Below are positions 1 through 49,088 of a DNA stretch of 49,088 bases, in pieces (the stretch's first letter is position 1; each line of letters starts with the position of its first letter). The notes under the pieces were generated by a model. The model was not told the origin of the DNA, made no database searches, and was given only the letters and a program-made list of their open reading frames with translations. The DNA is from Gemmatimonadales bacterium (lineage in GTDB: Bacteria; Gemmatimonadota; Gemmatimonadetes; Palauibacterales; Palauibacteraceae): assembly GCA_050114915.1 (NCBI GenBank), contig JASFRN010000004.1, positions 1 to 49,088 of the forward strand, written 5' to 3'. The position numbers were made by a program, and so were the translations under genes.

Positions 1-703
1 CCAGCTCGTCGCCCTGCTCGGTGCGGACGCCGGCCACGACTCGGCCGGTGCGAGGATCCACGACGTCGCCGACCGCGTTCACGGCGACGACGGCGGCCAC
101 GATCAGTCCCGAGGAGAGTTCGATCGACGCCGAGCCGATCCCGCCCTTCATCGCCCGCTCGATCCCGGCCAGCTTGCCGACCGTGGCGCCCGCACCGGCC
201 CCCACGTTGCCCTCGGCGAGGGGGCCGCGTCCCTCCATGGCCGCCTGTGCGGCCCGGTACCCGCAGTCGGCGTCCGGGCGGATCGAAGGATCGCCGACCG
301 AGAGGTCGAACAGGATCGCCGCCGGTACGATCGGAACGCGTACGGGACCGGCCGGGAATCCGGAGCCACTCTCCTCGAGGAACCGGGAGACGCCGGTGGC
401 CACGTCGAGGCCGAACGCGCTGCCGCCGGAGAGCGCGATGCCGTTCACTTCCTGCACCGTGGCGACCGGGTCGAGGAGGTCGGTCTCCCGGGTTCCCGGC
501 GCGCCGCCCCGCACGTCGACCCCGGCCACGGCTCCATCGGGCGTGAGCACCACCGTGCAACCGGTCGGACGGCCCGACAGGGTGTGGTGGCCGACGTACA
601 CGCCGGGCACCTGGCGAATGCCCGTGCTCTGGGCACAGGCGAGGGCGGGACAGGCCAGCATCAGGACGGCGAAGATCGCGGCGGTTTCCGTGGGCCTCGG
701 CAC
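1..703 (-). CDS. P1 family peptidase (DmpA / peptidase S58), 3' end runs off window
   Basis: Absent from the ORF track; read by hand. GTG at 703 after GAAGGA; signal-like N-terminus, then VGHHTLSGRPTGCTVVL...GVDVRGGAPGTRETDLL...IALSGGSAFGL typical of P1/S58 peptidases. Confidence 0.88.
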   Translation of the reverse strand, partial: MPRPTETAAIFAVLMLACPALACAQSTGIRQVPGVYVGHHTLSGRPTGCTVVLTPDGAVAGVDVRGGAPGTRETDLLDPVATVQEVNGIALSGGSAFGLDVATGVSRFLEESGSGFPAGPVRVPIVPAAILFDLSVGDPSIRPDADCGYRAAQAAMEGRGPLAEGNVGAGAGATVGKLAGIERAMKGGIGSASIELSSGLIVAAVVAVNAVGDVVDPRTGRVVAGVRTEQGDEL

Positions 704-883
704 GCGGGATCCTTCGGCTCGGGGTCGATCACCCGGACGATCCGGGTGTACCTGAGGCGGAAAGAACGAATTCCGGCCGGGAACCGCAACGAGCGGGCGT
801 TGCCGCGCGGGCGAGACGTTTCCGCCCTCCAGGTGTGGCACACCCGCAACCGGATGGATCCGTAAGATACGTAAAAGTCTGTG

Positions 884-917
884 AAACAACGATTTGCACG
901 GAGGCATGGGGGTTGCT
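884..917 (+). promoter_or_regulatory. Putative sigma54 (-24/-12) promoter with upstream IHF-like site
   Basis: AGGCATGGGGGTTGCT at 902-917 has GG-N10-GC with TTGCT; AAACAACGATTTG at 884-896 is one mismatch from IHF consensus WATCAANNNNTTR. Confidence 0.55.
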
Positions 918-931
918 TGCTCCATGAAAAC

Positions 932-1243
932 ATGAGCGACCGAACGAATCTACCGACGAACCCCGAGGCGCTGATCGCCTGGGCCGCGCGCGCCGACCAC
1001 GCGAAGCGCGTGCTCAGTCTGTTTCTCGGAATGTCGCGCGACTATATCGAGGCCGACGTGGCCCGGGCCCTGGGGCGCGCCCTGCGGCGGTTGCCCGCGG
1101 GCCGCGAGCTGCGCCGCGAGAAGGACCGCAAAGTGGTGCGCGCGATTCGCACCCTGGTGGACGAAGTCGACCTCGAGGATCGTCGGCTGCGGGAGCTCTA
1201 CTTGCGGCTCCGCGACTCGGAGCGCCGCGCCGGGCTGGGCTGA
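932..1243 (+). CDS. Small hypothetical protein (103 aa), paralogue of the next gene
   Basis: ATG at 932; gapless similarity to 1285..1575 supports coding status. Confidence 0.7.
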   Translation: MSDRTNLPTNPEALIAWAARADHAKRVLSLFLGMSRDYIEADVARALGRALRRLPAGRELRREKDRKVVRAIRTLVDEVDLEDRRLRELYLRLRDSERRAGLG

Positions 1244-1284
1244 CGGCGTGACGAGGAACCGTCCTTGATCGAGCGAAGCGAACC

Positions 1285-1575
1285 ATGATAGAGCTGAATG
1301 CAGGCCAGAGATCCGCCGCCACGGACGTCGAACGCGCCGTCCGGAGGGTCGCCCTGTTCCTCGATTGGCCGGAGCGCAGGGTCGCCGCGAATCTACCGGG
1401 GGCCGTCCAGGACGTTCTCTGCCGCCTCCCGTGGGACGCCCGGCTGCGCCGCGAGCGTGACCAGGTGCTGGTCGCCGACGCTCGCCTCCTGTTCGGGCTC
1501 GTCGAGGAGGACGACCTTCGGCGGCCTCGCCTGAAATACCTCCTCGAGCACGCCGAGCGCCGCACCCGACTGTAA
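1285..1575 (+). CDS. Small hypothetical protein (96 aa), paralogue of the preceding gene
   Basis: Shares LFL...L.RLP....LRRE.D...ERR..L pattern with 932..1243. Confidence 0.7.
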   Translation: MIELNAGQRSAATDVERAVRRVALFLDWPERRVAANLPGAVQDVLCRLPWDARLRRERDQVLVADARLLFGLVEEDDLRRPRLKYLLEHAERRTRL

Positions 1576-1657
1576 CGCGCGGCGGCCACCCGCCCGCTCC
1601 CCCCTCTCTCCTCGCACCGATCTGCCGTCGCCCCGAGCGCGGCGGTCCCGCTCTCCA

Positions 1658-1677
1658 TATATATTGTCATGTTTGAT
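1658..1677 (+). promoter_or_regulatory. AT-rich -10-like element of aroF-men operon, overlapped by a box resembling the regulator-associated operator
   Basis: TATATATT at 1658-1665 in very GC-rich context; ATTGTCATGTTTGAT (1663-1677) matches ATTGTCAAGGTTGAT (10874-10888) at 13/15. Confidence 0.4.
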
Positions 1678-1728
1678 CGATGAGAGCCGGGGGCGATCCG
1701 CCGTCCGGAGAACCAGCAACGAGTCCGC

Positions 1729-2730
1729 ATGATCATCACCCTGACAGAAAACGCCGATCTGAACGGCGTGAGAGCCGCCCTGGCCGACCTGGGGCTGTGG
1801 ACCCGGGAGTTCACGGGCGAGCGCGGCTCCATACAGTTCCTCGTGCATCCGCACTCGGGCCGGGTCGAGCGAGCCGCAATCCTGGCCGTGCCCGGCGTGG
1901 CGGACGTGTCGGAGTCCGCGTCGCCGCATCCGCTCGTCGACTCGATAGGCCCCGTCGCGACCGTCGGCGGGGTGTCGATCGGCGGGGACGCGCCTCCCGT
2001 GCTCATGGCCGGTCCGTGCAGCGTCGAGTCCGAGGAACAGATCAACACGGTGGCGCGTCGCCTGGGCGAGTTGGGCGCCACGTTCCTGCGCGGGGGCGCC
2101 TTCAAGCCGCGCACGTCGCCGTACGACTTCCAGGGCATGGGCCGGGAAGCTCTTCGCTGGATGCGGGACGCGGCGGACGCGAACGGGCTCCGCGTGGTCA
2201 CCGAGGCGATGTCGGAGTCGACGATGGAGGCCGTGGCCGAGGTCGCCGACCTGATTCAGATCGGTTCCCGCAACATGCACAGCACGCCGCTGCTGCAGGC
2301 GGCGGGGCGCACGGGACGACCGGTGCTCGTGAAGCGCGGGATGGCCGCGACGGTCGAGGAATGGCTGGCGGCCGGGGAGTACTGTCTCGACGCGGGCGCC
2401 CCGGCGGTCGTGTTCTGCGAGCGTGGCATTCGCAGCTTCGACGACCGGACCCGCAACCTTCTCGACCTCGCGTCCGTCGCCCTCCTGCGCCACGTGCACC
2501 AGGTGCCGGTGATCGTCGATCCCTCGCACGGACTCGGCCGGCGGGATCTCATCCTTCCGCTGGCCCGGGCGGCGGTCGCGGCCGGTGCGGCCGGCCTCCT
2601 GGTCGAAGTGCATCCGAGCCCGGGCACGGCGCTGAGCGACGGTCCGCAGGCGGTGTCGTTCGAAACGGCCGCCGCCCTGGCGGACTTCCTCGGAACCGAC
2701 CGTCCGGCGGTGCTCGCAGGCGAACCCTGA
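1729..2730 (+). CDS. aroF: DAHP synthase (class I-beta, with N-terminal regulatory domain)
   Basis: MAGPCSVES, RGGAFKPRTSPYDFQG, QIGSRNM, KRG, CERGIRSF, VDPSH, EVHP..ALSDG motifs. Confidence 0.93.
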   Translation: MIITLTENADLNGVRAALADLGLWTREFTGERGSIQFLVHPHSGRVERAAILAVPGVADVSESASPHPLVDSIGPVATVGGVSIGGDAPPVLMAGPCSVESEEQINTVARRLGELGATFLRGGAFKPRTSPYDFQGMGREALRWMRDAADANGLRVVTEAMSESTMEAVAEVADLIQIGSRNMHSTPLLQAAGRTGRPVLVKRGMAATVEEWLAAGEYCLDAGAPAVVFCERGIRSFDDRTRNLLDLASVALLRHVHQVPVIVDPSHGLGRRDLILPLARAAVAAGAAGLLVEVHPSPGTALSDGPQAVSFETAAALADFLGTDRPAVLAGEP

Positions 2731-2740
2731 GCCCCGTTCC

Positions 2741-4147
2741 GTGACCCGGCCCGCGACGACGCCGGCCGCCGGTTTTCGCGACGCGCTCGAAGGGCTGACC
2801 CGCGAGGTGCAGACCTCCGCCCCGGGCCGCCTGCATCTCGCGACCTGCCGCCTTCCTCCGGAAACGGACCCTCTGCGCCTGTGGCGCGCCGCGTCGCCCG
2901 ACGTGTTCGCCGCCTTCTGGGAGGCCGATGGGGAGACGGTCGCGGGCCTCGGACGCACGCCCGAAGCTCCCGCCGACGGGAAGGGAGCGGCCGGGCGGGT
3001 CGCCGAGCCGCGGGCCGGAGCCGACGAGCCGCGGAGATTCGGCAGCGTTCCGTTCGCGTCGGGCTGGACGGACGACGACTGGCGTCCGCTGACCGCGACC
3101 GGCTTCGTGCTTCCCCGATGGAGCGTAACGCGCTCCGCCCCGGGTGAGCCGGTGACCGTGACCCTGGCCGTCCGGGCCACCGGCGATCCGGTCGACCGGT
3201 CGGAGCTGTCGTCGGAATTCGGCCGCATCCTGGCCAAGCTGACCGGAGCGGAAGACGTGGGCGGCATGCCCGACGGCCGGGAGCGCGAGAGGGAGCGCGC
3301 CACGCGGACGACGGCCGGATTCGAGGCTCCCCGGACGGACGATCGCGAGACGTGGGACGCCGCGGTGGGCGAGGCCCTGGCGGCGATCGAGGACGGCGAG
3401 CTCGCGAAAGTCGTGCTGGCCCGCCGCGTGGCCGCGCCGCGCCCGGCCGGGGTCGACGGAGCCGAGGTGCTCGAGCGTCTTCGCGCCGAGGGCTCCGGGC
3501 AATTCCGGTTCGGCCTGCGGGCCGGCGGCCGCTCGTTCGTCGGCGCCTCGCCCGAGTGCCTGTTCCGCAAACACGGCCCCGACGTCGAGGTCGAAGCGCT
3601 CGCCGGCACCTACGACCTCGGCACGGAGCGCACCCTCGTGGATGCGGCGGAGCACCTGTTCGCCAGCGGCAAGGACCTGGAGGAGCACGCGCTGGTCGTG
3701 CGCGGGGTCGTCGAGGCACTCGCGCCCCTGTCGGACTCCGTGGCGCCCGAGGAATGGCCGCAGGTGCGGGAAGCCCGTCGACTGGCCCACCTGAGCACCA
3801 GGGTTCGAGCGCGCGTGGAGCCGTCCGTCGCGCCCCGCGCGCTGATCGAGGCGCTGCATCCGACGCCGGCGGTTGGAGGGCTGCCGCGCGAGGCGGCGCT
3901 CGCCTTCATCCGGCGTGTCGAAGCGGCGCCTCGCGGCCTCTACGCGGCGCCCGTCGGCTGGATATCCGCCAGCGGAGACGCGTGCCTGGCCGTCGGGATC
4001 CGCTCTGCTCTCCTCCTCGAGTCGCACGCCTGGGTGTACGCCGGTGCCGGCATCGTGGCCGCGTCGGACCCGTCGTCGGAGTGGGACGAGACCGCCGCCA
4101 AGCTCCGCTGGTTCGGAGAATTGACCGGACATGGGGGCGCGGCATGA
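2741..4147 (+). CDS. menF: Isochorismate synthase
   Basis: KVVLAR, FVGASPE, ALAGT, KD.EEH, LHPTPAVGG, YAAPVGW, YAGAGIV..S.P..EW.ET motifs; men operon context. Confidence 0.9.
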   Translation: MTRPATTPAAGFRDALEGLTREVQTSAPGRLHLATCRLPPETDPLRLWRAASPDVFAAFWEADGETVAGLGRTPEAPADGKGAAGRVAEPRAGADEPRRFGSVPFASGWTDDDWRPLTATGFVLPRWSVTRSAPGEPVTVTLAVRATGDPVDRSELSSEFGRILAKLTGAEDVGGMPDGRERERERATRTTAGFEAPRTDDRETWDAAVGEALAAIEDGELAKVVLARRVAAPRPAGVDGAEVLERLRAEGSGQFRFGLRAGGRSFVGASPECLFRKHGPDVEVEALAGTYDLGTERTLVDAAEHLFASGKDLEEHALVVRGVVEALAPLSDSVAPEEWPQVREARRLAHLSTRVRARVEPSVAPRALIEALHPTPAVGGLPREAALAFIRRVEAAPRGLYAAPVGWISASGDACLAVGIRSALLLESHAWVYAGAGIVAASDPSSEWDETAAKLRWFGELTGHGGAA

Positions 4148-5922
4148 GCTTCGCGGCCCTGCAGGCGGCGTGGGCGGAATGGCTCGTCGAGGGGCTCGTC
4201 GCTGCAGGTGTTCGCCGGGCCGTCGTCAGTCCGGGTTCGCGGTCGACGCCGCTCGTGCTGGCGCTCGCCCGCGCCGAGACGGCGGCGAAGCTCGAGCTGC
4301 AGATCGTGATCGACGAGCGGGCCGCCGCGTTCGTGGCGCTCGGCCAGGCGCGCGCCACCGGACGGCCGGGTCTGCTCGTCTGCACGTCGGGAACGGCCGG
4401 AGCGCATTACCTGCCGGCGCTCATCGAGGCATCCGAGGCGCGAATTCCGCTCCTGGCGCTCACGGCCGACCGGCCGCCCGAGCTGCAAGGCCGCGGAGCC
4501 TCGCAGACGGTCGACCAGGTCCACTTCTACGGCCACCACGTCCGGCGCAGCTTCGACGTGGGAACCGCCACGGCCGAGATGCGGGCCGTCGACGGACTCC
4601 TGCGCACGGCGATGCTGGCCGTTCACGCCTCCCGCTGGCCCGACCCGGGGCCGGTTCACCTGAACGTACCGTTCCGCAAGCCGCTCGAACCCGATGGAGC
4701 GGCGCATCCGGCGGTTGCGGCGCTGTCGGAGCGGGTCGCCGCCACGCTCGGCGCGGGGCTCGCGACGCCCGCGCTGCCCGATGCCGTCCCCGGCGAGGAA
4801 GCGCTGGACGACGTGGCGGCGCGCCTCCTGGCCAAGCGCCGCGGCCTGATCGTGCTCGGGCCGGCGTCACCGCATGCGGCCGCTCCGGCCGATGCCGTGG
4901 CCGCAGTCGCCGAGTCGACCGGGTTTCCCGTGCTGGCCGAGGCGACGTGCCAGCACCGATTCGCCGGCCGCGGCGGCGGAACGATGTTCGACGTGTCGGA
5001 GCCAGCCTTCGGAGCTCCGGCGTTCCGCGAACGATGCGCCCCGGAGCTCGTCCTGCAGATCGGTGCGGCTCCGACGGGTCGCGCGCTGGGCCGGTGGATC
5101 GCGACCTCGGGGGTGGAGCGCATCGTCCTCGCCCGTCATGGCGTGCCCGAAGCGTTCAACCAGGCGTCCCGCATCGTCGTCGGCGACCTCGGGCCGACAC
5201 TGCGGGGAACGGCCGAGCGCGTCCGGGCGGCCGGATCTCCACCCGTCGATGCGTCGTGGCGGGACGAGATCGCCGCGGTGGCCGCCCGGTCCCGCGAGCT
5301 CGCGCGGGCGGCGGCCGGGCCGGGGAGCCAGGGAGAAGCCGTCCGCATCGCCGTGGAAGCCGTGCCGGAGGGCGGCTGGCTGATGGTCGGCAACAGCATG
5401 CCGGTGCGTGACGTCGACCTGTACGTACCGGCCTCCAACCGCGGAATCGGCGTGCTTTCGCAGCGTGGCGCCGCCGGGATCGACGGGTTGATCGCGGGGG
5501 CGGCCGGGGCGGCGTCGGCCAGCGGCCGGCCGACGGTCTTGCTGCTCGGCGACGTCAGCTTCCAGCACGACGTGGGCGGCCTCGCCGCCGCGGCGCGGGT
5601 CGAGATTCCCCTCGTCGTGGTCACGTTGAGCAACGGGGGAGGCCGCCTGTTCGAGCTGCTGCCGGTTCGCCGGCTGCCCGGCGTCGAGCCGACGTTCGAA
5701 CGCTTCTTCCTCACGCGCCCGGGGCTCGATGCAACGGCGGCCGCCGCGGCGTTCGGAGTGCGGTCGAGCCGAACCGAGGGCGCCGGCGAGCTGGAAAACG
5801 CCCTGTCGGAGGCGCTCGACGCGCCCGGCGCCTCGGTGATCGAGGCCGTCGTGCAGCCCGACGGGGCGGACGCGGTGCGTCGGACCTCCGAAGAGCTCGA
5901 TGCCTGGCTGCGCGACCGATGA
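4144..5922 (+). CDS. menD: SEPHCHC synthase (ThDP-dependent)
   Basis: ATG 4144 overlaps menF stop; SPGSRSTPL, DER.AAF.ALG, CTSGTA, TADRP, GPVHLNVPFRKPL, GNSMPVRD, RGAAGIDG, GDVSFQHD. Confidence 0.95.
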   Translation: MSFAALQAAWAEWLVEGLVAAGVRRAVVSPGSRSTPLVLALARAETAAKLELQIVIDERAAAFVALGQARATGRPGLLVCTSGTAGAHYLPALIEASEARIPLLALTADRPPELQGRGASQTVDQVHFYGHHVRRSFDVGTATAEMRAVDGLLRTAMLAVHASRWPDPGPVHLNVPFRKPLEPDGAAHPAVAALSERVAATLGAGLATPALPDAVPGEEALDDVAARLLAKRRGLIVLGPASPHAAAPADAVAAVAESTGFPVLAEATCQHRFAGRGGGTMFDVSEPAFGAPAFRERCAPELVLQIGAAPTGRALGRWIATSGVERIVLARHGVPEAFNQASRIVVGDLGPTLRGTAERVRAAGSPPVDASWRDEIAAVAARSRELARAAAGPGSQGEAVRIAVEAVPEGGWLMVGNSMPVRDVDLYVPASNRGIGVLSQRGAAGIDGLIAGAAGAASASGRPTVLLLGDVSFQHDVGGLAAAARVEIPLVVVTLSNGGGRLFELLPVRRLPGVEPTFERFFLTRPGLDATAAAAAFGVRSSRTEGAGELENALSEALDAPGASVIEAVVQPDGADAVRRTSEELDAWLRDR

Positions 5923-6064
5923 GGCGCGGCCCGCTGCTGCAGGCTTGCCTCCCGTCCTGAGATTCCTTCTTCTATCGCGGTCCGACCCGGCCGCCGCTGC
6001 GGCGGAACCCCGGGCGACGGATCTTCACCACGACCGATGAATTCCCGCCGGAGAAGGCGATACG

Positions 6065-6889
6065 ATGAGTTCCGTGAACTGGACGGCCCAGCCGGGCTAC
6101 GAAGACATCATCTACGAGAAGTCGGGCGACGGGATCGCGAAGATCACGATCAACCGACCCGAAGTGCGCAACGCGTTCCGCCCCCTCACCGTGCAGGAGA
6201 TGGAACGCGCGTTCGCCGACGTGCGTGACGACAGCTCGATCGGAGTGGCGATCCTCACCGGGGCGGGAGACAAGGCGTTCTGCTCGGGCGGGGATCAGTC
6301 GGTGCGCAAGAAGGGTGGCTACGCCGGCGACGACAACATCCCGCGGCTCAACGTGCTCGACCTGCAGCGGCAGATCCGCACGCTGCCGATCCCCGTGATC
6401 GCGATGGTCAACGGCTACGCGGTCGGCGGCGGGCACGTGCTGCACGTGATCTGCGATCTCACGATCGCCTCCGACAACGCCATCTTCGGACAGACCGGCC
6501 CCAAGGTCGGCTCGTTCGACGGCGGCTACGGATCGTCGTACCTGGCGCGGATCGTCGGGCAGAAGAAAGCACGGGAGATCTGGTTCCTGTGCCGGCAGTA
6601 CAGCGCGCAGGAGGCGCTCGACATGGGGCTGGTGAACACGGTCGTTCCGCTCGAGAAGCTCGAGGAGGAGACGGTGCAGTGGTGCCGCGAGATCCTCCAG
6701 CACAGCGCCACGGCGATTCGGTTGCTCAAGGCGGCGCACAACGCCGACTGCGACGGCCAGATGGGCCTGCAGCAACTCGCCGGCGACGCCACCCTGCTCT
6801 TCTACCTCACCGAGGAGGCGCAGGAGGGAAAGCAGGCCTTTCTCGAGAAGCGGAAGCCCGACTTCTCGAAGTACCCCCGATTCCCGTGA
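6065..6889 (+). CDS. menB: 1,4-dihydroxy-2-naphthoyl-CoA synthase
   Basis: [55 protein letters not shown]. Confidence 0.97.
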
Positions 6890-7770
6890 GCCGGGTTCGG
6901 GCCTGGGCGATCGCGGCCCGGCCCCGCACTCTTCCCGCCGCCGCGGCGCCCGTCCTGGTGGGGACGGCGCTCGCCTGGGAGGCGCGGGGCCTGGCTCCCC
7001 TGCCGGCGCTCGCCGCACTCGTCGGCGCGCTCCTGCTCCAGGTGGGTTCCAACTTCGCCAACGACGTGTACGACTACGAGAAGGGCGCGGACACCGACGC
7101 CCGTCTCGGGCCGCTGCGCGTCACCCAGGCCGGCCTGCTCACCGCCTCCGACGTGAAGCGAGGCATGTGGACGGTGTTCGGGTGCGCGACCCTGGTCGGC
7201 GCGTATCTCGCGTGGATCGCCGGCTGGCCCGTCGTGGTGATCGGTCTCGCCTCGATCGCGGCGGCGGTAGCCTACACGGGCGGACCGTTGCCGTTCGGCT
7301 ACCGGGGTCTCGGAGATCTGTTCGTGATGATCTTCTTCGGCTTCGTGGCGGTGTGCGGTACGGCGTACGTCCAGGTGGGCCGCGTCCCGAAGGCCGCCTG
7401 GCCGGCGGGACTGATGGTGGGGTGCCTCGCCACGGCGATCCTCGTCGTGAACAACGTCCGCGACCACGAGACCGATCGCATCGCGCGAAAGCGAACCCTC
7501 CCCGTCGTGCTCGGACGCGGTGCGGGGGTCGCCGAGTACGGTGGGTTGCTGATCGGCGCCTACGTGACCGCCTGGTGGATGGTGTGGCGCGGTCTCACCT
7601 CGCCCTGGACGCTGCTCGCGTTCCTCACCTTCCCCGTCGCGGTCGTTCTCATCGTACACCTGCGGAAGTATCGCGGCCCGGTGCTGAACTCCACCCTCGC
7701 ACACACCGCGCAACTGTTGTTCCTGTACTGCCTGCTGTATTCGGCCGGGGTCGTGGCCGGAGGCGTCTGA
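6886..7770 (+). CDS. menA: 1,4-dihydroxy-2-naphthoate polyprenyltransferase
   Basis: GTG at 6886 overlapping menB stop; [35 protein letters not shown]...KRTL. Confidence 0.93.
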
Positions 7771-7792
7771 TGGTGCCGCCGAAGGCCGTGCG

Positions 7793-8872
7793 GTGAGCGA
7801 ACGCGGGGCGGGGGCGCTGCGCACGACGATGGAGGATCCGTTCGGGCGGGAGCGTGAGGCCGTGGTGCTGCGCGTAGCCGACGATGCGGGCGCGGTCGGC
7901 TGGGGCGAAGCCTCTCCGCTGACCGGTTATTCGCCGGATGCGCTCGACGAGGTGGAGGCCGGCCTGGACGATTGGGCGGCGCGCTGGGAGCGGGGTGAGA
8001 TCGGGGAGACCGACGATGTGGGAGACGACCCGGCCCTGGACGACGCGGTCGCCCGGCTTCCGTCCGCCCGCTGCGCGATCGACACGGCTTTGTTCGACCT
8101 GGCGGCCCGCCGACTCGGTGTTCCCCTGCACGCGCGGTTGCTCGACTTCGGCCGGCCGGAGCGACCGGTTCGTCGCGTGCCGGTGGCGGCGCTGGCCAGC
8201 CTTCCCGGCATCGCGAGGCCCGGGACGCCGCCCGGCGTGGGGATGGCCACGGTGGCGGATGCCGTGGCCGGCGGGTACAGGACCGTGAAGCTGAAGATCG
8301 GAGGCGACGGCGGCTCCGAGGAAGCGTTCGCGCGCGAGCTGGAGGCGCTGGCGGAGATTCGCTCCGCCTTCCCTTACCTGCGACTGCGGCTCGACGTGAA
8401 CGGAGCCTGGGAGTCGGATGCGGCCCGGACTCGACTGGCCGAGCTGGCGCGCCACATCGAGCCGGAGCTCGTCGAGCAACCAGTCGACGCCCGGGCCATG
8501 CTCGACTTCGGTCCCGCGCCGGTTCCGCTGGCGGGTGACGAATCGGTCCGCGAGCCTGGCGCCGTCGAGCGACTGGCGGGCGCGTGCGTGGCGGTGGTGC
8601 TCAAGCCGATGGTGCTGGGCGGGCCTCGGGCCTGCCTCCGGTTGGCCGAGAGTGCCTTCGCCGAGGGGATGCAGGTGATCGTGAGCCACACGTTCGGTGG
8701 ACCCGTCGCCCATGCCGCCGCCTGTGAGCTGGCGCTGGCGCTCGCGGCGCTCGATCCCGCTTCCGTTCCGCCCGCGGCCGGACTGGCGGGGCACGACGAG
8801 CTGCCCCAGCGCGCGGGCCCGTGGATCGTGCCGGCCGGCGTCGACGGGCACGGCGTGGAGGGGCCATGGTGA
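7793..8872 (+). CDS. menC: o-succinylbenzoate synthase (enolase superfamily)
   Basis: GWGEASPL, KLKIG, RLDVNGAW, VEQP, GDES, VLKP motifs; operon context; start uncertain. Confidence 0.85.
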   Translation: MSERGAGALRTTMEDPFGREREAVVLRVADDAGAVGWGEASPLTGYSPDALDEVEAGLDDWAARWERGEIGETDDVGDDPALDDAVARLPSARCAIDTALFDLAARRLGVPLHARLLDFGRPERPVRRVPVAALASLPGIARPGTPPGVGMATVADAVAGGYRTVKLKIGGDGGSEEAFARELEALAEIRSAFPYLRLRLDVNGAWESDAARTRLAELARHIEPELVEQPVDARAMLDFGPAPVPLAGDESVREPGAVERLAGACVAVVLKPMVLGGPRACLRLAESAFAEGMQVIVSHTFGGPVAHAAACELALALAALDPASVPPAAGLAGHDELPQRAGPWIVPAGVDGHGVEGPW

Positions 8873-10272
8873 CAGGTCGCGGCGCACCCGACGAATGGCG
8901 GCTGGAGGCCGCCGCGGCCGAAGCGGGAGACCGGCCCGCCCTCGTCGCGGCCGGGCGCACCTGGACCTGGCGCGAGCTCGCCGCGGACGCCGCCCGGGAG
9001 CGCGAGGCGCTGGCCGACGCCGGCGTCGTGCCCAGCGAGACGGCCATTCGGGCAACGCTCGACGCCCACCCGACCCCGGCGACGGTCATCCGGCTGCTCG
9101 CCCTGTTCGAGGCGGGTGTGTGCGCCGTTCCACTGCCGCCCGGCCTGCCGGAGGAGGCTCGTGCGGAGCGGCTGCGCGCCCTCGGCGCACACCTCGATCT
9201 CGAGACCGGGGTACGGGTGGACCCGGACCCGGCCGCCGGCTCTGGAGCCTGGCGTGCCCGGCCCTGCGGCGCCGGACGGCACCCGCTGGCGGTCCTCTTC
9301 ACCTCCGGGAGCTCGGGTACCCCGCGCGCCGTGGAGCTGTCGCGCGAAGCGTTCTCCGCATCGGCGGCCGCCTCCGCCCGCCACCTGGGCTGGCGTCCCG
9401 GCGATCGATGGCTCTGCTGCCTTCCCCTGTTTCACGTGGGCGGGCTGTCGATCGTCACGCGCTGCCTGCTCGGACGCCGGACGGTCGTGCTCGCGGACGG
9501 CTTCGACGCGGTTACGGTGGCCGCAATGGTGGAACGCGAATCCGTGAGCCTCGCCTCGTTCGTGCCGACGATGCTCCATCGCCTGTTCGAGCTGGAGCCG
9601 GAGTGGACACCTCCGGCGGGTCTGCGGGCCGTCCTCCTCGGCGGCGCCCCGGCTTCGGAGCAGCTGTGGAGGGAGATCGAGCGGCGCGGGCTCCGCGCGC
9701 TCTCCACGTACGGGATGACGGAGACATGCTCCCAGGTCGCCACGGGTACGCGAGACGCGCCCCGGCGACTGGTCCCGCTGGACGGAGTGCGGCTGCGCAT
9801 CCGCTCCGGACGGATCGAGGTGGCGGGACCGATGCTGGCGACGAGGGTCCGGGCGGGAGGCGACGAAGAGCCCTTCACCCCCGACGGCTACCTGCGGTGC
9901 GGCGATCTCGGCCGGATCGAAAGCGGGTCGCTCGAAGTGCTGGGCCGCTCCGACCGCACGATTCTAACGGGCGGCGAGAACGTGGCGCCCGCCGAAGTCG
10001 AGACGGTGCTCGAGCGGCATCCGGGCATCCGCCGTGCCGTGGTGTTCGGCGTCCCCGATGAAGAGTGGGGGCAGGTCGTGGGCGCCGCTCTCGAGCCCAC
10101 GGACGCACCCGTACCGGCCGAAGAGCTGCGCGACTGGCTGGCCGGCCGGCTGGCCGGCCACCAGCGCCCGCGTCGCGTCGCGTGGTTGACCGAGCTCCCA
10201 CTGACGCCGACCGGCAAGGTGGACCGCGCAGCAGCCGAACGAGCGGGCAGCGTTCGAGCGTCCGTCCTTTGA
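8866..10272 (+). CDS. menE: o-succinylbenzoate-CoA ligase
   Basis: FTSGSSGTPR, LPLFHVGG, TYGMTETCSQV, GDLG, GGENV.P.EVE, LPLTPTGKVDR; operon context. Confidence 0.88.
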   Translation: MVTGRGAPDEWRLEAAAAEAGDRPALVAAGRTWTWRELAADAAREREALADAGVVPSETAIRATLDAHPTPATVIRLLALFEAGVCAVPLPPGLPEEARAERLRALGAHLDLETGVRVDPDPAAGSGAWRARPCGAGRHPLAVLFTSGSSGTPRAVELSREAFSASAAASARHLGWRPGDRWLCCLPLFHVGGLSIVTRCLLGRRTVVLADGFDAVTVAAMVERESVSLASFVPTMLHRLFELEPEWTPPAGLRAVLLGGAPASEQLWREIERRGLRALSTYGMTETCSQVATGTRDAPRRLVPLDGVRLRIRSGRIEVAGPMLATRVRAGGDEEPFTPDGYLRCGDLGRIESGSLEVLGRSDRTILTGGENVAPAEVETVLERHPGIRRAVVFGVPDEEWGQVVGAALEPTDAPVPAEELRDWLAGRLAGHQRPRRVAWLTELPLTPTGKVDRAAAERAGSVRASVL

Positions 10273-10316
10273 CGGCCGGGACCGACCCGCTGCGACCGAA
10301 CCAGGGAGATGCAGGG

Positions 10317-10700
10317 ATGCTCAGCATGTCCACCGATCACTTCGAGGCCCTCGTCGCTCGCGCGCTACGTCTCCTGCCGCCCGAGTTCGAGGCGCACATG
10401 GACAACGTCAGCGTCGTCGTCCGGGAGTGGCCCACCCGCGAACTGTTGGCTTCGCTCGGCGTGGATCCGGACGACCCGGACGACACGCTGTTCGGTCTCT
10501 ACGAGGGCGTCCCGCTCACCGAGCGGCGGCACGACGACATGCTGCTGCCCGATCAGATCACGATCTTCCGGGGACCGTTGCTGGAGTTTTGCCGGGACGA
10601 GGAAGAGGTGGTCGAAGAAGTGCGGATCACGGTGCTGCACGAGATCGGCCACTTCTTCGGGATGGACGAGGATCGCCTCGACGAGCTCGGCTACGGTTGA
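10317..10700 (+). CDS. Zincin-like metallopeptidase family protein
   Basis: LFGLYEGVPL..R...LPDQITIFRGP, HEIGHFFG; start 10317 or 10326. Confidence 0.85.
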   Translation: MLSMSTDHFEALVARALRLLPPEFEAHMDNVSVVVREWPTRELLASLGVDPDDPDDTLFGLYEGVPLTERRHDDMLLPDQITIFRGPLLEFCRDEEEVVEEVRITVLHEIGHFFGMDEDRLDELGYG

Positions 10701-10726
10701 ACCGGCCGACCCGGCGTCCTGCCGGA

Positions 10727-10846
10727 GGCATGGGGGGTCTAAAAAAGAGACCCGCCCGACCGGACCTTCGCCCCCCCCGCATGCGGCTGCAAAGCAGCCA
10801 GGAACACGAAGACCACAGTACGGACGGGCTCTTTGGCTGTCCCGCC
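10727..10846 (-). ncRNA. Candidate structured small RNA (boundaries approximate)
   Basis: Directly downstream of a near-consensus leftward promoter; long-range pairing 10821-10834 with 10744-10758, central hairpin 10785-10799, U6 run near 3' end; G-U pairs favour the minus strand. Confidence 0.45.
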
Positions 10847-10852
10847 GACCGT

Positions 10853-10881
10853 ATGCTACCTCAGCCCGCCTCTATTGTCAA
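10853..10881 (-). promoter_or_regulatory. Leftward sigma70 promoter TTGACA-N17-TAGCAT
   Basis: Read directly: -35 at 10881-10876, -10 at 10858-10853. Confidence 0.7.
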
Positions 10882-10898
10882 GGTTGATACCCTAACAA
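10875..10898. promoter_or_regulatory. Candidate operator TTGTCAAGG-N6-CCCTAACAA
   Basis: Imperfect palindrome (7/9 right arm), same position and left arm as 17939-17962. Confidence 0.5.
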
Positions 10899-10909
10899 AC
10901 CTCGTGGGC

Positions 10910-10938
10910 TTGCCAAACCCGATCCTAACTGTCAGATT
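10910..10938 (+). promoter_or_regulatory. Rightward promoter TTGCCA-N14-TGT-CAGATT, probably leaderless
   Basis: 17-nt spacing with extended -10; ATG 10946 follows a 7-nt gap with no SD. Confidence 0.55.
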
Positions 10939-10945
10939 TTGTCCC

Positions 10946-11605
10946 ATGCCGTATACGAATCATGTTCGGATGCCCGGTCTCGGGGAGACTCAAAAAGCAC
11001 TTCTGCACAGCCTCAAGCGCCGTGGTCCCTCCACCACCGGCGAGCTCACCGAGGATTTCACGCTGGCGACCGGCACGGTCCGCGAGCACCTCAAGTCTCT
11101 CGAAGCCCGACGTCTCGTGGAACGCGTCGGTACCCGGCGCGAAGGTCCGGGACGACCTCACGTAATATACGGTCTGACGGAGGCGGGCGAAGCCCTGTTT
11201 CCGCGCGGCGAAGCCGAGCTGTTGACCGAGCTCGTCGAATTCCTGCTCGATGCCGACCAGGACGATCTCATCGACAGGTTCTTCGAGCAGCGCGCCGACA
11301 GGGCGGCGACGGAGGCCGCACGCCGCGTGGCGCGGATGACGGTCGAGCATCGCGCCGAGGAAGTCGTGCGCATTCTCGCCGACGCCGGGTTCATGCCGGA
11401 GCTCGGCACCGACGAAGAGACGGGCGACACGATCGTCAAGCTCTGCCATTGTCCCCTCAAGTCGGTGATAGCGGTGACGCGCCGCCCGTGCGCCGCCGAG
11501 GAACGTTTCGTCTCGCAGGTGCTCGGCGCCGAGCTCGAGCGGCTCACCTACATGCCCGATGGCGACGAGTGCTGCTCCTACCGGGTGCGTCCGCCCGGTC
11601 GTTGA
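10946..11605 (+). CDS. Winged-HTH transcriptional regulator, SufR/COG2345-like, Cys-rich C-terminus (copy 1)
   Basis: HTH (T.GTVREHLKSL...GRP...Y.LT..G), LCHCP-x11-C..E and GDECCSY; colinear with copy 2. Confidence 0.85.
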   Translation: MPYTNHVRMPGLGETQKALLHSLKRRGPSTTGELTEDFTLATGTVREHLKSLEARRLVERVGTRREGPGRPHVIYGLTEAGEALFPRGEAELLTELVEFLLDADQDDLIDRFFEQRADRAATEAARRVARMTVEHRAEEVVRILADAGFMPELGTDEETGDTIVKLCHCPLKSVIAVTRRPCAAEERFVSQVLGAELERLTYMPDGDECCSYRVRPPGR

Positions 11606-11633
11606 TCGGAGTCGAGTCGCGTTCCGCGCGCCG

Positions 11634-12422
11634 TCACAGATCCGCCCCGCGGAACCGCCAGGCGGCGATCAGGAGCGGTACGCAGATCCAGGTGAAGAGA
11701 GACCCCGCGGCGACCGCCGTGCCCGTCCCACCTCCGAAGAAGGCCCGGAATACCGCCCCGGTGTAGCCCATCAACGCCGCCTGGTCGAACTGCATGAGCA
11801 GCAGGATGCGCGCGGTGTCGATCGGATTCAGCAGGCTGGCGACCAGGGCCGGACCCTCGAGCACGGTCCCCGGAAGGGTCAGGGACACGGTCGCGAACAG
11901 GCCGTCGTACAACACGGTGAGCGCCAGCCAGGCGAGGATCGCGACGCCCATGCCGGCCGCGCGGTCACGAATCGTCACCGCGGTCAGGAACGCGAGCGCG
12001 AGGCTGCTCAACGTGAGCGCGCCGGTCACCGCGAGCAGACGCAGGATTCCGCTGCCGCCGCCGTGCGTCAGTGCGGCGACGACGAGCGGTGCCCCGAGGC
12101 CCAGCCACTCGACACCGACCAGGGGCAGGGCGACGCCGGCGAACAGTCCGCAGAACAGCTCGCGGCGGCCGACGGGCTGAGCGAGGAGCATGCGGTTGAA
12201 GTCCCGTGCGCCGTACAGGTAGAGCGTGCCGAACAGCAGTCCCACCAGCGGGGTGACGAGCAGCACCGGATTGACGAGGCCGGCGGCCGCGCGCGCCACG
12301 TCGCCTTCGAGCAGGATCAGCGCCTGTGCGAGCCCGAACAGAGCGGCGCCGTAGACGAGGATCCAGCGTCCGCGGGCCACGTCACGCAGTCCGTAGCGGG
12401 CGATGCGGGCGGCCGTCCTCAC
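11634..12422 (-). CDS. nosY: NosY ABC transporter permease
   Basis: Multi-TM; LLAQPVGR, LLNPID.ARIL, ALMGYTGAVF; follows nosF. Confidence 0.9.
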   Translation of the reverse strand: MRTAARIARYGLRDVARGRWILVYGAALFGLAQALILLEGDVARAAAGLVNPVLLVTPLVGLLFGTLYLYGARDFNRMLLAQPVGRRELFCGLFAGVALPLVGVEWLGLGAPLVVAALTHGGGSGILRLLAVTGALTLSSLALAFLTAVTIRDRAAGMGVAILAWLALTVLYDGLFATVSLTLPGTVLEGPALVASLLNPIDTARILLLMQFDQAALMGYTGAVFRAFFGGGTGTAVAAGSLFTWICVPLLIAAWRFRGADL

Positions 12423-13222
12423 GACGCCTCCACGGCCGCCGTCGGCGCGCCCCGCGACTGTCCGGCCTCCGCCTCGATCTCCATGAGGCAGGCCACCGCC
12501 CGCTCGAGGTCGTCGGTCTCCATCCTCCGTAGCAGCTCCTCGGTACTCCCGTCGAACCGTATCCGGCCGTCCACCAGGTAGACGAGGTGGTCGGCCAGGT
12601 CACGGAGCTCGCTCAGCACGTGCGACGTGATCAGCACGGTGGCGCCGCGCTCCCGTTCGGCCCGGATCAGGTCCTTGAGCCGCGAGCGGCCGAGCGGATC
12701 GAGACCCGCGGTCGGCTCGTCGAGAATCAACAGGTCGGCATCGTAGCGAAACGCGATTGCCGCGTTCACCTTCTGCCGCGTTCCGCCCGACAGGGTTCCG
12801 ACCGGCTTGTCCAGGGAGGGTTCGAGGCCGAACAGCGTGAGCAGCTCGCTCCGTGGGCGTCGGGTGAACGGCTCGTCGTCATCCGCGTCGGTCCCGGCGC
12901 CGCGCAGACCACGCAGCCCGTCGATGAACCGGAGAAGCTCGCGAACCCGAAGGTTGTCGGGGAACGCCGGCTGCTGCGGCATGTAGCCGATACGCTCGCG
13001 GTAGAGCGGGTCGCCGTTCACCACGACGCCGTCGAGCTCGATTCGGCCCGCGTCGGGCCGCAAGAGGCCGAGCACCGCCTTCACGAGCGTGGTCTTGCCG
13101 GCCGCGTTGGGGCCGACGAGCGCGGTGATCCGCCCGGTCGGGACTTCGACGTCGAGCCCCCGCAGGACCTCCAGCCGTCCGTACCGCTTGCGCAGCCCTT
13201 CGACGCGCAGCCGGGCGCTCAT
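12419..13222 (-). CDS. nosF: NosF ABC transporter ATPase
   Basis: Walker A GPNAAGKTT, LSGGTRQKV, LILDEPTAGLD; ATGA overlap with nosD. Confidence 0.9.
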   Translation of the reverse strand: MSARLRVEGLRKRYGRLEVLRGLDVEVPTGRITALVGPNAAGKTTLVKAVLGLLRPDAGRIELDGVVVNGDPLYRERIGYMPQQPAFPDNLRVRELLRFIDGLRGLRGAGTDADDDEPFTRRPRSELLTLFGLEPSLDKPVGTLSGGTRQKVNAAIAFRYDADLLILDEPTAGLDPLGRSRLKDLIRAERERGATVLITSHVLSELRDLADHLVYLVDGRIRFDGSTEELLRRMETDDLERAVACLMEIEAEAGQSRGAPTAAVEAS

Positions 13223-15219
13223 CGAACCGCTCCCGGGCTCCGCGGGTCGGCTACCGAGGCCATGGCGGGCGCCGGGTCGACGAGATTCTCGGGCGTCAGC
13301 GCCGGGATCAGCGCTTCCGTCCAGTCGAGGAAGCTGACGAAGAAGCTGCGCAGGAGGATCGTGGTCACCGGGGCGCGCTCGACGACGAGGGCGAACAGGC
13401 GCACCGGCCGGAACGGCACGTCACCCGTGCCGTCCCCGTCGAGGTCGTATCCCCGGTAGCGGTCCCAGTGGTTCCCCCGGAACGAGCTCCGCACGTGTCG
13501 ACCGTTCGTCGTCACGTCGAACGTGTTGGCCACGAAATCGTTCTGCCGGAAGCTCGACCTGGTGGAGTTCGAGAGCAGCCGAATCGCGCGGCCGTTCTCC
13601 CGGAACAGATTGCCGTCGACCGTCGTCCGGTCGAACCCTTCCGCGTAGAGGCCCACCGAGTTGGCGCGGAAGACGTTTCCGGTGATTCGGCTGTCCGTGA
13701 TGTCCTTCAACAGCAGCCCGTAGGACGAGCTGCCCTGGTTGTGCTCGAACCGGTTGCCGGCCATCGCGATGTCCGACGTGTACATCACGGCGACGCCGGC
13801 CACGTTGTCGGCGAAGATGTTTGCCTCGTAACGGCCGCCGTCGGAGAACATGAAGTGCAGCCCGTAGCGCAGGTTTCCGACGATCTGGTTGTGGGCGATG
13901 CGGCCGTCCTCGACGAACTCGAAGTAGATGCCGTCGCGATGGCCACTGACCCGGTTCGAGGTCACGACGACCCGCTTCGAGTACCAGCCGTGGATGCCGT
14001 TGCCCGAGTCGGTCTCCGACGTGCCCGTACCGGTGATGTCGTTCTCGATCACGCGGCAATCGGTAGTGCGGGCGAGGTAGATCGCGAAGAAGCCGCCGTG
14101 GATACGGTTGTGGTCGATCTCGCAGCGCTCGGCGTTCTCGACTCGCACGGCGGCCCGGTCCTCCAGGTAGCTCACTCCGACGTTGCGCAGGTCGAGGCCC
14201 GTGATCCGCACGTCGTCGGCCGTCACGGTGAACAGTTGCCGTTGCCCCTCGCCGTCGACGACCGGCCAGCCTTCGCCTTCGATCGTCAGCGGCCGGTCGA
14301 CGACGACCGTGGGTTCGCGGTACAGGCCCGGCCGGACCAGAATCCGGGCACCGGGCGCCGCCCGCCGCACGGCCTCGCCGATCGACGCGAGGGCGCCGCC
14401 CGGCTCGACGACGAGCCAGAGCGGTCGGTCATCGCTCCCGGCGTCCGGCGGAGACTCGAATCCGGCCGCATCCTCGCCCGCCCCCGGCGATGCCGGCCGC
14501 TCGTGGTCCATCGCGGCATGGTCGACCGTCCGTTCGGGCAGGTCACCGCAGCCCGCGGCGCCCGCCGAGAGCGTCGCGGCGAGGAGCAGGACGAGCGCGC
14601 CGCCCGCCCGTCCTCCCGCCGCGCCGCGTTTCGCCAGCCGGCGCTCGAGCCAGCAGCGCCAGCCGGCGAGGAGTCCGGCGGCGATCGCGATCCAGCCGCC
14701 GAGGGCCGGCAGCGACACCGCCGTGAAGTTCAGGAGCTTCTTCGAGCCGATCAGCGGCGGCTGGTACGTCATCCCGGGGACTTTGATGATCGCCCGCTCG
14801 GCGTCGAGGTTGTGGCCGTAGTCGTAGCCCCAGGCGTAGAAATCGGCGAGCCCGGCGACGGCGGCCAACGCCAGCAGGCCGAACCAGGTGCAGATCATCC
14901 ACCGGCGTCCCACCGCGGCGGCCAGCAGACCCCACCCGATCAGCCCGGCGAGGATCCACGGCATCCAGCTCAGCTCGCGAATCGAGTCGGGGTGGATCTC
15001 CTTCATCCCGATGTAGTGGTTCAGCCCATTGATGTTCTGCAGATCGTGCGGGTGGACGCCGTCGATCGTGTTGATCCGGATCAGCAGGCCGATCCCCTCG
15101 GGGAACTGCGGCGCGTCGAGGTTGATCTGCCACAGGGGCACGAAGTAGAGGAGCACCAGGGCGAGGGCCGCGGCGAGCACGATCAGGCGAGATGCGGGGC
15201 CGGCCGTTTTCGGTCTCAT
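13219..15219 (-). CDS. nosD: Fusion of NosB-like membrane protein and NosD maturation protein (666 aa)
   Basis: N-part: W.I.L.APQFPEG, NINGLNHYIGM, YDYGHNLD...IKVPGM.YQPPLIG.K.LLNF; C-part: beta-helix NosD (GNGIH.W, RDGIYFEF, RYGLHFMFS, GYDLDGDG.GDVPFRP); one open frame. Confidence 0.85.
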   Translation of the reverse strand: MRPKTAGPASRLIVLAAALALVLLYFVPLWQINLDAPQFPEGIGLLIRINTIDGVHPHDLQNINGLNHYIGMKEIHPDSIRELSWMPWILAGLIGWGLLAAAVGRRWMICTWFGLLALAAVAGLADFYAWGYDYGHNLDAERAIIKVPGMTYQPPLIGSKKLLNFTAVSLPALGGWIAIAAGLLAGWRCWLERRLAKRGAAGGRAGGALVLLLAATLSAGAAGCGDLPERTVDHAAMDHERPASPGAGEDAAGFESPPDAGSDDRPLWLVVEPGGALASIGEAVRRAAPGARILVRPGLYREPTVVVDRPLTIEGEGWPVVDGEGQRQLFTVTADDVRITGLDLRNVGVSYLEDRAAVRVENAERCEIDHNRIHGGFFAIYLARTTDCRVIENDITGTGTSETDSGNGIHGWYSKRVVVTSNRVSGHRDGIYFEFVEDGRIAHNQIVGNLRYGLHFMFSDGGRYEANIFADNVAGVAVMYTSDIAMAGNRFEHNQGSSSYGLLLKDITDSRITGNVFRANSVGLYAEGFDRTTVDGNLFRENGRAIRLLSNSTRSSFRQNDFVANTFDVTTNGRHVRSSFRGNHWDRYRGYDLDGDGTGDVPFRPVRLFALVVERAPVTTILLRSFFVSFLDWTEALIPALTPENLVDPAPAMASVADPRSPGAVR

Positions 15220-15237
15220 CGATCTATCGCGGGTCGA

Positions 15238-15272
15238 TTCCCGCCCGGGGCCGTCGCGGCCCCGGACGGGAA
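15238..15272 (-). terminator. Strong intercistronic hairpin after nosZ (no U tract)
   Basis: UUCCCGUCCGGGGCCG-CGA-CGGCCCCGGGCGGGAA, 16-bp stem with one G-U pair. Confidence 0.7.
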
Positions 15273-15284
15273 GGGAAGAGGGTC

Positions 15285-17240
15285 TCAGTCGCCCGTGCTG
15301 AAAGCGATCTGCGGGTTGCTGCCGCGCGGCGACACCCGGACGTAGCCCTGCATCTCCTGGTGGAGCGCCGAGCAGAAGTCGGTGCAGTAGAAGGGGAACA
15401 CGCCCTCGTACTGCGGCACCCAGCGCAGCGTCCGCGTCTCGCCCGGCATCACGAGGAGCTCGGCGTTGCGGGCGCCCATCACCGCGAAGCCGTGCGGGAC
15501 GTCCCATGCCTGCTCGAGGTTCGTCATGTGGAACAGCACCGTGTCGCCGACCATCACGCCCTCGATGTTGTCCGGCACGAAGTGGGTGCGGATCGCGGTC
15601 AGGTAGACGTGCACGGTCTTGCCGTCACGCTCGACCCGGGCCTCGTCCTCGCTGCGCGTGACGTAAGGATTCGTGTTCTCCTCGATCGGGTACATCTGCA
15701 CCTGCTTGTCCCTGATCAGGCTCGCCGGCAGGGCCTGCGCGTAGTGCGGCTCGCCCATGGTCGGGAAGTCGAGCAGCATGCGCATCTTGTCGCCCGAGAT
15801 GTCGATGAGCTGCGCGGCGTGCGCGAGCTCGGGGCCGGTCGGCAGGTAGCGGTCCTTCGTGATCTTGTTGAGCGCCACCAGGTACTGGCCCCACGGCTTC
15901 TGCGAGTCGCCGCCCGGGATCATCAGGTGTCCGATCGAATAGTAGACCGGCATCCGGTCGAGGACCTCCCAGGTGCCCAGCTTCCACTTCACGACCTCGG
16001 AGGAGATGAACATCGAGGTGTAGGCGTTGCCGCGGCCGTCGAACTCGGTGTGCAGCGGGCCGAGCCCGGGGTCCTGCACCTCGCCGGCCACCACGGCCTC
16101 GTAGTTGAGCACCGGGATGCCGTCGATGACGGTGTCGAACTGCTCGTTCGCGATCGCGTCGAGCATCTTCGAGAACGAGTGCACGGGAATCACGGTGGCG
16201 AGCTTGCCCCCCGCGACGATGTACTCGCCGGTCGGATCGACGTCGACGCCGTGCGGCGACTTGGGCGTCGGCAGGAAGTAGACCATGCCCTCGCAGTCGG
16301 CCGGGATCAGCACCCGCACGTCCTGCTCCATCTCGTGGTGGGCGATCCGGTTCTCGTCCAGGTGGTTGTGGGCGTAGCGGGCCTGCCGCAGCTCGCCGGC
16401 CCCGTCGGCCACGCACTCCTCCGCCCGCTGCCAGTTGACGGCGGCCACGAAGTCCTTGTCGTTCTGCGAGGCCTGGATCTCGAGCAGCGAATTGGCCTGT
16501 TCGGTGTTGTAGCTGGTCAGGAAGGCCCAGCCGTACGACGGGCCCTTCCCGGAGTGCGAGAGATCGTAGTTGTAGCCCGGCACCTCGATCTGGAACGCGA
16601 TGTCCATGTCACCCGGCTGGTCGGCGCGGATGAACGAGATCGTGCCGTCGAAGTTCTCCTTGTAGGTGTCGATCGACACGTCCGCCTGCGGAATCGGCAC
16701 GCTGAACCGCGTCGAGGCGACCAGGTATTTCGAGTCGGGCGTGATGAACGGGGACGCGTGGTTTCCGGCCGAGTTCGGGATTTCGAGAATCTCCTCGGTC
16801 TCGAACGTGGACAGGTCGATTCGCGCCACGCGCGGCGTGTTGTTGCCGTTGATGAACAGCCAGCGGCCGTCGGGCACGCCGTCGGTCTGAGAGAGCTCGG
16901 GGTGGTGGGCGTCGTCCCACGGGATGAAACCGAAGCTCGTCTGCAGCATGTCCTTCGTTTCCTCGGTGAAGCCCCAGCCGTTCTCGGGGAACTGCGAGAA
17001 CACGGGCACCGTCTTGATGAGCCGGCCCGACGGCAGGCCGTGAACGGTCACGTTCCCGCTGAAGCCGCCCGACATGAAGGCGTAATACTGGTCGTACTCG
17101 CCCGGGGGCACGTACACCTCCGACGCGGCGTCTCCGGCGCCCGCCGCCGGCCCGCCGCCGGACTGGCAGGCGTAGGTGAACGTCCCGGCGAACGCGGTTG
17201 CCGCGGCCAGCAGCACGATTCGGCGTCCTGTGATCTTCAT
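15285..17240 (-). CDS. nosZ: Sec-dependent (clade II) nitrous-oxide reductase
   Basis: CuZ His motifs WDDAHHP, GNHASP, PKSPHG, GPLH, IGHL, EPHY; CuA PHGF...YCTDFCSALHQEM; Sec/lipoprotein-type signal (TYAC); no C-terminal heme domain. Confidence 0.97.
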   Translation of the reverse strand: MKITGRRIVLLAAATAFAGTFTYACQSGGGPAAGAGDAASEVYVPPGEYDQYYAFMSGGFSGNVTVHGLPSGRLIKTVPVFSQFPENGWGFTEETKDMLQTSFGFIPWDDAHHPELSQTDGVPDGRWLFINGNNTPRVARIDLSTFETEEILEIPNSAGNHASPFITPDSKYLVASTRFSVPIPQADVSIDTYKENFDGTISFIRADQPGDMDIAFQIEVPGYNYDLSHSGKGPSYGWAFLTSYNTEQANSLLEIQASQNDKDFVAAVNWQRAEECVADGAGELRQARYAHNHLDENRIAHHEMEQDVRVLIPADCEGMVYFLPTPKSPHGVDVDPTGEYIVAGGKLATVIPVHSFSKMLDAIANEQFDTVIDGIPVLNYEAVVAGEVQDPGLGPLHTEFDGRGNAYTSMFISSEVVKWKLGTWEVLDRMPVYYSIGHLMIPGGDSQKPWGQYLVALNKITKDRYLPTGPELAHAAQLIDISGDKMRMLLDFPTMGEPHYAQALPASLIRDKQVQMYPIEENTNPYVTRSEDEARVERDGKTVHVYLTAIRTHFVPDNIEGVMVGDTVLFHMTNLEQAWDVPHGFAVMGARNAELLVMPGETRTLRWVPQYEGVFPFYCTDFCSALHQEMQGYVRVSPRGSNPQIAFSTGD

Positions 17241-17279
17241 GGCTCGTATCTCTCCTGGGGGTGGTCGAGCTGGTGGGTG

Positions 17280-17843
17280 TCAGGATCCGTCGTCCGCGGT
17301 GGTCGCCGCCGCGTCGGCGTCGTCATCGACGCCGGTGGGGGCCGAGGACGTCCGGAGGTACTCGAGGACAGCGCGCGCGTCCTCGTCGGTGAGCTGCTGA
17401 TCGGGCATCGGCGTGTAATACTGCGCCAGCAGCTTCTTCACTTCCGGATGGCGCGTGACCATCTCGTCGGTGTTGAGGATCATGTTCATCACGTACTCCG
17501 GCTTCCGGCGCTCCGTGACTCCCCCGAGGGGCGGGCCGACGTAGCGCTCGTCGAGCTTGTGGCACGCGGAACACTTGGTGGTGAAGATCTCCTGGCCACG
17601 CGCCACGAGCTCATCGTCGAACTCGTCTTCGAGATCGAGGTCGCGGACGGGACCGATGCCGTAAATCATCTCCTCCGCGGAGATACCGGCGGCCGAGGCC
17701 TCGGCCGCCGCCTCCGGGCTCAGCGACGGTTCGTCCGTGGCCGCCGAGCCACCTTCGCCGCCACACGCCACCGCGGTGAAGAGAACCAGCAGGAAGGGCA
17801 GCGAGCCGATGCGTCGCTGTCGGTGGATTGTCAGGGTCTGCAT
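17280..17843 (-). CDS. Monoheme cytochrome c lipoprotein (NosC-type)
   Basis: Lipobox AVAC, CSACH, VGPPL.GVT.RR...MNMILN, PMPDQ; directly upstream of nosZ. Confidence 0.9.
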   Translation of the reverse strand: MQTLTIHRQRRIGSLPFLLVLFTAVACGGEGGSAATDEPSLSPEAAAEASAAGISAEEMIYGIGPVRDLDLEDEFDDELVARGQEIFTTKCSACHKLDERYVGPPLGGVTERRKPEYVMNMILNTDEMVTRHPEVKKLLAQYYTPMPDQQLTDEDARAVLEYLRTSSAPTGVDDDADAAATTADDGS

Positions 17844-17916
17844 GCGATGGACCTCGCTGTATCTGGTTCACGGAGCCTGCCTGCCGACGAGCCCCGTATC
17901 CGGTCTGATGGGCCCG

Positions 17917-17945
17917 ATTCTACACCCGGGGTCGAGAATTGTCAA
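17917..17945 (-). promoter_or_regulatory. nos operon promoter TTGACA-N17-TAGAAT
   Basis: -35 at 17945-17940, -10 at 17922-17917. Confidence 0.78.
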
Positions 17946-17962
17946 GGATGTTTCCTTCATAA
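17939..17962. promoter_or_regulatory. Candidate operator TTGTCAAGG-N6-CCTTCATAA
   Basis: Imperfect palindrome overlapping the nos -35; equivalent to 10875-10898. Confidence 0.5.
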
Positions 17963-17973
17963 CCACTTAAACC

Positions 17974-18002
17974 TTGACAATAGGGCACGGTCGTGGCAGA
18001 GT
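17974..18002 (+). promoter_or_regulatory. Rightward promoter TTGACA-N14-TGG-CAGAGT, probably leaderless
   Basis: 17-nt spacing, extended -10; ATG 18009 follows a 6-nt gap with no SD. Confidence 0.6.
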
Positions 18003-18008
18003 GCTGCC

Positions 18009-18719
18009 ATGCGCGAAGCAGGTGAAGTGCGGATACCGGGGCTCGGCGACACCCAGCGGCAGCTGTTGCTCCTGCTCAAGCGGCGGGGTCCGTCGACGAC
18101 CGCGGAGCTCGCCGACGAGTGCCACCTGGCGCAGGGGACGCTTCGTGAGCACCTGTACTCGCTGGACGCACGGGGCCTGATCGAACGGGCCGGATCGCGC
18201 CGGCAGGGGCCGGGCCGACCCCGGGTCGTCTACCGCCTGAGCGACGTGGGTGAGAGCCTGTTCCCGAGCAACGAGGCGGAGCTCCTGGCGGCTTTCGTGC
18301 AGCACTTGCTCGCCACGGGGCGGGCCGAGCTGGTCGACCGGTTCTTCGAACAGCGCTCCGAGCTGGCCTATGCCGAGGCGGCGCCCGCCCTCGAAGGGGT
18401 GCCCGTCGAGGAACGCGAGCGAGAAGCGGTCCGGGTGCTCAAGGCGGCCGGGTTCATGCCCGAGTTGCTTCGCGACGAGGCCACGGGGGAGATGATCCTG
18501 CAGCTGTGCAACTGCCCGCTCAAGTCGGTGATCGCCATCACCCGGCGGCCCTGCGCGGCCGAGGAGAAGCTGGTGGCTCAGCTGGTGGATGCACGGATCG
18601 AGCGCTTCGCCTACATGCCCGAGGGGGACGACAGTTGCTCGTATCGCATCCGGCGCGCGCCCGCGGCGGAGGAGGATGACGCGCAGGGCGACGGACCGAC
18701 CGGCCAGCGGGGGAACTGA
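18009..18719 (+). CDS. Winged-HTH transcriptional regulator, SufR/COG2345-like (copy 2)
   Basis: C-terminal part of track ORF 15192..18719; LCNCP-x11-C..E, GDDSCSY; 126/219 identities with copy 1 by hand count. Confidence 0.85.
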   Translation: MREAGEVRIPGLGDTQRQLLLLLKRRGPSTTAELADECHLAQGTLREHLYSLDARGLIERAGSRRQGPGRPRVVYRLSDVGESLFPSNEAELLAAFVQHLLATGRAELVDRFFEQRSELAYAEAAPALEGVPVEEREREAVRVLKAAGFMPELLRDEATGEMILQLCNCPLKSVIAITRRPCAAEEKLVAQLVDARIERFAYMPEGDDSCSYRIRRAPAAEEDDAQGDGPTGQRGN

Positions 18720-18725
18720 ATGCAG

Positions 18726-18761
18726 CGAACCCCCGGCACCGGGATCGGCGCCGGGGGCTCG
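18726..18761. terminator. GC hairpin between convergent genes
   Basis: CGAACCCCCGGCACCG-GGAT-CGGCGCCGGGGGCTCG imperfect stem. Confidence 0.5.
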
Positions 18762-18788
18762 ACTCCTACATCGGGCGGGACGACCTGA

Positions 18789-19466
18789 TCAGGTCCTCTC
18801 GTTCCCGTCCTCCGACTGCGTGACCATGTCTTCCGTGTCGGTCTGCGCCTCCGGGGCGTAGTCGATCACGAACGCCACCCGACGGTTCACGAGGCCCGCG
18901 TCGCCCGGTCCCCGGGCACCCGGCTCGACGAGACGATCTTCGCCGTAGCCGACCGTGCGCATGTTCGCGTCCGCGAGGCCGTTCGACTGCAAGTACGTGG
19001 CGACCGCGGCGGCACGCCGCTCGGACAGCCGCTGGTTGTAGGCCCGCGAGCCGGCCGGATCGGCGAAGCCCTCGACCGTGATCAGGGCGCCGTCGTAGTA
19101 GTTGCCGACGATATCCGCGAACCGGTCGAGCAGCACGCGATCCTGGCTCCGGACCGTGGCGTCGTCGAACGCGAAGTGTACCGGCGTCGTGAACCGCACG
19201 CCGTTCTGCAGCCGGGCCACCTGCACGTCGAACTCGTCCCGCAGCTCACCCAGCTCGCTCTCGAGACCGTCGATCCGCGTCTGCATGGCCGCGATCTGCT
19301 CTTCGTTGGTGCCGACCCGGGAATCGAGGCCCGAGATGTCGGCGCGGACGGCCGCCATGTCGGCCTCGTACGTGTCCCTGTCGACCTTCGGCGAGCAAGC
19401 CGCCGTCAAAACGAGCAGGGCGGCGGTTCCTACGGCCAGCGGCCGCGCACGAAATGTGGTGCTCAC
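18789..19466 (-). CDS. OmpA/Pal-like peptidoglycan-binding lipoprotein with coiled coil
   Basis: GTG 19466 after GGGAGA; lipobox LTAAC; VHFAFD, EGFADPAG...YNQRLSERRA..V, GYGE, NRRV. Confidence 0.88.
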   Translation of the reverse strand: MSTTFRARPLAVGTAALLVLTAACSPKVDRDTYEADMAAVRADISGLDSRVGTNEEQIAAMQTRIDGLESELGELRDEFDVQVARLQNGVRFTTPVHFAFDDATVRSQDRVLLDRFADIVGNYYDGALITVEGFADPAGSRAYNQRLSERRAAAVATYLQSNGLADANMRTVGYGEDRLVEPGARGPGDAGLVNRRVAFVIDYAPEAQTDTEDMVTQSEDGNERT

Positions 19467-19493
19467 TTGATTCTCCCTCGTTGAAAATTCCAC

Positions 19494-20138
19494 TCAGTCG
19501 GCCGTGGCCGCTTCTCTATCGGAAGGGGACTCCTTCGAGGAGCCCTCTTCCGCCTCCAGGGAAACCGGCAGGGGCCGAAGCAGCTCGAACTGGAGGACCG
19601 AGCCGGCCGGAACGAATGCGTAGTGTTCCTTCGTCAGCAGGGCGACGCCCGTTCCCGCCGCGGCACCCGCGACGGCTCCGACCGCGGCGTCCTTCACTTC
19701 GCCGCCGGCCAGGCCGCCGACGATGGCACCGGCCGCCGCGCCGCCACCGATCTTCTTTCCTTCGTCCTTCATCTCCGACTTCTTCGTCGGCGAGAATTCG
19801 ACGAGCGAGGCGTCCAGCTCATGCGACTCTCCACGGACGTCGATGTTCGTGAACTCGAGCTGCAAACGGGGCGGATCCTCCTGGAACGCGAGGATCTTGC
19901 CGTTGACGACGGAGCCGGCGGGGATGAGCACGGCGCCCTCGTCGCCGTAGACCGCGTCGGTCACGCTGGCGGTGAAGCCGCTGCCGGTTCCGTGCTTTTC
20001 GGAGTTCAAGGTCTGGTTGAGGCGGACCTTGACCGTCGTGCCGTCGGGGACCTCGGCACGATCGGCGGCGACTCCGACGCCGCAGGCCGCGACGGCGGCG
20101 GTGGCGAGGAACGCGAGTTTCGTCGAGCGTCCGAACAT
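19494..20138 (-). CDS. Secreted hypothetical protein with glycine-zipper segment
   Basis: Signal peptide, VPDGT...RLNQTL.S, IPAGS.V.G, IGGGAAAGAIVGGLAGG..AAVGAVAGAAAGTG; AGAGG SD. Confidence 0.75.
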   Translation of the reverse strand: MFGRSTKLAFLATAAVAACGVGVAADRAEVPDGTTVKVRLNQTLNSEKHGTGSGFTASVTDAVYGDEGAVLIPAGSVVNGKILAFQEDPPRLQLEFTNIDVRGESHELDASLVEFSPTKKSEMKDEGKKIGGGAAAGAIVGGLAGGEVKDAAVGAVAGAAAGTGVALLTKEHYAFVPAGSVLQFELLRPLPVSLEAEEGSSKESPSDREAATAD

Positions 20139-20217
20139 CTATCTACCTCTGTCTGTGTCGGGGAATTGCGGCCGGAGTCTCGAGCGATCCTGAGACACCG
20201 GGTCGGCCCATTGAATA

Positions 20218-20233
20218 TGCAATCGCCATGCCG
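20218..20233 (-). promoter_or_regulatory. sigma54 promoter CGGCATGGCGATTGCA
   Basis: GG-N10-GC with TTGCA; AT-rich tract 20244-20275 upstream; divergent from an NtrC-family gene. Confidence 0.7.
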
Positions 20234-20317
20234 ACGATCATCGTATATCTAAGTAGCTATTGTTTAGTTAGTTACGGGAGGTGCAGGCGCCTGAGAGCGA
20301 CGTCCGGGAAGGGCCGA

Positions 20318-20368
20318 TCCGGGAGAATTTCCCCCTCGCGCTCCGTCCCGGGTCCGGGAAGAATTCCC
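20318..20368. promoter_or_regulatory. Tandem palindromic enhancer (UAS) candidates
   Basis: TCCGGGAGAATTTCCC (20318-20333) and TCCGGGAAGAATTCCC (20353-20368), 35 bp apart. Confidence 0.55.
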
Positions 20369-20460
20369 GTTTCGGGTAGCGCCGAGAGGCCCGACCGCGT
20401 TGATTGCCGCCGTCCCGGGGCGCGATCCGATCCCCGATTCACTTACGACGAGAGGCCTGG

Positions 20461-21834
20461 ATGACCGCGCATTCGCTGTCCGTGCTGGTGGTCGATGACG
20501 ACGAGACGATGCGCGAGGTGCTCACCGTGCGCCTGGAGGACTGGGGGTATCGAGTAGACACCGCCGCCGACGCCTCGGCCGCTCGTTCCGCGATCGAGGA
20601 CCGCGACCCCGACGTGGTACTGGCCGACATCGTCCTGCCCGGCATGTCCGGGATCGATCTGCTGCGCCTGCTGAAGGAGGACGACGCTTCGCGGCCGGTG
20701 ATCCTGATGACCGGCCATGGAAGCGTCGATCTGGCCGTCGAGGCGATGAAGGAGGGCGCCGAAGACTTCCTGACGAAACCGCTCGAGACCGACAAGCTCG
20801 AGGCCGTGCTGAAGGCCGTGATCGCCGACCTCTCCCTGCGGCACCGCGCCGCGGAGCTCGATCAGCAGCTGGAGGACCAGCCGGGATTCGCGGGGATGAT
20901 CGGCCGCAGCGACGCGATGCAGGAGGTGTTTCAAACCGTCGAGCTGCTGGCGAAGAACGAAGCCTCGGCGATCATCACGGGCGCGAGCGGAACCGGAAAA
21001 GAACTCGTGGCCCGTTCGATCCATCAGCTGAGCAACCGCGCGGACGGTCCGTTCGTCGCGCTCAACTGCGCGGCGATCCCGGAGGGCCTGATCGAGAGCG
21101 AGCTGTTCGGCCACACGAAGGGAGCGTTCACCGGCGCCTCGCAGATGCGCCAGGGCGCTTTCGAGCTGGCCGACGGCGGGGTGCTGCTCCTCGACGAGAT
21201 CGCCGAGATGCCGATCAACCTGCAGCCCAAGTTCCTGCGCATTCTCGAAGACCAGAAGGTCCGGCGTCTCGGCGGTAGCCGCGACATCCAGTTCGACGTC
21301 CGGGTGATCGCGGCCACGAACCGCCCGATCGATGCCGCGATCGCGGACGACATGCTCCGCGAAGACCTCTACTTCCGGCTGGCCGTGTTCGAGGTCCGGC
21401 TGCCCGACCTGAAGGATCGGGAGGGGGACATCCCTCTGCTCGTGCAGGCGTTCATCCGCGAGTTCAACCGGAAGCACGATACCGACGTCCAGGGACTGCG
21501 CGACGACGCGCTCGAGCAGCTCGAGCGCCATCATTGGCCCGGCAACGTGCGCGAACTGCGCAACGTCATCGAGCGCGCCACGATCGTCGCGGGCTCGGGC
21601 TGGATCGAGACCGGGCAGCTACCCCTCTTCCTGCGAGCGCCGCGCGAGGAAGACGAGCCGATGCTCACCCTCGAGGTGGGCGAGACGACGGCGAGCCAGG
21701 CCGAGAAGGAGCTCATCCTCCGCACGCTCGAGGTGACGGGCGGCAACAAGGCCGAGACCGCGCGGCGGCTGGAGCTCGACGTCAAGACGATCCGGAACAA
21801 GCTGAAGCGGTACGAGGAAGAGGACGAGCAGTAA
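20461..21834 (+). CDS. sigma54-dependent response regulator (NtrC family)
   Basis: Receiver (VVDDD, D..LPG, KP), GASGTGKE, ESELFGH.KGAFTGA, WPGNVREL, Fis-type HTH. Confidence 0.95.
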   Translation: MTAHSLSVLVVDDDETMREVLTVRLEDWGYRVDTAADASAARSAIEDRDPDVVLADIVLPGMSGIDLLRLLKEDDASRPVILMTGHGSVDLAVEAMKEGAEDFLTKPLETDKLEAVLKAVIADLSLRHRAAELDQQLEDQPGFAGMIGRSDAMQEVFQTVELLAKNEASAIITGASGTGKELVARSIHQLSNRADGPFVALNCAAIPEGLIESELFGHTKGAFTGASQMRQGAFELADGGVLLLDEIAEMPINLQPKFLRILEDQKVRRLGGSRDIQFDVRVIAATNRPIDAAIADDMLREDLYFRLAVFEVRLPDLKDREGDIPLLVQAFIREFNRKHDTDVQGLRDDALEQLERHHWPGNVRELRNVIERATIVAGSGWIETGQLPLFLRAPREEDEPMLTLEVGETTASQAEKELILRTLEVTGGNKAETARRLELDVKTIRNKLKRYEEEDEQ

Positions 21835-21856
21835 TGAGGGGTTCGGGCGTCCGCCG

Positions 21857-23293
21857 GTGAAGGTCTCGACGAAGCTGTGGACCGGGTACGGGCTCCTGCT
21901 GGTGCTGCTCGGGTCCTTGCTGGTCTATCACGTCCGCATCATCGGCGATCTCGCCGAAGCCCAGGAGCGGGTCACGGAAGTATCGGTGCGGCTTTCGGTG
22001 AGCAGCGCCGAACAGCTGTACCGGCTCGACCGGCTCGTCGACGCGGGGCAGAAGTTCGGCGTCACCCGCGACTCCCTCTACGCGCAGCTGTACCACCGGA
22101 CGGCGGCCGAGATGGACAGCGCCCTCGCGGTGCTCGAGGGCCTGTCGAGGGGGGCGCCCGAGGGCAGCCGGGTCCGGGCCCTGATCGACGAGTGGGAGAG
22201 TTTCCGCGGACCGGACGACCCACCCCGAATCCCCCCCGCCGACGTTCTCGCGGCCGAGAGCGACAGCCTGCAGCAGGCGATCATCGACGTCTCCACCGCC
22301 GCGCGGTCCTCGATGCTCGCCGAGAAGGAACGGGCGGGGAGAGACGTGGAGCGCGCCCGTCGCAGCGCCTGGATCGTCGGTGGGGCGGCGCTGGTGGCCG
22401 GCCTGTCGATCATCCTGCTCATCATCCGCTCGATCTCGGGGTCGCTGAACCGGCTGTCGGCGGCGACGCGCGAGGTGGCGCAGGGGAAGTTCGGGCACCG
22501 GCTCGGAGGCACGCACGACGAGGAGTTCCGCGAGCTGGCGGAGAACTTCAACCAGATGGTCCATCGCCTCGAGGAGGTCGACGAGCTGAAGCGCGGCTTC
22601 ATCTCCGGAATCTCGCACGACCTGAAGAGCCCGCTCGCATCGATGAAGGAGGCGATGCAGGTCCTGATCGACGGCATCCCCGGCCCCCTCAACGCCCGCC
22701 AGGAGCGCTTGCTGCGACTCGGCCTCGCCAGCGGTGATCGCCTGTCGTCGATGATCTCCGATCTCCTGACCCTCTCGCAGCTCGAGTCCCACGCGATCGG
22801 GTACACGTTCGAACCCGTCGACCTCTCCGACGTGGCGCGCAGGGCCGCCGAACGACTCGAGGCCCGGCTGCAGCAGGCCGACGTGAAGCCGCAGGTCGAC
22901 GTGCCGGATCGGCTGGTCGTGGCCTGCGACGAAGATCGCGTGTCCCAGGTGATCGAGAACTTGCTCGACAACGCGCTGAAACACTCGCCGCGTGGAAGCG
23001 CGATCGAGCTGCGACTGCATCGGATCGAAAACGGCGGCGAGCCGGAGGCGGAGATCCGCGTGTCGGACCGCGGGCCGGGTGTGCCAGAGGAGGACCGGGC
23101 CGCGATCTTCGAGCGCTTCGTGCAACGCGGCGAGCTAGGTGGGTCGGCGGCGGGGGTCGGTCTGGGGCTGACGATCTGCCGCGAGATCGTGGCGGCACAC
23201 GGCGGTCGCATCGGGGTGGAAGAAAACCCCGGCGGGGGCAGCACGTTCTCGTTCACCCTGCCGCTCGAGCAGCCGGAAGTCGCCCCGGCATGA
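21857..23293 (+). CDS. HAMP-domain sensor histidine kinase
   Basis: Two TM helices, HAMP, SHDLKSPL, NLLDNALK, D.GPG, GVGLGL. Confidence 0.93.
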   Translation: MKVSTKLWTGYGLLLVLLGSLLVYHVRIIGDLAEAQERVTEVSVRLSVSSAEQLYRLDRLVDAGQKFGVTRDSLYAQLYHRTAAEMDSALAVLEGLSRGAPEGSRVRALIDEWESFRGPDDPPRIPPADVLAAESDSLQQAIIDVSTAARSSMLAEKERAGRDVERARRSAWIVGGAALVAGLSIILLIIRSISGSLNRLSAATREVAQGKFGHRLGGTHDEEFRELAENFNQMVHRLEEVDELKRGFISGISHDLKSPLASMKEAMQVLIDGIPGPLNARQERLLRLGLASGDRLSSMISDLLTLSQLESHAIGYTFEPVDLSDVARRAAERLEARLQQADVKPQVDVPDRLVVACDEDRVSQVIENLLDNALKHSPRGSAIELRLHRIENGGEPEAEIRVSDRGPGVPEEDRAAIFERFVQRGELGGSAAGVGLGLTICREIVAAHGGRIGVEENPGGGSTFSFTLPLEQPEVAPA

Positions 23294-23325
23294 GGCGCCG
23301 CGCAAACCCGCACCGGGAGGCCGTC

Positions 23326-23877
23326 ATGGGTCCACGTCCCGAGAAGAGGCAGCACCGGTGTGTGCGTTCCGCCCCTGCGCGGTTCGCGCTGCTGGTCGCG
23401 GCCGCCACCCTGGCGAGCGGCTGCGCCGTGTTCGGCGGCGGGGCGGGTGACGAACCCCGGGACGGCAGCCCCGCGGAGCGCCAGGCACCGCCGCCCGAGC
23501 CGGTAGCGGCCGAGGCGGATCCCGCTCCGTCGGAGATCGAGGCGCGCCTGCGCGCCGGGGACTATGACGGCGTGCTGGCGGCCTACGCGGCCGACAGCAC
23601 CCTGCACACCGACGAGGATGCGACGTACGCCGCGGGCATCGCGGCCGCGATGTCGGGCCACGACGGCTACGATCCACGCCGTGCGGCGGAGCTGTTCCAG
23701 CGTCTGCTGGTGGAACACCCGGACACGCCGCGGCGCTCCGAGGTCGAGCTCTACCTCGACATGCTCGGCCGCGAGCGCGATCTGAGGTCGCTGGTGGGTC
23801 GGCTCGATCGGGAGCTCAAGCAGCTGAAGGCCATCGATCTCGGACAGGCGCCCGGGGAAGGGGAGGCGAAGCCATGA
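23326..23877 (+). CDS. Lipoprotein with C-terminal coiled coil (QseG/YfhG-like position and architecture)
   Basis: GGGAGG SD before ATG 23326 (alternative 23290); lipobox LASGC; ends LDRELKQLKAIDL. Confidence 0.65.
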   Translation: MGPRPEKRQHRCVRSAPARFALLVAAATLASGCAVFGGGAGDEPRDGSPAERQAPPPEPVAAEADPAPSEIEARLRAGDYDGVLAAYAADSTLHTDEDATYAAGIAAAMSGHDGYDPRRAAELFQRLLVEHPDTPRRSEVELYLDMLGRERDLRSLVGRLDRELKQLKAIDLGQAPGEGEAKP

Positions 23878-24320
23878 GCGCTCCGGAGTTCGAAGTCGGC
23901 CGTCTCCTGCGCTACGTCGTGCTCATCGGCATCGCGTTCGTTCTCGCCCTGCCGATCGGCTGGGAACGGCAACACGCCCACCGGCCCGCGGGCCTGCGCA
24001 CGTTCCCGATCGTGGCGATCGCGTGCTGCGTGTTCGTCCTCATCGGCACGGAGGTCTTCCCGAATTCGCCCGACGCGCAGTCGCGGCTGATCGCGGGGCT
24101 GATGACCGGGATGGGGTTCATCGGCGGCGGGGCGATTCTCAAGGGTCCGCAGGGAGAGGACGTGCGCGGCGTCACCACCGCGGCGAGCCTGTGGACGATG
24201 GCCGCGCTCGGGGCCGCCGTGGCGTACGGGCGGCTCGAGCTCGCCCTCGCCCTGGTGGCGTTCAACCTGGTGATCCTGCGCTGGCTCGCGCCGCTGTTCG
24301 GAGAGAAGAAGGAGCGCTGA
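23874..24320 (+). CDS. MgtC/SapB family membrane protein
   Basis: IGWER...PAGLRTF, TGMGFIGGGAILK, GVTTAASLW. Confidence 0.9.
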   Translation: MSAPEFEVGRLLRYVVLIGIAFVLALPIGWERQHAHRPAGLRTFPIVAIACCVFVLIGTEVFPNSPDAQSRLIAGLMTGMGFIGGGAILKGPQGEDVRGVTTAASLWTMAALGAAVAYGRLELALALVAFNLVILRWLAPLFGEKKER

Positions 24321-24336
24321 CGGCCGCGGCCGGGCG

Positions 24337-24987
24337 TCAATCGATCCGGTAGCCGCGCAGCATGCCGGCGCCCTCGATCCGTGACGCCAGCTGCTCGAGG
24401 TCCGCGGGCGAGCCCGACACCGACACGACCACCGTACGGAGGCCCGAGTCGGCGTCCTTCGCCAGGGCTTCCACTTCCGACGTGACCGCCGCCCCCAGCA
24501 GCTCCCGCAGCTGAGCGACCGAGCTCTCGGCCCCCAGCGTCACCGTGAGCTGGCGCCGATGAACTCCGCGGCCGCGGCGCTCCAGAAACCGGTCGATGCT
24601 CGTCACGATCCAGATTGCCGCATAGACGAGCCCCCCCAGCAGATACTCTCCAACGCCGATCGTGAGGCCGAATACCGCGACGATCCAGATCGTGGCCGCC
24701 GACGTGAAGCCGGAGATCCGTTCGGGGGTCGCGGATCGAACGAGCGCACCGGCGCCGAGGAACCCGATGCCGGTGACGATCGCGCCGAGCAGGGCGAGCG
24801 GCGCGTCCGGGGCGAGGCGCACCGCCACGAGCGCGAGCGCGCAGGAGCCCACCGCGACGAAGGTGAACGTGCCGAAGCCGATCGGCTTGCCGGACCGCTG
24901 GCGCACGAGCCCGAAGACGAGTGACAGCACGATGGCCGCGCCGAGTCGGGCCAGCGCCACGTCGGCGCCGATGGGAAGCGTGAGCAT
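24337..24987 (-). CDS. MgtC/SapB family membrane protein with C-terminal domain
   Basis: KPIGFGTF, IVTGIGFLGAG, GFTSAATIW...GL.IG.G. Confidence 0.88.
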   Translation of the reverse strand: MLTLPIGADVALARLGAAIVLSLVFGLVRQRSGKPIGFGTFTFVAVGSCALALVAVRLAPDAPLALLGAIVTGIGFLGAGALVRSATPERISGFTSAATIWIVAVFGLTIGVGEYLLGGLVYAAIWIVTSIDRFLERRGRGVHRRQLTVTLGAESSVAQLRELLGAAVTSEVEALAKDADSGLRTVVVSVSGSPADLEQLASRIEGAGMLRGYRID

Positions 24988-25052
24988 GTCCGGAAGCTAC
25001 CGGGAGCGGACCGGGCCGGACCAGCCGGCCGCGTCCGCTCCCGGCGCGGTGA

Positions 25053-25253
25053 TCAACTCGCGGGCGGTCCCGACTCGTGCGAGCGTCCGGCCCGCAGGAT
25101 GAGCACTACCGAGCCGATCATCAGGGCGTATACGATGAACGCGCTCGCGTCGTGCGGAATGTTCGTCAGGATCTCGTGAAACGTCAGGCCGGCCGTGAGG
25201 GTCGGCGTCGCCGCCGCGACGGACGCGGCTGCGGGGATGAGCTGTACGGTCAT
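25053..25253 (-). CDS. Small single-TM hypothetical protein (66 aa)
   Basis: CAGGAGA SD upstream; hydrophobic AFIVYALMIGSVVLIL. Confidence 0.6.
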   Translation of the reverse strand: MTVQLIPAAASVAAATPTLTAGLTFHEILTNIPHDASAFIVYALMIGSVVLILRAGRSHESGPPAS

Positions 25254-25340
25254 GTCCGAAATCTCCTGTGTCTCGCCGGCGGTGGCCGGCGAGGGATCTG
25301 GTGGCGGCTCCCGCCGGATTCGGCGAAGCCTGCGAAACGG

Positions 25341-25703
25341 TCAGATCCCGGAGATCGGAGGGGCGGTGGGAGGAGATGCGCTTCGTCCTGCCCGGGCCAG
25401 CGCCTGTGCGGCGCGCCACGGGCAGAATCCGTCGGCGACGGCGCCTTTCGCCGCCGGTAGAATCCGGGCGGGTCCGGGGAGCGTCGTCGTCGGAAGATCG
25501 CCGGCGTTTCCGTCCAGGCGCTCGACGCCGCGTACGTCGACCGCCGTGGAAGCGGCGGGGAGCGGAGCCGAGGTGGCCAGTCGCAACTCGGTCCTCGCTT
25601 CCGTGCCGAAAGCGAAGCCGGGCGCTGCGAGCTGCAGGGCGACGGCGGCCGCCAGCAAGGCGAGCGGCAGACGTCGCGGCGAAACGGTCGACCGACGGAT
25701 CAT
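25341..25703 (-). CDS. Signal-peptide-bearing low-complexity protein ending SPPTAPP-ISGI (possible leader/arrest peptide)
   Basis: Preceded by TTGGCG-N18-TAGAAT-N6-ATG (25739-25710), leaderless geometry; RRLPLALLAAAVALQLAAPGFA signal. Confidence 0.5.
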   Translation of the reverse strand: MIRRSTVSPRRLPLALLAAAVALQLAAPGFAFGTEARTELRLATSAPLPAASTAVDVRGVERLDGNAGDLPTTTLPGPARILPAAKGAVADGFCPWRAAQALARAGRSASPPTAPPISGI

Positions 25704-25789
25704 GCCCGAATTCTAGGGTCCGGCATCCGCGAGCGCCAAGGTGAGCGTCGCGCGGCGGCGCCGCCCGGGCCGAATCACTATCATCGACC

Positions 25790-26719
25790 ATGACCAGTCC
25801 ACGGGGAGAACAATCCGTCGCTCGCTTCGTGATCGTGAACGGAAAGGTCGCGCACGAAGACGACGTGCGCTCGGCCGTCGAGCGCCTGCGCGAGGTTGCC
25901 GGGAAGGTGACCGTGCGTGTCACGGGCGGTCCCGGCGACGCCCGTCGCTTCGGCCGTGAAGCCGCGCACGAGGGCTTCGGCCAGGTGATCGCTTGCGGGG
26001 GCGACGGGACGATCAACGAAATCGTATCGGGCCTCGTCCCGGGGTTCGACGGGACGCTGGGAATCGTGCCGACCGGCACGGCGAACGACTTCGCGACCTG
26101 CGCCGGAATCCCGGGCGGCGACCCGGCCGCGGTCGCCGCGGCGCTGCATGGATACGATCCCGTCGCGCTGGACGTGGGCGCGGTCGGCGGTGCCGCCGCG
26201 GGCTACTTCCTCAACGTCGCCACGGCGGGCTTCGGCGCGGAGGTGAGCGCCGAAGCCTCCGAGGAGCTGAAGGCGGTGCTCGGCCGGGTCTCGTACCTGG
26301 TGGCGGGCCTGGCGAGCCCCGGCGACATCAAGCCCCGCGAGGCGACGATCGTAGCTCCCGAGTTCGAGCGGACCGTGGCTTTCTACCTGCTGGCCGTGGG
26401 CAACGCTCGCTGCGCCGGTGGCGGCCTGCCGATCTGTCCCGACGCCGATCCGACCGACGGCCTGTTCGACGTGACGATCGTGCCCGAGGGGGCGGTGGGA
26501 GCCACCCTCGCCGAGATCGTGCGAGCGGGCCTCGAAGGCGTCGGTGAGGCCGCCGTGCGGTTTCGAACCTCGCGGCTGGATGTCCGGGCCAATCCGTCGC
26601 TGCAGGTGAACCTCGACGGGGAGCCCGCATCGGGCGACCACTTCCGATTCGAGGTCCGGCCCCGGGCGCTCCGCGTTTTGCTTCCGCCGGACTCGCCGCT
26701 GCGACGGACCGACGACTGA
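25790..26719 (+). CDS. YegS/BmrU-type diacylglycerol/lipid kinase family protein
   Basis: ACGGDGTINE, P.GTANDFA, FLNVA..GF, GN...GGG, NLDGE. Confidence 0.9.
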   Translation: MTSPRGEQSVARFVIVNGKVAHEDDVRSAVERLREVAGKVTVRVTGGPGDARRFGREAAHEGFGQVIACGGDGTINEIVSGLVPGFDGTLGIVPTGTANDFATCAGIPGGDPAAVAAALHGYDPVALDVGAVGGAAAGYFLNVATAGFGAEVSAEASEELKAVLGRVSYLVAGLASPGDIKPREATIVAPEFERTVAFYLLAVGNARCAGGGLPICPDADPTDGLFDVTIVPEGAVGATLAEIVRAGLEGVGEAAVRFRTSRLDVRANPSLQVNLDGEPASGDHFRFEVRPRALRVLLPPDSPLRRTDD

Positions 26720-26720
26720 T

Positions 26721-28364
26721 TCACTTCCTTGCGACGGCCATCAACCCCGAGCGGATCGGCGCCCACACACGGGTGAAGAAGGGATCCTGGGGCTCAACGT
26801 AGTATTTCACTGCTCCGGGCCGGGTCCCCTCTCCATCGCCGCCTCCGGGCATGTTGTCGCCTCGGAGCACGAACGTGTTGGTCACGAACGACTTGATGTC
26901 GTCGAACAGCCCCCCTTCACCCGTCTCGCGGTCGACCAGCTGGATGTCGAGGTCTCGATATGCCGCCCACACGGTCCCTCCGGCGCTCCGCCCGTCCACC
27001 GTGATCGCGAAGCGCATGGCGGCGAGACGTCCTGCCTGCACCTCGATGCCCTGCAGCGGCACCGTCAGCGCGTTGAGGCGCGTCAGGTCGAGGCCACCCA
27101 CGCGGCCGGACATGTCCATTCGATACGCGGACGTTTCGAGAGGAATCTCGATACGTATCTCCGCCGGCGCCTCGAACACCTGCATCGAAGCGTCGATGAT
27201 CATCGGGGATGCGCCGGAGGCGCTCGATATGCCGAGGACGCGTCCGTCGAAGTGCTCGAAGCCGATACGCCCCGGACGTGTCGTTCGACTCTCCGGAACC
27301 TCTCCGTATGCGATCCGTCCGCCGACCCGGAGTGTGTCGATGCGGACTTCACCCCGGAACGAGTGGACGAGATCGGTGGGCATCTTCGGCTCGCTCGCCT
27401 GGGGAGCGGGCGGAAGGCGCCTGTCACTGAGGACATCGACATCCACGGAATCGAATTCCACGACGCGGGTCACCAGCCCCCCGTGGAGGGCGGCTTCGAA
27501 GTTCACGCCACGGCCGCGGACGTGCGGCAGGTTCACCCGGAGCCGATCCGCCCGCGTCGGGAGCCGCTGAAAATAGCTCTCGTCGCTCGAAGTCGGGGCG
27601 AGTCGCACCCCCGCGAACTCGACGATCGAGTCCGCCGTCGAGGCCCGCATCGAATCGAAGCTGAGCTGCGTCAGGCCATCGGCGCGGATGCGAGAGAAGG
27701 CGCCAGTTCGCCAGAACAGGTCCGCGGGCAAGTTCGTCACCCTGCCGGAGTCGTCGAACGCGATGTCCCGGCCCTCGATCACCACGTCGCGGACGAGCGC
27801 CCTGCGTGACCTCGCCTTCGCGTCCGGTCGCCAGGCGAGCACCGTGCCGCCGTCTACCCGGATACGGGCCACCCGGATGATCGCGTTTCTCGGCGCACCA
27901 CTTCGCATGTTCTCGCGCTCACGGGTGTCGTCGGCGGGTCCGGGGTGGAGGAACAGGATTGGACCGTCGACCGTCAGACGACCGATCTCCAGCACGTCGC
28001 CGCCCAGCAAAGGGACGCCGGAGGCGACGATCCGCCGCGCGGCCAGCGTTGCTCCTCCGATTCCGTCGAGAACCACGTCCGTCGCCTCGATTCGCCGCCG
28101 GAACAGGCTGAAAGACACCTCGCCGACGTGGACTCGGCCCCCTGCGCCCCCGAGGCGCTCCGCCAACCGATCGCGCATGAAGGTGCGGTCGACGACCCGA
28201 GACGCGACGATCTCGGCACCGAGCAACGCGATGGCGGATGCGCCGGTGGCCAGAAGTAGACGACGGAAAGTTCGAGGCTCGATGGGTGCGGCTCCGGAAT
28301 GCGAGAAACGGCGAGTGTCGCCGACGCCCCGGAATGTAACAGTCCGCCGGGGCCGGCTCGCCAT
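26721..28364 (-). CDS. Membrane-anchored beta-rich hypothetical protein (AsmA/DUF748-like)
   Basis: 547-aa ORF, N-terminal TM, repeated beta-strand pattern; family call tentative. Confidence 0.6.
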   Translation of the reverse strand: MASRPRRTVTFRGVGDTRRFSHSGAAPIEPRTFRRLLLATGASAIALLGAEIVASRVVDRTFMRDRLAERLGGAGGRVHVGEVSFSLFRRRIEATDVVLDGIGGATLAARRIVASGVPLLGGDVLEIGRLTVDGPILFLHPGPADDTRERENMRSGAPRNAIIRVARIRVDGGTVLAWRPDAKARSRRALVRDVVIEGRDIAFDDSGRVTNLPADLFWRTGAFSRIRADGLTQLSFDSMRASTADSIVEFAGVRLAPTSSDESYFQRLPTRADRLRVNLPHVRGRGVNFEAALHGGLVTRVVEFDSVDVDVLSDRRLPPAPQASEPKMPTDLVHSFRGEVRIDTLRVGGRIAYGEVPESRTTRPGRIGFEHFDGRVLGISSASGASPMIIDASMQVFEAPAEIRIEIPLETSAYRMDMSGRVGGLDLTRLNALTVPLQGIEVQAGRLAAMRFAITVDGRSAGGTVWAAYRDLDIQLVDRETGEGGLFDDIKSFVTNTFVLRGDNMPGGGDGEGTRPGAVKYYVEPQDPFFTRVWAPIRSGLMAVARK

Positions 28365-28400
28365 TGAGGCCGGTCACGCGCTCCGTTAGTCTCAACCAGC

Positions 28401-30482
28401 ATGCCCAGCGCGCCCGAGCAGCGGCCCCCGCCGAACGACGACCTGAGATTTCTGCGGCTGATCCCCGCACCCGTGGCGATCCATCAGGCGGGCATCCTGC
28501 GTTTCCTCAACGAGGCGGCGCTCGAAATGCTCGGCGTCGACACGGCCGACGACCTGCTCGGCACCTCCGTGCTGGAGCTCGTGATCTCCGCCGACCGGGA
28601 TCTCCTGCGCGAGCGCATGCGCCGCGTCGAGCGGGAGGGGAAGCCGACCGACTGGCTGACCCTGCACCTGCGCCACCCCGACGGGATGCCGCGCGAGGTC
28701 GAGTCCCGGGGGGTCCCGATCAGTTTCGAGGGCGCGCCCGCGACCCTCTCGACGATCCGCGACGTGACCGAACGGGAGGCGGAAGTCCGCCGTCTGCGCG
28801 AAAGCGAGGAGCGCTACCGGCAGCTGTTCCTCGATTCCCTCGACGCCGTCTACGTGACCGCGGAGGACGGCCGGATTCTCGAAATGAACCCGGCAGGACT
28901 CGAGATGTTCGGCTGCACCGAGGCGGAGATCCGGGATACGTCGGCCTCGCAGCTGTATGCGAACCCCGCGGACCGGATCCGCTTCCAGCGCGAGATCACG
29001 ACGCGGGGCAGCGTCACGGGGTACGAGGTGCGGCTCCGCCGCCGGGACGGCGAGGTGTTCGACGCCCTGATCACCGCGACGGTGAACCGATCCTCCGACG
29101 GCACCCCGGCCGGCTACAAGGGGATCATCCGCGACATCACCGAGCGCAAGGAGTTCGAGGAGCAGCTCGAACGGCGAGCTCTCCACGATCCGCTGACGGA
29201 GCTTCCTAATCGCGCCCTGTTCTGGGATCGCCTCGAGCACGCCGTGGGCCGGGCGTCGCGGGGCGGCAGCGCCATCGCCGTTCTGTTCCTCGACCTCGAC
29301 CGCTTCAAGCAGGTCAACGACAGCCTCGGACACATCTCCGGGGACCGACTGCTGGCGGCCGTGGCGAAACGACTCGTGAACGCCGTGCGTCAACCGGACA
29401 CGGTGGCGCGCTTCGGCGGTGACGAGTTCATCGTGCTGCTCGAGGACGTCTCGGGTCCGGACGACGTGCGCCTCGTCGCCGAGCGCATCCTCGACGCCCT
29501 CGAGACCGCCGTTCCGGTGCGCGGCGCCGAGATCCACGTGACGGCGAGCATCGGGATCGTGATGTCGAGGGCCGGGGAAGAGGTCCGGGGCGAGAACAGA
29601 GAATGGGGCGAGGAGCTCGTGCGCCGTGCCGACCGGGCCATGTACCGCGCCAAGGGTCAGCCGGGTACGCGCTTCTGCATCTACGATCCGGCGCTGGACG
29701 AAGAGGGCCGCAACGCCCTCCACCGCGAGACCGAGATGCGCCGCGGCATCGATGAACCCGAGTTCCTGCTCCACTACCAGCCGATCGTCCACCTCGGCGA
29801 GGGCCGGATCGTCGCCGTGGAGGCCCTGTGTCGCTGGGAGCACCCGGAGCGCGGGTTGCTCTACCCGGGCGACTTTCTGCCGGTCGCCGAAGAGAGCGGG
29901 CTGATCGTACGCCTGGGCGAGTGGATCCTCGAAGCCGCGTGCCGCCAGGTGGCCCGATGGAACGAGGGGCCTATGCGGGATCGGCCGCTGTTTCTGCACG
30001 TGAACGTATCCCCGCGGCAGTTCGAGGCTCCCGACTTCGTGTCCACCCTGTGTGACATCATCGAACGCACGGGGATCACCCGGAAGCTGGTGGAAGTGGA
30101 GATCACCGAGCACCTCGTCTTCCAGCTCCGGGAGCGCGCCCGCGAGCTGCGCGAGCTGGGGATCGGCGTGTCGGTGGACGACTTCGGCACGGGCTACTCC
30201 TCGCTCGGCTACATCAAGCACCTCTCGGCCGACGTGCTGAAGATCGACCAGGATTTCGTCCAGGGGATCGATACCGACCTGAAGGACCGGGCGATCGTCA
30301 AGATGATCCTCAGCCTATCGCAGACCCTGGAGCTGGACGTCGTCGCCGAAGGCGTCGAGACGGAGGCCCAGCTCCGCCATCTGCGTGAGCTCGAGTGCGG
30401 CTGGGCCCAGGGCTTCTACTTCGCGCGGCCGCTGCCCGCCGCCGAGCTGGATCGGATGCTGAAAGAAGATCCACGCTGGTGA
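28401..30482 (+). CDS. PAS-PAS-GGDEF-EAL diguanylate cyclase/phosphodiesterase
   Basis: Two PAS domains, HDPLT.LPNR, RQPD I-site, RFGGDEF, VEAL.RW, DDFGTGYSS, EGVET. Confidence 0.95.
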   Translation: MPSAPEQRPPPNDDLRFLRLIPAPVAIHQAGILRFLNEAALEMLGVDTADDLLGTSVLELVISADRDLLRERMRRVEREGKPTDWLTLHLRHPDGMPREVESRGVPISFEGAPATLSTIRDVTEREAEVRRLRESEERYRQLFLDSLDAVYVTAEDGRILEMNPAGLEMFGCTEAEIRDTSASQLYANPADRIRFQREITTRGSVTGYEVRLRRRDGEVFDALITATVNRSSDGTPAGYKGIIRDITERKEFEEQLERRALHDPLTELPNRALFWDRLEHAVGRASRGGSAIAVLFLDLDRFKQVNDSLGHISGDRLLAAVAKRLVNAVRQPDTVARFGGDEFIVLLEDVSGPDDVRLVAERILDALETAVPVRGAEIHVTASIGIVMSRAGEEVRGENREWGEELVRRADRAMYRAKGQPGTRFCIYDPALDEEGRNALHRETEMRRGIDEPEFLLHYQPIVHLGEGRIVAVEALCRWEHPERGLLYPGDFLPVAEESGLIVRLGEWILEAACRQVARWNEGPMRDRPLFLHVNVSPRQFEAPDFVSTLCDIIERTGITRKLVEVEITEHLVFQLRERARELRELGIGVSVDDFGTGYSSLGYIKHLSADVLKIDQDFVQGIDTDLKDRAIVKMILSLSQTLELDVVAEGVETEAQLRHLRELECGWAQGFYFARPLPAAELDRMLKEDPRW

Positions 30483-30519
30483 ACCGGTGACGCGGCCGTC
30501 ACCGCGACAGGAGGAACGC

Positions 30520-30879
30520 ATGGAGAAGGTCGACCTCGTCGCCGCTCTGGCACGCATCCCGGATCACTGGAATCCGCGCGTAGTCGCCGAGCTGAACGGG
30601 CAGCAGGTGAAGCTCGCGAAGCTCGAGGGAGAGTTCGTCTGGCACCACCACGAGCACGAGGACGAGCTCTTCCTCGTGCTCGCAGGCGAGCTCAGGCTCG
30701 AGTTCCGCGATCGCGTCGTGACGCTGGGCGAGGGAGAGATGCTCGTGGTGCCGCGCGGCGTGGAGCACCGTCCGATCGCGGAGCGCGAGGCTCACGTGCT
30801 GCTGTTCGAACCCGCCTCGACGCTCAACACGGGAAACGTGCGAAACGAGCGCACGGTGGAGAATCTCGAACGGCTGTGA
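30520..30879 (+). CDS. Cupin domain protein
   Basis: AGGAGG SD; GEFVWHHHEHEDELF, VVPRGVEHRP, NTG. Confidence 0.9.
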   Translation: MEKVDLVAALARIPDHWNPRVVAELNGQQVKLAKLEGEFVWHHHEHEDELFLVLAGELRLEFRDRVVTLGEGEMLVVPRGVEHRPIAEREAHVLLFEPASTLNTGNVRNERTVENLERL

Positions 30880-30880
30880 C

Positions 30881-31075
30881 TCATCCCGCCGATTGGCGGC
30901 CGAGCACTATGGGCAGCACGATGCCGAACACGATCGCCAGCTCGACGGCGGTGCCCCAGTCCACCTGGCCGGCGCCGTGCGCGAGCAGGCTGTAGAAGTA
31001 GGTCGCGATCGTCGCGGCCATGAACGCGACCACCGCGGTGATGAGGGCGTCGACGAGAAAGCGCTGCAGATTCAT
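30881..31075 (-). CDS. Small two-TM membrane protein (64 aa)
   Basis: GAAGGAGG SD; C-terminal part of track ORF 30881..31804; two hydrophobic helices. Confidence 0.7.
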   Translation of the reverse strand: MNLQRFLVDALITAVVAFMAATIATYFYSLLAHGAGQVDWGTAVELAIVFGIVLPIVLGRQSAG

Positions 31076-31125
31076 CGCTCCTCCTTCTGATCGGAGAATC
31101 AGGCGGAAGGAATCCGACTCACTCC

Positions 31126-31755
31126 TCACGCAAGATGGGGCACGCCCTCGAAGAAGTCGACTTCCCCGGTCTCGAGCGAGTACTCCGCCCCGACGATCAG
31201 GAGCCGTCCCTCCTGCACGAGCTCTTCGAGCAGCCGCGAGCCGTGGCGCAGCTGGTTCGCCGAGGCGCGGACGTTCGCCCGCACGGCCGCCTGCGAGAGG
31301 GCCCCGGGATCGTTCGCGAGCTCCGTCTCCAGCAGAGGCTCGACGGACGGTCGCACCCGGTCGACGATCGAGCGGAGGTTCCGCGACTGCGATCCGGAGG
31401 GGTGCCGGAGCGCGTCGAGCGTCGCGCCGACGGCCCCGCAGCCCGAGTGGCCGAGCACGACGACGAGCGGCGTGCCGAAAGAGCCGGACGCGAACTCCAC
31501 GCTGCCGATTCCCGACGGGGCCACGATGTTGCCCGCGATCCGGATCACGAACAGATCGCCGAGACCCTGGTCGAAGATGATCTCGGTCGGCACGCGGGAG
31601 TCGGAGCAGCCGAGGATGGTGGCGAACGGGGCCTGCCCCTCGACCAGGCGGTCGCGGTGCGCCTGGTCGGTGACGCGTTCGAGACTGCGTTCGCCCGCGA
31701 CGAATCGGCGGTTGCCTGCACGGAGGCGTTCGAGGGCCTCGCGGCCAGAGATCAT
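31126..31755 (-). CDS. Beta-class carbonic anhydrase
   Basis: GCSDSRV, GDLFVIR.AGN, GHSGCGAV. Confidence 0.95.
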   Translation of the reverse strand: MISGREALERLRAGNRRFVAGERSLERVTDQAHRDRLVEGQAPFATILGCSDSRVPTEIIFDQGLGDLFVIRIAGNIVAPSGIGSVEFASGSFGTPLVVVLGHSGCGAVGATLDALRHPSGSQSRNLRSIVDRVRPSVEPLLETELANDPGALSQAAVRANVRASANQLRHGSRLLEELVQEGRLLIVGAEYSLETGEVDFFEGVPHLA

Positions 31756-31910
31756 GGATCCTCCCGGGAGAGCTGCGTCCTCGTGGTCGTGTCGATCGGA
31801 CCAAGCCTAGACGGGGCGCTCCCCCTCAGCAACCACCGCTTGCCCGGGGCGTGGCCGGTGGCACAGTCTAGGCCGGTGGCCTGCCCGACACCCGATCCGG
31901 GACACGGACG

Positions 31911-32720
31911 ATGAGCCGAATCGAGGGAACGACGGTGCTGATCACGGGGGGTGCGTCCGGGCTCGGCCGCCGCCTCGGTGAACGGCTGCTGGAGGCGGGC
32001 GCCGAACGGCTCGTGATCTGGGATGTCGACGAGGGGGCGCTCGAGACGGCCGACACGGAGCTCACGGGGGCCGGTCACCGCGTCACGTGCGAGTTCGTCG
32101 ACGTGTCCAGCCCGGACGCGGTCGAGCTCGGCGCCGCGGCCCTCCGTCGACGCGGGATTCGCGTCGGCCTGCTGGTCAACAACGCCGGCGTCGTCGTGGG
32201 CAAACCCTTCTCGGCGCACACCGCGACGGACATCGAGCGTACCATGCGCGTCAATGCCCTCGCCCCGATGCACACGACCCGGGAGCTGCTTCCCGATCTG
32301 CGCGAAGGGGGTGGACACGTCGTGAACATCGCCTCGGCGGCCGGCCTCGTGTCCAACCCGGGAATGTCGGTCTACTGCGCGAGCAAGTGGGCGATGGTCG
32401 GCTGGTCCGACTCGCTTCGCCTCGAGCTCGAGCGAGAAGACGCGGGCGTCGGGGTGACCACCGTCGCCCCCTACTACATCGATACGGGCATGTTCGCCGG
32501 CGTCCGGTCGCCGGTCCTCCCCATTCTGCCCGTCGACGCGGTGGCGCGTCGCATCGTCCGGGCCGTCGAGCGGAATCGGGTGTTCCTGCCCCTGCCGCGG
32601 ATCGTGGGGCTCGTGTCCCTGCTGCGCGGATTGCTGCCCATCCGCTGGTTCGACGTCGTCGTCGGGCGCTGGCTCGGCGTGTACGAATCGATGCGCTCGT
32701 TCCGCGGGCGGGACCGGTGA
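31911..32720 (+). CDS. Short-chain dehydrogenase/reductase
   Basis: TGGASGLG, NNAG, S..G, YCASK. Confidence 0.92.
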   Translation: MSRIEGTTVLITGGASGLGRRLGERLLEAGAERLVIWDVDEGALETADTELTGAGHRVTCEFVDVSSPDAVELGAAALRRRGIRVGLLVNNAGVVVGKPFSAHTATDIERTMRVNALAPMHTTRELLPDLREGGGHVVNIASAAGLVSNPGMSVYCASKWAMVGWSDSLRLELEREDAGVGVTTVAPYYIDTGMFAGVRSPVLPILPVDAVARRIVRAVERNRVFLPLPRIVGLVSLLRGLLPIRWFDVVVGRWLGVYESMRSFRGRDR

Positions 32721-34153
32721 CGGACCGGGACCTCCGCGCCCGATTCGAGGCGCAGCGAGCCGCGTTCGCCGCCGCCGCGCCCGGTTACGATCGCCGGATG
32801 GAGGCGCTGGCCGGCCTGCGGGACGCCCTTCGGGCCCGGGAGGAGGAGCTGGGCCGCGCCGTGGCCGCCGACTTCGGGCACCGGTCGTTCGACGAGACCC
32901 GGATGCTCGAGCTGTTCCCGCTGCTCGACCAGATCGGACACGCGCGCCGCCATCTGAAGGGCTGGATGCGCCGGCGCCGCGTGCGCGGCACCTGGTTCCT
33001 GTGGCCGAGCCGCGCCTTCGTCCGGTACGAACCGCTGGGCGTGGTCGGGGTGATCGGCGCCTGGAACTATCCCGTGCTGCTGACCCTCGGTCCCGTCGTC
33101 GACGCCCTCGCGGCCGGGAACCACGTGATGGTCAAGCCGTCGGAGCGCGCTCCACGGACCGCGGATGTGATCGCCGCGCTCCTGGCCGACACATTTCCGG
33201 CCGAATTCGTGACCGGCGTCCTCGGCGGGGTCGAGGTCGCCCGTGCGTTCGCCGATCTTCCGTTCGACCACCTGCTGTTCACCGGCTCGTCCCCCGTCGC
33301 GCGCGAGGTGATGCGGTCCGCGGCCGCCAACCTCACGCCGGTCACCCTGGAGCTCGGCGGCAAGTCCCCGGCGATCGTCCACGAGAGCTATCCCCTCGAC
33401 CTCGCGGTGCGGCGTATCCTGACCGGCAAGCTCTACAACGCCGGCCAGACCTGCCTGGCCCCCGACTACGTACTGCTCCCGGCAGGTCGCGAGGCCGCCT
33501 TCGAGGCGGCGTCACGGCGGACGGTCGAAGAGATCTACCCCGACCTCGCGGAGAACCCCGACTATACGCACATCGTCGACGACGCCCACTACGAGCGCCT
33601 GCGGACGCTGCTCGAAGAAGCCGCGGCGGCCGGGGCGCGGCTCGTTCCCCTCGCCGGTGCGGAGGCCGCGGCGACGGGCGCCGGCGAAGATGCCCCGGCC
33701 GTCGGCCGCGTCCTGCCCCCGACGCTGGTGTTCGGATCGATCGGCGGAACGCGGCTGATGCGGGAGGAGATCTTCGGGCCGGTGCTGCCGGTCGTCGCCT
33801 ATCGCGATCTCGACGAGGCGATCGAGTTCGTAGCGCGGCGTCCCAGTCCCCTGGCTCTCTACTACTTCGACGAGGATCGCGCCCGCATCGAGCGGGTGCT
33901 GGCGGGCGTCCAGTCGGGGGGCGTCACGATCGGCGACTGCGTGTATCAGATCGGACAGCGCCGGCTCCCGTTCGGCGGAGTCGGAGAGAGCGGGATGGGA
34001 AGCTACCGGGGCTTCGACGGCTTCGAGACGTTCTCCCACGAGCGCGGCGTGATGGTGCAGCGCCGGTGGGCCGTCACGTCGCTGTTCCGCCCCCCCTACA
34101 CGAGCAGGACCCGCGCCCTCGTACGCTGGCTCCTGCGCCTTTCGCGGCGCTGA
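32717..34153 (+). CDS. Aldehyde dehydrogenase (coniferyl-aldehyde DH / ALDH3-like)
   Basis: GTG 32717 overlapping SDR stop; EPLGVVG..WNYP, FTGS, LELGGKSP, NAGQTC.APDY, EEIFGP, PFGGVG.SG. Confidence 0.92.
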   Translation: MTDRDLRARFEAQRAAFAAAAPGYDRRMEALAGLRDALRAREEELGRAVAADFGHRSFDETRMLELFPLLDQIGHARRHLKGWMRRRRVRGTWFLWPSRAFVRYEPLGVVGVIGAWNYPVLLTLGPVVDALAAGNHVMVKPSERAPRTADVIAALLADTFPAEFVTGVLGGVEVARAFADLPFDHLLFTGSSPVAREVMRSAAANLTPVTLELGGKSPAIVHESYPLDLAVRRILTGKLYNAGQTCLAPDYVLLPAGREAAFEAASRRTVEEIYPDLAENPDYTHIVDDAHYERLRTLLEEAAAAGARLVPLAGAEAAATGAGEDAPAVGRVLPPTLVFGSIGGTRLMREEIFGPVLPVVAYRDLDEAIEFVARRPSPLALYYFDEDRARIERVLAGVQSGGVTIGDCVYQIGQRRLPFGGVGESGMGSYRGFDGFETFSHERGVMVQRRWAVTSLFRPPYTSRTRALVRWLLRLSRR

Positions 34154-34217
34154 GCCGGCGCCGCCTCATTTTCAGACGCAGGCCGTCGATTCTGAACCTG
34201 CGGAACCGAACGCCGAC

Positions 34218-34226
34218 TGTTATACT
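34218..34226 (+). promoter_or_regulatory. Extended -10 promoter of hydrogenase operon
   Basis: TGT-TATACT about 60 nt upstream of GGAGG-preceded ATG 34285. Confidence 0.55.
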
Positions 34227-34284
34227 CTAAGACATCGGTACCCCCCCGCTACATCCGGTACCGTTTGCAGACGGAGGTGCGGTT

Positions 34285-35421
34285 ATGTTCTTCCCTTCCG
34301 CCAATCCGTGGGTCGAGGGCGACACCCTCGGCGAGCACCTCGAAAGCCGCGGCGTCAGTCGACGCGACTTCTTGAAGTTCTGCGGAGAGATGGGGGCCAT
34401 GCTGGGGCTGAGCAGCCTCGTCACCCCGAAGCTGGCCCAGGCCCTTTCCCAGGTTCGGCGCCCCAGCGTCATCTGGATCCAGCTCCAGGAATGCACGGGC
34501 TGCGTGGAGAGCTTCATCCGCACGTCCGATCCCACGGTCGGTGACCTCGTTCTCGACCTCGTCTCCCTCGACTACAGCCACACGCTGATGGCCGCCGCCG
34601 GCTCCGCCGCCGAGGAGGCCCTGCAGGCGTCGATGCGCGACAACGCGGGAAACTACATCCTCGTGGTGACGGGCTCGGTGCCGCTCAACGAGGGAGGCAT
34701 CTACACGACGATCGGTGGCCGCACCGCGAAGGAGATCCTCGAGGAAGCGGGCAAGGGCGCAGCCGCCGTCCTGGCGGTCGGTGCGTGCGCGCACTGGGGG
34801 TCGGTGCAGGCGGCCAGCCCGAATCCGACGGGCGCGGTCGGCGTCGACCAGATCATCAAGGACAAGCCGGTCGTGAACATCGCCGGATGTCCCCCGATCG
34901 CCGACGTGATCACCGCGACGGTCGTCCACTACCTCACCTTCGGTCGCCTGCCCGAGCTGGACTACGACAAGCGGCCGATGTTCGCGTACGGCGCCCGGAT
35001 CCACGACCAGTGCTCCCGGCGCGCGCACTTCGACGCCGGCCAGTTCGTCCAGAAGTTCGACGACGAGGGCGCCCGCAAGGGATGGTGCCTGTACGACGTC
35101 GGCTGCAAGGGACCGGCGACGTTCTCGCCGTGCCCGATCTTCCAGTGGAACGACAAGACGGACTGGCCGATCGGGGCCGGACACCCGTGCCTCGGCTGCA
35201 CGGAACGCGCGTTCTGGGACACGATGACGCCGTTCTACGGCCGCCTGCCCAACGTCGCCGGGTTCGGCGTCGAGACGACGGCCGACACGATCGGAGCCGC
35301 CCTGGCGGTCGGCGCCGCGGCCGGCGTGACGGCGCACGCGATCGCCACGGGCGTGCATCGCGTACGGCAGAAGAAGGCCGGCGAGCAGTCGGCCAATCCC
35401 GACAGCGGGAAGGAGGGTTGA
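34285..35421 (+). CDS. [NiFe]-hydrogenase small subunit (Tat-exported, C-terminal anchor)
   Basis: SRRDFLKFC, QECTGC, GACA.WG, GCPP, HDQC.RR, CLY..GCKGP, WPIGAGHPCLGC. Confidence 0.96.
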   Translation: MFFPSANPWVEGDTLGEHLESRGVSRRDFLKFCGEMGAMLGLSSLVTPKLAQALSQVRRPSVIWIQLQECTGCVESFIRTSDPTVGDLVLDLVSLDYSHTLMAAAGSAAEEALQASMRDNAGNYILVVTGSVPLNEGGIYTTIGGRTAKEILEEAGKGAAAVLAVGACAHWGSVQAASPNPTGAVGVDQIIKDKPVVNIAGCPPIADVITATVVHYLTFGRLPELDYDKRPMFAYGARIHDQCSRRAHFDAGQFVQKFDDEGARKGWCLYDVGCKGPATFSPCPIFQWNDKTDWPIGAGHPCLGCTERAFWDTMTPFYGRLPNVAGFGVETTADTIGAALAVGAAAGVTAHAIATGVHRVRQKKAGEQSANPDSGKEG

Positions 35422-35422
35422 G

Positions 35423-37135
35423 ATGGCCAAGATCGTCGTCGATCCGATTACCCGTATCGAGGGACATCTTCGCATCGAAGTCGAAGCGGGCAACGGAAAG
35501 ATCAACGACGCGTGGGCTTCGTCCACGCAGTTCCGCGGCATCGAGATCATCATGCAGGGGAGAGATCCCCGTGACGCGTGGGCATTCACGCAGCGGATCT
35601 GCGGCGTGTGCACGGTCGTGCACGCGATCGCGTCGTGCCGCGCCGTGGAGGATGCCCTCGGGATCCAGATACCGCCCGCCGGTGGCCTGATCCGAAATCT
35701 CGTGCACGGCATGCAGACCGTGCAGGATCACGTCATCCATTTCTACCATCTGCACGCGCTCGACTGGGTGGACGTCGTGAGCGCCCTGTCGGCCGATCCC
35801 ACCGCCACGTCGAATATCGCGAAGAGCATCTCGCCGTGGCCGAAGAACTCGCCGACGTACTTCCGCGAGATCAAGGACCGGATCCAGAAGTTCGTGGACA
35901 GCGGGCAGCTCGGGATCTTCACGAACGGGTACTGGGGGCACCCGGCCTACAAGCTGCCCCCCGAGGTCAACCTGCTGGCCGTCTCGCACTACCTCGAGGC
36001 GCTCGACTGGCAGCGCGACGTCATCCGCGTCCACACGATCTTCGGCGGGAAGAACCCGCACCCGAACTTCCTGGTCGGGGGCATGGCTTCCGCCATCAAC
36101 CTCGACGACACGGCGACGATCAACGCCGAGAGCCTGACGAAGATCAAGGACATGATCACGCGGGCCCGCCAGTTCGTCGAGCAGGTGTACTGGCCCGATC
36201 TGCTGGCGATCGCCGGGTTCTACAAGGACTGGGCGGCGATCGGTGGCGGAGTCGGCAACTACCTCACCGTCGGAGAGTACCCCGACAACGGAAATCCCAA
36301 CGACCTCGACTCGCTCTATTTCCCGCGGGGAATCATCCTCGCGAAGGACCTGTCGACGGTCCATCCGTACGACCAGCAGAAGGTGAAGGAGTACATCACG
36401 AGCTCGTGGTACGAGTATTCGGGCGGCGACGCCGTCGGACTGCACCCGTGGGAGGGCGAGACGAAGCCGAAATACACGGGTCCGGAGCCGCCGTGGGAGT
36501 ATCTGCAGGGGCTCGACAAGTACACGTGGATGAAAGCGCCCCGGTACGAGGGCCATCCGATGGAAGTCGGACCGCTGGCCCGAATGCTGGTGGCGTATGC
36601 GTCGGGCCACGAAGACGTCCGCGCGGTGGTGGGCGACGCGCTCGGCCGGCTGCAGGTGGGCCCCGAGGCGCTGTTCTCGACCCTCGGCCGGACGGCGGCT
36701 CGCGGCGCGGAGACCGTGCTCCTGGCGCGCCGGCTCGAGAAGTGGTTCGACGACCTCGTGGCGCGGATCAAGAGCGGCGACACCACGACCTTCAACGGCG
36801 ACAACTGGGATCCCTCGAAGTGGCCCGACAAGGCCGAGGGGTATGGTTATCTCGACGCGGCGCGGGGCGCGCTCGGCCACTGGGTGCAGATCGAGAACGG
36901 CTCGATCTCGCGCTATCAGTGCGTGGTGCCGAGCACCTGGAACTGCTCGCCGCGAGACGGCGAAGGCCAGATGGGTCCATACGAGGCTTCGCTGGTGGAC
37001 AACCATCCGCTGGTGCGGCCCGATCAGCCGATCGAGATCCTGCGGACGATCCACTCCTTCGATCCGTGCATGGCGTGCGGCGTGCACGTCCTGGACGCGG
37101 AAGGAGGGCTGGTCACGAAAGTGGTGGTGGAATGA
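35423..37135 (+). CDS. [NiFe]-hydrogenase large subunit, group 1
   Basis: DPITRIEGH, L1 QRICGVCTVVH, L2 SFDPCMACGVH plus 15-aa C-terminal extension. Confidence 0.97.
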   Translation: MAKIVVDPITRIEGHLRIEVEAGNGKINDAWASSTQFRGIEIIMQGRDPRDAWAFTQRICGVCTVVHAIASCRAVEDALGIQIPPAGGLIRNLVHGMQTVQDHVIHFYHLHALDWVDVVSALSADPTATSNIAKSISPWPKNSPTYFREIKDRIQKFVDSGQLGIFTNGYWGHPAYKLPPEVNLLAVSHYLEALDWQRDVIRVHTIFGGKNPHPNFLVGGMASAINLDDTATINAESLTKIKDMITRARQFVEQVYWPDLLAIAGFYKDWAAIGGGVGNYLTVGEYPDNGNPNDLDSLYFPRGIILAKDLSTVHPYDQQKVKEYITSSWYEYSGGDAVGLHPWEGETKPKYTGPEPPWEYLQGLDKYTWMKAPRYEGHPMEVGPLARMLVAYASGHEDVRAVVGDALGRLQVGPEALFSTLGRTAARGAETVLLARRLEKWFDDLVARIKSGDTTTFNGDNWDPSKWPDKAEGYGYLDAARGALGHWVQIENGSISRYQCVVPSTWNCSPRDGEGQMGPYEASLVDNHPLVRPDQPIEILRTIHSFDPCMACGVHVLDAEGGLVTKVVVE

Positions 37136-37869
37136 TGGCCGCCGACGGCAGTGCGGCCACCATGGCCGAAGGGGCCGTCTCCGCGCGCGGGCCCAGCTAC
37201 CGCTGGGTGTACGTGTGGCAATGGCCGATCCGGGCGATGCACTGGCTGGCCATGGCCAGCATCCTCGTGCTCATCGTGACCGGGTTCTACGTCGGACGTC
37301 CGTACTTCATGACCGGCGGTGAGGCGAGCGCCCACTACCTCATGGGTACGATGCGCTTCCTGCATTTCGCGGCCGCCGGCCTGCTGATCGCCACCGGCAT
37401 CGTCCGGATCTACTGGCTGTTCGCGGGCAACAAGTACGAGCGCCTGCCGGCGCTGTTCCCGGTGAAGCCGAGGGACTGGAAGAACCTGGTCCTGCAGGTG
37501 AAGCACTATCTGATGCTCCGGCACGCGGAGGCGCCTCATTACCTGGGGCACAATCCGCTCCAGCAGCTCAGCTATACGGGCGTGTACCTGATCGTGATCC
37601 TGCAGGTGATCACCGGGTTCGCGCTCTACGGTCTGTACAATCCGGGCGGGTTCTTCTACGACACCTTCGCCTGGGTGGGGCCGTTGCTCGGGGGCGCGCA
37701 GGTCGTGCGCTTCATCCACCACATCATGACCTGGGTGTTCCTGATCTTCATCCCGATCCACGTCTACCTGGGAATCCGGGCCGACGTGACGGAGCGGGAG
37801 GGGGCGATCTCGTCCATCATCAACGGTGGGCGGTTCGTCAGGGACGACTTCGAGTACGAAGACGAGTAG
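37132..37869 (+). CDS. Ni/Fe-hydrogenase b-type cytochrome subunit (HyaC/HupC type)
   Basis: ATG overlapping large-subunit stop; W..P.R..HW, HF..A, HNPLQQ.SY, HH...W...F..IHVY. Confidence 0.93.
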   Translation: MMAADGSAATMAEGAVSARGPSYRWVYVWQWPIRAMHWLAMASILVLIVTGFYVGRPYFMTGGEASAHYLMGTMRFLHFAAAGLLIATGIVRIYWLFAGNKYERLPALFPVKPRDWKNLVLQVKHYLMLRHAEAPHYLGHNPLQQLSYTGVYLIVILQVITGFALYGLYNPGGFFYDTFAWVGPLLGGAQVVRFIHHIMTWVFLIFIPIHVYLGIRADVTEREGAISSIINGGRFVRDDFEYEDE

Positions 37870-37919
37870 GCGGGGAAGCCCTGGCCGCTTTCCCGGAACC
37901 CCGCCGACCGGAGGCGATC

Positions 37920-38417
37920 ATGCTCGGGCCGGATGACGACGGAGGCGTCGTGATCGGCGTCGGGAGCCCCCTCATGGGGGACGACGGGCTCGGGCTGGTC
38001 GCCCTCGAGGCGCTGCGCGAGCAATGGGAGTTCACGCCCTACGTGGAGCTGCTCGACGGCGGCACGTGGGGAATGAACCTGTTGCCGTTCATCGAGTCCG
38101 CCCGGCGCGTGCTGATCATCGACGCCGTCCACGCGGGCCGGGAGGCCGGGGGCTTCGTCCGACTCGAGAAGGCGGACATCCCGCGTTTCTTCGCGATGAA
38201 GCTCTCGCCCCACCAGATCGACCTCAAGGAGGTGCTCGCCCTGGCCGAGCTGCGCGGCAACCTGCCGGAGCAGACGGTGGTGCTGGGGCTCGAGCCCGAC
38301 GTGGTGGAGATGTCGGCGATCCTCAGCCCGACGGTGGCGGAGCGGATCCCCGGGCTCGTCGACGAGATCGTGGGCCAGCTGCGGACGTGGGGGTACGAGG
38401 CGCAACGGCGGCAGTAG
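37920..38417 (+). CDS. Hydrogenase maturation endopeptidase (HyaD/HybD family)
   Basis: GVGSPLMGDDGLG, LDGGT.G, IDAV, LSPHQ. Confidence 0.92.
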   Translation: MLGPDDDGGVVIGVGSPLMGDDGLGLVALEALREQWEFTPYVELLDGGTWGMNLLPFIESARRVLIIDAVHAGREAGGFVRLEKADIPRFFAMKLSPHQIDLKEVLALAELRGNLPEQTVVLGLEPDVVEMSAILSPTVAERIPGLVDEIVGQLRTWGYEAQRRQ

Positions 38418-38432
38418 CGGTCCGGGGTCGGA

Positions 38433-38822
38433 TCAGCGCCTGGCCCATCCGGCCACGATCGGCATCAGCAGCACCACGATTAGCACGAGACTCCACAGGC
38501 GTCCCGCCGACAGGTCGTAATCGTGCAGGAGCCGTCGCCAGGGGTGGCCCATCACGAGCCGCCCGAATCCGAACTCGAAGGCCACGGTCGCGACCGTCCA
38601 GCCCGCTCCGAGGCCGAGGAGCGCTCCCGGCGCCAGTCCGGGAAGTATCCAGGGGACGAGCAGCCAGATGAGGACCGCGAATGCCACCGCCACGGCGAGC
38701 GAACCGACGACGTGGGCCGTCGGTTCTCCGATCCGGGGTTCGAGGATCTTCACCCGCAGCCCCGCCGCGACGAACGCGACGACGAGCAGGAGACACCAGG
38801 CGGCGGCCGCGCGCAGCAGCAT
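38433..38822 (-). CDS. Four-TM hypothetical membrane protein
   Basis: Hydrophobic helices, T.AFEF.FG...W..LL.DY....GRLW pattern. Confidence 0.75.
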   Translation of the reverse strand: MLLRAAAAWCLLLVVAFVAAGLRVKILEPRIGEPTAHVVGSLAVAVAFAVLIWLLVPWILPGLAPGALLGLGAGWTVATVAFEFGFGRLVMGHPWRRLLHDYDLSAGRLWSLVLIVVLLMPIVAGWARR

Positions 38823-38831
38823 GAGGCGACC

Positions 38832-39530
38832 TCAGGCGGGCTGCATGAAGGTGCCGGGACTCTCCGCCGTGGCGCGCCACTCGGAGGACCGCTCCGGCGA
38901 GGCCTCAGCAAGCGCCTGCCGCACCTTCGCGGGATCCAGGAGGTCGCTCGTGTAGACGGGCGTGCCCGGCTGCTGCCGCCACGACTCGTCGAGGCCGCCG
39001 GCGTCGACGGCGTCGAACCCGAGCTGGTCGACGAGCGACATCACGATCGCCTTCGCCCACTCTTCGTCGCCGGCGACGGGCAGCGCGATGCGGTCGGGGT
39101 CGCCGGCCGGCCGACCTCTCTCCAGCAGATGCTGCGCGTAGATGTTGTTGAACGCCTTCACGACCGGGCGGCCGAGCTGACGTTCCACCCAGCGGCTCTC
39201 CGGCATGCCGTCCTCGATCGCCTCGATCCGTCCGTCCCGCTGCTGCGGGTAGTAGTTGCCGGTGTCCACGACCACGACGTCGTCGGGCACCCCGTCGAAC
39301 AGATCGTCGGGCAGGTCGGGGACGTTGCGCTCGGGGATCGTCACGATCACCACTTCGCCGAACCGGGCCGCTTCGCCCGGCGTGACCGCGCGGGCTCCCG
39401 TTTCCTCCGCCAGGTCGCCGAGCGTGTCGGGGGAGCGCGAGTTGGCCACCGCGACCTCGTGGCCGAGCGCCGAGAACCGACGGGTGAGGGTGCCACCGAT
39501 CTGGCCCGCGCCGATGATGCCGATCTTCAT
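38832..39530 (-). CDS. NADP oxidoreductase, F420-dependent/dinucleotide-binding family
   Basis: MKIGIIGAG.IG, NSR.P, DTGNYYP.RDG, VVKAFNN, SWRQQPGTPVY; GGAGG SD. Confidence 0.9.
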   Translation of the reverse strand: MKIGIIGAGQIGGTLTRRFSALGHEVAVANSRSPDTLGDLAEETGARAVTPGEAARFGEVVIVTIPERNVPDLPDDLFDGVPDDVVVVDTGNYYPQQRDGRIEAIEDGMPESRWVERQLGRPVVKAFNNIYAQHLLERGRPAGDPDRIALPVAGDEEWAKAIVMSLVDQLGFDAVDAGGLDESWRQQPGTPVYTSDLLDPAKVRQALAEASPERSSEWRATAESPGTFMQPA

Positions 39531-39635
39531 ATGTCCTCCATGCAGGAAATTCGAGAGTAAGTCACACGTACAAACGGCGCCCGGCCCGACCGTGCCTCCG
39601 CCGGGCCGGCCGTTCAGGTGCCGGCGCGCATCGCC

Positions 39636-41630
39636 TCAGGGTGCGCGGCGCCAGGTCTCGTCGTCCCGGTCCACGTCCGGCAGCACGTGATCCGGGTCGG
39701 CGGCGACGGCAACGACGGGCCCGTCGGTCAGGACGTAGACGAAGTCCCCGCCTCCATACCAGGCTTCGACGGGGACGCGACGCCGTTCCCGGCTCCCGTC
39801 GGCATGCGTGACCTCCAGGTCGACCGGCATCACCAGCGATCCCTGGTTCTCCAGGTGCACGCGCGTCGTATCGCCCGCCGTCTCGACGCCGGTGATCGCG
39901 ATGTCGAACTTCCCCGTCGACGTGAACCAGCCGTGCCAGAACCAGCCGAGGTCCTCGCCGGTGATGTTCTCCATCGTGCGGAAGAAGTCGGCCGGCTGCG
40001 GGTGCCGATAGGCCCAGCGCCGGATGTATTCGCGGAACGCAGGGTCGAAGCGCTCCGGGCCGAGCACGTACTCACGCAGCAGGACGAGGCCGGCTCCGAC
40101 CTTCCGGTACTGGAGGAACCCGAGCGCATCCCCGGCCACGCGGTCGGCGGGTGTCTCGATCGGCTGGCCGGCAATCGGCTGCTGCATCCGCGCGGCCACC
40201 GTGTCGGGATTCATCCGGCTCCCGCGAGCGGTGGAATCGCCGTAGAAGGCGAGTCCCGAGTAGTAGTTGATGAACGTGTTGAAGCCCTCGTCCATCCACG
40301 CGTGGCGCCGCTCGTCGGAGCCCACGATCATCGGGAACCAGCTGTGCCCGAGCTCGTGATCGGTGACGCCGAACAGTCCGCGTCCCCGGGCCCCGACGCC
40401 GCAGAACACGATCTGCGGATATTCCATCCCGCGGACGATGCCCGCGATGTTGGTCGCCGAAGGATAGGGGTAGGGGAAGTACGTCTTCGAGTAGAATTCG
40501 ATCGTGTGGCGCGCGTATTCCGTCGCCCGTTCCCAGCCGGGATTGGAGGGGTCGCCGAGACCCTCCTTCGGATAGAGGCTCTGAATGATCGTGCCGTCGT
40601 AGCCCGCGGCGTCCCAGATGAACGCCGAGGAAGCCGCCCAGGAGAAATCGCGTACGTTATCGGCGTGGAACTTCCAGGTCAGTGCTCCGCGGCCGGCGGG
40701 GCGCGCGGCGGAGGTCCCGACCTCGTCGCGGCCGAGGATCGTCACCGTCTGGCGGCTGTCGCGAGCGCGCTCCAGGCGCCGGCGCTGCTCGGCCGTGAGC
40801 ACTTCTTCGGGGTTGGTGAGGGTGCCGGTGGCGGCGACGACCAGGTCGCGCGGGACGGTGAGCTCGACGTCGAACGACCCGTACTCGAGGTAGAACTCTC
40901 CCTGGCCGAGATAGGGCAGGGTATTCCAGCCGTGCACGTCGTCGTACACGCTGATCCGCGGATACCACTGGGCGAGCTCGAACACCGTGCCGTCCGCCGC
41001 GTCCATCCATCCCATGCGATCCGCGCCGTACTGCGGGATCGTGAAGGTGAAGGCGAGCGACAGGTCGAGGCTGGCGCCGGGCGCCAGCGGTTCGTCGAGC
41101 GGGATCCGCATACGCGTGCCCTCGACCAGGTAGTCGGCGGTGGCGCCGTCGCCGCCGCCGCTCCGACGCACCCGAACATCGGACAGCTGGAAGCCGCCCC
41201 CGGAGAACGCCCCCGCGAACCGGCGGTTGGGCGGCGTGATCTCCGCTCCGCGGCTATGGGCCGCGAACAGGTTCTGGTCGAGCTGCAGCCACAGCGCGTC
41301 GAGCGCTTCGGGCGAATGGTTCGTGTAGGTGATCGTCTCGTGGCCGTCGATCCGGCGGGCGGCCGGATCGAGGGTGGCTTCGATCCGGTAATCGGCGCCC
41401 TGTTGCCAGTAGTCGGGCCCCGGGGCCCCGGAAGCGGCCCGGTAGCCATTCGGCGTCGGGAGATCGGGAGCCTGGAAGATCGCCTGGCTCGCGGCGAGCC
41501 CTTCGCGGCTTCCCGCGACCTGGGCGTGAGCCGGCGAGGCGAGGAGGGGAAGGGCGGCGAGGGCGGCGAGGCCGCACCGGGTGGCCCGGCGCCTCGGGGC
41601 GTTCAACGATGCGCGGATACGCAATCTCAT
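39636..41630 (-). CDS. Secreted M1 family metallopeptidase
   Basis: ATG 41630, signal peptide (AHA-Q), GPDYWQQ..DY, GMEYP, HELGHSWF, WMDEGFN. Confidence 0.92.
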   Translation of the reverse strand: MRLRIRASLNAPRRRATRCGLAALAALPLLASPAHAQVAGSREGLAASQAIFQAPDLPTPNGYRAASGAPGPDYWQQGADYRIEATLDPAARRIDGHETITYTNHSPEALDALWLQLDQNLFAAHSRGAEITPPNRRFAGAFSGGGFQLSDVRVRRSGGGDGATADYLVEGTRMRIPLDEPLAPGASLDLSLAFTFTIPQYGADRMGWMDAADGTVFELAQWYPRISVYDDVHGWNTLPYLGQGEFYLEYGSFDVELTVPRDLVVAATGTLTNPEEVLTAEQRRRLERARDSRQTVTILGRDEVGTSAARPAGRGALTWKFHADNVRDFSWAASSAFIWDAAGYDGTIIQSLYPKEGLGDPSNPGWERATEYARHTIEFYSKTYFPYPYPSATNIAGIVRGMEYPQIVFCGVGARGRGLFGVTDHELGHSWFPMIVGSDERRHAWMDEGFNTFINYYSGLAFYGDSTARGSRMNPDTVAARMQQPIAGQPIETPADRVAGDALGFLQYRKVGAGLVLLREYVLGPERFDPAFREYIRRWAYRHPQPADFFRTMENITGEDLGWFWHGWFTSTGKFDIAITGVETAGDTTRVHLENQGSLVMPVDLEVTHADGSRERRRVPVEAWYGGGDFVYVLTDGPVVAVAADPDHVLPDVDRDDETWRRAP

Positions 41631-41887
41631 CGGTCGATTCCTGGGTCGAGTTCGTCGGCGCGGTGTCGCGTGGGGCGGGCGGAGGCGCGCCTCCTTCGTC
41701 CGTCGGGCTCCTACCCGCCACGGTCCCGATAGGTCGGTCACCGGATCGGTGTCGTCGGGCTGTAGGGGAGCTCCAGTGCGCGTATCTTGTCGGGACACCG
41801 CCCGAACCACGGAGCCGCCCGATCGACAACGACTCTCCGGACATTCAACCATCCCTCGTCGCCGACGAGCCGCCGCCGAACGCCCAG

Positions 41888-43771
41888 TTGACCGCGGAGC
41901 ATGCGGCGCGGAAGCGCCCGCCGGCCCTGCTCGCCCTGTTCGCGCTCGGGGTCGTGTACGGCGACATCGGCACGAGCCCGATCTACGCGTTTCGCGAGAG
42001 CCTGCTCGGACACGCGGCGATCGGCGCCACCCGCGCGAACATCCTCGGGCTGTTGTCGCTGATCTTCTGGTCCCTGGCCGTCGTCATATCGCTGAAATAC
42101 CTGTTCTACATCATGCGGGCCGAGAACGAGGGCGAGGGAGGCATACTGGCGCTCGCCTCGCTACTCGCTCCGTGGCGCCGGGGGCGACGCCTCGTCGCCT
42201 TCCTGGGCGTGTTCGGGGCGGCCTTGCTGTATGGCGACGGGATGATCACGCCGGCGATCTCGGTGCTGAGCGCGGTGGAAGGCCTCGGGGTCGCGGTCCC
42301 GTCGATGACCGGCCTGGTGCTCCCGCTGACCATCCTCATCCTGGTGTTGTTGTTCCTGTTCCAGAGCCGCGGTACGACCGGGGTCGGCGCCGTCTTCGGC
42401 CCGGTCATGCTCGTCTGGTTCGCCGCGCTCGCCGCGCTGGGGCTCCGCTGGATCATCCGTGAGCCCGGGGTGCTGGCGGCCGTGAGCCCGACCTACGCCG
42501 TCGCCTTCTTCGCCTCGAACGGCTTCTCCGGTTTCCTGGTGCTGGGCACGATCTTCCTCGTCGTGACCGGCGGGGAGGCGATGTACGCCGATCGAGGCCA
42601 CTTCGGGGCCTGGCCGATTCGGCTCGGCTGGTTCGCCGTCGCGCTGCCCGCCCTGCTGCTGAACTACTTCGGCCAGGGCGCGATGCTGCTCCGCGCCGGC
42701 GACGCCGGAACCACGATCCTGCAGCCGTTCTACCAGATGGCGCCCGACTGGGCCCTCCACCCGCTCGTGGGCCTGGCCACGGCCGCGACCGTCATCGCCT
42801 CGCAGGCGGTGATCTCGGGCGTGTTCTCGCTCACCCGCCAGGCGATCCAGCTCGGGCAATGCCCGCGCCTGCGCGTCGAGCAGACCTCGGAAGAGGAGGT
42901 CGGCCGCGTCTACATCCCGTCCGTGAACTGGGCGATGATGATCGCGACGATCGGGCTGGTGCTGGGCTTCCGCTCGTCGAGCGGGCTGGCGGCGGCCTAC
43001 GGCGTGGCCGTGAGCACGACATTCGTCATCACCACCCTGCTCGCGTACCGCGTGGCGCGGGAACGCTGGGGATGGAGCCTGCCGTTGGCCGGCGCCGTCA
43101 CGGCCGGCTTCCTGGTCATCGATCTCGCCTTCTTCGGCGCGAACATGTTCAAGTTCGTCGCCGGCGGATGGTTCCCGCTCGTGGTGGCCGGCCTCGTCTG
43201 GTTCCTGATGGCGACATGGGCCCGCGGCGACGAGTTGATCGAGGAGCAACTGGGCCGCGACCTCGGCTCGATCGACGAGCTGCTGGCCCGGATTCGCGAG
43301 ACGCCGATCCCGCGAGTCCCCGGAACCGGGGTGTTCCTGACCGAGGAGACGAAGGGGACGCCGCCGATCCTGCGCTACTACCTGGAGCGCATCCCGTGCC
43401 TGCACGAAACGACGGTCCTCCTGACCACTTTGAACTCGAACGTTCCGCGCGTGCCGTTCGCCGACCGCCTCGAGATCGAGGAGCTCGGTGAAGGCCTGTA
43501 TCGGGTCGTCGCCCACTACGGCTTCATGCAGGGCGTGCACGTGCCGGTGCTGGTGGAGGCCTGCCGACGCGCCGGCGTCCCGCTCGCCGATCGCGAGAAC
43601 ACGACCTACTACCTGCGGCTGGAGCGCCCCGTGGCGGTCGAGGAGCTCGGGATGGTGAACTGGCGGGCCCGCCTGTTCGCCCTGATGGCGCGCAACGTAC
43701 CCCGCCCGGAGGAGGTCCTGAAGATCCCGCCGCGCAGGGTGATCGAGCTCGGGATGACGGTGGAGGTCTGA
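41888..43771 (+). CDS. kup: KUP/HAK/KT potassium transporter
   Basis: LGVVYGDIGTSP.Y, GEGG..AL, GDG.ITPAISVLSAVEG, TGGEAMYAD.GHFG; start uncertain (TTG 41888 or ATC 41822). Confidence 0.93.
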   Translation: MTAEHAARKRPPALLALFALGVVYGDIGTSPIYAFRESLLGHAAIGATRANILGLLSLIFWSLAVVISLKYLFYIMRAENEGEGGILALASLLAPWRRGRRLVAFLGVFGAALLYGDGMITPAISVLSAVEGLGVAVPSMTGLVLPLTILILVLLFLFQSRGTTGVGAVFGPVMLVWFAALAALGLRWIIREPGVLAAVSPTYAVAFFASNGFSGFLVLGTIFLVVTGGEAMYADRGHFGAWPIRLGWFAVALPALLLNYFGQGAMLLRAGDAGTTILQPFYQMAPDWALHPLVGLATAATVIASQAVISGVFSLTRQAIQLGQCPRLRVEQTSEEEVGRVYIPSVNWAMMIATIGLVLGFRSSSGLAAAYGVAVSTTFVITTLLAYRVARERWGWSLPLAGAVTAGFLVIDLAFFGANMFKFVAGGWFPLVVAGLVWFLMATWARGDELIEEQLGRDLGSIDELLARIRETPIPRVPGTGVFLTEETKGTPPILRYYLERIPCLHETTVLLTTLNSNVPRVPFADRLEIEELGEGLYRVVAHYGFMQGVHVPVLVEACRRAGVPLADRENTTYYLRLERPVAVEELGMVNWRARLFALMARNVPRPEEVLKIPPRRVIELGMTVEV

Positions 43772-43796
43772 GGACGCCGAGGCCGTTCCTCGAGGG

Positions 43797-44288
43797 TCAT
43801 TTCGGGACGACCGTGAACGAACCGTCCTGCTCCATGTACGCTTCGCGCACCTGGTCGAGGGACGTCAATCCGTGCCGGCGCAGCTGCCCCATGATCTCCT
43901 CGCGGGTGAGGAGCTGGTTGCGCGCGTTCTCCACGATCAGCTGTCCACGTCGCACGATCGGCACCGGATCGTGCCGCAGCGGCCGACGCAGAATCGGAAA
44001 CAGGAACGCGAGGCGATCGATCAGCACGTCCCAGCCCAGCACCGTGGTGCCCGAGATCGCGGCGTCGGCGACGCCGTAGTGATCGCCGGTGAGGCCTTCG
44101 CGCACGGCCACGGCGAGCAGCATCATCACGACCACGTCGGACATCGCGAAGCGACCCATCAACCGGCGGCCCGCCACGCGCATGGCGAGGAACAGGAAGG
44201 CATAGATCAGGGTGCCCCGCACGAGCAGCTCTGCGAGTGACGCTTGCGGAGCCAGGACGGCTCCCCAGTCGGTCGGCCACAAACTCAT
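43797..44288 (-). CDS. DUF421 (YetF-like) membrane protein
   Basis: C-terminal part of track ORF 43797..46457; RG..IY.FL, P..IV..G, LR..G...L.QV..AY.E.DG.F.VV. Confidence 0.85.
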   Translation of the reverse strand: MSLWPTDWGAVLAPQASLAELLVRGTLIYAFLFLAMRVAGRRLMGRFAMSDVVVMMLLAVAVREGLTGDHYGVADAAISGTTVLGWDVLIDRLAFLFPILRRPLRHDPVPIVRRGQLIVENARNQLLTREEIMGQLRRHGLTSLDQVREAYMEQDGSFTVVPK

Positions 44289-44480
44289 TCCGGCCATCTC
44301 CCGGCGCCCGCACCGCCGACGCGGCCGGTCGCCTGCTGAAGCGTGAATGTCATTCCCCGGGCTCAACCTACGTCTTCGACACCCGCTGCCGGAACACGCC
44401 CGGGCGGCCTCCGTAAGAGCACGATACCTTCGGGAGACGGCAATCCTGCGAGCCGACGGAGAGGGGATGAACGAACGCGG

Positions 44481-47396
44481 ATGAGCGTGGCCGAACGGCT
44501 GATCCACGAGTTGAAGCGCGTCGTGGACGGAGAGGTCCGTTTCGACGCCGGCACGCGCGCCGCCTACTCCCGCGACGCCTCGAACTACCGGCAGATTCCC
44601 ATCGGCGTCGTGCTGCCGCGCCACGAAGAAGACGTGATCGAAGCCGTGCGCCTCTGCCACGAAGCCGGTGCGCCGATCCTTACGCGCGGCGGGGGGACGA
44701 GTCTCGCCGGCCAGTGCGTGAACGTGGCGGTCGTGATCGATTTCTCGAAGCACATGAGCGGGGTGCTCGAGATCGACGCCGGCGCCCGGCGGGCCCGCGT
44801 GCTGCCGGGCACCCGGCTCGACGAGCTCCGCGCGGCGGCCGGGAAGCACGGCCTCACGTTCGGCCCGGATCCCGCGACGCACGCCTGGTGCTGTCTCGGC
44901 GGGATGATCGGCAACAACTCCTGCGGCCCGCATTCGGTGACGGCCGGGAAGACCGTGGACAACGTCGAGGCGCTGGAGGTGTTGACCTCCGACGGGGTGC
45001 GCTTCGGCGTCGGGCCGACCTCCGCCGACGAGCTCCGGCGGATCGTCGCGGGGGGTGGCCGGCGCGGGGAGATCTACGGGACGCTGGCCGCGATCCGTGA
45101 CGAGCATTCCGATCTCATTCGCTCGCGCTACCCCCACATTCCGCGGCGCGTATCGGGCTACAACCTCGACGAGCTGCTTCCCGAGCGGGAGTTTCACGTA
45201 GCGCGGGCGCTGGTCGGCACCGAGGGCACCTGCGTGACGTATCTGGAGGCGACGCTGCGCCTGGTCCCGCGTCCCGCCGAGCGAGCCCTGGTCGTGCTCG
45301 GCTATCCCGACGTCTGCTCCGCCGCCGACCAGGTGCCCGCGGTCCTGGAGCACGGTCCCCTCGCACTGGAGGGAATCGACGGAAGCGTGATCGATGTCCT
45401 GCGTCACGGGCGGCGGGAGTCCGCCGATCGGGACCTGTTCCCCGAGGGCGGTGGTTGGCTGCTCGTGGAATTCGGCGGCGAGACGCGGGCGGATGTCGAG
45501 GAGCGGGCGCGCGGGCTGGCCGCCCGCCTGTGCCGGGAGCGAACCGCCCCGACCGTCGCGGTCCACGTGGATCGGGAGCGCCAGGAAGCCGCGTGGCGCC
45601 TCCGCGAGGCGGCGCTCGGCGCCACCGTCCGCCCGGCCGGCCGGGCCGAAACTCGGCCTGGATGGGAAGATTCCGCCGTCGATCCCACGCGGCTCGGCGA
45701 CTATCTGCGGGACCTTCGCCGCCTGCTCGCCGAACATGGATTCGACGGTCTCCTGTACGGCCACTTCGGCCAGGGGTGCGTCCACTGCAGGATCTCGTTC
45801 GACCTCCAGTCGGCCGAAGGGCTCGCCGCCTATCGATCGTTCGTGGACGAGGCGACCGACCTCGTGGTGTCGTACGGTGGCTCGTTCTCCGGCGAGCACG
45901 GCGACGGGCAGTCCCGCGGCGAGTGGCTGCCCAAGATGTTCGGGTCCGAGCTGATCGATGCGTTCGGCCGTTTCAAGCGTGCCTGGGATCCCGCGGGTCT
46001 GATGAACCCGGGTAAGCTCGTGAATCCTCGCCGCATGACCGACGACCTCGCCGCCGGCCCCGGCCGAGCCCGGAGCGAGCCCCCCACGCGCTTCGCCTTC
46101 CCCGACGACGAGGGCCGTTTCTCCCGGGCCGTCGCGCGTTGCGCAGGCGTCGGAAAGTGCCGGCGTCTCGACGGCGGAACGATGTGCCCGAGCTACATGG
46201 CGACCCGCGACGAGACGCATACGACCCGTGGTCGAGCCCGAATCCTGTTCGAGATGCTGGAAGCCGACGATGGCGGGGTGAAGGGCTGGCGCGACGATCA
46301 CGTGCACGAGGCCCTCGACCTCTGCCTGGCCTGCAAAGGGTGCAAGTCGGACTGCCCCGTGGGCGTCGACATGGCGACGTACAAGGCCGAGTTCCTCAGC
46401 CACTACTACGAGGGGCGGTTGCGGCCGCGTTCCGCCTACGCGATGGGGCTGGTGCACTGGTGGCTGCGCGCGGCTTCGCGCGCACCCGCCGTCGTCAACT
46501 TCCTCGGCCGGGCGCCGGGCACCGCCGCGGCCGCGAAGTGGCTAGCCGGAATCGCCCCCGAGCGCGAGCTGCCTCGCATCGCGAGCCGGACCTTCCGGCG
46601 CGGATTCCGACCCCGTGCGGGCCCGGGCCGCTCGCGGTCCGCGCCTGGAGACACGGCAGACGGCAGAGTCCTGCTGTTCCCGGACACGTTCAACAACTTC
46701 TTCCATCCGGAGACCCTGCGGGCCGGCGTCGACGTGCTCGAAGCGGCGGGCGGCCACGTGGAGATTCCGCCGCGCATCCTGTGCTGCGGACGGCCGCTGT
46801 ACGACTACGGCATGCTCGACCTGGCCCGGCGCCAGCTCCGCAGGATCCTCGACACCCTCCGGCCGTGGATCCGGGGCGGCGTTCCGATGGTCGTGCTCGA
46901 GCCGAGCTGCGCGGCCACGTTCCGCGACGAGCTCCGCGGCCTGTTTCCCGACGATCCCGACGCCGAGGGTCTGCGCCGGCAGACCTTCACCCTGGCCGAG
47001 TACCTGGCCCGCTGGCGCCCCGACTGGACGCCGCCGAAGCTCGAGGGTCGCGGCGTCTACTGGGGACACTGCCACCACCGGTCGATCATGGGGACCGAGG
47101 CCGACCGGCAGCTGCTGGCCGCGATGGAGCTCGAGCTCGCCCCGGCCGGCACGGGCTGCTGCGGGATGGCCGGAGCATTCGGCTTCGAGCGGGAGCACTA
47201 CGACCTGTCGATCGCGGTCGGCGAGCGCGACCTGCTGCCCCGCGCCCGGGCGCTCGGCGAGGACGAGCTCATGGTGGCCGACGGCTTCAGCTGCCGCGAA
47301 CAGCTCCGACAGACGGTCGGCCGCCGCCCGCTGCACCTCGCCGAATTGCTGAGCGAAGCGCTTCGGGCCGCACCCGGTGCCCGGGCGGACGCATGA
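44481..47396 (+). CDS. FAD-binding, Fe-S-containing oxidoreductase (D-2-hydroxyacid dehydrogenase / YdiJ-like)
   Basis: DASNYRQ.P, RGGGTSLAGQ, GGMIGNNSCG, GEHGDG, CAGVGKC, CLACKGCKSDCP, CCG motifs. Confidence 0.92.
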   Translation: MSVAERLIHELKRVVDGEVRFDAGTRAAYSRDASNYRQIPIGVVLPRHEEDVIEAVRLCHEAGAPILTRGGGTSLAGQCVNVAVVIDFSKHMSGVLEIDAGARRARVLPGTRLDELRAAAGKHGLTFGPDPATHAWCCLGGMIGNNSCGPHSVTAGKTVDNVEALEVLTSDGVRFGVGPTSADELRRIVAGGGRRGEIYGTLAAIRDEHSDLIRSRYPHIPRRVSGYNLDELLPEREFHVARALVGTEGTCVTYLEATLRLVPRPAERALVVLGYPDVCSAADQVPAVLEHGPLALEGIDGSVIDVLRHGRRESADRDLFPEGGGWLLVEFGGETRADVEERARGLAARLCRERTAPTVAVHVDRERQEAAWRLREAALGATVRPAGRAETRPGWEDSAVDPTRLGDYLRDLRRLLAEHGFDGLLYGHFGQGCVHCRISFDLQSAEGLAAYRSFVDEATDLVVSYGGSFSGEHGDGQSRGEWLPKMFGSELIDAFGRFKRAWDPAGLMNPGKLVNPRRMTDDLAAGPGRARSEPPTRFAFPDDEGRFSRAVARCAGVGKCRRLDGGTMCPSYMATRDETHTTRGRARILFEMLEADDGGVKGWRDDHVHEALDLCLACKGCKSDCPVGVDMATYKAEFLSHYYEGRLRPRSAYAMGLVHWWLRAASRAPAVVNFLGRAPGTAAAAKWLAGIAPERELPRIASRTFRRGFRPRAGPGRSRSAPGDTADGRVLLFPDTFNNFFHPETLRAGVDVLEAAGGHVEIPPRILCCGRPLYDYGMLDLARRQLRRILDTLRPWIRGGVPMVVLEPSCAATFRDELRGLFPDDPDAEGLRRQTFTLAEYLARWRPDWTPPKLEGRGVYWGHCHHRSIMGTEADRQLLAAMELELAPAGTGCCGMAGAFGFEREHYDLSIAVGERDLLPRARALGEDELMVADGFSCREQLRQTVGRRPLHLAELLSEALRAAPGARADA

Positions 47397-49088
47397 GCGC
47401 CGACTCCGGCGGATACTCTCCGATCGAGGATTACGCGGCGCTGGGCAACGGCCACTCGGTCGCTCTCGTCTCCCGCCGCGGGTCGGTCGACTGGTGGTGT
47501 CCACAGCGCTTCGACGGTCCGTCGGTGTTCGCGGCGTTGCTGGACGCCGAGCGCGGCGGCCGCTTCGAGATACGTCCACGGGGCGTCAGGGCCGTGGAGC
47601 GTCGCTACCTGCCGGGAACGAACGTGCTGGAGACGCGATTCCGCACGGACACCGGCGCGCTGCGCCTGCTCGACCTGGTGCCGGTGACCGCCGACGAGTC
47701 GGCGGTAGACATCGAAATGCATCACGGGCTCCTCCGTGACCTCGAGTGTACCTCCGGCCAGGTCGAAGTCGAGGTTCTGTACGAGCCCCGGTGGGAGTAT
47801 GGACGGGTGGATGCCCGGCTCGTGGATCGGGGGTCGCAAGGTCTCTACGCCGGACACCGGGCGGACGCGCTCCTGCTGCGTTCCGACGTGCCGCTCGAGA
47901 TCGCACCGGGCATGGGCTCCGCTTCGGGCTCGGCCATGCTGCGCGAGGGCGAACGCGCCCGGCTGGTCCTGTCGTTCGCCAGGCGGGAACCGCTGGTCGT
48001 GCCCGACCTGGCGGCCGGAACGGATCGGGTGCGGGAACGGACCTGCGATTGGTGGCGGAGCTGGAGCGACGGAACCAGCTACGACGGGCCGTACCGCGAC
48101 GCCGTGCTGCGCAGCGGCCTGGTCCTGCGAATGCTCACCTTCTCGCCCTCGGGCGCCATTGTCGCGGCCCCCACCACCTCGCTGCCCGAGGAGCTCGGCG
48201 GTGATCGGAACTGGGACTACCGCTACTGCTGGCTCCGTGACGCCACCATGACCGTCCGGGTGCTGATCGAGCTCGGCGACGAGGAGCTGGGCGAGGCGTT
48301 CCTGAACTGGATGCTGCACGCGACCCGCCTGACCCAGCCGGAGCTCGGCGTGCTGTACGACGTGTTCGGGCGCAGCGACGTGGCCGAACGGACGCTCGGC
48401 TACCTGGCCGGTTATCGGAATTCGTCGCCGGTGCGGGTCGGAAACGCGGCCTCCCGTCAGATCCAGCTCGACGTATACGGGGAAGTCGTCGGCGCGGCCC
48501 GGGAGTTCGTCGAGCACGGAGGGCGCCTGGGATCGATGAAAGCCCGGATCCTCGTCGGCCTCGGGGAGAGCGTGTGCCGGCACTGGAAGGAACCGGACCA
48601 CGGCATCTGGGAAGTGAGATCGGGAAGGCGGCATCACACGCTGTCGAAGGTGCAGTGCTGGCGCGCGCTCGATGACCTGCTCGCGCTGCACGAACGGGGG
48701 CACCTCCGGGTGCCGGTCGCGCGCTTCGAAGCGGAGCGGGACGCGATCCGGGCGGCGGTCGAGGCGTCGGGGTGGAGCGACGAAGCGGGCAGCTACGTCA
48801 GCTGGTTCGGTGGGCACGCGGTGGACGCCAGCCTCCTGCTGCTCGGCCTGCACGGCTACGCGAAAGCCGATTCTCCGCGCATGCTGGCCACCTGGGAGCG
48901 TATCGAGACCGAGCTGGAGACCCGGGGGTGGCTGCGTCGCTACGGCGCCGACTACGAGGACGGCGTGACCGGGGCGGAGGGAGCGTTCGGTATCTGCACC
49001 TTCTGGGCTGCCGAGTATCTCGCGGCCGCCGGACGGGTGGACGAGGCGCGGGCGTGGTTCGACAACGCACTCGGCCGGGCCAACGACG
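47393..49088 (+). CDS. Glycoside hydrolase family 15 protein, runs off window
   Basis: Absent from the ORF track; ATG 47393 overlaps previous stop; PIEDYA.LGN, DW.C..RFD.PS.F, AAPTTSLPE, RNWDYRYCWLRD, QLDVYGE, DHGIWE.R. Confidence 0.93.
   Translation, partial: MSADSGGYSPIEDYAALGNGHSVALVSRRGSVDWWCPQRFDGPSVFAALLDAERGGRFEIRPRGVRAVERRYLPGTNVLETRFRTDTGALRLLDLVPVTADESAVDIEMHHGLLRDLECTSGQVEVEVLYEPRWEYGRVDARLVDRGSQGLYAGHRADALLLRSDVPLEIAPGMGSASGSAMLREGERARLVLSFARREPLVVPDLAAGTDRVRERTCDWWRSWSDGTSYDGPYRDAVLRSGLVLRMLTFSPSGAIVAAPTTSLPEELGGDRNWDYRYCWLRDATMTVRVLIELGDEELGEAFLNWMLHATRLTQPELGVLYDVFGRSDVAERTLGYLAGYRNSSPVRVGNAASRQIQLDVYGEVVGAAREFVEHGGRLGSMKARILVGLGESVCRHWKEPDHGIWEVRSGRRHHTLSKVQCWRALDDLLALHERGHLRVPVARFEAERDAIRAAVEASGWSDEAGSYVSWFGGHAVDASLLLLGLHGYAKADSPRMLATWERIETELETRGWLRRYGADYEDGVTGAEGAFGICTFWAAEYLAAAGRVDEARAWFDNALGRAND

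Follow-up and report, generated by a model that had tools for sequence, protein, structure and literature searches.

The window analyzed here is a stretch of 49,088 nt from a Gemmatimonadales bacterium. Pfam matches and open reading frames place its resident nos genes on the minus strand at 11634–17240, comprising nosY (11634–12422), nosF (12419–13222), membrane-domain+nosD (about 13219–15210) and nosZ (15285–17240), headed by an intact nosC that encodes a 187-aa lipoprotein cytochrome c (17280–17843, minus strand; Cytochrom_C, E 2e-13). Upstream of nosC lies a back-to-back promoter region (17917–17981) with TTGACA (17945–17940)-N17-TAGAAT (17922–17917) on the minus strand and a perfect inverted repeat, ATTGTCAAGG/CCTTGACAAT, followed by a divergent gene, regulator 1 (18009–18719, plus strand), which profile and identity comparisons identify as a SufR-like paralog. 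At the opposite end of the cluster sits a second SufR-like gene, regulator 2 (10946–11605, plus strand), encoding a wHTH domain and a Cys-rich C-terminus (TIGR02702, E 2.5e-18, below its cutoff; HTH_5), whose product shares 73% identity with the nos-linked regulators in genomes G003 and G002 and 59% with regulator 1. Its promoter, TTGCCA-N17-CAGATT (10910–10938, plus strand), ends 7 nt before the ATG, and the mRNA is presumably leaderless. Between regulator 2 and a Zincin_1 metallopeptidase gene (10317–10700, plus strand; PF06262, E 6.8e-31) lies the unit considered here, which runs on the minus strand from 10881 to 10741 and converges on the zincin gene. Repeats of the form TTGnCAAG...CTTGACAA occur in both promoter regions (10865–10950 and 17905–18015) and are candidate operators.

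The unit opens with TTGACA-N17-TAGCAT at 10881–10853 (−35 hexamer, 10876–10881; −10 hexamer, 10853–10858), which agrees with a sigma-70-type promoter at 10 of 12 positions and is the only promoter-like site in 9500–12500, where shuffled sequence yields an expected 0.1. As the original prediction stated, this promoter points left and is a twin of the nos promoter: the pattern CCTTGACAAT-N-TAGxAT is common to the two, and each diverges from a SufR-like regulator gene. Downstream, a stretch of about 105 nt folds into a rod and ends in U6. The predicted noncoding transcript (10741–10846, minus strand) would begin with a 12-nt tail, GGCGGGACAGCC (10835–10846), and continue into a rod-like hairpin of about 40 pairs, many of them G-U, at 10744–10834, a structure supported by both the minimum free energy (MFE) fold and a consensus of 12 homologs. 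Every pairing described at the outset was recovered, namely AAAGAGCCCGUCCG with CGGGCGGG(U)CUCUUU, ACUG with CGGU, and GGUCUUCG with CGAAGGUC, capped by an apical GGCUGC-UUU-GCAGCC hairpin (10785–10799). A G8 run and then U6 (10746–10741) follow, and the GC-rich stem ends in CUCUUUUUU, the sequence pattern of a predicted intrinsic (Rho-independent) terminator. Within the rod, an internal GCAUGCG loop (10778–10784) is unpaired in the MFE fold.

Folding favors the minus strand. RNA from 10846 to 10735 reached −59.8 kcal/mol (z = −3.65), with none of 200 shuffles as stable, whereas the plus strand reached only −41.5 kcal/mol (z = −2.4); two homologs showed the same asymmetry (−62.5 versus −40.3 and −57.8 versus −37.7 kcal/mol), such that the sense fold was better than the antisense fold by 18–22 kcal/mol across the window and these homologs. 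These values bear out the earlier argument that pairs reading G-U on one strand and A-C on the other identify the transcribed strand. The Rfam comparison suggested at that stage assigned the RNA to no described family: Rfam 15 gave no matches across the whole window at gathering thresholds, and none at E ≤ 10 in 10500–11100.

A DNA search of same-genus genomes connects the unit to nosC. Six of seven genomes matched window positions 10761–10834, and in five of these the match corresponded to codons ~7–40 of an intact gene for a 175–190-aa lipoprotein cytochrome c, followed by nosZ. In such intact relatives the rod hairpin sits within the signal-peptide/lipobox coding region of nosC, and the GCAUGCG loop, invariant in all 12 aligned sequences, represents the former lipobox Ala-Cys-Gly codons. 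All eight intact nosC genes examined carry CCTTGACAA-N17/18-TAxxxT 38–80 nt upstream of the ATG. On this alignment evidence, the unit is a homolog of the nosC 5′ end, the remnant of a truncated second nosC copy, and what had been called an orphan promoter actually belongs to that untranslatable fragment. The window copy lacks a start codon (alignment A1) and carries two 1-nt indels: a deletion in the apical loop, which is one base shorter than in intact nosC (TTCG/TGCG) and breaks the frame, and an insertion after GGTCCG. Past the TAG that the −10 hexamer contains, this copy offers no in-frame start codon, nor was a Shine-Dalgarno site found in it; the CxxCH heme-binding cytochrome c domain is absent, with homology extending no further than the U-run and the stop codon of the zincin gene coming 41 nt later. 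The relic has thus lost its 5′ UTR, Shine-Dalgarno site, start codon, reading frame and everything past codon ~40, including the heme domain; it has kept the nosC promoter, the ~90-nt rod hairpin and a U-run longer than in any intact gene, with only 17–18 nt separating the −10 hexamer from the hairpin base in relics.

Two further homology assignments were discarded. Alignment A1 had suggested that the −10 hexamer derives from the old start-codon region, an idea dropped on the evidence that intact genes carry TTGACA-N17-TAxxxT further upstream. A 30-bit similarity between the minus-strand translation of 10500–10670 and NosC residues 100–150 looked collinear, as if a residual cytochrome domain lay antisense to the zincin gene; we judged it to be chance, because it is absent from the relic-carrying contigs L041 and L042, appears weakly in G002 and G003, whose zincin gene adjoins no relic, and falls in sequence fixed by the PF06262 family.

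Could the unit instead be a genuine nosC that homopolymer errors or a misjoining of contigs have disrupted? Such an error might be suspected in a MAG of 197 contigs, at a stretch with G8 and T6 runs, yet it is extremely improbable here. An independent Logan contig, probably from the source run, covers 9800–12278 with no differences, which argues against an assembly artifact; the same junctions recur in three other contigs and in further metagenome variants, and a cytochrome domain follows the relic in no copy. Only marginally more plausible is a small protein gene, either the 25-codon GTG ORF (10816–10739) that the original prediction listed as a weaker alternative, or a residual signal peptide or lipoprotein, given that the relic formerly encoded a signal peptide and lipobox. 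The ORF does exist, but it has neither a Shine-Dalgarno site nor an ATG, and a 1-nt indel within it, between the window and contigs L038, L041 and L042, renders the downstream peptides unrelated. Metagenome variants of the relic carry additional indels, and in other copies the frame continues, stop-free, into zincin antisense. These frame-shifting changes among homologs led us to reject the coding alternative, and they agree with the initial description of a stand-alone minus-strand promoter, rod and U-run with no protein gene; in silico, the unit is an independent noncoding transcription unit with its own predicted promoter and terminator.

The rod is conserved as a structure. It was predicted in five of five relics and in the five intact genes folded, with MFE values of −55 to −62.5 kcal/mol and z-scores of −2.5 to −5.9. 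A consensus of 29 pairs, derived from and then counted on one and the same 12 homologs, was paired in 97.7% of 348 cells, compared with 45–57% when slid, and showed double changes at 7 pairs, compared with 1–2 when slid; its covariation score was reached by none of 500 shuffles. At pair 43–88, for example, the window alone has U-A and the 11 other sequences have C-G. By this comparison, base pairs are maintained through compensatory changes, the kind of structural conservation for which a covariation check had been proposed. Hairpins of the intact genes also stood out under composition-preserving permutation (z −2.6 to −4.8; native energy reached by 0–2 of 300). They were not set apart by resampling synonymous codons with the GC-rich usage of the window (z +0.4 to −1.4), a test confounded by GC content.

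Conservation provides what we regard as the strongest argument that the unit is more than a chance arrangement. Three metagenome contigs (L038, L041 and L042) carry nosD-nosF-nosY, regulator 2, the relic and the zincin gene in window order, and L041 includes the whole arrangement, with regulator 1 and resident nosC. A protein gene at this position in relatives had been named as evidence against a noncoding unit; the homology to nosC supplies one only as a matter of ancestry, for in these syntenic contigs the position is occupied by the noncoding unit and by no gene. Four-fold degenerate sites (106, 106 and 33 counted in regulator 2; 28 and 30 in the zincin gene) were only 0.43–0.52 identical between the window and these contigs, near saturation, and the promoter spacer agreed at only 6–7 of 17 positions. 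Over the same distance, 95–96 of 106 RNA positions were identical (90–91%). The −35 hexamer was preserved at 6/6 positions in all four copies, the −10 hexamer differed by one base at equal spacing (TAGCAT in the window, TAGTAT in the three contigs), and a 23-nt segment, GGCGGGACAGCCAAAGAGCCCGT, was identical in all four, as was the 5′ tail, which begins 6–7 variable nt past the −10 hexamer. The regulator 2 promoter behaves similarly, its hexamers kept and its spacer variable in the three contigs. Because the RNA and hexamers are kept while the spacer and four-fold sites are near saturation, this pattern indicates that the promoter hexamers and RNA are under purifying selection, as judged from four syntenic copies, three of which are mutually close (96–97% in the RNA).

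A covariance model built from the RNA gave strong matches in seven of eight genomes of the genus and in none of 106 genomes of other genera. Each genome carries one copy, and in the window genome the predicted RNA is the sole strong match. We excluded L008 and L009 (weak 31–39-nt DNA matches with no hairpin), L040 (which duplicates L037), L044 (a chance pattern match, unrelated), and L054 and L055 (weak partial covariance-model matches). One of the matching genomes, G005, carries a relic without an adjoining regulator and with weaker hexamers, TTGATA/TATCTT. This relic is nearer to a different set of intact genes, which could mean that the promoter–rod–U-run unit was carved out twice independently. 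Both relic types have extended U-runs (T7 in L038 and L041, T3CT3 in L042 and T5CT3 in the G005 relic), compared with at most T3 immediately behind the hairpin in seven intact genes. Loss of the nos island is itself recurrent in the genus: G005 keeps only the relic, and G007 keeps nothing between an OmpA-like gene and the zincin gene.

The reading that we favor, with a probability of about 0.58, is that the unit at 10881–10741 is an exapted nosC 5′ end, selected as a regulator-linked, self-terminating noncoding RNA unit. A second copy of nosC, the head gene of the nos operon in this genus, would have been reduced to its 5′ end, with its promoter back to back with that of regulator 2. RNA polymerase would initiate at about 10846, from the same regulator-controlled promoter architecture as in the nos operon, transcribe ~105 nt and terminate at the unit's own hairpin and U6, short of the convergent zincin gene. 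The result would be a stable hairpin RNA that is not translated and whose synthesis tracks nos induction. The relic probably still yields a small noncoding RNA, and the neighboring Cys-rich, SufR-like regulator 2 may control it; selection would act on the RNA itself, beyond the act of terminating. A search of sequencing runs with positions 10300–11700 found DNA contigs but no RNA run that contains the stretch.

It is possible, if on the unlikely side, that the hairpin and U-run were kept purely as a (bidirectional) terminator of an RNA that has no function. Such an insulator would block the still-active former nosC promoter from antisense reading of zincin-menE and perhaps also end the zincin operon, and the promoter would survive merely through entanglement with the regulator 2 operator and promoter. 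Several features fit: the U-run touches the zincin stop codon in L038, L041 and L042 (compared with 41 nt away in the window), the A-tract and U-tract flanking the hairpin give a stem on either strand, the U-runs of both relic types exceed those of the intact genes, and the weaker hexamers of the regulator-less G005 relic are as expected for unconstrained promoter decay. Conservation of the hairpin could stem solely from a terminator role for two convergent transcription units, and that of the promoter could partly stem from operator or divergent-promoter constraint for regulator 2. A terminator, however, requires neither the 12-nt 5′ tail nor the −10 hexamer at its fixed spacing, which are invariant or nearly so amid scrambled bases. 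Read in the zincin sense, the stem has far less stability (−38 to −41 kcal/mol) and nothing but CUCUUUGG behind it; promoter loss, the cheapest cure for harmful antisense transcription, is not seen in any of the four lineages. An inert leftover, in which a recently truncated nosC pseudogene fragment retains a promoter and a chance terminator pending decay, is in our judgment improbable. A gene fragment is demonstrated, and repeated island loss in G005 and G007 is in keeping with such debris, but the window-type relic is old, with RNA identity at 90–97% and hexamers kept against 0.43–0.52 at neutral sites, and compensatory changes maintain its base pairs. Scrambled spacers likewise argue against a recent exchange of the segment among contigs.

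How does the exapted unit compare with known systems? FnrS and similar RNAs are anaerobically induced, base-pairing sRNAs, and the original prediction drew on them in proposing a redox-regulated sRNA, a label that we retain as an analogy. The unit resembles FnrS as a stand-alone intergenic unit of ~100 nt that brings a sigma-70-type promoter and an intrinsic terminator of its own, both predicted here, and switching by a redox or Fe-S-type transcription factor would be plausible by the same analogy. Unlike FnrS, nearly all of the window RNA is taken up by one long rod rather than offering a long single-stranded seed, and neither sequence nor Rfam ties it to any known family. The four aligned promoter regions showed no FNR-box-like TTGAT-N4-ATCAA, and Hfq (PF17209) was not found in the window genome (G000, 90.8% complete), although control genomes matched. 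A genome scan for complements of the 18-nt 5′ end returned 11–13-mers only, none in a credible start-site context; the three 13-mers lay within a pseudo-ORF of 13 codons, close to where a gene ends, and at the terminus of a haem-copper-oxidase-like ORF.

Also comparable are sRNAs derived from attenuators or 5′ UTRs, such as rnTrpL of Sinorhizobium (PMC6614838) and Rli51 of Listeria (PMC11394854), which, as outlined in those accounts, likewise consist of the 5′ part of an mRNA closed by a hairpin terminator. Here, by contrast with what is outlined there, the parent gene has been deleted, leaving a free-standing unit whose 'attenuator' would now act as a constitutive terminator; no same-strand gene follows the unit, the next gene being convergent. 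Genome rearrangement has also generated sRNA genes in enterobacteria, including SesR2 and EcsR1 (PMC4350180), and the window unit shares with them, as they are summarized in that report, an intergenic region born of rearrangement or deletion and a lineage-specific small transcription unit that was subsequently conserved. In the same summary, point mutation created the SesR2 promoter de novo, whereas a protein-coding operon handed down the window promoter, regulator gene and RNA structure, and the U-run alone seems improved over the parent. Bidirectional intrinsic terminators between convergent genes (bioRxiv 10.1101/2022.10.23.513370), as sketched in that preprint, share the GC-rich stem flanked by A- and U-tracts between convergent units, at one stop codon. 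They differ, on that outline, from the window stem of ~40 pairs, which contains many strand-specific G-U pairs, loses ~20 kcal/mol when the opposite strand is folded and, just 12 nt upstream, has a conserved promoter of its own.

The origin of a bacterial small-RNA gene can rarely be traced, and here a plausible path can be read: a deletion would have left an operon's promoter and regulator together with a structured segment of its coding mRNA, after which translation signals were stripped, the terminator improved and purifying selection took hold. Gemmatimonadota genomes commonly carry nosZ. If expressed, the RNA would give a clade II nos cluster of this phylum its first candidate regulatory RNA, and would suggest that SufR-like, Cys-rich regulators control nitrous-oxide reduction at a level that has so far gone unstudied. 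The rod that relatives carry in their intact nosC mRNAs, a conserved, covarying hairpin of ~90 nt in the signal-peptide coding region, could be a translation-coupled attenuator.

Finally, the invariant loop raises a possible link between the relic and resident nosC. GCAUGCG complements CGCAUGC, the sequence found at the start codon of nosC and a 7-mer that occurs 510 times in the genome, and in ancestral nosC mRNA the loop could have kissed the start-codon loop (GGUCU-ACGCAUGC-AGACC), an interaction that could couple translation initiation with hairpin formation and read-through. Resident nosC has lost the rod (its 5′ region folded no better than shuffles, z +1.6, and gave no covariance-model match at E ≤ 1) and still has CGCAUGC at its start codon (17846–17835, minus strand). 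We consider it doubtful that this cis element has turned into a trans regulator, with rod RNA made under regulator 2 binding the resident nosC start or titrating a rod-recognizing factor; if it has, a second Fe-S-type sensor would gain post-transcriptional control of nosC-nosZ, and hence of N2O reduction.

A minus-strand TTGACA (10881-10876) and TAGCAT (10858-10853), separated by 17 nt, form the sole promoter-like site in 9500-12500, where shuffles expect 0.1. The RNA predicted from it (10846 to 10735) folds into a rod whose outer stem pairs AAAGAGCCCGUCCG with CGGGCGGG(U)CUCUUU, then ACUG with CGGU, then GGUCUUCG with CGAAGGUC, closed by a GGCUGC-UUU-GCAGCC apex. The rod also contains a G8 run and an internal loop of 7 nt (GCAUGCG), and six U residues (10746-10741) come after it. 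Its minimum free energy is -59.8 kcal/mol (z = -3.65; none of 200 shuffles equalled the native fold), against no better than -41.5 kcal/mol on the plus strand, confirming both the promoter-rod-U6 arrangement and the strand assignment of the original prediction. The stretch is single-copy in its genome, and over 9800-12278 the window agrees at every base with independently assembled sequence from the probable source run. The Rfam search advised at the outset matched no family, either across the whole window at gathering thresholds or around the site at E<=10; in its modeled working, the unit nonetheless resembles a stand-alone sRNA gene, one without an Rfam family.

The upstream plus-strand genes are menC-like, AMP-binding (menE-like) and Zincin_1 peptidase (zincin, 10317-10700); the last converges on the candidate and ends at 10700. 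Downstream and divergent is regulator 2 (10946-11605), a winged-helix protein with a Cys-rich C-terminus whose top family match, cyanobacterial SufR, fell well under the model's cutoff. Beyond it, on the minus strand, follow nosY, nosF, a membrane-domain-nosD fusion, nosZ and a 187-aa lipoprotein cytochrome c gene that we name nosC (the resident copy, 17843-17280), and past nosC lie a second SufR-like gene, regulator 1 (18009-18719, plus strand), and an OmpA-like gene. The nosD fusion (13219-15210) carries an N-terminal membrane domain of ~300 aa (MRPKTAGPASRLIVL...) and recurs in G003, another genome of the genus (L045 1025-3010), and in metagenome contig L041; the nosD ORF is also listed to 15507, but this longer start overlaps the nosZ end and is probably spurious.

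A DNA search of 40 relatives revealed where the candidate came from. Positions 10761-10834 were matched in six of seven same-genus genomes, and two weak short matches elsewhere were dropped. In five of the six (G001, G002, G003, G004 and G006), the match falls in codons ~7-40 of an intact gene for a lipoprotein cytochrome c of 175-190 aa, reading MQT...LAASAAACGGGEGPP...CSACHK, with nosZ directly next and a SufR-like regulator divergent from it. The window's sequence aligns base for base with intact nosC from AAAGAGCCCG to the U-run. It lacks a start codon, one nucleotide is missing from the apical loop and one extra nucleotide appears later, which makes it a truncated nosC 5′ end that cannot be translated (hereafter the relic). 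In all eight intact nosC genes examined, the resident included, CCTTGACAA-N17/18-TAxxxT precedes the ATG by 38-80 nt and is arranged back to back with the promoter of the regulator; this match indicates that the relic promoter is inherited from nosC. Just 18 nt separate the relic's -10 from the hairpin base, so the UTR, Shine-Dalgarno site and ATG are gone. Thus the proposed promoter-RNA unit survives as non-coding, but it is no orphan, being homologous to the nosC 5′ end. A resemblance to NosC residues 100-150 (30 bits) in the codon-aligned antisense translation of the zincin C-terminus (10500-10670, minus strand) occurred in the window only and was judged to be chance, an illustration that antisense frames in DNA of 70% GC may imitate homology.

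Back-to-back sigma-70-like promoters occupy every regulator-nosC intergenic region (window 17905-18015 and 10865-10950, plus equivalents in L032-L043), and their -35 regions form an inverted repeat. Beside resident nosC, this repeat is perfect (ATTGTCAAGG/CCTTGACAAT, arms 24 nt apart, 17938-17981) and probably serves as the operator of the SufR-like regulators. For each regulator gene, only 6-7 nt lie between its -10 and the ATG, pointing to leaderless mRNAs. The nos cluster is flanked by these two paralogs, both wHTH proteins with a C-terminal CxC...C...CC/SC motif. Identity between the window and L041 is 69% for regulator 1, 82% for regulator 2 and 97% for NosZ, so the regulator beside the working operon evolves faster.

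The original prediction held that a protein gene at this position in relatives would make the unit a leftover promoter plus terminator. Five genomes do carry homologous intact nosC, but a pattern scan of metagenome contigs yielded three further relics, L038, L041 and L042, among seven stretches; the other four were an unrelated match and three intact genes, including one duplicate. Each of these relics lies in the window's order of nosD-nosF-nosY, regulator 2, relic, zincin and menE, and L041 additionally carries the OmpA-like gene, regulator 1, resident nosC and nosZ (protein 97% identical to the window's). Between the window and these contigs, regulator 2 proteins are 81-85% identical, and identity at four-fold degenerate sites is 0.46-0.52 in regulator 2 (106, 106 and 33 sites) and 0.43-0.50 in zincin (28 and 30 sites). 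The predicted RNA is identical at 95-96 of 106 positions, with 23 nt (GGCGGGACAGCCAAAGAGCCCGT) invariant in all four copies; TTGACA is likewise kept in four of four, with TAGCAT or TAGTAT exactly 17 nt away. The promoter spacer agrees at 6-7 of 17 positions, and the 6-7 nt from the -10 to GGCGGG differ throughout. Hexamers and RNA kept amid scrambled filler are the pattern expected of purifying selection on a working promoter and product, and the scrambling excludes recent exchange of the whole segment; on this pattern, the window-type relic is not a decaying leftover. The main rival reading is that the unit minimally serves as insulation; the invariant 5′ tail and -10 hexamer argue instead that the RNA product matters. 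Wetland and mangrove metagenome contigs (runs X2 and X4; window 10638-10868) hold diverged zincin-end-plus-relic copies with small indels within the former ORF, and in one the zincin stop almost directly abuts the U-run, as in L038, L041 and L042.

The rod is predicted in these three relics (-57.8 to -62.5 kcal/mol, z -3.6 to -4.1), in a second relic type in G005 (-57.8 kcal/mol, z -5.4), and in all five intact nosC genes of the genus that were folded (-55 to -62.5 kcal/mol, z -2.5 to -5.9). The resident nosC of the window has no predicted rod (-38.6 kcal/mol, z +1.6). We aligned 12 distinct sequences (four window-type relics, the G005 relic and seven intact genes), from which RNAalifold derived 29 pairs. 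Counted on the same sequences that yielded the structure, 97.7% of 348 cells were paired versus 45-57% with 3′ partners slid, seven pairs changed on both sides versus 1-2 when slid, and none of 500 shuffles reached the native covariation score. Permuting synonymous codons within the region weakened the intact nosC fold (native z -2.6 to -4.8; 0-2 of 300 reached native energy); no such weakening followed resampling from the window's GC-rich codon usage (z +0.4 to -1.4), probably since that increases GC content. A covariance model built from the alignment gave one strong match each in seven of eight genus genomes, and none among 106 genomes of 19 other genera of the family, where two weak partial matches appeared. 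With filters off, it found no second copy in the window or relic contigs, except a 14.7-bit vestige in the resident nosC of L041.

At the level of sequence, these comparisons establish nosC homology, lost coding capacity, a conserved strand-specific structure, and selection on promoter and RNA. Transcription would start at ~10846, at a promoter with the architecture of the nos promoter and a shared regulator family, and would end at the unit's own hairpin and U6, ahead of convergent zincin, giving a stable untranslated ~105-nt hairpin RNA whenever the nos-type promoter is active. A search of sequencing runs for RNA data covering the stretch found none. The sRNA interpretation is thus partly supported: the candidate appears to be a non-coding unit that selection has kept and that derives from nosC, not an orphan. 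Its likeness to FnrS is analogy only. Like attenuator-derived sRNAs such as rnTrpL (PMC6614838), it would be a terminated mRNA 5′ end, but has no remaining downstream gene; it also resembles the rearrangement-born sRNAs outlined in PMC4350180, which evolved their promoters, whereas the unit inherited its own.

The target search originally suggested, run as a scan for complements to the 5′ tail, returned nothing credible, and an Hfq gene was not found in the window's genome. At its start codon, every nosC examined, the rod-less resident included, carries CGCAUGC, the complement of the invariant loop GCAUGCG; the link is speculative, and the heptamer occurs 510 times in the genome. That start codon sits in a conserved palindrome, (G)GGTCT-ACGCATGC-AGACC (window 17835-17846; L032-L043, L041), predicted as a small hairpin with the AUG in a loop that includes self-complementary GCAUGC.

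Between the OmpA-like gene and zincin, species of this one genus differ in their nos island, which some have, some have in part and some lack. G006 (L058) runs OmpA, regulator, nosC...nosY, with zincin directly after; three glycosylation genes separate nosY from zincin in G003 (L045/L030); G007 (L056) has nothing between OmpA and zincin; and G005 (L046/L007) keeps the relic alone, without regulator or nos genes, as promoter-like TTGATA-N17-TATCTT, rod and T5CT3. Such variation points to N2O-reduction genes having been lost repeatedly from a fixed place on the chromosome. The G005 relic shares 88-91% identity with the intact genes of G001, G004 and G006 but only 68-75% with window-type relics, and seems to have been truncated separately and more recently. 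The window type would most simply have arisen by tandem duplication of a regulator-nos unit, then deletion in the second copy from nosC codon ~40 to the zincin stop; regulator 2 is 73% identical to the single regulators of G003 and G002 and 59% to regulator 1. Both relic types lack the UTR/SD/ATG segment, and their U-runs are T6, T7, T7 and T3CT3 (window type) and T5CT3 (G005), versus at most T3 directly after the stem in seven intact genes. Within intact nosC (L032-L039, L043), codons ~7-40 form a conserved, covarying ~90-nt hairpin inside the coding region, a candidate translation-coupled attenuator of nosC-nosZ; it starts ~18 nt past the ATG, pairs signal-peptide codons with post-lipobox Gly/Pro codons, and is followed by a pyrimidine-rich tract.

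What the first reader, a model, noticed from the sequence alone, without database searches (positions are those of the whole stretch)
10853..18719. nos operon bracketed by a duplicated back-to-back-promoter plus SufR-like regulator unit
Seen: two wHTH regulators (126/219 identical, gapless, hand count) with conserved C167/C169/C182/C210 flank the nos genes. Their upstream regions share the same geometry: leftward TTGACA-N17-TAG(C/A)AT, exactly 28 nt between the divergent -35 boxes, rightward TTG(C/A)CA-N14-TGn-CAGA(T/G)T, then ATG after 6-7 nt. Both carry TTGTCAAGG-N6-CC(C/T)T(A/C)A(C/T)AA over the leftward -35. CTATTGTCAAGGTT (10872-10885) is also an exact inverted copy of 17970-17983. Established: SufR-type proteins use C-terminal Cys to bind Fe-S and act as repressors; characterised nos clusters usually depend on FNR/DNR/NnrR-type activators or NosR, none of which is in the window. 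Inference: an Fe-S (O2/NO-sensing) repressor circuit for clade II N2O respiration, one copy gating nos and one gating an sRNA, with likely cross-talk.
Basis: partly seen in the sequence, partly recalled or inferred. Interest (0 to 1): 0.85.

Follow-up and report, generated by a model that had tools for sequence, protein, structure and literature searches.

The report
SufR-like regulators flanking N2O reductase operon
Two related iron-sulfur-type DNA-binding regulators, each with the same rare palindromic binding site in its promoter, bracket a nitrous-oxide reductase operon in a Gemmatimonadota genome, giving a testable candidate switch for this greenhouse-gas sink.

Summary
Reg1 (10946-11605) and Reg2 (18009-18719) are gapless paralogs, 126 of 215 residues identical. 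They flank a minus-strand operon: cyt c, Sec-type (clade II) nosZ, membrane-domain+nosD, nosF, nosY.

Both are COG2345/SufR-like. They keep the RxH helix, the GRP AT-hook and C169/C182/E185/C210, which have the spacing of the published M. tuberculosis SufR [4Fe-4S] ligands. They are not SufR proper: 65-66 bits against a 178.8-bit cut-off, and not beside suf.

The 24-bp palindrome TTGTCAAGG-N6-CCTTGACAA occurs with 4 or fewer mismatches only twice in the 2.9-Mb genome, at these two promoters. It recurs at promoters beside homologous regulators in 20 of 33 related loci, against 0 hits in the reversed-sequence control.

The closest relatives (clade A) lie divergently next to cyt c-nosZ in 11 of 18 fetched contigs, and next to a nirK-like gene in 4. 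More distant members sit with ApbC, a SufT-like DUF59 protein, DUF2249 and RIC/YtfE genes.

Most likely this is an Fe-S, probably NO-responsive, repressor of nos, analogous to ArnR. The "sRNA" is a conserved, hairpin-forming remnant of the cyt c 5' coding region, left by tandem duplication and deletion. Cofactor, signal, sign of regulation and RNA expression are untested.

The parts
10738..10847 (-). Roughly 110-nt conserved, hairpin-forming transcript candidate. It is a remnant of codons ~7-35 of the cyt c gene and ends in a T-run.
   Evidence: It is 89-90% identical over 108 nt in L071, L072 and L081, while its flanks do not align. MFE is -59.6 kcal/mol, z -4.66, with 0 of 200 shuffles as stable. 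A terminator-like site lies at 10767..10748. It is homologous to the cyt c 5' coding region of L032/L065, L064 and L066-L068/L073. There is no Rfam match and it is single-copy in the genome.
10853..10881 (-). Leftward sigma-70-like promoter of the Reg1 unit (TTGACA-17-TAGCAT).
   Evidence: 10 of 12 matches; shuffles give a mean of 0.1 such sites.
10875..10898 (.). Operator O1: TTGTCAAGG-TTGATA-CCCTAACAA (2 of 18 mismatches to the family palindrome). It overlaps the leftward -35.
   Evidence: The same site is present in L071, L072 and L081.
10910..10938 (+). Rightward promoter of reg1 (TTGCCA-N17 including TGt-CAGATT). The ATG follows 7 nt after the -10, so the mRNA is probably leaderless.
   Evidence: Read. 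The geometry is conserved in 16 clade-A promoters. The scanner does not call it.
10946..11605 (+). reg1: SufR-like (COG2345) regulator, 219 aa. It keeps the DNA-binding signature shared by the single nos- or nirK-linked regulators of clade A.
11634..12422 (-). nosY-like ABC-2 permease.
   Evidence: cluster c10, conserved in nos loci. It has no NCBIfam match; the name rests on its position after nosF.
12419..13222 (-). nosF-like ABC ATPase.
   Evidence: ABC ATPase families; conserved synteny.
13219..15219 (-). Fusion of an N-terminal membrane domain (aa ~1-210) with NosD (aa 281-653).
   Evidence: TIGR04247, 415 bits; the N-terminal part is 34-38% identical to a separate ~200-aa gene (cluster c39) in L034 and L035.
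15285..17240 (-). nosZ, Sec-dependent (clade II) nitrous-oxide reductase.
   Evidence: TIGR04246, 929.2 bits (cut-off 625). The TAT-type model scores 377 bits.
17280..17843 (-). c-type cytochrome lipoprotein (CSACH), first gene of the nos operon.
   Evidence: conserved position in L064-L073.
17917..17945 (-). nos operon promoter (TTGACA-17-TAGAAT).
   Evidence: 11 of 12 matches.
17939..17962 (.). Operator O2: TTGTCAAGG-ATGTTT-CCTTCATAA (2 of 18 mismatches). It overlaps the nos -35 and is centred about -40 from the predicted start.
17972..18002 (+). Third half-site CCTTGACAA (17972-17980), which contains the -35 of the reg2 promoter, followed by TGg-CAGAGT. The ATG follows 6 nt after the -10.
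   Evidence: The same arrangement (CCTTGACAATAGG...CAGACT...ATG) is seen at the RIC-linked paralog of G290.
18009..18719 (+). reg2: SufR-like (COG2345) regulator, 236 aa. It is the diverged copy (GRP-R, Y/N50, D53).

Best explanation
Reg1 and Reg2 belong to a subfamily of COG2345 (SufR-like) dimeric transcription factors. Every named member I found comes from Gemmatimonadota.

Proposed mechanism:
- Each subunit is expected to hold a [4Fe-4S] cluster on C169, C182, E185 and C210. This is inferred from homology to M. tuberculosis SufR.
- With the cluster intact, the dimer binds the 24-bp palindrome TTGTCAAGG-(A/T-rich N6)-CCTTGACAA. The helix-turn-helix would read the half-sites and the GRP AT-hook the spacer.
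- At the reg2/nos intergenic region the left half-site contains the -35 of a near-consensus promoter for cyt c-nosZ-nosD-nosF-nosY. Bound regulator would therefore shut off N2O reductase synthesis and modulate its own divergent, leaderless gene.
- Damage to the cluster would release the DNA and switch nos on. The most likely cause is nitrosylation by NO, as in ArnR and Mtb SufR.

Origin of the Reg1 unit: it arose by tandem duplication of the nos-reg block, followed by deletion of the nos genes of the upstream copy. That left reg1, both promoters, the operator and about 100 nt of the cyt c gene. This fragment is now a conserved hairpin ending in a T-run. It is either a small RNA or a terminator that stops the orphan promoter.

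What is shown: paralogy, motifs, site uniqueness, conservation of site and synteny. What is inferred: cofactor, signal, repression, RNA function.
For: 1. Family. Both proteins match SufR model TIGR02702 over their full length (66.5 and 64.9 bits). R46, H48, G69, P71, C169, C182 and E185 are present in 48 of 48 family sequences, R70 in 45 of 48, and C210 in 47 of 48 (the missing one is a truncated contig). The spacing C-x12-C-x2-E-x24-C equals the reported Mtb SufR ligands C179/C192/E195/C220, and 'GRP' is the reported AT-hook.

2. Operator.
- Only 2 sites with 4 or fewer mismatches exist in 2.9 Mb, both here.
- There are 22 sites in 20 of 33 related loci (510,804 nt), all intergenic at promoters of the regulator's operon, RIC, or a cbb3-like oxidase operon. 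Four are perfect 18 of 18. The reversed control gives 0.
- 15 of 18 further contigs carry the site about 70 nt before the regulator's ATG.
- The left half-site is invariant in 14 of 16 aligned clade-A promoters.
- Spacers are 74% A+T (n = 33) in a genome of about 30% A+T.

3. Linkage.
- 11 of 18 contig rows have the regulator beside cyt c/nosZ or nosY, 4 beside a nirK-like gene and 1 beside RIC.
- In the 401-genome sample, 5 genomes have it beside nosZ: G000, G290, G178, G056 and G318.
- L071 repeats the whole twin arrangement.

4. Signal. More distant subfamily members sit with ApbC, a SufT-like DUF59 protein, DUF2249, RIC/YtfE, a nirK-like gene and heme-copper-oxidase-like genes. True SufR, beside sufBCDS, forms the outgroup. 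The precedent is ArnR, a [4Fe-4S] COG2345 protein that represses narKGHJI and hmp and loses DNA binding with NO (passages; section 9).

5. Repression. The nos promoter matches consensus at 11 of 12 positions, so it should not need an activator.

6. Dimer. A Reg2:Reg1 model scores ipSAE 0.70 against a best control of 0.00. That mark was reached by 58 of 80 solved complexes and 2 of 110 mismatched pairs. Runs agree in at least 67% of contacts and partner pLDDT is at least 78. My own alignments were used, so the counts hold only roughly. The interface uses helices 85-116 and residues 167-174, next to the Cys loop.
Against: - No experiment of any kind backs this: cofactor, DNA binding and regulation are all unmeasured.
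- The second half-site at all nos-type promoters is degenerate (2-4 mismatches), whereas other subfamily members have 0-1.
- The site centre, about -40.5 from the predicted nos start, is also the classic position of a class II activator.
- The nos-linked regulators of another family (L034, L035, L004) and the nirK-linked L040 and L049 show no site with 4 or fewer mismatches.
- Only 5 of 164 nosZ-bearing genomes in the sample have the regulator next to nosZ.
- This genome has no nirK above cut-off (59.6 against 296.3 bits), so NO would have to come from outside the cell. nirS and nor were not searched.
- DNA-bound Mtb SufR loses its cluster only slowly in O2 (section 8). That argues against direct O2 sensing.
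- The AlphaFold2 monomer model was poor (pLDDT 61.2), so cluster geometry was not checked.
- A heterodimer pass is expected for close paralogs and does not separate homodimers from heterodimers.
Confidence: 0.55

Rival explanations
1. The regulators are activators. The holo form, present when O2 and NO are low, binds at about -40.5 and recruits RNA polymerase to the nos promoter, in the manner of FNR at class II promoters. Loss of the cluster would then switch nos off.
For: The palindrome centre (17950.5) lies about 40 bp upstream of the start predicted from the -10 at 17917-17922. NosZ is an anaerobic-type enzyme, so 'on when the cluster is intact' would make physiological sense. Regulators characterised for nos elsewhere are activators of the Crp/FNR type (search listing: PMC11539149, title and abstract start only).
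Against: The -35 and -10 are already 11 of 12 consensus. The two characterised COG2345 proteins, SufR and ArnR, are repressors. At the RIC-linked paralog the palindrome covers the regulator's own -35, which is a repressor layout.
Confidence: 0.15
2. The C-terminal Cys/Glu site binds a metal ion rather than an Fe-S cluster. Copper or zinc would fit the copper demand of NosZ and NirK. The circuit would then couple nos expression to metal supply.
For: The N-terminal domain matches ArsR/SmtB metalloregulator models weakly (NF033788, 20.9-22.7 bits). The linked enzymes NosZ and NirK are copper enzymes. A CopD-like gene lies near the G290 paralog (54 bits). Zn was found bound to ArnR preparations (passage).
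Against: The ligand set and spacing equal those of the Mtb SufR [4Fe-4S] site. The commonest neighbours across the subfamily are Fe-S carrier and repair genes: ApbC, SufT-like DUF59 and RIC.
Confidence: 0.1
3. The regulators only autoregulate, or control something else. Their position beside nos, and the overlap of the site with the nos -35, would be by-products of divergent promoters that share a short intergenic region.
For: The half-site itself contains TTGACA, so any palindrome of this kind creates two back-to-back -35 boxes (read). Most subfamily members are not beside nos.
Against: The divergent reg / cyt c-nosZ arrangement, with the site in the same place, is kept across contigs whose NosZ is only 78-97% identical. 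In the whole genome the site exists only at these two promoters. Sister regulators sit the same way beside a nirK-like gene (L074, L075, L080).
Confidence: 0.1

Closest known systems
ArnR of Corynebacterium glutamicum (COG2345; [4Fe-4S]; NO-responsive repressor of narKGHJI and hmp)
   Same: Both have a wHTH, a dimerisation helix and a C-terminal sensory domain with three conserved Cys (ArnR: C179, C193, C223). Both control a respiratory N-oxide reductase operon. ArnR's cluster is needed for DNA binding, and NO abolishes that binding (passages of PMC12343034; section 9 of the SufR preprint).
   Different: The target here is clade II nosZ, or nirK in sister loci, not nar/hmp. The operator here is a 24-bp GC-containing palindrome; ArnR is described as having a short (10-bp) consensus site flanked by two A/T-rich sequences in its footprint. 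The phylum differs. This subfamily has a fourth Cys (C167) in 43 of 48 sequences. Orthology or closer kinship to ArnR was not tested, because I held no ArnR sequence.
SufR (M. tuberculosis Rv1460, cyanobacteria, Streptomyces)
   Same: The full-length fold family is the same. The RxH helix, GRP AT-hook and C-x12-C-x2-E-x24-C ligand pattern are shared. SufR is a repressor. The Mtb protein is reported to respond to NO through its cluster (title and abstract start only).
   Different: The score is far below the SufR cut-off (65-66 against 178.8 bits). The genes are not beside suf. This genome's sufBCDS on contig C16 has no such regulator and no operator. In the tree the suf-linked Gemmatimonadota SufR proteins are the outgroup.
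NsrR (Rrf2 family [4Fe-4S] NO-sensing repressor)
   Same: The proposed logic is the same: an Fe-S repressor released by NO, controlling NO-stress and denitrification genes, including RIC/YtfE-type genes.
   Different: The protein family is unrelated. No Rrf2 model matched Reg1 or Reg2.
Crp/FNR-type regulators of nos (FNR, DNR, NnrR; Crp/Fnr proposed for a clade II nosZ thermophile)
   Same: They regulate nosZ in response to O2 or NO, through a palindromic site near -41.5.
   Different: They are activators with a cNMP-binding-type fold. None was found in the 40 of 45 window gene calls scanned. My knowledge of the clade II Crp/Fnr case rests on a search listing only (PMC11539149).

Membership tests
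COG2345 / SufR-like Fe-S transcription factors | Full-length similarity to SufR: N-terminal wHTH plus C-terminal sensory domain. | tested here: met
   TIGR02702 aligns to residues 15-213 of Reg1 and 14-214 of Reg2, covering profile positions 1/2-207/208, with E 2.5e-18 and 7.7e-18.
COG2345 / SufR-like Fe-S transcription factors | Three conserved Cys plus a metal-binding residue at the Mtb SufR E195 position; GRP AT-hook; R..H in the recognition helix. | tested here: met
   C169, C182 and E185 in 48 of 48; C210 in 47 of 48; G69 and P71 in 48 of 48; R70 in 45 of 48; R46 and H48 in 48 of 48. The spacing equals C179/C192/E195/C220.
COG2345 / SufR-like Fe-S transcription factors | Binds a [4Fe-4S] cluster. 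| not testable with these tools
   This needs anaerobic purification and spectroscopy. The AF2 monomer model was poor (pLDDT 61.2).
SufR proper (equivalog) | Score above the curated cut-off of TIGR02702. | tested here: not met
   66.5 and 64.9 bits against a cut-off of 178.8.
SufR proper (equivalog) | Encoded beside, and regulating, the suf operon. | tested here: not met
   sufB and sufS homologs are on contig C16. The only two homologs of Reg2 in the genome are in this window. No operator lies elsewhere in the genome.
ArnR | Orthology to C. glutamicum ArnR; control of narKGHJI and hmp. | not tested
   I held no ArnR sequence. The targets here are nos, not nar/hmp.
NsrR / Rrf2 | Rrf2-type wHTH domain. 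| tested here: not met
   No Rrf2 family appears among the 7 and 10 NCBIfam matches of Reg1 and Reg2.
Clade II (Sec-dependent) NosZ | Match to TIGR04246 above cut-off, scoring higher than the TAT-type model. | tested here: met
   929.2 bits (cut-off 625) against 377.1 bits for TIGR04244.
Known small RNA families (Rfam 15) | Covariance-model match. | tested here: not met
   0 matches at E up to 1 in 10600-11000, and 0 at gathering score in the whole window.

The most novel reading that the evidence does not exclude
The duplicated unit has turned the first ~100 nt of the nos operon's coding region into a regulatory RNA gene. Reg1 would gate a small RNA that is a sequence and structure mimic of the nos mRNA 5' end. 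That RNA could act as a decoy for whatever factor binds the hairpin in the real nos transcript. N2O reductase output would then be set by two Fe-S sensors with diverged DNA-binding residues, one acting on transcription and one acting after it.
Probability: 0.12. Interest if true: 0.8.

Novelty: new variant of a known kind. Interest (0 to 1): 0.6.

Why it matters
Clade II NosZ organisms are thought to be major sinks for N2O, yet what switches their nos genes on is poorly known. NosR and the classical NnrR/DNR circuits are missing from many of them.

This finding provides, for one Gemmatimonadota lineage:
- a named candidate regulator,
- a defined 24-bp operator,
- a plausible signal, namely damage to an Fe-S cluster, probably by NO.

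All three can be tested with standard biochemistry.

It would also give the large COG2345 family a further regulon beyond SufR and ArnR. A December 2025 preprint describes the other family members as uncharacterised. That regulon would cover nos, nirK and Fe-S repair modules in Gemmatimonadota.

Limits: the nos linkage is confined to a few lineages, and everything beyond sequence comparison is still inference.

Tried and rejected
- Expression: the look-up of sequencing runs listed 5 DNA-type runs and no RNA holder. Read laying was therefore not used, and this says nothing about expression.
- Structure: the AlphaFold2 model from a 12-row alignment was poor (pLDDT 61.2, pTM 0.53), so I made no fold search and no check of Cys geometry.
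- PDB sequence searches with Reg2 and with the family profile found only N-terminal wHTH matches and no SufR-like entry.
- Rfam gave nothing.
- The idea of a small ORF in the leftward transcript was rejected. A 1-nt indel and a different T-run length shift the frame and the stop between the window and L071/L072/L081.
- The idea that the ~110-nt element is a dispersed repeat was rejected: it is single-copy in the genome.
- The idea that the regulator is general to clade II nos clusters was rejected: only 5 of 164 nosZ-bearing genomes in the phylum sample have it beside nosZ.
- A shared operator for the nos-linked regulators of L034, L035 and L004 was looked for by eye and not established.
- Literature searches:
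  - 'clade II' + nosZ + SufR: 0 papers.
  - nosZ + ArsR + Gemmatimon* + regulator: 1 unrelated paper.
  - SufR + 'nitric oxide' + denitrification: 2 papers. I opened only the haloarchaeal one (PMC11218638); it names SufR only as an example of the ArsR family and says no direct link between that family and the nitrogen cycle is known. The other (PMC8629993) was seen only in the listing.
  - COG2345: 2 papers.
  - 'clade II' + 'nos gene cluster' + 'transcriptional regulator' + nosZ: 8 papers held the terms, 7 listed, seen only as titles and abstract starts, which name a Crp/Fnr proposal and no SufR-like regulator.
  - Supplements of the SufR preprint (its list of 326 COG2345 members) could not be seen and may include relatives of these proteins.
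- The tree used 54 rows. I left out L039_16843 (a weak third paralog) and 22 of the 40 close metagenome proteins.
- The tallies include the unpublished genomes G182 and G057. No specific claim rests on them.

Full report
ANATOMY

The window has about 70% G+C. From left to right the locus holds:
- a small metallopeptidase-like gene (10318-10700, +);
- reg1 (10946-11605, +);
- five minus-strand genes running towards reg1: cyt c (17280-17843), nosZ (15285-17240), a membrane domain fused to nosD (13219-15219), nosF (12419-13222) and nosY (11634-12422);
- reg2 (18009-18719, +), divergent from cyt c.

NosZ is the Sec-dependent clade II type (TIGR04246, 929 bits; cut-off 625). NosD matches TIGR04247 at 415 bits.

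Further out lie menaquinone biosynthesis genes (3152-10272), a sigma-54 response regulator with a histidine kinase (20461-23293), and a NiFe uptake hydrogenase (34285-38417). I scanned 40 of my 45 gene calls against NCBIfam and none is a NosR or a Crp/FNR-type protein.

Reg1 and Reg2 share 126 of 215 residues without a gap.
- the leftward promoters;
- the 28-nt gap between the -35 boxes;
- the rightward -35 / TGn / -10 elements, with the ATG 6-7 nt downstream;
- the palindrome;
- the 14-nt inverted copy.

This is not chance. The genome is a 2.91-Mb assembly in 197 contigs, 90.8% complete. In it the 9-mer TTGTCAAGG occurs three times, all three here, against 8 in the reversed-sequence control. 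The 24-bp palindrome with 4 or fewer of 18 mismatches occurs twice, both here.

WHAT THE PROTEINS ARE

Both match the SufR model TIGR02702 from end to end, but at 65-66 bits, far below the 178.8-bit cut-off. The genome holds no other homolog.

A December 2025 preprint (bioRxiv 10.64898/2025.12.26.696629; I read the abstract and sections 8 and 9) reports the cryo-EM structure of M. tuberculosis SufR. Its main points are:
- a [4Fe-4S] cluster held by C179, C192, E195 and C220;
- DNA recognition by an HTH with an R-R-H motif, plus a 'GRP' AT-hook that reads A/T-rich DNA;
- COG2345 as a large family in which, apart from SufR, only ArnR has known targets.

In 48 sequences of the present subfamily and its SufR outgroup I find R46, H48, G69, P71, C169, C182 and E185 in all 48, C210 in 47, and R70 in 45. 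The spacing is exactly that of the Mtb ligands.

It is His in the three suf-linked proteins. By homology, E185 is the better candidate for the fourth ligand.

A PHYLUM-WIDE VIEW

Against 5.8 billion proteins Reg2 has only 52 matches at E up to 1e-5. Forty of them are at 41% identity or more, and all named ones are from Gemmatimonadota.

In 401 genomes of the phylum, 214 have a match, and the matches fall in two tiers.
- The lower tier (about 75-100 bits) lies beside sufB, sufC, sufD and sufS in the three loci I fetched, so it is the true SufR.
- The upper tier (115 bits or more) occurs in 29 genomes.

nosZ is present in 164 of the 401 genomes. The upper-tier regulator lies next to nosZ in five of them: G000, G290, G178, G056 and G318.

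In most other upper-tier loci the regulator heads or joins a conserved cluster:
- an ApbC/Mrp Fe-S carrier;
- a 420-aa COX1-like membrane protein;
- a SufT-like DUF59 protein;
- one or more DUF2249 proteins.

This cluster often sits with RIC/YtfE, a nirK-like gene, or a cbb3-like heme-copper oxidase.

A tree rooted on the suf-linked proteins separates two groups (quick method, SH-aLRT only):
- clade A: Reg1, Reg2, the G290 protein and metagenome sequences;
- a second clade whose early branches are nos- or nirK-linked and whose large inner clade is the ApbC type.

CLADE A IS THE NOS/NIR CLADE

Pattern scans with a clade-A alignment returned 5 genome contigs and 80 metagenome contigs. Eighteen of these rows are close relatives. 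L065 is the G290 contig, and L076 equals L067. Of the 18 rows:
- 11 have the regulator divergent from cyt c-nosZ-nosD-nosF-nosY, or at its nosY end;
- 4 have it beside a nirK-like gene;
- 1 has it beside RIC;
- 2 are too short to tell.

L071, a 65.7-kb contig, repeats the whole twin arrangement: metallopeptidase gene, Reg1 type, nos operon, Reg2 type, OmpA-like gene. Both operators are present.

THE OPERATOR

In the 33 loci of the first set (510,804 nt), 22 sites with 4 or fewer mismatches occur in 20 loci. All are intergenic and four are perfect. The reversed control gives none. They lie in front of the regulator's operon, RIC, or the oxidase operon, including places where transcription runs in only one direction.

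Fifteen of the 18 clade-A rows carry the site about 70 nt before the ATG.

An alignment of 16 clade-A promoters shows these conserved elements:
- the left half-site TTGTCAAGG, invariant in 14 of 16;
- a weaker middle half-site (CCnTCATAA or CCnTAACAA);
- a right copy CCTTGACAA that holds the regulator's -35;
- a -10, with the ATG 6-8 nt after it.

Spacers are 74% A+T (n = 33), which fits an AT-hook.

So the refuting condition 'motif explained solely by -35 conservation' is not met, even though each half-site does contain a -35 hexamer.

Sites were not found at the nos-linked L034, L035 and L004, nor at the nirK-linked L040 and L049.

THE REG1 UNIT AND ITS 'sRNA'

Leftward of the Reg1 operator there is a promoter (10 of 12 matches) and a terminator-like hairpin with a T-run. 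The roughly 110 nt between them has these properties:
- 89-90% identical in L071, L072 and L081, while the promoter spacer and downstream DNA do not align;
- folds into one long hairpin (-59.6 kcal/mol, z -4.66);
- one compensatory and three one-sided compatible changes in 41 pairs, from only four sequences;
- matches no Rfam family;
- single-copy in the genome.

BLAST and alignment show that its core is homologous to codons ~7-35 of the cyt c gene of other clade-A loci, the region coding the signal peptide and lipobox. Identity is 77-89% over 53-80 nt. The 5' UTR and the start codon are missing.

Frame and stop are not conserved between copies, so it is not a small ORF.

The simplest history, which is inference, is a tandem duplication of the nos-reg block followed by deletion of nosY through most of cyt c in the upstream copy.

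Reg1 keeps the DNA-binding signature shared by all single-copy clade-A regulators (REHLKSLEAR, GRPHVIYG). The Reg2 type has changed it (REHL[Y/N]SLDAR, GRPRV[V/L]YR). Reg2 is therefore the diverged copy.

My estimates for the RNA are:
- about 30%: a trans-acting RNA;
- about 45%: a terminated orphan transcript whose hairpin is kept to protect the upstream gene from antisense transcription;
- about 25%: not made at all.

No RNA data exist to decide between these.

HOW IT MOST LIKELY WORKS

Shown: paralogy, conserved ligand and DNA-binding motifs, a genome-unique operator overlapping the nos -35, and conservation of both site and synteny.

Inferred: a [4Fe-4S] holo-dimer represses nos and tunes its own leaderless gene, and NO, or other Fe-S damage, releases it.

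The inference rests on three things:
- the family precedent (SufR, ArnR);
- the Fe-S repair / NO-stress regulon of sister regulators;
- the near-consensus nos promoter.

ArnR is the closest analogue. It is a [4Fe-4S] dimer whose cluster degrades only very slowly in O2 and whose DNA binding is abolished by NO, and it represses narKGHJI and hmp (passages of PMC12343034).

A Reg2:Reg1 heterodimer model passes its controls (0.70 against 0.00). That mark was reached by 58 of 80 solved complexes and 2 of 110 mismatched pairs, with at least 67% contact agreement and partner pLDDT of at least 78. The counts hold only roughly because my own alignments were used. The interface includes residues 167-174, beside the Cys loop. 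This allows cross-talk but does not demonstrate it, since close paralogs usually pass.

This genome lacks the ApbC-type cluster, RIC, and nirK above cut-off. In this organism the only predicted targets are therefore the two units in this window, and NO would have to come from neighbouring cells.

NOVELTY

In the searched library I found no paper linking a SufR-like/COG2345 protein to nosZ or to Gemmatimonadota denitrification genes. The kind of regulator is known. The subfamily, its operator, its nos/nirK/Fe-S-repair regulon and the twin layout with a gene-derived RNA candidate are new. I rate it a new variant of a known kind, with moderately high interest. The rating is tempered by the narrow taxonomic range and the lack of any experimental support.

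Noticed in passing
window 13219-15219 (-): NosD is fused to an N-terminal membrane domain of about 210 aa. In L034 and L035 that domain is a separate ~200-aa gene between nosZ and nosD (34-38% identity). The fusion is kept in L064, L065, L071 and L072. No nosL or nosR was seen in the operon.
   Followed up: partly
window 10938-10946 and 18002-18009; 16 clade-A promoters: In every aligned promoter the regulator's ATG lies 6-8 nt after the -10-like hexamer, leaving no room for a ribosome-binding site. These regulators are probably translated from leaderless mRNAs.
   Followed up: partly
window 34285-38417 (+): A NiFe uptake hydrogenase (small and large subunits, b-type cytochrome, maturation protease) lies 15 kb from nos. 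H2 may be an electron donor for N2O reduction in this organism.
   Followed up: no
window 3152-10272 (+): A run of menaquinone biosynthesis genes (menF-like, menD, menB, menA, menC, menE) lies directly upstream of the nos locus.
   Followed up: no
window 20461-23293 (+): A sigma-54-dependent response regulator and a sensor histidine kinase lie 1.7 kb beyond reg2. The pair is also conserved next to the nos locus of G290 (clusters c16 and c32). It could be a second input to nos, but no sigma-54 promoter was looked for.
   Followed up: no
G000 contig C16:34432-38800: The genome has sufB, sufD-like and sufS genes but no SufR-type gene beside them, and no lower-tier SufR homolog anywhere. Only 2 of 30 genomes of its family have any match, against 136 of 166 in family f3.
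   Followed up: partly
L039 (G249:C1:1427000-1446999): Three paralogs of the regulator lie within 8.3 kb in one complete genome that has no nosZ match. Two palindrome sites lie between them.
   Followed up: no
L064, L065, L066, L073: 5' coding region of the cyt c gene: The hairpin of the Reg1-unit remnant can also form in the real cyt c mRNAs, over the signal-peptide codons (read from the alignment). It may be a regulatory structure of the nos transcript itself.
   Followed up: no
L043, L050, L058: In three genomes the operator sits in front of a cbb3-like ccoN/ccoO pair (253 and 138 bits, below cut-offs). That pair is followed by the regulator and the ApbC/DUF59/DUF2249 genes. The oxidase could be an NO reductase-like enzyme.
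   Followed up: no
window 28401-30482 (+): A PAS-GGDEF-EAL protein (c-di-GMP turnover).
   Followed up: no
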